Assembly: GCA_041586955.1 (NCBI GenBank)
Contig: JBFGZE010000077.1
Coordinates: forward strand, 1-16,879
Origin: Bacteriovoracaceae bacterium
GTDB taxonomy: Bacteria > Bdellovibrionota > Bacteriovoracia > Bacteriovoracales > Bacteriovoracaceae
Length of the DNA stretch: 16,879 nucleotides
Direction of reading: 5' to 3'
Shown: one piece after another, positions 1 through 16,879 of the stretch
Layout: each line of letters begins with the position of its first letter
Position numbering within the stretch: the stretch's first letter is position 1
Translations under genes and position numbers: made by a program
Notes under the pieces: generated by a model
Seen by the model: only the letters and a program-made list of their open reading frames with translations
The model's database searches: none
Told to the model about the DNA's origin: nothing

Positions 1-1
1 A

Positions 2-295
2 GAGACATTAAAAAAAATGAAAAATGCTTTGTCAAAAAATGGTAAAATTATCATTATCGAGCATAACCCACATAATCCAATGACACGAAAATTTGTCAAT
101 GATTGTCCTCTTGATAAAGATGCAAAGCTTTTATACCCAAGCTACCTCAAGGGCCTCGTCGATAAAAACATTAATATGCAGGTCAAATTTACCTACACCG
201 TTTTTGTACCACCTAAACTTAAATTTCTAACTTTTATTGAGAAATATCTAACCTGGCTTCCTATCGGGGCCCAATACATTGCAACGATAGAATAA
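2..295 (+). CDS. Class I SAM-dependent methyltransferase, C-terminal part (5'-truncated by window edge)
   Basis: The frame is open from position 2 (ETLKK precedes the ATG at 17), so the true start lies outside the window. LSKNGKIIIIEHNPHNPMTR...CPLDKDAKLL...PIGAQY resembles the C-terminal strands of methyltransferases found in glycan loci. Stop is 9 nt before galE. Confidence 0.7.
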   Translation, partial: ETLKKMKNALSKNGKIIIIEHNPHNPMTRKFVNDCPLDKDAKLLYPSYLKGLVDKNINMQVKFTYTVFVPPKLKFLTFIEKYLTWLPIGAQYIATIE

Positions 296-304
296 GAGGT
301 AAAA

Positions 305-1282
305 ATGGAAGTTCTCGTAACCGGCGGTGCTGGATATATTGGATCACATACTTGCAAACTACTTCACCAAAAGGGATATACTCCCATTGTTCTTGATAAT
401 ATCTCAACTGGACATGAAGCGGCAGTAAGATGGGGGAAACTTTACCGTGGGGACATTTCAGACACAACACTTCTTACTAAAATAATAAAAGAAAATAATA
501 TTAAGGCGGTTATTCATTTCGCGGCTTCCGCCTATGTGGGAGAATCCTATACCGATCCAAAAAAGTATTATTATAATAATGTCAGCAATAGTATTATATT
601 TTTAAACGCTCTGCTTGAATTTAAGATTGAGTACATTATTTTCTCCAGCAGTTGTGCGACATATGGTGAGCCCGACATAGTACCCATCCTTGAACAAACA
701 GAGCAGAAACCAATTAACCCCTATGGCCATTCAAAGCTCATTATTGAAAATATACTAACAGAGTATCATCGCGCTTACGGTCTCAAGTCAATTGGCCTGA
801 GATATTTTAATGCCGCGGGCGCTGATATTGATGGAGAAATTGGTGAGGTTCACGAACCAGAAACACACCTTATTCCCCTATGTTTAAAGGCCGTCACAGA
901 TCCAGAATTTTCATTAAAAATTTTTGGCAATGATTACCAAACTAAAGATGGAACATGTGAAAGGGATTATATTCACGTTAATGATTTGGCATCGGCCCAT
1001 ATCAAAGCTTTAGAAAAAATGCTTAACGGTGATATTCATCATGATTTTTTTAACATCGGAACTGGTGACTCATATTCAGTATTAGAAATAATTAATACGA
1101 TTGAAGAAATATCAAAAGGAAAAGTCAAGAGAGACATTTGCGATAGGAGAGAAGGAGACCCTCCGACCCTTGTTGCGAATAATCACAAAATCACAACTCA
1201 ACTCGGATGGGCACCTAGTTTTAGTGACCTTAGAACGATTATCTCTAGCGCCTGGAATTGGCACAAAAAACAAACTAAATAG
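305..1282 (+). CDS. galE: UDP-glucose 4-epimerase GalE
   Basis: Rossmann motif VLVTGGAGYIGSH, plus HFAA, FSSSCATYG, catalytic YxxxK (YGHSK), LRYFNAAGA, DGTCERDYIHV and RREGDP. SD GAGGT lies upstream of the ATG. Confidence 0.95.
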   Translation: MEVLVTGGAGYIGSHTCKLLHQKGYTPIVLDNISTGHEAAVRWGKLYRGDISDTTLLTKIIKENNIKAVIHFAASAYVGESYTDPKKYYYNNVSNSIIFLNALLEFKIEYIIFSSSCATYGEPDIVPILEQTEQKPINPYGHSKLIIENILTEYHRAYGLKSIGLRYFNAAGADIDGEIGEVHEPETHLIPLCLKAVTDPEFSLKIFGNDYQTKDGTCERDYIHVNDLASAHIKALEKMLNGDIHHDFFNIGTGDSYSVLEIINTIEEISKGKVKRDICDRREGDPPTLVANNHKITTQLGWAPSFSDLRTIISSAWNWHKKQTK

Positions 1283-1285
1283 CAC

Positions 1286-3205
1286 TCACTCCTGTATTAT
1301 ATTTTTAATCATTGGCAATAAATGATCGAAATAACTAATCGATCCATCACGAGATAAATGTCCGGGGTCAACAAACATTAAATCCTTTGATTCATTATAA
1401 AAACTACATACACCTAATGGACAATAATAATCGGTGGGATCAACAATTGTGATATTATCGCTTTGAATCACTAATGCCTTATTAAGGTACTTTCTTTGTA
1501 TATTCACTCTATCAATGCCAACAAAGCAATCTTTACTTATAGCGTTTATGTAATTTCTCTTTAAACATTGCGCTGGGCTTATTTTAAAAAAAGGCAGGTC
1601 GTTCATTAATACCAAATGAGCATCTCTCCTCTCAATTTGAGAAACTAGAGTTTTTAAGTACTCCTTATAGGTCTTATAATTATTTTCCGTGATTGATCTC
1701 GCAAAAACTCCCAATACCAAAATATCGCCACGTCTAAGATTATTCACGATTTCCTTATTAACAAAATCATTATAAATTGAACAATTGGTTCTTTTCTCTA
1801 AGCTATTACTAATCATCGACTCCGGTCGATAGGAACATCCCGCGCCTGCGGTAATCGCGTTATAAGAGTAATCAATTTTCTTTGATATTTTTTCCAAAAG
1901 AGGTGTCCAATTCCCAGCATGACTATCCCCGACAACAATCATTTTATTTTTGCTCCCATGATTCTTTTGACAACCAATCAGGGCCGCCATTGAATCATAC
2001 CGGCTTTTATGACAACCAAATTCTGTTTCATTATTTGAACTCCACCAAGGTCTTTCGTCCCAGCCAGGTGTCTGGCTATAGCGAATTGTCGGCTTAGCTT
2101 CACGAAACTCACTGACCGAAAATAAAAATGCTATAACAAGCAACGACGAGGCACATGACCACAAAGACAAGCTTCGAAATTTCTTTGCATTTTCATGAAA
2201 ACGAATTTCACCAAATGGTTTTTCTATTAAGCGATACGTTAAGTAAGACAAGAAAAAACTCAGCGATATTAGGGATACCTTTACCTCATTGCTGGGATCG
2301 CCATAAATAATGAAGGCATATGATAAAAGTGGCCAATGCCATAGATATAAGGAGTAACTCAACACTCCGATTTGCTTAAATAACTTATTTGATAAAAATT
2401 TAGATAAAAAACTTTCTTCGCTTCCAAACGCGATCACCAGAGAAGTTCCAAGGACAGGCAATAAAGCAAGATAACCCGGAAAAACATTATTATGAGTAAA
2501 TGTGAATCCTAATATAATGAGTGCCATTCCACTGGCCGCATACCATTTAGCTTTAACGGTCTGGTTCAATTGAATATGCGGTACACTAAAAGCGACGATT
2601 CCCCCGGCCAACAACTCCCATATACGAGTCGGTAGCATAAAAAAAGTAAAAGATGAGTAATAAAATGATCCATATAAACAAATCGCAAAAGAGCTCAATG
2701 CGATAATAGATAAACAAAGCACCTTATTTAATTTGAATCTATAAATACAGGCCAAAAGAAAGGGATAAATGACGTAAAATTGTTCTTCCAAGCTTAATGA
2801 CCATGTATGCAGCAGCGGCTTTAAGTCTGAAGACTGATCGAAGTACCCGGACTCTCGCCAAAATAAAACATTCGACAAAAATAAGAGACTCGATACAACC
2901 TGGTTTTTTAATTGAACAAATTCCCGGTTATGTAAAACCAATGCTCCAAATGAAATGACCGCCGTTAAAACTATTGAGCAGGGGACAAATAACCTTTTGG
3001 CCCTATTCAAATAAAAGTTAACGAACGAAAATCTATGTTTCTCTAAATCATCCCTAATCTTACCTGAAATGAGGTATCCCGAGATAACAAAAAAGATGTC
3101 AACGCCGATAAATCCACTTTTAAACTCTTTAGGCCATGCATGAAATATTAGCACACTAATTATCGCTATTGCCCTTAGGCCATCAATATCGTCTCTTCTT
3201 TTCAT
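1286..3205 (-). CDS. OafA/OatA-type O-acyltransferase (acyltransferase_3 membrane domain fused to SGNH domain)
   Basis: N-terminal RDDIDGLRAIAII, GFIGVDIFFVISGYLI, PLLHTWSLSLEEQFY and SYSLYLWHWP, with many TM segments. The C-terminal SGNH domain has GDSHA and DxxH (DPGH). Confidence 0.93.
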   Translation of the reverse strand: MKRRDDIDGLRAIAIISVLIFHAWPKEFKSGFIGVDIFFVISGYLISGKIRDDLEKHRFSFVNFYLNRAKRLFVPCSIVLTAVISFGALVLHNREFVQLKNQVVSSLLFLSNVLFWRESGYFDQSSDLKPLLHTWSLSLEEQFYVIYPFLLACIYRFKLNKVLCLSIIALSSFAICLYGSFYYSSFTFFMLPTRIWELLAGGIVAFSVPHIQLNQTVKAKWYAASGMALIILGFTFTHNNVFPGYLALLPVLGTSLVIAFGSEESFLSKFLSNKLFKQIGVLSYSLYLWHWPLLSYAFIIYGDPSNEVKVSLISLSFFLSYLTYRLIEKPFGEIRFHENAKKFRSLSLWSCASSLLVIAFLFSVSEFREAKPTIRYSQTPGWDERPWWSSNNETEFGCHKSRYDSMAALIGCQKNHGSKNKMIVVGDSHAGNWTPLLEKISKKIDYSYNAITAGAGCSYRPESMISNSLEKRTNCSIYNDFVNKEIVNNLRRGDILVLGVFARSITENNYKTYKEYLKTLVSQIERRDAHLVLMNDLPFFKISPAQCLKRNYINAISKDCFVGIDRVNIQRKYLNKALVIQSDNITIVDPTDYYCPLGVCSFYNESKDLMFVDPGHLSRDGSISYFDHLLPMIKNIIQE

Positions 3206-3239
3206 TATAAATAATTCCTACTAAGCGTACGCACCAGTA

Positions 3240-4715
3240 CTATTGGGAGGTAAAGACACATAGGTTTTTAAATTGCTTCTTTTTCACTATTAAATGTTTT
3301 ATTTGATCATTAAAAATCCCTTTTGGTTTCCAAGATGAGCATGATGATCCCGGAATTATCGCCAGCTCGAATTCCACATTGTTTAAATTCGCATTTATTT
3401 TTTCAAAATAGTTTCTCTGAATATACTTAGAAAATTTGTAGGTAAACTCAACCCAAGGCCCTAAAACCGTCTGTGAATAAAAATGAACCGCGATACTCGA
3501 GTCTGGCGTATATACAGTCGCGTCAGGATAATTGGTTTTTATATACGTTTTTAATTCTTTGTAAGGATATTGCCTATAAGAATTGCCATATATAGTGCCT
3601 AAGGACTTTGTGATATCAACAGACAGAATAAGAAAACTTGAAATAGCGAGGACAGAAAATACTTTTTTCAATTCGCTGCTACTCTCATAAATGGCCTTCA
3701 AACCTGATGCCAAAAATAAGCTTTCAATCAAAATCATTATATAAAAATAATTAAGGTAAGCACCAACTTTCACTTGCCCTGCGATTCCGGTTAGACCAGT
3801 TAATAATATACATAATACGAATAAGAGTACGTGCTTTGATTTCTTTGAATACTCTCTCAAGCCTATTAAAAATAATATGTGGATGGGTAAGAATTTAAAG
3901 AAAATTATATTGATGACATTTGTTATCATTGTGTTGATGGCACTTAAGCTTATAAATCCCGCATTCGCCGCCAAAAAAACTTGCTCTAAATAGGTCTTTG
4001 GGAAAACGAGATATCCTAAAAATAAAAAGCCGGCGACAAAAATTGTACTTGATATAAGCATTAAGAAAAAATTTTTATATTGTTTTTTAATTAACAAATA
4101 CAGCCCACATGAGGCCAAAATAAAGATATGGGTTATTTTAAATTGAGGCGCTAGAGCGAATGCAATACTCGAAAATAGCAATGTTTTAATACTCGACTTA
4201 TTATCCTCCAAAAAGTCCAAGAATAGCTTTAATCCGAAAAGCTCAAAAGCAATGGCAAAGAAGTCAGGTCGATAGGAGATCGCGATAAATGGAAAAACTA
4301 AAAATAAGTAGATTCCTACAAAATATATTACATAATTTGTTTTTCTTACTTTTGAAATATAATTTTGATCAATCTTACTTAGAACAATGAGACAAAAGAG
4401 AAGGGCGGCCATCACTTGCGCCTTTGCAAAAAAATTAACCCAAACAATATCCGTTAGCCCTATGACCTTTAAAGGAAGGCCTAATAAATAAGGAAAGATT
4501 CCCCCATAGGGGCTAATCATTTCAGGAACACTTCCAAGCGTAGTAATATGGGGTAATCCATCAATTATCCTTAAGACATTATAGAGACCTATTGATTCTG
4601 CCCCATAGTTATAATACCCAGAAAAGAAAATTATAGATAAAACGAAGATTCCCAATAGGCCAAAAAGAGCATAACTTAAGAAATTATTTTTTTTAGATTT
4701 AAACAAAATATCCAT
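3240..4715 (-). CDS. Polytopic membrane protein, probable GT-C fold (ArnT/PMT-like) glycosyltransferase
   Basis: 491 aa with roughly 10-12 hydrophobic segments and a soluble C-terminal tail. An acidic residue sits in the first loop after TM1 (YNYGAES), followed by SPYGGIFPYLL, RPDFF and an intramembrane Lys (QFKIT). The ORF is solid; the function is inferred from this pattern and the glycan-locus context. Confidence 0.55.
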   Translation of the reverse strand: MDILFKSKKNNFLSYALFGLLGIFVLSIIFFSGYYNYGAESIGLYNVLRIIDGLPHITTLGSVPEMISPYGGIFPYLLGLPLKVIGLTDIVWVNFFAKAQVMAALLFCLIVLSKIDQNYISKVRKTNYVIYFVGIYLFLVFPFIAISYRPDFFAIAFELFGLKLFLDFLEDNKSSIKTLLFSSIAFALAPQFKITHIFILASCGLYLLIKKQYKNFFLMLISSTIFVAGFLFLGYLVFPKTYLEQVFLAANAGFISLSAINTMITNVINIIFFKFLPIHILFLIGLREYSKKSKHVLLFVLCILLTGLTGIAGQVKVGAYLNYFYIMILIESLFLASGLKAIYESSSELKKVFSVLAISSFLILSVDITKSLGTIYGNSYRQYPYKELKTYIKTNYPDATVYTPDSSIAVHFYSQTVLGPWVEFTYKFSKYIQRNYFEKINANLNNVEFELAIIPGSSCSSWKPKGIFNDQIKHLIVKKKQFKNLCVFTSQ

Positions 4716-5049
4716 CCTTGGCCTATTTATGCTCCTACAAATAAATACGATTATTTCAGGTATATGTATTAATTATAGATTAAAAATTATTGAGCTATTG
4801 CTGAAAGAATTTTTGACCTACTAAGAAATAAAGGAGATTGAACAAGTAAAACCAATGGCCTCACCCTATGAGGATTATGTTGTGTACCTTTGATTTGTAA
4901 TGGAATGAAAAGTGCGACTTCCTTTTCGAAATTGGCCGAACCCGACCAAAACATTTCGTATTTGAAAACGGTAAAAACCGCAAATTATTAATGAATTATA
5001 TAATAAAAGGAAAGCTTTAAAGAGGTTGGTTAACCCATTGAAAAAATAA

Positions 5050-5137
5050 TGGCGGAGAACAAGAGATTCGAACTCTCGAAGGGTTGCCCCTTACACGCTT
5101 TCCAAGCGTGCGCCTTCGACCACTCGGCCAATTCTCC
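5050..5137 (-). tRNA. tRNA-Ser(GGA)
   Basis: The reverse complement folds as a cloverleaf: acceptor GGAGAAT/GTTCTCC, discriminator G plus encoded CCA, D-loop AGTGGTCGAA, anticodon arm CACGC-TTGGAAA-GCGTG, long variable arm AAGGG-GCAA-CCCTT, T-arm GAGAG-TTCGAAT-CTCTT. Confidence 0.97.
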
Positions 5138-5148
5138 GCATTGATCAT

Positions 5149-5177
5149 GAAATAGCATAGTTGATCTAAGTTATCAA
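5149..5177 (-). promoter_or_regulatory. Putative sigma70 promoter of tRNA-Ser
   Basis: Minus strand reads TTGATA-17 bp-TATTTC with an extended -10 TGn, ending 11 nt upstream of the mature tRNA 5' end. Confidence 0.4.
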
Positions 5178-5243
5178 CAAACTTAACTAGCTTGAATCAT
5201 TTTAGTTCAGCAAAGACGCGGAGCAACATATGAATTATAATCC

Positions 5244-6389
5244 TTAATTTGTTTTTATTTCATTCAATTTGTCTTGATAAATTTTTAACGTTTTTTTATT
5301 AATTTCATCCCAAAGAAATTTTTCCGAGACCTCACGTATCAAATCCTTTGCTAGCTTATATTCATTTTCACTGAGCAATAATTGATTAATTTTGGAAATT
5401 AGTTGTTTATGATCCCCCCGAGGCACTAAAAGCTCCTTAGGTAAGATCGTATTTGGCCCCATTGTTTCGTAGGCGATAGAGGGAATCAATGCCGATACCA
5501 TTTCCAAAAGGCCAAAACCAAAACTTTCAAAATAAGAAGGAAAAATACCCAGCGTGCTTCCCTCCAACAATCGCGGCAATTCTTCCGGCCCAAACTTTGG
5601 CGTTACTTCCAAATATTTCCGTAAATCTTTGGGAAAATAATTGAGGACACTTTCTTCAGTAGGAAACATCGCTGAGGTACCTAAAAACTTAAATTTAACC
5701 TCCGGTATATTTTTTGCGACACCTCTTACAATATCCGGAAACTCAACCGCCCCTTTGCGACAATCAAATGTTCCCACAAATGTGATCACCGGACACTTTA
5801 AACTTCCTTGTTTAATATTTTGAAGTTCACTTATCCTGTCATCAAATAGGCCATAAGGAGAAAAAATAATTTTATCGCCGGAATGGCCGTGCTGAATCAG
5901 TTTATTTTTATCATCATTGTTAGGAACTGAGATCAAATCAGCGCTTTCCAAGGTTTTATTGGCCTGAGTTAACTTAAAAGCAGCTTCTTCTTTTCTTTTT
6001 TTTCCTTTAATAAGTTTTCCCACATAACTGCGAATTGTTTTGAATGCCGGAATTTTAACTGTATCAAGGTGATGGATTAGTAAGACTGAACGTGCGATTA
6101 AAAGTTTATCACGAGGGAACTCATGTCTTTCATAGGGGAGAAAATAATATTCATATTCGACAGCATCATACGATTGTATATTTTCTTGAATGTATTTTTT
6201 TAAGATGGGAGGAAATTGAATTATGATTTCTGCTTGATTTAAGCCTATATATTCAGGAAATATGTCTTCAATACCTATAACTGTAACATCATGACCTAAA
6301 TTACGATAACTTTCAGCTGTTTCTAAATAAACCTTTGCTCCTCCTAACATTTTAGTTTTGGGTAAATACGAGCACATTAATATTTTCAT
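5244..6389 (-). CDS. Glycosyltransferase family 4 (GT-B)
   Basis: MKILMCS...GGAKVY...GHDVTVI, FVGTFDCRKG, and the EX7E motif in PSYFESFGFGLLE. SD-like GGTGG upstream. Confidence 0.9.
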   Translation of the reverse strand: MKILMCSYLPKTKMLGGAKVYLETAESYRNLGHDVTVIGIEDIFPEYIGLNQAEIIIQFPPILKKYIQENIQSYDAVEYEYYFLPYERHEFPRDKLLIARSVLLIHHLDTVKIPAFKTIRSYVGKLIKGKKRKEEAAFKLTQANKTLESADLISVPNNDDKNKLIQHGHSGDKIIFSPYGLFDDRISELQNIKQGSLKCPVITFVGTFDCRKGAVEFPDIVRGVAKNIPEVKFKFLGTSAMFPTEESVLNYFPKDLRKYLEVTPKFGPEELPRLLEGSTLGIFPSYFESFGFGLLEMVSALIPSIAYETMGPNTILPKELLVPRGDHKQLISKINQLLLSENEYKLAKDLIREVSEKFLWDEINKKTLKIYQDKLNEIKTN

Positions 6390-6521
6390 ATATCAACCAC
6401 CGCCATTAAACGTGAAAACTCATTTCCTATTATAACTTATTTAAAAAGCTATATTATTAAGTTTTCCACATCCCTCTTATTCCGGTATGCTCTACTCAAG
6501 AAAGACTAATGATTAAGATAT

Positions 6522-6995
6522 TTATTTCAAATGGGACTTTCGCCTCTCTCTAAAAAATTGGCTTAAGATTTGTGAGCAATCATAATGAGAGACTCCACCC
6601 ATTACGGAAAAAGAATGATTTAAACGTGAATCTTTATTAAGATGATAGCCTAAGCTCAGCGCGCCTCCCTTCGGATCATAAGCACCAAATACCAATTTAC
6701 CAATTCTTGCTTGAACCATGGCCGCAAGGCACATCGGGCACGGTTCCAATGTAACAAATAATGTGCAATCTTGGAGACGCCAATTCTCAATAAGTGGCCC
6801 TGCCATTTGCATAATAAGCATTTCTGCATGACCGCAGGGATTATGGGTAGTTTCTTTAAGATTATGACCTTTCGCCAAAATTTTTCCATCCGCGGCAACA
6901 AGGACTGCCCCTATAGGAACTTCCCCTAGGCGGTAACCTTTATTGGCCTCATCTAAGGCCAAATTCATATACCATTGGTTATCTGTCGAAATCAC
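6522..6995 (-). CDS. tadA: tRNA-specific adenosine-34 deaminase
   Basis: MNLALDEA...GEVPIGAVLV, Zn motifs HAE and TLEPCPMC, NWRL, FGAYDPKGGA, LNH and LSQFFRERR. The GTG start overlaps the upstream TAG (TAGTG), with SD AGGA. Confidence 0.92.
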   Translation of the reverse strand: MISTDNQWYMNLALDEANKGYRLGEVPIGAVLVAADGKILAKGHNLKETTHNPCGHAEMLIMQMAGPLIENWRLQDCTLFVTLEPCPMCLAAMVQARIGKLVFGAYDPKGGALSLGYHLNKDSRLNHSFSVMGGVSHYDCSQILSQFFRERRKSHLK

Positions 6996-7720
6996 TATTT
7001 CATCCTATGGAGTTTCTTTTCTCTTAGCACAGACTTTCTATAATTCCATGTATTTTTTAATTCATTAAAACTTTTTAGAAATTCGTAACCATCCACTTGA
7101 AAGAGAACACCATAATTATAGGGGCGACCTAATGAGTATTGGCGGTAACTACGAATTATACATTTAACCTCAACACCATCGAGTGTCATTGCAGTAAGTT
7201 TGCTACCAATTGGAAATTTTTCAAAGCTGGCGAGACAACCTGCGCCTCTTCTTAAATCAACTAATCGCCCATCAAACTCTTTTCCTTCTTCATTTTTTAT
7301 TTTAACTTTTAAGTCATTGCGATAGCGAAAATCATATTCCCACCAACTAACAAAAGGATAATAAATAGGAGAGGACAGTACATAAATTTCTATTCCATGA
7401 AAGATCAGAGACAAAATATAAGATGTCAAAGCAAAATCATATTCGGCCTGAAACGTATAATGACCAATCCGGGATAAGATAAAAATCCATAAGAAAAATG
7501 AAAAGGTCCAAAAGCTATAGTAAAGTTTCTTTTTGACTTGAAAAATAATAAAAGAAAAGTAAACAAATCCAGCAAGAAAAATCACTGATAAAAACGAAAA
7601 ATTATCGAGTATAAAATCCGCAAAGAGGGCCAGTCCCAAAAAAAGGTTGCCAATACAATGAAGTATGGTCAAGCGATCTATTTCATTTTTTAACTTTAAC
7701 TTATCTAAAATAATTTGCAT
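6995..7720 (-). CDS. Membrane protein (about 4 TM) with C-terminal PilZ-like domain
   Basis: Four hydrophobic segments, then YYPFVSWWEYDFRYR...GRLVDLRRGAGCL...VKCIIRS...YNYGVLF, a PilZ-like beta-barrel pattern with degenerate c-di-GMP motifs. SD GAGGA upstream. Confidence 0.6.
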   Translation of the reverse strand: MQIILDKLKLKNEIDRLTILHCIGNLFLGLALFADFILDNFSFLSVIFLAGFVYFSFIIFQVKKKLYYSFWTFSFFLWIFILSRIGHYTFQAEYDFALTSYILSLIFHGIEIYVLSSPIYYPFVSWWEYDFRYRNDLKVKIKNEEGKEFDGRLVDLRRGAGCLASFEKFPIGSKLTAMTLDGVEVKCIIRSYRQYSLGRPYNYGVLFQVDGYEFLKSFNELKNTWNYRKSVLREKKLHRMK

Positions 7721-8126
7721 GGACCCTATCCTCTTCTAAGTGTTATTTTGATAAGCAGGCCTATCTCTTTAATACCAGCAAAGTCAAAAAAACCTACACT
7801 TAATATATATAATATCGAAAGACTTAACGTCTTACTTAACCATACTATTAAAACCAAACGTGCAATAATTGAAAACTAAAATTAAAAATTCTTGCAGTGG
7901 AAGTCATGATAAAACGCCCAGACTATTTTTTTTAAGCTGGCCCGGTATACCAAAACTTGACAACTTTCTAAATACATCAAATTGAATGAGAGGCCTCGTA
8001 AAAATTGGCCTCATTTTATAAATCAATGGTAAATGAGCGACAATACGCTCAAAGATGCCAAAGAGGTTGGTCAAAATGCCCCTTCTAAAGACGATCAAGG
8101 CCATAAGCATATAATGACAGTTAAAC

Positions 8127-8154
8127 GGTGGATAATATTTTGCTGTTATCCACA
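8127..8154. promoter_or_regulatory. Inverted pair of DnaA boxes
   Basis: GGTGGATAA (8127-8135; reverse complement TTATCCACC, 1 mismatch) and a perfect TTATCCACA (8146-8154), 10 bp apart, in a gene-poor region. Confidence 0.5.
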
Positions 8155-8265
8155 GGTTAGTAAATATAAGGATAAGAAAAAAAATTCCTCGAAAAAAAGG
8201 GCCCACAAATAAAGTCGAAATTTGCTTTTTCTGTAACTTCTCTCTGAGTTGGACGAGGGTCACTT

Positions 8266-8285
8266 TATGACAAAGATATGACAAA
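8266..8285 (-). promoter_or_regulatory. 11-bp-period direct repeat resembling a Pho box / OmpR-PhoB family site
   Basis: TATGACAAA at 8266-8274 and 8277-8285; the minus strand reads TTTGTCATA-TC-TTTGTCATA. Confidence 0.35.
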
Positions 8286-8515
8286 ATAAGCGAAGTATTC
8301 ATGACTCGGCCATTTAATATAGTAAATTTATCATAGCTTTGGGGATCCAGCGTTCTTACCGAGAGGATTTTTAACCTATTGAAAAGAATGGGGGGCATCA
8401 AAATAGTTTTTGGCCCTTGAGATGCTTTTACCATTATGGCCTTGCTTTCATTAGTCATAAGTTTTTGATTTTATTGTAAATCAAATAGGAGAGAAGGATA
8501 GAAGGAAAAGTTTTC

Positions 8516-8549
8516 AAAAAAAAACCCTCAAATAAATTGAGGGTTTTTT
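8516..8549 (-). terminator. Rho-independent terminator of tRNA-Arg (potentially bidirectional)
   Basis: Perfect stem AAAAAACCCTCAA-ATAAA-TTGAGGGTTTTTT, 1 nt after the tRNA CCA. It gives a U9 tail on the minus strand and U6 on the plus strand. Confidence 0.9.
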
Positions 8550-8550
8550 A

Positions 8551-8627
8551 TGGCGCAACCGGCAGGAGTCGAACCTGCGACCACCTGATTCGTAGTCAGG
8601 TACTCTATCCAGCTGAGCTACGGCTGC
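8551..8627 (-). tRNA. tRNA-Arg(ACG)
   Basis: Reverse complement: acceptor GCAGCCG/CGGTTGC, G plus CCA, D-arm GCTC-AGCTGGATA-GAGT, anticodon arm CCTGA-CTACGAA-TCAGG, T-arm GCAGG-TTCGACT-CCTGC; 77 nt. Confidence 0.97.
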
Positions 8628-8636
8628 GTAGGGTTG

Positions 8637-8665
8637 TTTATAAAGTTAAAGATGCAAAGAATCAA
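8637..8665 (-). promoter_or_regulatory. Putative sigma70 promoter of tRNA-Arg
   Basis: Minus strand reads TTGATT-17 bp-TATAAA, 9 nt upstream of the mature tRNA, with an AT-rich UP-like tract upstream. Confidence 0.55.
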
Positions 8666-8706
8666 GTTCAAAATAAAATATTCTCGTCAATCTTTGCGCA
8701 CTGCAG

Positions 8707-10059
8707 CTATCGGCAATTTGATAAAATCCATACGCTAGAACGTTTCAACCAATTAAAATAATTAAAGGCCATCATCCATCTTGGGTAAGTAGAGGATATA
8801 ATTTGGCATTGTCGCTTTTTATTCAAGAGCTCAAAATCGGTTATGTTTTGAGTGAGGTAATGGCCTGGCCCAAAATCTTGATGCTTTTCTATCTCCATGT
8901 CAGACCTTTTATAGACATCCATTTCCAAAATTTTATTATCATTCATTTTATACAAAGTCTTAATTTCTTTTTTCTGCCATAAATCCTGGTATATCAACAT
9001 AGGTTTGTAGATAGGAAAAAAAAGAAAAGGGATTACAAGAGCATTGGTTCCAATAATTACTTTAGTCCATTTTTGATAGCGGGCGGCCTTCTCGCTCGCC
9101 ATAATAATTAAAAGAAAGGGGAGAAGCGGGAATAAAAAGCGCAGCTCCTTATGACCAATTATTTGGTGAATCGCAAAAAAAGGTAATAAAGATAATAATA
9201 AATATTTAAATTTTTTATTTTCTTTCCAATTGATTAATTCATCTTTTAGACACCAAAAAATCCCAATCCCCCAAAAAGGTATGAGTTTCAAAAGAGCTTT
9301 TTTAAAATAATAATACCAGGGGGAAATACCAAAATGGTTAACCTTTCCCTCAATTAAATTAACTCGAAAATAATTCCATGGGGTGATCGCCAATTCTCCA
9401 TAGCCCCAAAAATCAACACAAATCATCACAGCGCAGGAGATCATAACCCCTAAAATTAATGGCCATAAAAGTTTGCGATATTTAATAAAGGCAAAAATCA
9501 ATAAAGGACCTATTAAAAGCGCCATTTGAAAGCGCAAAAAAAAGGTCAATCCCACAAGTAGACCCGAGAAGAATGATGCCCATTTTTTTTCTTTTAACAG
9601 AAAAGTGATGGCAAAAATAAAAGTCATCGATGCCCAATTTTCAGAAGAGGTCCGGGCGTGCATTAATAATAATGGCCATGACAACCCTAGAAAAATGATG
9701 AGATTTTTATCATTAAGCTTAGATGAAAATATTTTGCGACTTATTTGAATAAGAGAATAAATACCCAAAAAAGCGAATAATGATGAGACGACGCGACAAA
9801 TCAAGGCCAAGATAAAAGGATTTTGTATCCCTAAAAATTTTAAGGGCGCCATGATTATGTAAAATAAAAAAGGTAAAGACCAGGGACGGATTTGCTCGTG
9901 ATACTCCCAGGTGAATTGATAATTAGAAATTAAATTATGTTTAAAAAAAGCATAATCGAGGGCATAATATTGTTCATCTGGATGGAGAAACCCTATTGAG
10001 AATAGGGGAATCAATAAATGCAATAAAAGGGATACACCCAATACTCTTTTTTCTAACAT
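8707..10059 (-). CDS. Alg9/PIG-B-like (GT22) membrane mannosyltransferase
   Basis: TM1 is followed by HPDEQY...TWEY...IRPW, then RTSSEN, LRFQ, VDFWGYG...PWNYFRVNL...FGISPWYYYF and HKELRFLFPLLP. This is the motif series of PIG-B/GPI10/Alg9 family enzymes. Confidence 0.8.
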   Translation of the reverse strand: MLEKRVLGVSLLLHLLIPLFSIGFLHPDEQYYALDYAFFKHNLISNYQFTWEYHEQIRPWSLPFLFYIIMAPLKFLGIQNPFILALICRVVSSLFAFLGIYSLIQISRKIFSSKLNDKNLIIFLGLSWPLLLMHARTSSENWASMTFIFAITFLLKEKKWASFFSGLLVGLTFFLRFQMALLIGPLLIFAFIKYRKLLWPLILGVMISCAVMICVDFWGYGELAITPWNYFRVNLIEGKVNHFGISPWYYYFKKALLKLIPFWGIGIFWCLKDELINWKENKKFKYLLLSLLPFFAIHQIIGHKELRFLFPLLPFLLIIMASEKAARYQKWTKVIIGTNALVIPFLFFPIYKPMLIYQDLWQKKEIKTLYKMNDNKILEMDVYKRSDMEIEKHQDFGPGHYLTQNITDFELLNKKRQCQIISSTYPRWMMAFNYFNWLKRSSVWILSNCR

Positions 10060-10072
10060 AAGGCACTTTTTT

Positions 10073-10918
10073 ATGAATAATTCATTTAATGTTTTTTGTT
10101 CACGTCGGCGTTGGCTTAAAAAGCTTATTTTACCTCTACTCGATGAGACTGCCTATATTGATCTGAAAAAAAATGACCTAAGAATTCATTTTAATCCTAA
10201 AGATTTACGGGGGCCCTCCTTTCATCTCTCCTTTGGCGAAGAGGATGGCTTTAACAATTACGAATTGGCCGAAAAAGAAGAGATCGTTGCGGCACTTAAA
10301 GAAGGGGGTACCTTTATTGATATTGGTGCGAATATAGGACTTTTTTCTTTTTATATTTCAAAATACCGACCAAGTTGCGCCATTTTCTCTTTTGAACCAG
10401 ATAAACTGACTCGAAAATGCTTAGAATTAACAAAAACAAGCAACTCCCTTGATCATGTTCATATTTCATCCTACGCCATCGGTGCAAAAGATGAGATTTT
10501 AAAGCTCTATAAATCTGGTCTTAATGATGGTGGGCATTCTCTTAAAAGTGATCTTGCAAACCAAACCTCGTATGAAGAAGTTCAGGTGAAACCTCTGTCC
10601 AGCGCCCTGGGTTCAAATATCAAAAACATTCAAGTGATTAAAATTGATGTAGAAGGTGCCGAACTGAGTGTTTTAGAAGGCTCTTTAGATATTATCAAGG
10701 AATGGAAGCCTATGATACTCATTGAAACTGATAATGAAATACTAAGTAACGGGCAAGGAATTATTCAATTTTTTGAAACTCATTTTAAGGGTCGCTATCA
10801 TGTCCGCACACCTGGAGATCAGAAGTACTATCAATACGATGAAATTAAAATATTGGCGAAAAAAAGGGCATCCAATGGACACCCTCTTAATAATTATATT
10901 TTTGAATTTATGGCCTAA
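10073..10918 (+). CDS. FkbM family methyltransferase
   Basis: FIDIGANIGLFS, FSFEP, IKIDVEGAELSVLEG and KPMILIE. Confidence 0.92.
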   Translation: MNNSFNVFCSRRRWLKKLILPLLDETAYIDLKKNDLRIHFNPKDLRGPSFHLSFGEEDGFNNYELAEKEEIVAALKEGGTFIDIGANIGLFSFYISKYRPSCAIFSFEPDKLTRKCLELTKTSNSLDHVHISSYAIGAKDEILKLYKSGLNDGGHSLKSDLANQTSYEEVQVKPLSSALGSNIKNIQVIKIDVEGAELSVLEGSLDIIKEWKPMILIETDNEILSNGQGIIQFFETHFKGRYHVRTPGDQKYYQYDEIKILAKKRASNGHPLNNYIFEFMA

Positions 10919-12604
10919 TTAACGTTGGGCCATTTCGAAATGAACCTTACGCCCTTTATACTTATGGTTTTTAACACCGCTAAATTTTTCAAATGAATCC
11001 TTTGGCACGTCAATAAAACTAAAGCGCTCTTTAAGTTCAACATTTCTAATATTTTGTCTCTTCACTCCAGAAATAGTCGATACTTCATCAAGAAGGCTAT
11101 TTAAATGTAAACCGTCTTTTTTACCAACGTTTACAAAAAGGCGAACGTTATCACTATTGGTTCTTCTTCTTTGTCTAGGACCTCTATCTGATTGGCCTCT
11201 ATTTCCTCTATTGTCTCTACTGTCTCTACCACCATCTCTACTACGGGCACCTCTAGTATGAAGCTCCTCTTCAAGGTTGGGAAGATCATTTAAACGGCGA
11301 AACTCTTTATTATACTTCCAAGTAAAAACTACTTTTAACAATTCTTCTTTATTAAGAGCACTAAATTTCTCTTGAAATTGAGAGAAGATCGCGTCTACTT
11401 GAAAATTTTCTCCTTTACCGAGGACAGCTTCAATCACGTTTTCAACACCTTCAAGGTCTTTTGACACAATGACATTTTTTAAGCTTTCGACAGAGGGAAG
11501 ATCACATTTTTTAACCACTGAGTTGGTAAACTTTTCTAAGCGACGAAAACGATGCATATCTCTTGGGTCCACTAAAGTAATGGCCACGCCCTTTTGACCT
11601 GCACGACCAGTACGGCCGATACGGTGAACATAGGACTCAAAATCTTGAGGAATACCTAAATTTACAACATGAGTAAGATCGGTCACGTCGATCCCTCTGG
11701 CCGCAACATCAGTACAAATAAGAAGTCTTGATTTACCTGACTTAAAACGCTTCATCGCCATATCGCGATCCATTTGCTTAAGATCACCGTGTAAAACTTC
11801 AACACTATAGCCCTTCTTTAATAATTCCTCAGACAGCTCACGAGTGTCTTTACGAGTATTGCAAAAAACAATTCCATAAAATTTATCATCGCTATCAAGA
11901 ATTCTAGATAAGGCCTCTTTTTGAAACCTTTGCCTAACAATATGATAACGTTGATCAATACTGTCATTACTCATACTTTTGCGCTCGACCTTAAAAACCT
12001 CAGGGTTTCTAAATTGCTTTTTAATGAGGTCTAGGATTGGACGTGGCATAGTCGCTGAAAACATCCATAAGCGACTATCATCTTGAACCAAGCTAAGGAT
12101 CTCTTCTACATCATCAAAAAAGCCCATATTAAGCATTTCATCAGCTTCATCTAAAATTCCATAATTTACATTATCGAATTTGAGAACTTTTTGTCTTAAA
12201 AGGTCAAGCATCCGCCCTGGCGTACCAACAATAATTTGTGGTCGCTTTCTACGAATATCTTGCATTTGCTTTGTGTAAGAAACACCACCAAAAATAGCAA
12301 CAGATGTTAACTCAGTATATTTTGAAAGTTTCTCAACTTCACGCGATACCTGATTGGCCAATTCGCGGGTTGGGCTCAAGATAATGGCCTGAATATTTTT
12401 ATTTTTAGGGTCTAATTTTTCAAGTAAAGGTAAAACAAATGCTGCGGTTTTTCCTGTCCCTGTTTGCGCCTGTCCGACAAAGTCTGTGTCATTTGCCGTA
12501 AGGTGACCAATGGCCTTTTCTTGAATTTCGGTTGGTTCCGTATATCCTAATTCATTAATAGCTTTTAATAAGTTGGGGCCTAGGCCCAATTGTTCAAAAT
12601 TCAA
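10919..12604 (-). CDS. DEAD-box ATP-dependent RNA helicase, DeaD/CsdA-like, with C-terminal DbpA-type RNA-binding domain
   Basis: Q motif (GYTEPTEIQ), AQTGTGKT, PTRELA, TPGR, DEAD, SAT, TDVAARGID, HRIGRTGRAG, and C-terminal RLFVNVGKKDG...FSFIDV. The start is placed at TTG 12604 (giving MNFEQLGL) because GGGAG lies 7 nt upstream; the ORF track's ATG at 12637 lacks a clear SD. Confidence 0.93.
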   Translation of the reverse strand: MNFEQLGLGPNLLKAINELGYTEPTEIQEKAIGHLTANDTDFVGQAQTGTGKTAAFVLPLLEKLDPKNKNIQAIILSPTRELANQVSREVEKLSKYTELTSVAIFGGVSYTKQMQDIRRKRPQIIVGTPGRMLDLLRQKVLKFDNVNYGILDEADEMLNMGFFDDVEEILSLVQDDSRLWMFSATMPRPILDLIKKQFRNPEVFKVERKSMSNDSIDQRYHIVRQRFQKEALSRILDSDDKFYGIVFCNTRKDTRELSEELLKKGYSVEVLHGDLKQMDRDMAMKRFKSGKSRLLICTDVAARGIDVTDLTHVVNLGIPQDFESYVHRIGRTGRAGQKGVAITLVDPRDMHRFRRLEKFTNSVVKKCDLPSVESLKNVIVSKDLEGVENVIEAVLGKGENFQVDAIFSQFQEKFSALNKEELLKVVFTWKYNKEFRRLNDLPNLEEELHTRGARSRDGGRDSRDNRGNRGQSDRGPRQRRRTNSDNVRLFVNVGKKDGLHLNSLLDEVSTISGVKRQNIRNVELKERFSFIDVPKDSFEKFSGVKNHKYKGRKVHFEMAQR

Positions 12605-12736
12605 AATAAAACTCCCATGGTTAACATTCCGCACCATAACTTAAGTAGGCGTGGAATGATATATAAAATTTAAATTTTCACACCCTAGCAGCAGCATAAA
12701 CTAATTTTGTTTTGCCACTAAGTTGCTAATATTATT

Positions 12737-13750
12737 TCAGGCAATAAACGCCTGGCCGCCCCACTTAAGAATGCAAGCTGCTGCATAATCACCTGCATGG
12801 GAAAAGCCAGACAAGCAAATAATGTCGCCTTCCTGCACCCGGTTATTATGAATATTTTCACAAAGGGTAACAGGAATACCTGCGCCAAATAAGTTGGCGT
12901 ATTTTTCAAATGTATGGAGGTGTTTCTCTTCGGATAATTGCAACGCTTCTCGCCAATTTCTCAAAAAAAAGATATTGGGCTGATTGGTAATAAGATAATC
13001 CAAGTCTTCTGTTCTAATACCGGCCTCTTTACAGGCCTGTTTAGAAATAGTTGGTACCAATTTATTACCACGTACTGTAATTTTCGCTGTCTTCGCTGGA
13101 TTAAAGTCGATATGACCACTAGATTGACCGGCTTCCCACCACTTTCTACCGCATTCAAAACTCGCATACATATCGTTTGAATAAGCGGGATAATTCTCCT
13201 GAACAAGGGAAATTATCGGGGATTTATCATCATTAACCAAATAAGCAACACCACAACCGTCACCAGGAATCGCTGCCTGGGGCCGTGTTTTCACATCTTC
13301 CTGAGAAAATATACGACCTGCTGCGCTTTGTACAGAGGCAACTAAGGCAGTTTTGACATTATTGGCCGTCATAAGGGCCCGGGCCAGGTCAATCATATGA
13401 ATAAAAGAGACACAACCGGTATTATGGAGATCAAAAATATATTTTACCTTTGCCCCCAATTGTTCAGAGACAACAGCACCACAACCATTAAAAGGCTGAT
13501 CAGGTATAGAGACATTAGTGATAATAATATCTATGTCCTTGCCACCATCGAGATTCAACTCATCCATTATCTTTTTACTCGCACGAACAATTAAATCAGA
13601 TGCATTATCATCTCGACCAAGATGCCGCCGCTTATTGGTTCCCATAAACATTTTATTTTTGCTTTCTTTTAGATTTTGTCCGAAAAACTCATTATCAATT
13701 TCACGGATCGGCATTGCAGTTGCGATGGCAGCGATACTAATGGGTTTCAT
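12737..13750 (-). CDS. FabH-like 3-oxoacyl-ACP synthase III family condensing enzyme (NzsJ/CqsB1-like)
   Basis: Thiolase-fold motifs DLHNTGC113, PGDGCG, ITN256QPN and YAN286LFGAG. The start overlaps the upstream stop (ATGA), with SD GAGGGG. Confidence 0.85.
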   Translation of the reverse strand: MKPISIAAIATAMPIREIDNEFFGQNLKESKNKMFMGTNKRRHLGRDDNASDLIVRASKKIMDELNLDGGKDIDIIITNVSIPDQPFNGCGAVVSEQLGAKVKYIFDLHNTGCVSFIHMIDLARALMTANNVKTALVASVQSAAGRIFSQEDVKTRPQAAIPGDGCGVAYLVNDDKSPIISLVQENYPAYSNDMYASFECGRKWWEAGQSSGHIDFNPAKTAKITVRGNKLVPTISKQACKEAGIRTEDLDYLITNQPNIFFLRNWREALQLSEEKHLHTFEKYANLFGAGIPVTLCENIHNNRVQEGDIICLSGFSHAGDYAAACILKWGGQAFIA

Positions 13751-14397
13751 ACCGACCCCTCTTCAATAAAAGGACCAATTGGCAGATTGTGAGCATGACG
13801 AAATTCCAAAATTCGTTTTAAGTTCATTAACTCAACCATATGGCCCGCGTAGAACATATCCCAAAAATCTCCTACCCACGGCCTTCCCTTGGGTGCTTTG
13901 TCTTTATAGGGATTATTATCGTAATGAGGATGACGGCAATTCTGCCAAAAAACTACTGAGCCAGGTTTATTCAAAACTAAGTCCGCCGGAACGATACGAT
14001 TGAGATAAATCATCCATAAATCATCTCCTTGATCCCAGGCGCAATGATAATCAACTAATAAGGCCTCTTTGTTTGTCACCATTTTGCAATATATTTTAGT
14101 GTTATCCCCAATTTTATCTTTGCCGACAAAGAGCCCATTGTTATCCGCCGGAACTAAATCACGGACGCTATAAGACCATTCTTCCAAAGAATGAACATTG
14201 GACATATAGTCAAATACCTTTTCAGGTGGGCAGTCAATATAGGTATGAACAGGACAAAATTCACCATATAATTCATCATGGGGGTAAACCGCATGAGTTA
14301 GGTCTGAGAGGATTCCTCCCATTTCATCTTTAGAGGTAATCTCAACTCTTTTTAAATTTGGTATTTTCGACATTTCGACTTCATTAATAATTGCCAT
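13747..14397 (-). CDS. SRPBCC-superfamily cyclase/aromatase (NzsI/CqsB2 carbazole synthase-like)
   Basis: START/SRPBCC-type opening (TYIDCPPEKVFDYMSNVHSLEEWSY), then DYHCAWDQG..LWMIYL, KPGSVVFW.NC.HP.YD.NPY, WVGDFWDMFYAGH and a terminal helix ELMNLKRILE. SD AAGGAG. The subfamily call rests on recalled motifs plus gene context. Confidence 0.75.
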   Translation of the reverse strand: MAIINEVEMSKIPNLKRVEITSKDEMGGILSDLTHAVYPHDELYGEFCPVHTYIDCPPEKVFDYMSNVHSLEEWSYSVRDLVPADNNGLFVGKDKIGDNTKIYCKMVTNKEALLVDYHCAWDQGDDLWMIYLNRIVPADLVLNKPGSVVFWQNCRHPHYDNNPYKDKAPKGRPWVGDFWDMFYAGHMVELMNLKRILEFRHAHNLPIGPFIEEGSV

Positions 14398-14414
14398 CGA
14401 TAATCTCCTTAAAC

Positions 14415-16052
14415 CTATTGAAAAGTGCTAAAGGGTGGAACTTCATTATGATCTATATTTAAACTAAAAAGTATTGGTCCATTTTTATTAGTGGATTTTT
14501 TTAATGTTTGTTTAAGCTCTTCAATCGAATTGACTTCATAAGCGGTGAGGCCAGGATACATTTCATTCATTCCTGCACCGATCATCGTTTTTTTAAAAAC
14601 GTTAGTCCCTGTATTGGCCCTATAAAAAACTTCTTCCCGAACATGGCACATACCATGAGAGTTATTATTAAAGATGAAATATGTAATCGGTAAATTATGT
14701 TCAACAGCGGTATGAATCTCCATGCCTTTCATATAAAAGGAACCATCTCCAGAAAAAACATACGTTCTATTGTTCGATAAAAAACAGGAGCCAATTGCCG
14801 CACCAAAAGTATGGCCCATCCCGCCCATTGATAAGGCCATTGAGAAAAGACCTTTTCCTGATACTTTTAAATGGTGAACGACGTTAGCACCAGTATTCCC
14901 GGCATCGACAAAAATATCTGCATCGCGATCAATATATTTATTTAATGTCCCTAAAATGGCTTGAGAACTGAAACTCGTTTCATCATGGACTAATTCATTA
15001 TCCTGAACAGTAAAGTCAGTAAGAGCTGAAATGGAATGAGTTCCAAGTTCAATTTTTTCGACCACATTATTAAAAAATGACTCATTAAGCGTCGATATCG
15101 TCGTCATCGATTTACTTTCGAGAAAAGAGGTACTCGTATTAATATTAATTACTTTTTTACGTAAAAGAAGATCCTCAATTTGGTATCTGGCCAAATAGGG
15201 CATCCTCGTGCCAATCGTAATCACTAATTCTGTCGTTTCTAAAAAGCGCTTTACCTCTGTATGCCCCATGACACCACAAACCCCCAAAAAGCGTGGTGAA
15301 TAATTATCAAAAGATCCTTTACCTTCGGGAGTTACTGCGACATGGCCACCGGTATATTCAATAAATTTTTTAAAAGCGAAAGATTCTTTCAGAGATTTGT
15401 TAAGTTCACCCAATATAATAAGAGGGGGTTGAACGCAATCCTCTAAAGCATTTAATAAGAAAGTTATATTTCCTTGTTCAATGGCATTAACCTTGTCGAC
15501 CACTGGAGTCGCTTCTATCTTTGGTAAACATAATAATTTTTTTGATAAAAGGTTCTTTTTAAGCAAGAGAACACAAGGTCCTCTTTCTTTTTGGGCCAGA
15601 GTAAATAATTTATTTAAAGTTTTAATAGTATCAATCGGCCCGTCCGGCTTTGCGCATGAAAGAGTGACTTGAGAAAAAAGATCTTTCGCGTTCACCCTAG
15701 AACTAATCCCTGAGCTGTCTTGAAATCCACCTTTTCCCTCTAGCGACTGGTCTGTTTGACCAACTAAGGCCATTAGCGGGATTTCACTTTCTAAAGATTC
15801 AACCAATGGTGAAATTAAGTTAAAGGCGCCACCTCCTGAGGTGGAAAAAATAACTCCCGGTCGATTCGTTTTTAAATAATAGGCTTGCGCCATAGCGACT
15901 GAGGATGATTCATCCTTCGCCAGAACAATCTTAATTTCTCCATCTTGATCTGCCGCAATTAACAACTCTTCAATATTAGCACCACTAACACCAAATATAT
16001 GGTGAATATCATTGCATTTTAAAAATTGAATAATTGCCATTGCGGTTGTCAT
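14415..16052 (-). CDS. Thiamine diphosphate-dependent carboligase, AHAS-like (NzsH/CqsB3-like acyloin synthase)
   Basis: IFGVSGANIEEL, catalytic Glu48 (LAKDE), STSGGGAFNL, GGFQDSSG, DAGNTG, MGGMG and the ThDP motif GDGSFYM...NNNSHGMC. SD AAGGA. No ilvH or ilvC nearby. Confidence 0.88.
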   Translation of the reverse strand: MTTAMAIIQFLKCNDIHHIFGVSGANIEELLIAADQDGEIKIVLAKDESSSVAMAQAYYLKTNRPGVIFSTSGGGAFNLISPLVESLESEIPLMALVGQTDQSLEGKGGFQDSSGISSRVNAKDLFSQVTLSCAKPDGPIDTIKTLNKLFTLAQKERGPCVLLLKKNLLSKKLLCLPKIEATPVVDKVNAIEQGNITFLLNALEDCVQPPLIILGELNKSLKESFAFKKFIEYTGGHVAVTPEGKGSFDNYSPRFLGVCGVMGHTEVKRFLETTELVITIGTRMPYLARYQIEDLLLRKKVININTSTSFLESKSMTTISTLNESFFNNVVEKIELGTHSISALTDFTVQDNELVHDETSFSSQAILGTLNKYIDRDADIFVDAGNTGANVVHHLKVSGKGLFSMALSMGGMGHTFGAAIGSCFLSNNRTYVFSGDGSFYMKGMEIHTAVEHNLPITYFIFNNNSHGMCHVREEVFYRANTGTNVFKKTMIGAGMNEMYPGLTAYEVNSIEELKQTLKKSTNKNGPILFSLNIDHNEVPPFSTFQ

Positions 16053-16207
16053 AAATAATCCTTAACCACAGAGTACACGGCGAATAGAAAATGATGTCCC
16101 AATTTTGTAATACTTATGTATTGTACAATTCTTAGACAAGCAAAAACTGCCTATAAATACGGGCACTTAGTGCCAAACATAGGTATCAAGAGATGCGGGA
16201 GAAAAAT

Positions 16208-16879
16208 TTAATTGGTCTCTATTAGGCGCATGATTATTGTCGGCCCGGTCTTGCCGTAAAACTCATAACCCTTAGATTTTAAGAATTGTAAACTTGATGA
16301 TTGTTGCAAATCAAAAATATCAAAGTGATGATCTTCAAAAGCAATAACCCGTGGTCGAATCGTCGAAAAATCAATCGTTTGTAAAACGACTTGGTCAACA
16401 CCTTCTATATCAATGTTTAAAAGATCAATAGTTCGATCCATTAAATTATAATCGGATAAACAATCGCTAATATTTATCGTTTTCAACTTATGCTTTTTTA
16501 CTAAGCGATGACCACGGCCCATCACTTCCTCTGCCATTTCTCCATCAATGGTATTAAGAGTTGGAGCATCAAATTCGTAAAAATCAACATTAACGCCTGA
16601 TTTCTCAGCGATACAGGCCTCTATATTAATATCTTCTGGCCGTAAGCAATTGAATATGTCCATCGCACCAGGTTGGGCATCAATATTGATACCACGCCAA
16701 CCCTTTTGATAAAAATGGTAAGTATTGGAATAGAAAATTGGATGATGAGCTCCAATATCGATAAAAAAACCATCTGCCTTATGCTCAAAAAGAGAGCGTA
16801 AAGTCATGTCCTCTCCAAATTGGGAATGTGATAAATGAAAGCTTGGAAACTTATTGATTCTTAATGGCGCCCAAAGCCT
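16208..16879 (-). CDS. FkbM family methyltransferase (5'-truncated by window edge)
   Basis: The frame stays open upstream of the ATG at 16807 to the window end (RLWAPLRINKFPSFHLSHSQFGED-MTL), including the family's SQxGED motif. Also GFFIDIGAHHP...SNT...GWRGINID, LLNIDIEG and RPRVIAFE. Confidence 0.9.
   Translation of the reverse strand, partial: RLWAPLRINKFPSFHLSHSQFGEDMTLRSLFEHKADGFFIDIGAHHPIFYSNTYHFYQKGWRGINIDAQPGAMDIFNCLRPEDINIEACIAEKSGVNVDFYEFDAPTLNTIDGEMAEEVMGRGHRLVKKHKLKTINISDCLSDYNLMDRTIDLLNIDIEGVDQVVLQTIDFSTIRPRVIAFEDHHFDIFDLQQSSSLQFLKSKGYEFYGKTGPTIIMRLIETN

Follow-up and report, generated by a model that had tools for sequence, protein, structure and literature searches.

Among bacteria, carbazoles have been described from actinomycetes and from a few cyanobacteria and, to our knowledge, the machinery that builds the carbazole core has been worked out in only two closely related Streptomyces pathways. 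The carquinostatin (cqs) and neocarazostatin (nzs) pathways use a ThDP-dependent enzyme (CqsB3/NzsH), a ketosynthase III (KSIII; CqsB1/NzsJ) and a cyclase (CqsB2/NzsI; PDB 6ipv/6ipw), and the same three families, in the same tight linkage, are encoded in the DNA analyzed here. As a reference for the characterized enzymes we used a locus (L098) whose cyclase shares about 98% of its residues with CqsB2 (526 bits); given this identity, the neighbors of that cyclase stand in for CqsB1 and CqsB3. Scytonemin biosynthesis offers a further comparison, as ScyA and ScyC are an aryl-pyruvate-coupling ThDP enzyme followed by a cyclase, and their NCBIfam models match the window weakly. The operon was rejected as a ScyA/ScyC system on these scores (ScyA, 111.9 vs 1020 bits; ScyA-related, 124.6 vs 1000; ScyC, 23.3 vs 400). 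No KSIII is used in scytonemin biosynthesis, as far as we know.

The window, by which we mean the whole stretch of DNA that was analyzed, is an entire contig (C77) of 16,879 bases from a marine, low-GC, Gram-negative member of the Bacteriovoracaceae, a relative of the predatory Bacteriovorax. Three intact genes, all on the minus strand, make up an operon of only 3.3 kb. The first encodes a CqsB3/NzsH-like ThDP-dependent carboligase of 545 aa (14415..16052; assigned by Pfam, NCBIfam and tree), the second a CqsB2/NzsI-type carbazole-synthase homologue of 216 aa with a predicted Bet v1-like fold (13747..14397; PDB match, AF2 model and Foldseek), and the third a KASIII-like condensing enzyme of 337 aa, placed in a sister branch of CqsB1/NzsJ (12737..13750; Pfam, tree and motifs). 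The sequence, as read, confirms the layout given in the first-pass annotation, namely three co-oriented genes, each with its own Shine-Dalgarno-like site, with a gap of 17 bp after the first gene and an ATGA overlap after the second. AAGGA (16059..16063, minus strand) lies 6 nt upstream of the ThDP start codon (ATG); AAGGAG (14405..14410, minus strand) precedes the cyclase ATG inside the gap between the TAG of the ThDP gene and that ATG (14398-14414); and GAGGGG (13756..13761, minus strand) precedes the KSIII ATG inside the 3' end of the cyclase gene, which overlaps the KSIII gene at 13750-13747. The three genes would be translationally coupled in one operon.

Our scans do not fix where the transcription unit begins and ends, as the counts of consensus promoters (11 sites vs 15.5 expected in shuffled sequence) and terminators (3 vs 3.3) were no higher than in shuffles. 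The 155 bp upstream of the operon (16053..16207, minus strand) are presumed to hold the promoter from their position rather than from functional evidence, and a weak terminator-like hairpin within them (16174-16162, minus strand; from the same scan, no better than shuffles) would end the upstream gene. That gene encodes an FkbM-family methyltransferase (16208-16807, same strand), and downstream, on the same strand and after a 99-bp gap, follows a gene for a DEAD-box RNA helicase (10919-12637). The earlier statement that the operon is flanked by unrelated genes fits the FkbM gene, for which tblastn found no counterpart in the other triad loci compared (no match at E <= 1e-3), but it can be checked only in part, as the contig ends 827 bp upstream of the operon.

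The middle protein had been called an SRPBCC protein, and while no Pfam family matched it, both its sequence match and its predicted fold lead to CqsB2. A phmmer search of the PDB returned CqsB2 (6ipv_A; E 1.7e-47, residues 19-201 of 216) as the sole match up to E 10. The AF2 model (pLDDT 87.4, pTM 0.87) has a predicted Bet v1/aromatase-cyclase-like fold with an N-terminal helical arm and, in the comparison with CqsB2 that had been suggested, its best Foldseek match was again 6ipv_A (E 3.7e-19, TM 0.71), twelve orders of magnitude ahead of the PYL/Bet v1 proteins that came next (~5e-7). Section 2.1 of a 2020 review (PMC7466098) gives Glu105, Tyr144, Tyr172, His206 and Glu209 as the proposed catalytic residues of CqsB2. 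The last four are identical in the window cyclase (Y131, Y159, H186 and E189) and the fifth is a conservative Glu to Asp change (D94). Across the branch to which the window belongs, the four positions are invariant in 82/82 members and Asp occupies the E105 position in 81/82. Nonetheless, the window cyclase is only 43% identical to the reference cyclase and falls outside the clade of characterized CqsB2/NzsI enzymes. In a quick tree, P0150, the representative of the CqsB2-like cyclases, sits with long, divergent branches away from the window clade, and it should be noted that such long-branch placements are unsure.

The ThDP enzyme contains the three domains TPP_enzyme_N, M and C (Pfam E 3e-25, 1.5e-24 and 3.7e-14), the cofactor motif GDG435...NN463 and Glu48. 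Every NCBIfam acetolactate synthase (ALS), pyruvate-oxidase and ScyA model scored far under its cut-off; for the biosynthetic ALS IlvB (TIGR00118), the score was 174.8 bits against 538.35. In a tree of 32 sampled triad enzymes (of 79), 3 CqsB3-type enzymes and 11 ALS and other paralogues, the triad and CqsB3-type enzymes formed one clade apart from the paralogues (SH-aLRT 99), with the window in subclade A and the CqsB3-type enzymes in subclade B. An ordinary ALS, the outcome that would have undermined the original annotation, is thus not what the sequence suggests. The identity to the CqsB3 orthologue of the reference locus is 30%, and these enzymes are highly divergent even in close kin, with 41% identity where the cyclases reach 74%. 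The nearest solved relatives are BbmA and CsmA (PDB 8x3x and 8x3z; E 5.5e-40 and 1.8e-30), which are closer to the window enzyme than are the plant and bacterial ALS structures (3.6e-27). These names are the depositors', and no function for either protein was found in the literature searched.

The condensing enzyme shows both the relationship to the cqs type and a departure from it. It carries the domains ACP_syn_III and ACP_syn_III_C, and in a tree of 79 triad KS, 3 CqsB1-type and 4 FabH, CqsB5-type or other KS sequences, the triad and CqsB1-type enzymes were united against the rest (SH-aLRT 95); a FSHAGD-type motif is common to both. The placement beside CqsB1 and away from FabH, as first proposed, is therefore favored by the tree. 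Likewise, the FabH models TIGR00747 and PRK09352 gave 115-124 bits where the cut-offs are 292 and 249, the FabH motifs HQAN and GNT read TNQPN and ANLF, and the host genome has a separate FabH-like gene on another contig (C21). The identity to the CqsB1 orthologue of the reference locus is, however, only 26%, and the active site is Cys113-Asn256-Asn286 in place of the Cys-His-Asn of CqsB1 and FabH. The column of the histidine contains Asn in 78/79 triad enzymes and a gap in the remaining one, and it contains His in all three CqsB1-type enzymes, in the CqsB5-type enzymes and in the FabH-like protein of the host. His43 and His318 are invariant in the triad enzymes, and the invariant H43 is absent from the CqsB1-type. 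In the window enzyme, one additional residue precedes Cys113 and, together with Asn256, this means that its reaction may differ from that of CqsB1.

Taken together, the trees make the ThDP and KS enzymes of the cqs type, and not ALS or FabH, the nearest relatives of those in the window, and by sequence the window represents a sister branch of the characterized cqs/nzs enzymes. Other members of its branch, with cyclase identities of 51-76%, come from Bacteriovoracaceae, Oligoflexia, Spirochaetota, Planctomycetota, Myxococcota, Acidobacteriota, Burkholderiales, Nocardia, Mycobacterium, Streptomyces and others, and share with the window the Cys-Asn-Asn signature and the triad linkage. The literature searched yielded no product for any of them. 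The cyclase is encoded in at least 593 species genomes of eight or more phyla. When 80 cyclase loci were inspected for distribution, as had been advised, 76 contained the full triad, with the ThDP and KSIII genes on the same strand within 1.5 kb, so that the linkage is kept across phyla. The order is ThDP-cyclase-KS, as in the window, in 63 loci and cyclase-KS-ThDP in 13. The window order was also seen in two kin from the host family; cqs-type loci are arranged KS-cyclase-ThDP. Within a sample of 401 Streptomyces genomes, the window branch occurs in 34 and the cqs type in 4. As the first-pass annotation had it, the host is not an actinobacterium, but the cassette, whose product type it presented as unfamiliar for such an organism, is common across phyla; clusters of this kind were already noted in Sorangium and Scytonema in section 4 of the review (PMC7466098).

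We consider, with a probability of roughly 60%, that this one operon specifies a pathway core of the CqsB3/CqsB2/CqsB1 type (NzsH/I/J type) with carquinostatin/neocarazostatin-like chemistry, and the carbazole-type reading put forward by the first-pass annotation is supported at the level of sequence. The analysis shows homology, conservation of the cyclase residues and of the linkage of the three genes, and a composition typical of the genome; substrates, acyl donor and product are inferred, as is the same reaction by a KSIII with Asn in place of His. The pathway would begin with the conversion of tryptophan to indole-3-pyruvate, presumably by a housekeeping aminotransferase, there being no dedicated one in the window. 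The ThDP enzyme would couple indole-3-pyruvate with pyruvate, for which the aminotransferases clustered with the triad in relatives are indirect support at most. The KSIII would transfer an acyl or 3-hydroxyacyl group to Cys113 from its ACP or CoA thioester and condense it decarboxylatively with the acid that this coupling gives. With neither an ACP nor a priming KASIII encoded in the window, fatty-acid synthesis is the probable source of the donor. The cyclase would then close and aromatize ring A of the unstable KSIII product, to give a 1-alkyl-2-methyl-3,4-dioxygenated carbazole (a catechol or ortho-quinone).

The active site of the KSIII and the divergence of the branch should be considered when reading this scheme, as the same enzyme logic might also yield a different product. 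If the ThDP enzyme took a different 2-oxo acid (phenylpyruvate, 4-hydroxyphenylpyruvate or one with an aliphatic chain), or if the Cys-Asn-Asn KS did not decarboxylate, a non-carbazole aromatic or heterocyclic ring could result. The separation of the window branch from the characterized enzymes, N256 together with an H43 that the CqsB1-type lacks, and ThDP enzymes that diverge so much more than the cyclases even in close kin all agree with this, and the aminotransferases and dehydrogenases of the relatives indicate an amino-acid entry point, not which amino acid. Such a change of product nevertheless appears rather unlikely to us, as the cyclase keeps the residues proposed to act on an indole-derived intermediate (the fifth as Asp). 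Moreover, section 2.1 of the review (PMC7466098) describes ring closure by CqsB2 through the nucleophilic indole C2, which a plain phenyl could, in our view, not easily replace.

The loss of the histidine that serves decarboxylative Claisen chemistry in FabH-type enzymes could also mean that the KSIII O-acylates the acyloin to an indole acyloin ester, with the SRPBCC protein a mere binder or chaperone. Indeed, according to section 2.2 of the review (PMC7466098), in vitro and without the cyclase, products of CqsB1/NzsJ rearrange spontaneously to esters that contain indole. A passive binder would, however, be unexpected given how strongly the catalytic residues of the cyclase are conserved across phyla, and proteins in which a KSIII and a cyclase are fused occur naturally (P0128, P0193 and P0210). 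We therefore regard O-acylation as improbable, and cyclization to a carbazole remains the preferred role of the middle protein.

The gene content of the locus raises the question of whether the operon is a remnant, in decay or incomplete, from which this organism obtains no product. Unlike the cqs/nzs clusters, the window has no gene for a dedicated ACP, a priming KASIII (CqsB5/NzsF type), an aminotransferase (CqsB7), a P450 or a prenyltransferase. The window consists of the three core genes only, whereas most inspected relatives also carry an aminotransferase gene and, in many cases, one for a P450 or methyltransferase, as judged from ORF subsets of 11 + 13 loci, to which our survey of neighboring genes was confined. 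A class I/II aminotransferase gene immediately precedes the ThDP gene in five of these (L004, L008, L009, L010 and L011) and immediately follows the KS gene in three (L043, L053 and L062), and an amino-acid dehydrogenase lies upstream in L038. The host genome (G000) contained no P450 match and no close orthologue of the cluster-linked aminotransferase, the best identity being 26-29%. The cyclase is patchy in the host family (17/237 genomes), and that of one relative (G459) has an in-frame TGA. Because the contig ends so close upstream, and because an aminotransferase and a P450 usually accompany the triad in relatives, the description of the pathway as stand-alone or minimal is unproven.

Even so, decay receives little credence from us. 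The three frames are intact, with coupled starts, Shine-Dalgarno sites and catalytic residues in place, and other loci, too, have the triad alone (L014 and L015, as far as their ORFs were tested). Composition and codon usage are typical of the host genome: against its 1705 long ORFs, the triad genes have GC3 z-scores of -0.03 to -1.35 and codon-adaptation percentiles of 0.62 to 0.93. This agrees with the AT-rich codon usage first seen by eye, but does not establish the long residence read from it, given the small number of family genomes with the cyclase. Housekeeping aminotransferases and the acyl-ACPs of fatty-acid synthesis can supply substrates, and the cqs pathway itself draws on FabG, FabD and PPTase (PMC7466098, section 2.2). 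Least probable is an origin in primary metabolism, with an ordinary ALS, a FabH and an unrelated lipid-binding protein adjoining by chance, for while genes 1 and 3 take their best NCBIfam names from ALS and FabH and the host genome has no other ALS-like gene, the scores (175 vs 538 and 124 vs 249 bits), both trees, the separate FabH-like gene, the linkage across phyla and a host genome (88% complete) in which ilvD was not found and an ilvC-like match fell under cut-off all oppose it.

A carbazole-type pathway core being our preferred reading, we tentatively extend it to the family, in a form that we hold to be possible rather than probable. The cqs/nzs enzymes might be a divergent minority and the window might represent the main cross-phylum form, in which a Cys-Asn-Asn KS, possibly aided by His43, would take acyl groups directly from fatty-acid synthesis and give long-chain or other non-cqs carbazoles, or another ring. 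Carbazole-type core machinery is widespread, and the form common among the inspected loci differs at the active site of its condensing enzyme. As the window operon is small, intact and low in GC, it is a convenient template for heterologous expression, by which the product of the common form, and whether a KASIII is able to condense without the catalytic histidine, can be addressed. For Bdellovibrio-like predators, whose specialized metabolism is barely described, the operon offers a concrete and testable small-molecule pathway. If this extended reading is true, its product would be the first carbazole-type specialized metabolite of such a predator, and as a quinone or catechol with redox activity it might serve in predation or in defense against oxidative stress.

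As judged from its sequence, the minus-strand operon at 12737–16052, from a marine genome of Bacteriovoracaceae type, is a genuine CqsB3/CqsB2/CqsB1-type cassette whose predicted product is a carbazole. It encodes, head to tail and all on the minus strand, a ThDP enzyme of 545 aa (16052–14415; CqsB3 or NzsH in Streptomyces), a cyclase of 216 aa (14397–13747; CqsB2 or NzsI) and a FabH-like KSIII of 337 aa (13750–12737; CqsB1 or NzsJ), with a 17-bp gap and an ATGA overlap between the genes. AAGGA, AAGGAG and GAGGGG precede the three ATGs by five to seven bases. The layout proposed in the first-pass annotation, including coordinates, gap, overlap and the sites before the start codons, can thus be seen in the sequence. 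The window is a whole contig (C77; 16,879 bases). Its genome bin comprises 194 contigs and 3.46 Mb and is estimated to be 88% complete with 2% contamination. It should be considered that the contig ends 827 bases upstream of the operon and that the gene set is known only as far as the contig reaches. Three DNA runs, which belong to a single study and are labelled marine metagenome, also have contigs with the operon's DNA at 99% identity or more; no RNA run was among the matches listed. A 4.4-kb metagenome contig reaches from the helicase, across the KSIII and the cyclase, into the end of the ThDP gene, and the run it comes from may itself be the source of the window.

The 216-aa protein in the middle belongs to the CqsB2-type cyclases. 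None of the Pfam families is matched by this protein, and its sole sequence match in the PDB up to E = 10 is 6ipv (E 1.7e-47), the structure of the Streptomyces exfoliatus carbazole synthase CqsB2. The same structure was the best Foldseek match (E 3.7e-19, TM 0.71) when an AlphaFold2 model (15 homologues; pLDDT 87.4) was searched, the next matches being generic Bet v1/PYL proteins near 5e-7. The catalytic residues proposed for CqsB2 in the 2020 review by Kobayashi and Kuzuyama (PMC7466098) are Glu105, Tyr144, Tyr172, His206 and Glu209. When mapped via the orthologue at L098, a Streptomyces cqs-type locus (~98% identical to CqsB2, 526 bits), these correspond to D94, Y131, Y159, H186 and E189 of the window's cyclase. 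Across the 82 sequences of the window's branch, the last four never vary and the D94 column is Asp in 81. A complex prediction for the KSIII and the cyclase (alignments A3 and A2) gave a score of 0.16, the mark being 0.32.

For comparison with the known pathway, the enzymes of L098 served as stand-ins for CqsB1 and CqsB3. The window shares with this cqs-type set 43% identity in the cyclase, 30% in the ThDP enzyme and 26% in the KSIII, and the gene order at L098 is KS-cyclase-ThDP, with a second KASIII present. The cqs pathway borrows FabG, FabD and the PPTase, as described in section 2.2 of the same review. No ACP or priming KASIII is found in the window. Fatty-acid synthesis would in that case have to supply the acyl donor, by analogy with the cqs borrowing. 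The review also cites lipocarbazoles of Tsukamurella, and a link between these and the window's branch is speculation. Identities are higher to L006, a locus in a bin titled Candidatus Anammoxibacter sp. (cyclase 74%, ThDP enzyme 41%, KSIII 57%), whose cyclase is the closest among the matches listed. In this locus (GC 42%) the triad is followed by genes for a methyltransferase and a P450, and among the loci compared its three triad proteins are the closest to those of the window. Its taxonomic label is odd beside the Bacteriovoracaceae-type relatives. The closest named homologues of the window's proteins, among the matches listed, are in Bacteriovoracaceae-type bins.

The accessory genes were surveyed in chosen ORFs of 11 + 13 loci, and in these relatives an amino-acid entry enzyme usually adjoins the triad. 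In L004, L008, L009, L010 and L011 the ThDP gene is immediately preceded by a class I/II aminotransferase gene; in L043, L053 and L062 such a gene comes straight after the KS, and in L035 one is close by. L023 contains a class III aminotransferase. P450 genes were found in L004, L006, L008, L009, L010 and L038, and SAM methyltransferase genes in L005, L006, L025, L035 and L038. The three loci with a downstream aminotransferase are Nocardia and Mycobacterium loci that carry the triad plus this gene. In L038, from a bin titled Legionella sp., positions 3201–10573 hold an O-methyltransferase, a Glu/Leu/Phe/Val-type dehydrogenase, the cyclase, the KSIII, the ThDP enzyme and a P450, and here the amino-acid dehydrogenase likely stands in for the aminotransferase as entry enzyme. 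None of these accessory genes is present in the window, as far as the contig reaches. The best match to the cluster aminotransferases in the window's genome is 26–29% identical, and a P450 search of this genome gave no match. The alternative that survives best, namely that the operon acts on a different aryl-pyruvate or closes a ring other than carbazole, is unlikely, although its chance is a real one.

The condensing enzyme, too, differs from its characterised counterparts. Both KASIII Pfam domains are present in this third protein. In the KSIII tree, 79 triad-linked and three CqsB1-type enzymes are united (SH-aLRT 95), and the window's enzyme is split from the outgroup, which comprised the FabH-like protein encoded elsewhere in the genome, one other KS and two enzymes of the type of CqsB5, the priming KASIII. 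The motif of the catalytic His reads HQAN in FabH and ITHQPN in the three CqsB1-type enzymes, whereas the window has ITNQPN. This Asn (residue 256 of the window's enzyme) occupies the column of the FabH catalytic His in 78 of the 79 triad-linked KS, the remaining one being gapped. Cys113 and Asn286 are retained, with a one-residue insertion ahead of the Cys. His43, a putative stand-in for the missing His, is invariant in all 79 triad enzymes; at this position the CqsB1-type enzymes have Phe, and the FabH-like protein of the genome has Trp. An FSHAGD-type motif (His318) is common to the window's KSIII and the CqsB1-type enzymes. As judged from the 79 triad loci, the Asn type is the rule across a cross-phylum branch, to which the three characterised-type Streptomyces KS are the exception. 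No characterised member of the Asn-type branch was found in the literature searched, which lies mostly outside the subscription journals. If the Asn-type KS merely transfers acyl groups, the end product would be an acyl ester, an outcome we consider improbable.

The cyclase and its partners are widespread. A word-indexed protein search returned 579 cyclase relatives, and an exhaustive search of 50%-identity representatives returned 152, 25 of them at E ≤ 1e-30. Scanning one genome per prokaryotic species with a 15-row cyclase alignment (A2) gave at least 599 pattern matches, of which at least 593 were confirmed. The best 80 of these at least 593 loci were inspected. Besides a Legionella-labelled bin and many actinomycetes (Streptomyces, Kitasatospora, Micromonospora, Nocardia and Mycobacterium among them), their titles include Bacteriovorax/Bacteriovoracaceae, Bdellovibrio, Oligoflexus, Spirochaetia, Planctomycetota, Myxococcota, Acidobacteriota and Burkholderiales. 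In 76 of the 80, the cyclase has a ThDP and a KSIII gene on its own strand no more than 1.5 kb away, in the order ThDP-cyclase-KS (63) or cyclase-KS-ThDP (13). The rarity assumed in the first-pass annotation does not hold given these numbers. The full triad is lacking in L013 (cut at the cyclase), L017 (contig end), L019 (a 3.4-kb contig) and L075. The last, from Mycobacterium shimoidei, is the only full-length locus of the best 80 without partners, with a lone cyclase homologue (7947–8612) and no ThDP or KSIII gene within its 16.6 kb. Three relatives (P0128, P0193 and P0210; 549–587 aa) are KSIII-cyclase fusions. In two fragments (P0162 and P0204) a ThDP C-terminal domain is joined to the cyclase N-terminus, and these may be gene-calling artefacts. 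In a Streptomyces-genus sample, 38 of 401 genomes contain a cyclase homologue, four of cqs type (E ≤ 1.2e-67 to the CqsB2-like representative P0150) and 34 of the window's branch. Section 4 of the 2020 review (PMC7466098) lists clusters with NzsJ/I/H homologues in Streptomyces cattleya, Sorangium cellulosum and Scytonema, and occurrence outside the actinomycetes is therefore already in print. For Bdellovibrio-like organisms, no report of a carbazole or of the triad cassette was found in the literature searched, again mostly outside subscription journals, and papers naming both carbazole and Bdellovibrio concern, by their titles and abstract openings, pollutant degradation or unrelated topics. 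The relevant items in that literature were the 2020 review and two papers on carbazoles of Streptomyces.

Within the window's family, the cyclase is present in 17 of 237 genomes (11 of the 145 of high quality) and in seven of 69 genera, one genus accounting for 11 of its 29 genomes. This patchy distribution is compatible with either gains or losses. One family member, G019, is syntenic with DNA titled Bacteriovorax sp. (77–81% identity over 11 kb). In another (G459:C2:774445-775050), the cyclase homologue has one in-frame TGA, which may mark a pseudogene or a sequencing error. Relative to 1705 long ORFs of the window's genome (GC 39.3%), the triad genes score -0.28, -0.03 and -1.35 in GC3 (z-scores) and lie at codon-usage percentiles of 0.64, 0.62 and 0.93, in agreement with the typical composition earlier judged by eye. 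Both measures are genome-typical, and there is therefore no compositional sign of recent import. Promoter and terminator scans around the operon gave sites no more numerous than in shuffled sequence. That the operon is a silent remnant has a slim chance.

Elsewhere in the window, an Alg9-like mannosyltransferase (GT22, PF03901; E 1.9e-39) of 450 aa is encoded at 8707–10059 on the minus strand. This family is mainly eukaryotic. Its gene neighbours encode a glycosyltransferase, an acyltransferase (AT3-SGNH), GalE and an FkbM methyltransferase, and the neighbourhood looks like a surface-polysaccharide region. Three minus-strand ORFs, of 491 aa (3240–4715), 241 aa (6995–7720) and 184 aa (7904–8458), have no Pfam or NCBIfam match, and the codon usage of the first is atypical (3rd percentile of the genome). 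The two FkbM-family methyltransferase genes, at 10073–10918 (plus) and 16208–16807 (minus), share no real similarity (best BLASTP E 0.033). The contig closes after the latter, which borders the operon on its upstream side. This gene was rejected as a conserved cluster member, as no other triad locus compared has a homologue, and it may have a lineage-specific role.

The first triad protein has three ThDP-enzyme Pfam domains. A quick maximum-likelihood tree places a sample of 32 triad-linked enzymes, the window's included, in one clade with three CqsB3-type enzymes (SH-aLRT 99). Outside it are 11 sequences from five genomes, namely true acetolactate synthases and other paralogues among ThDP enzymes. 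For BbmA/CsmA, the best solved relatives of the triad's ThDP enzyme, no paper on function turned up in the literature searched. Scytonemin-type enzymes were excluded by NCBIfam score. An ordinary acetolactate synthase next to a FabH is very unlikely: these NCBIfam names score far under their curated cut-offs (175 bits vs 538 for 'acetolactate synthase'; 115–124 vs 292 and 249 for 'FabH'), trees and the conserved three-gene linkage point away from it, a separate FabH-like gene lies on contig C21, a second acetolactate-synthase-like gene is absent from the window's genome (88% complete), where ilvD was not found and the ilvC-like match is below cut-off, and in the 99% complete G019 the triad enzyme is likewise the sole such match. 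The triad enzyme as the only acetolactate-synthase-like gene in both genomes, with ilvD not found in the window's, fits a predator without branched-chain amino-acid synthesis. The carbazole-type assignment of the first-pass annotation is supported by the CqsB2-type cyclase, by the placement of its partners with CqsB3 and CqsB1 in the trees and by their conserved linkage, and the operon, intact and compact, exemplifies a large branch whose condensing enzyme is altered.
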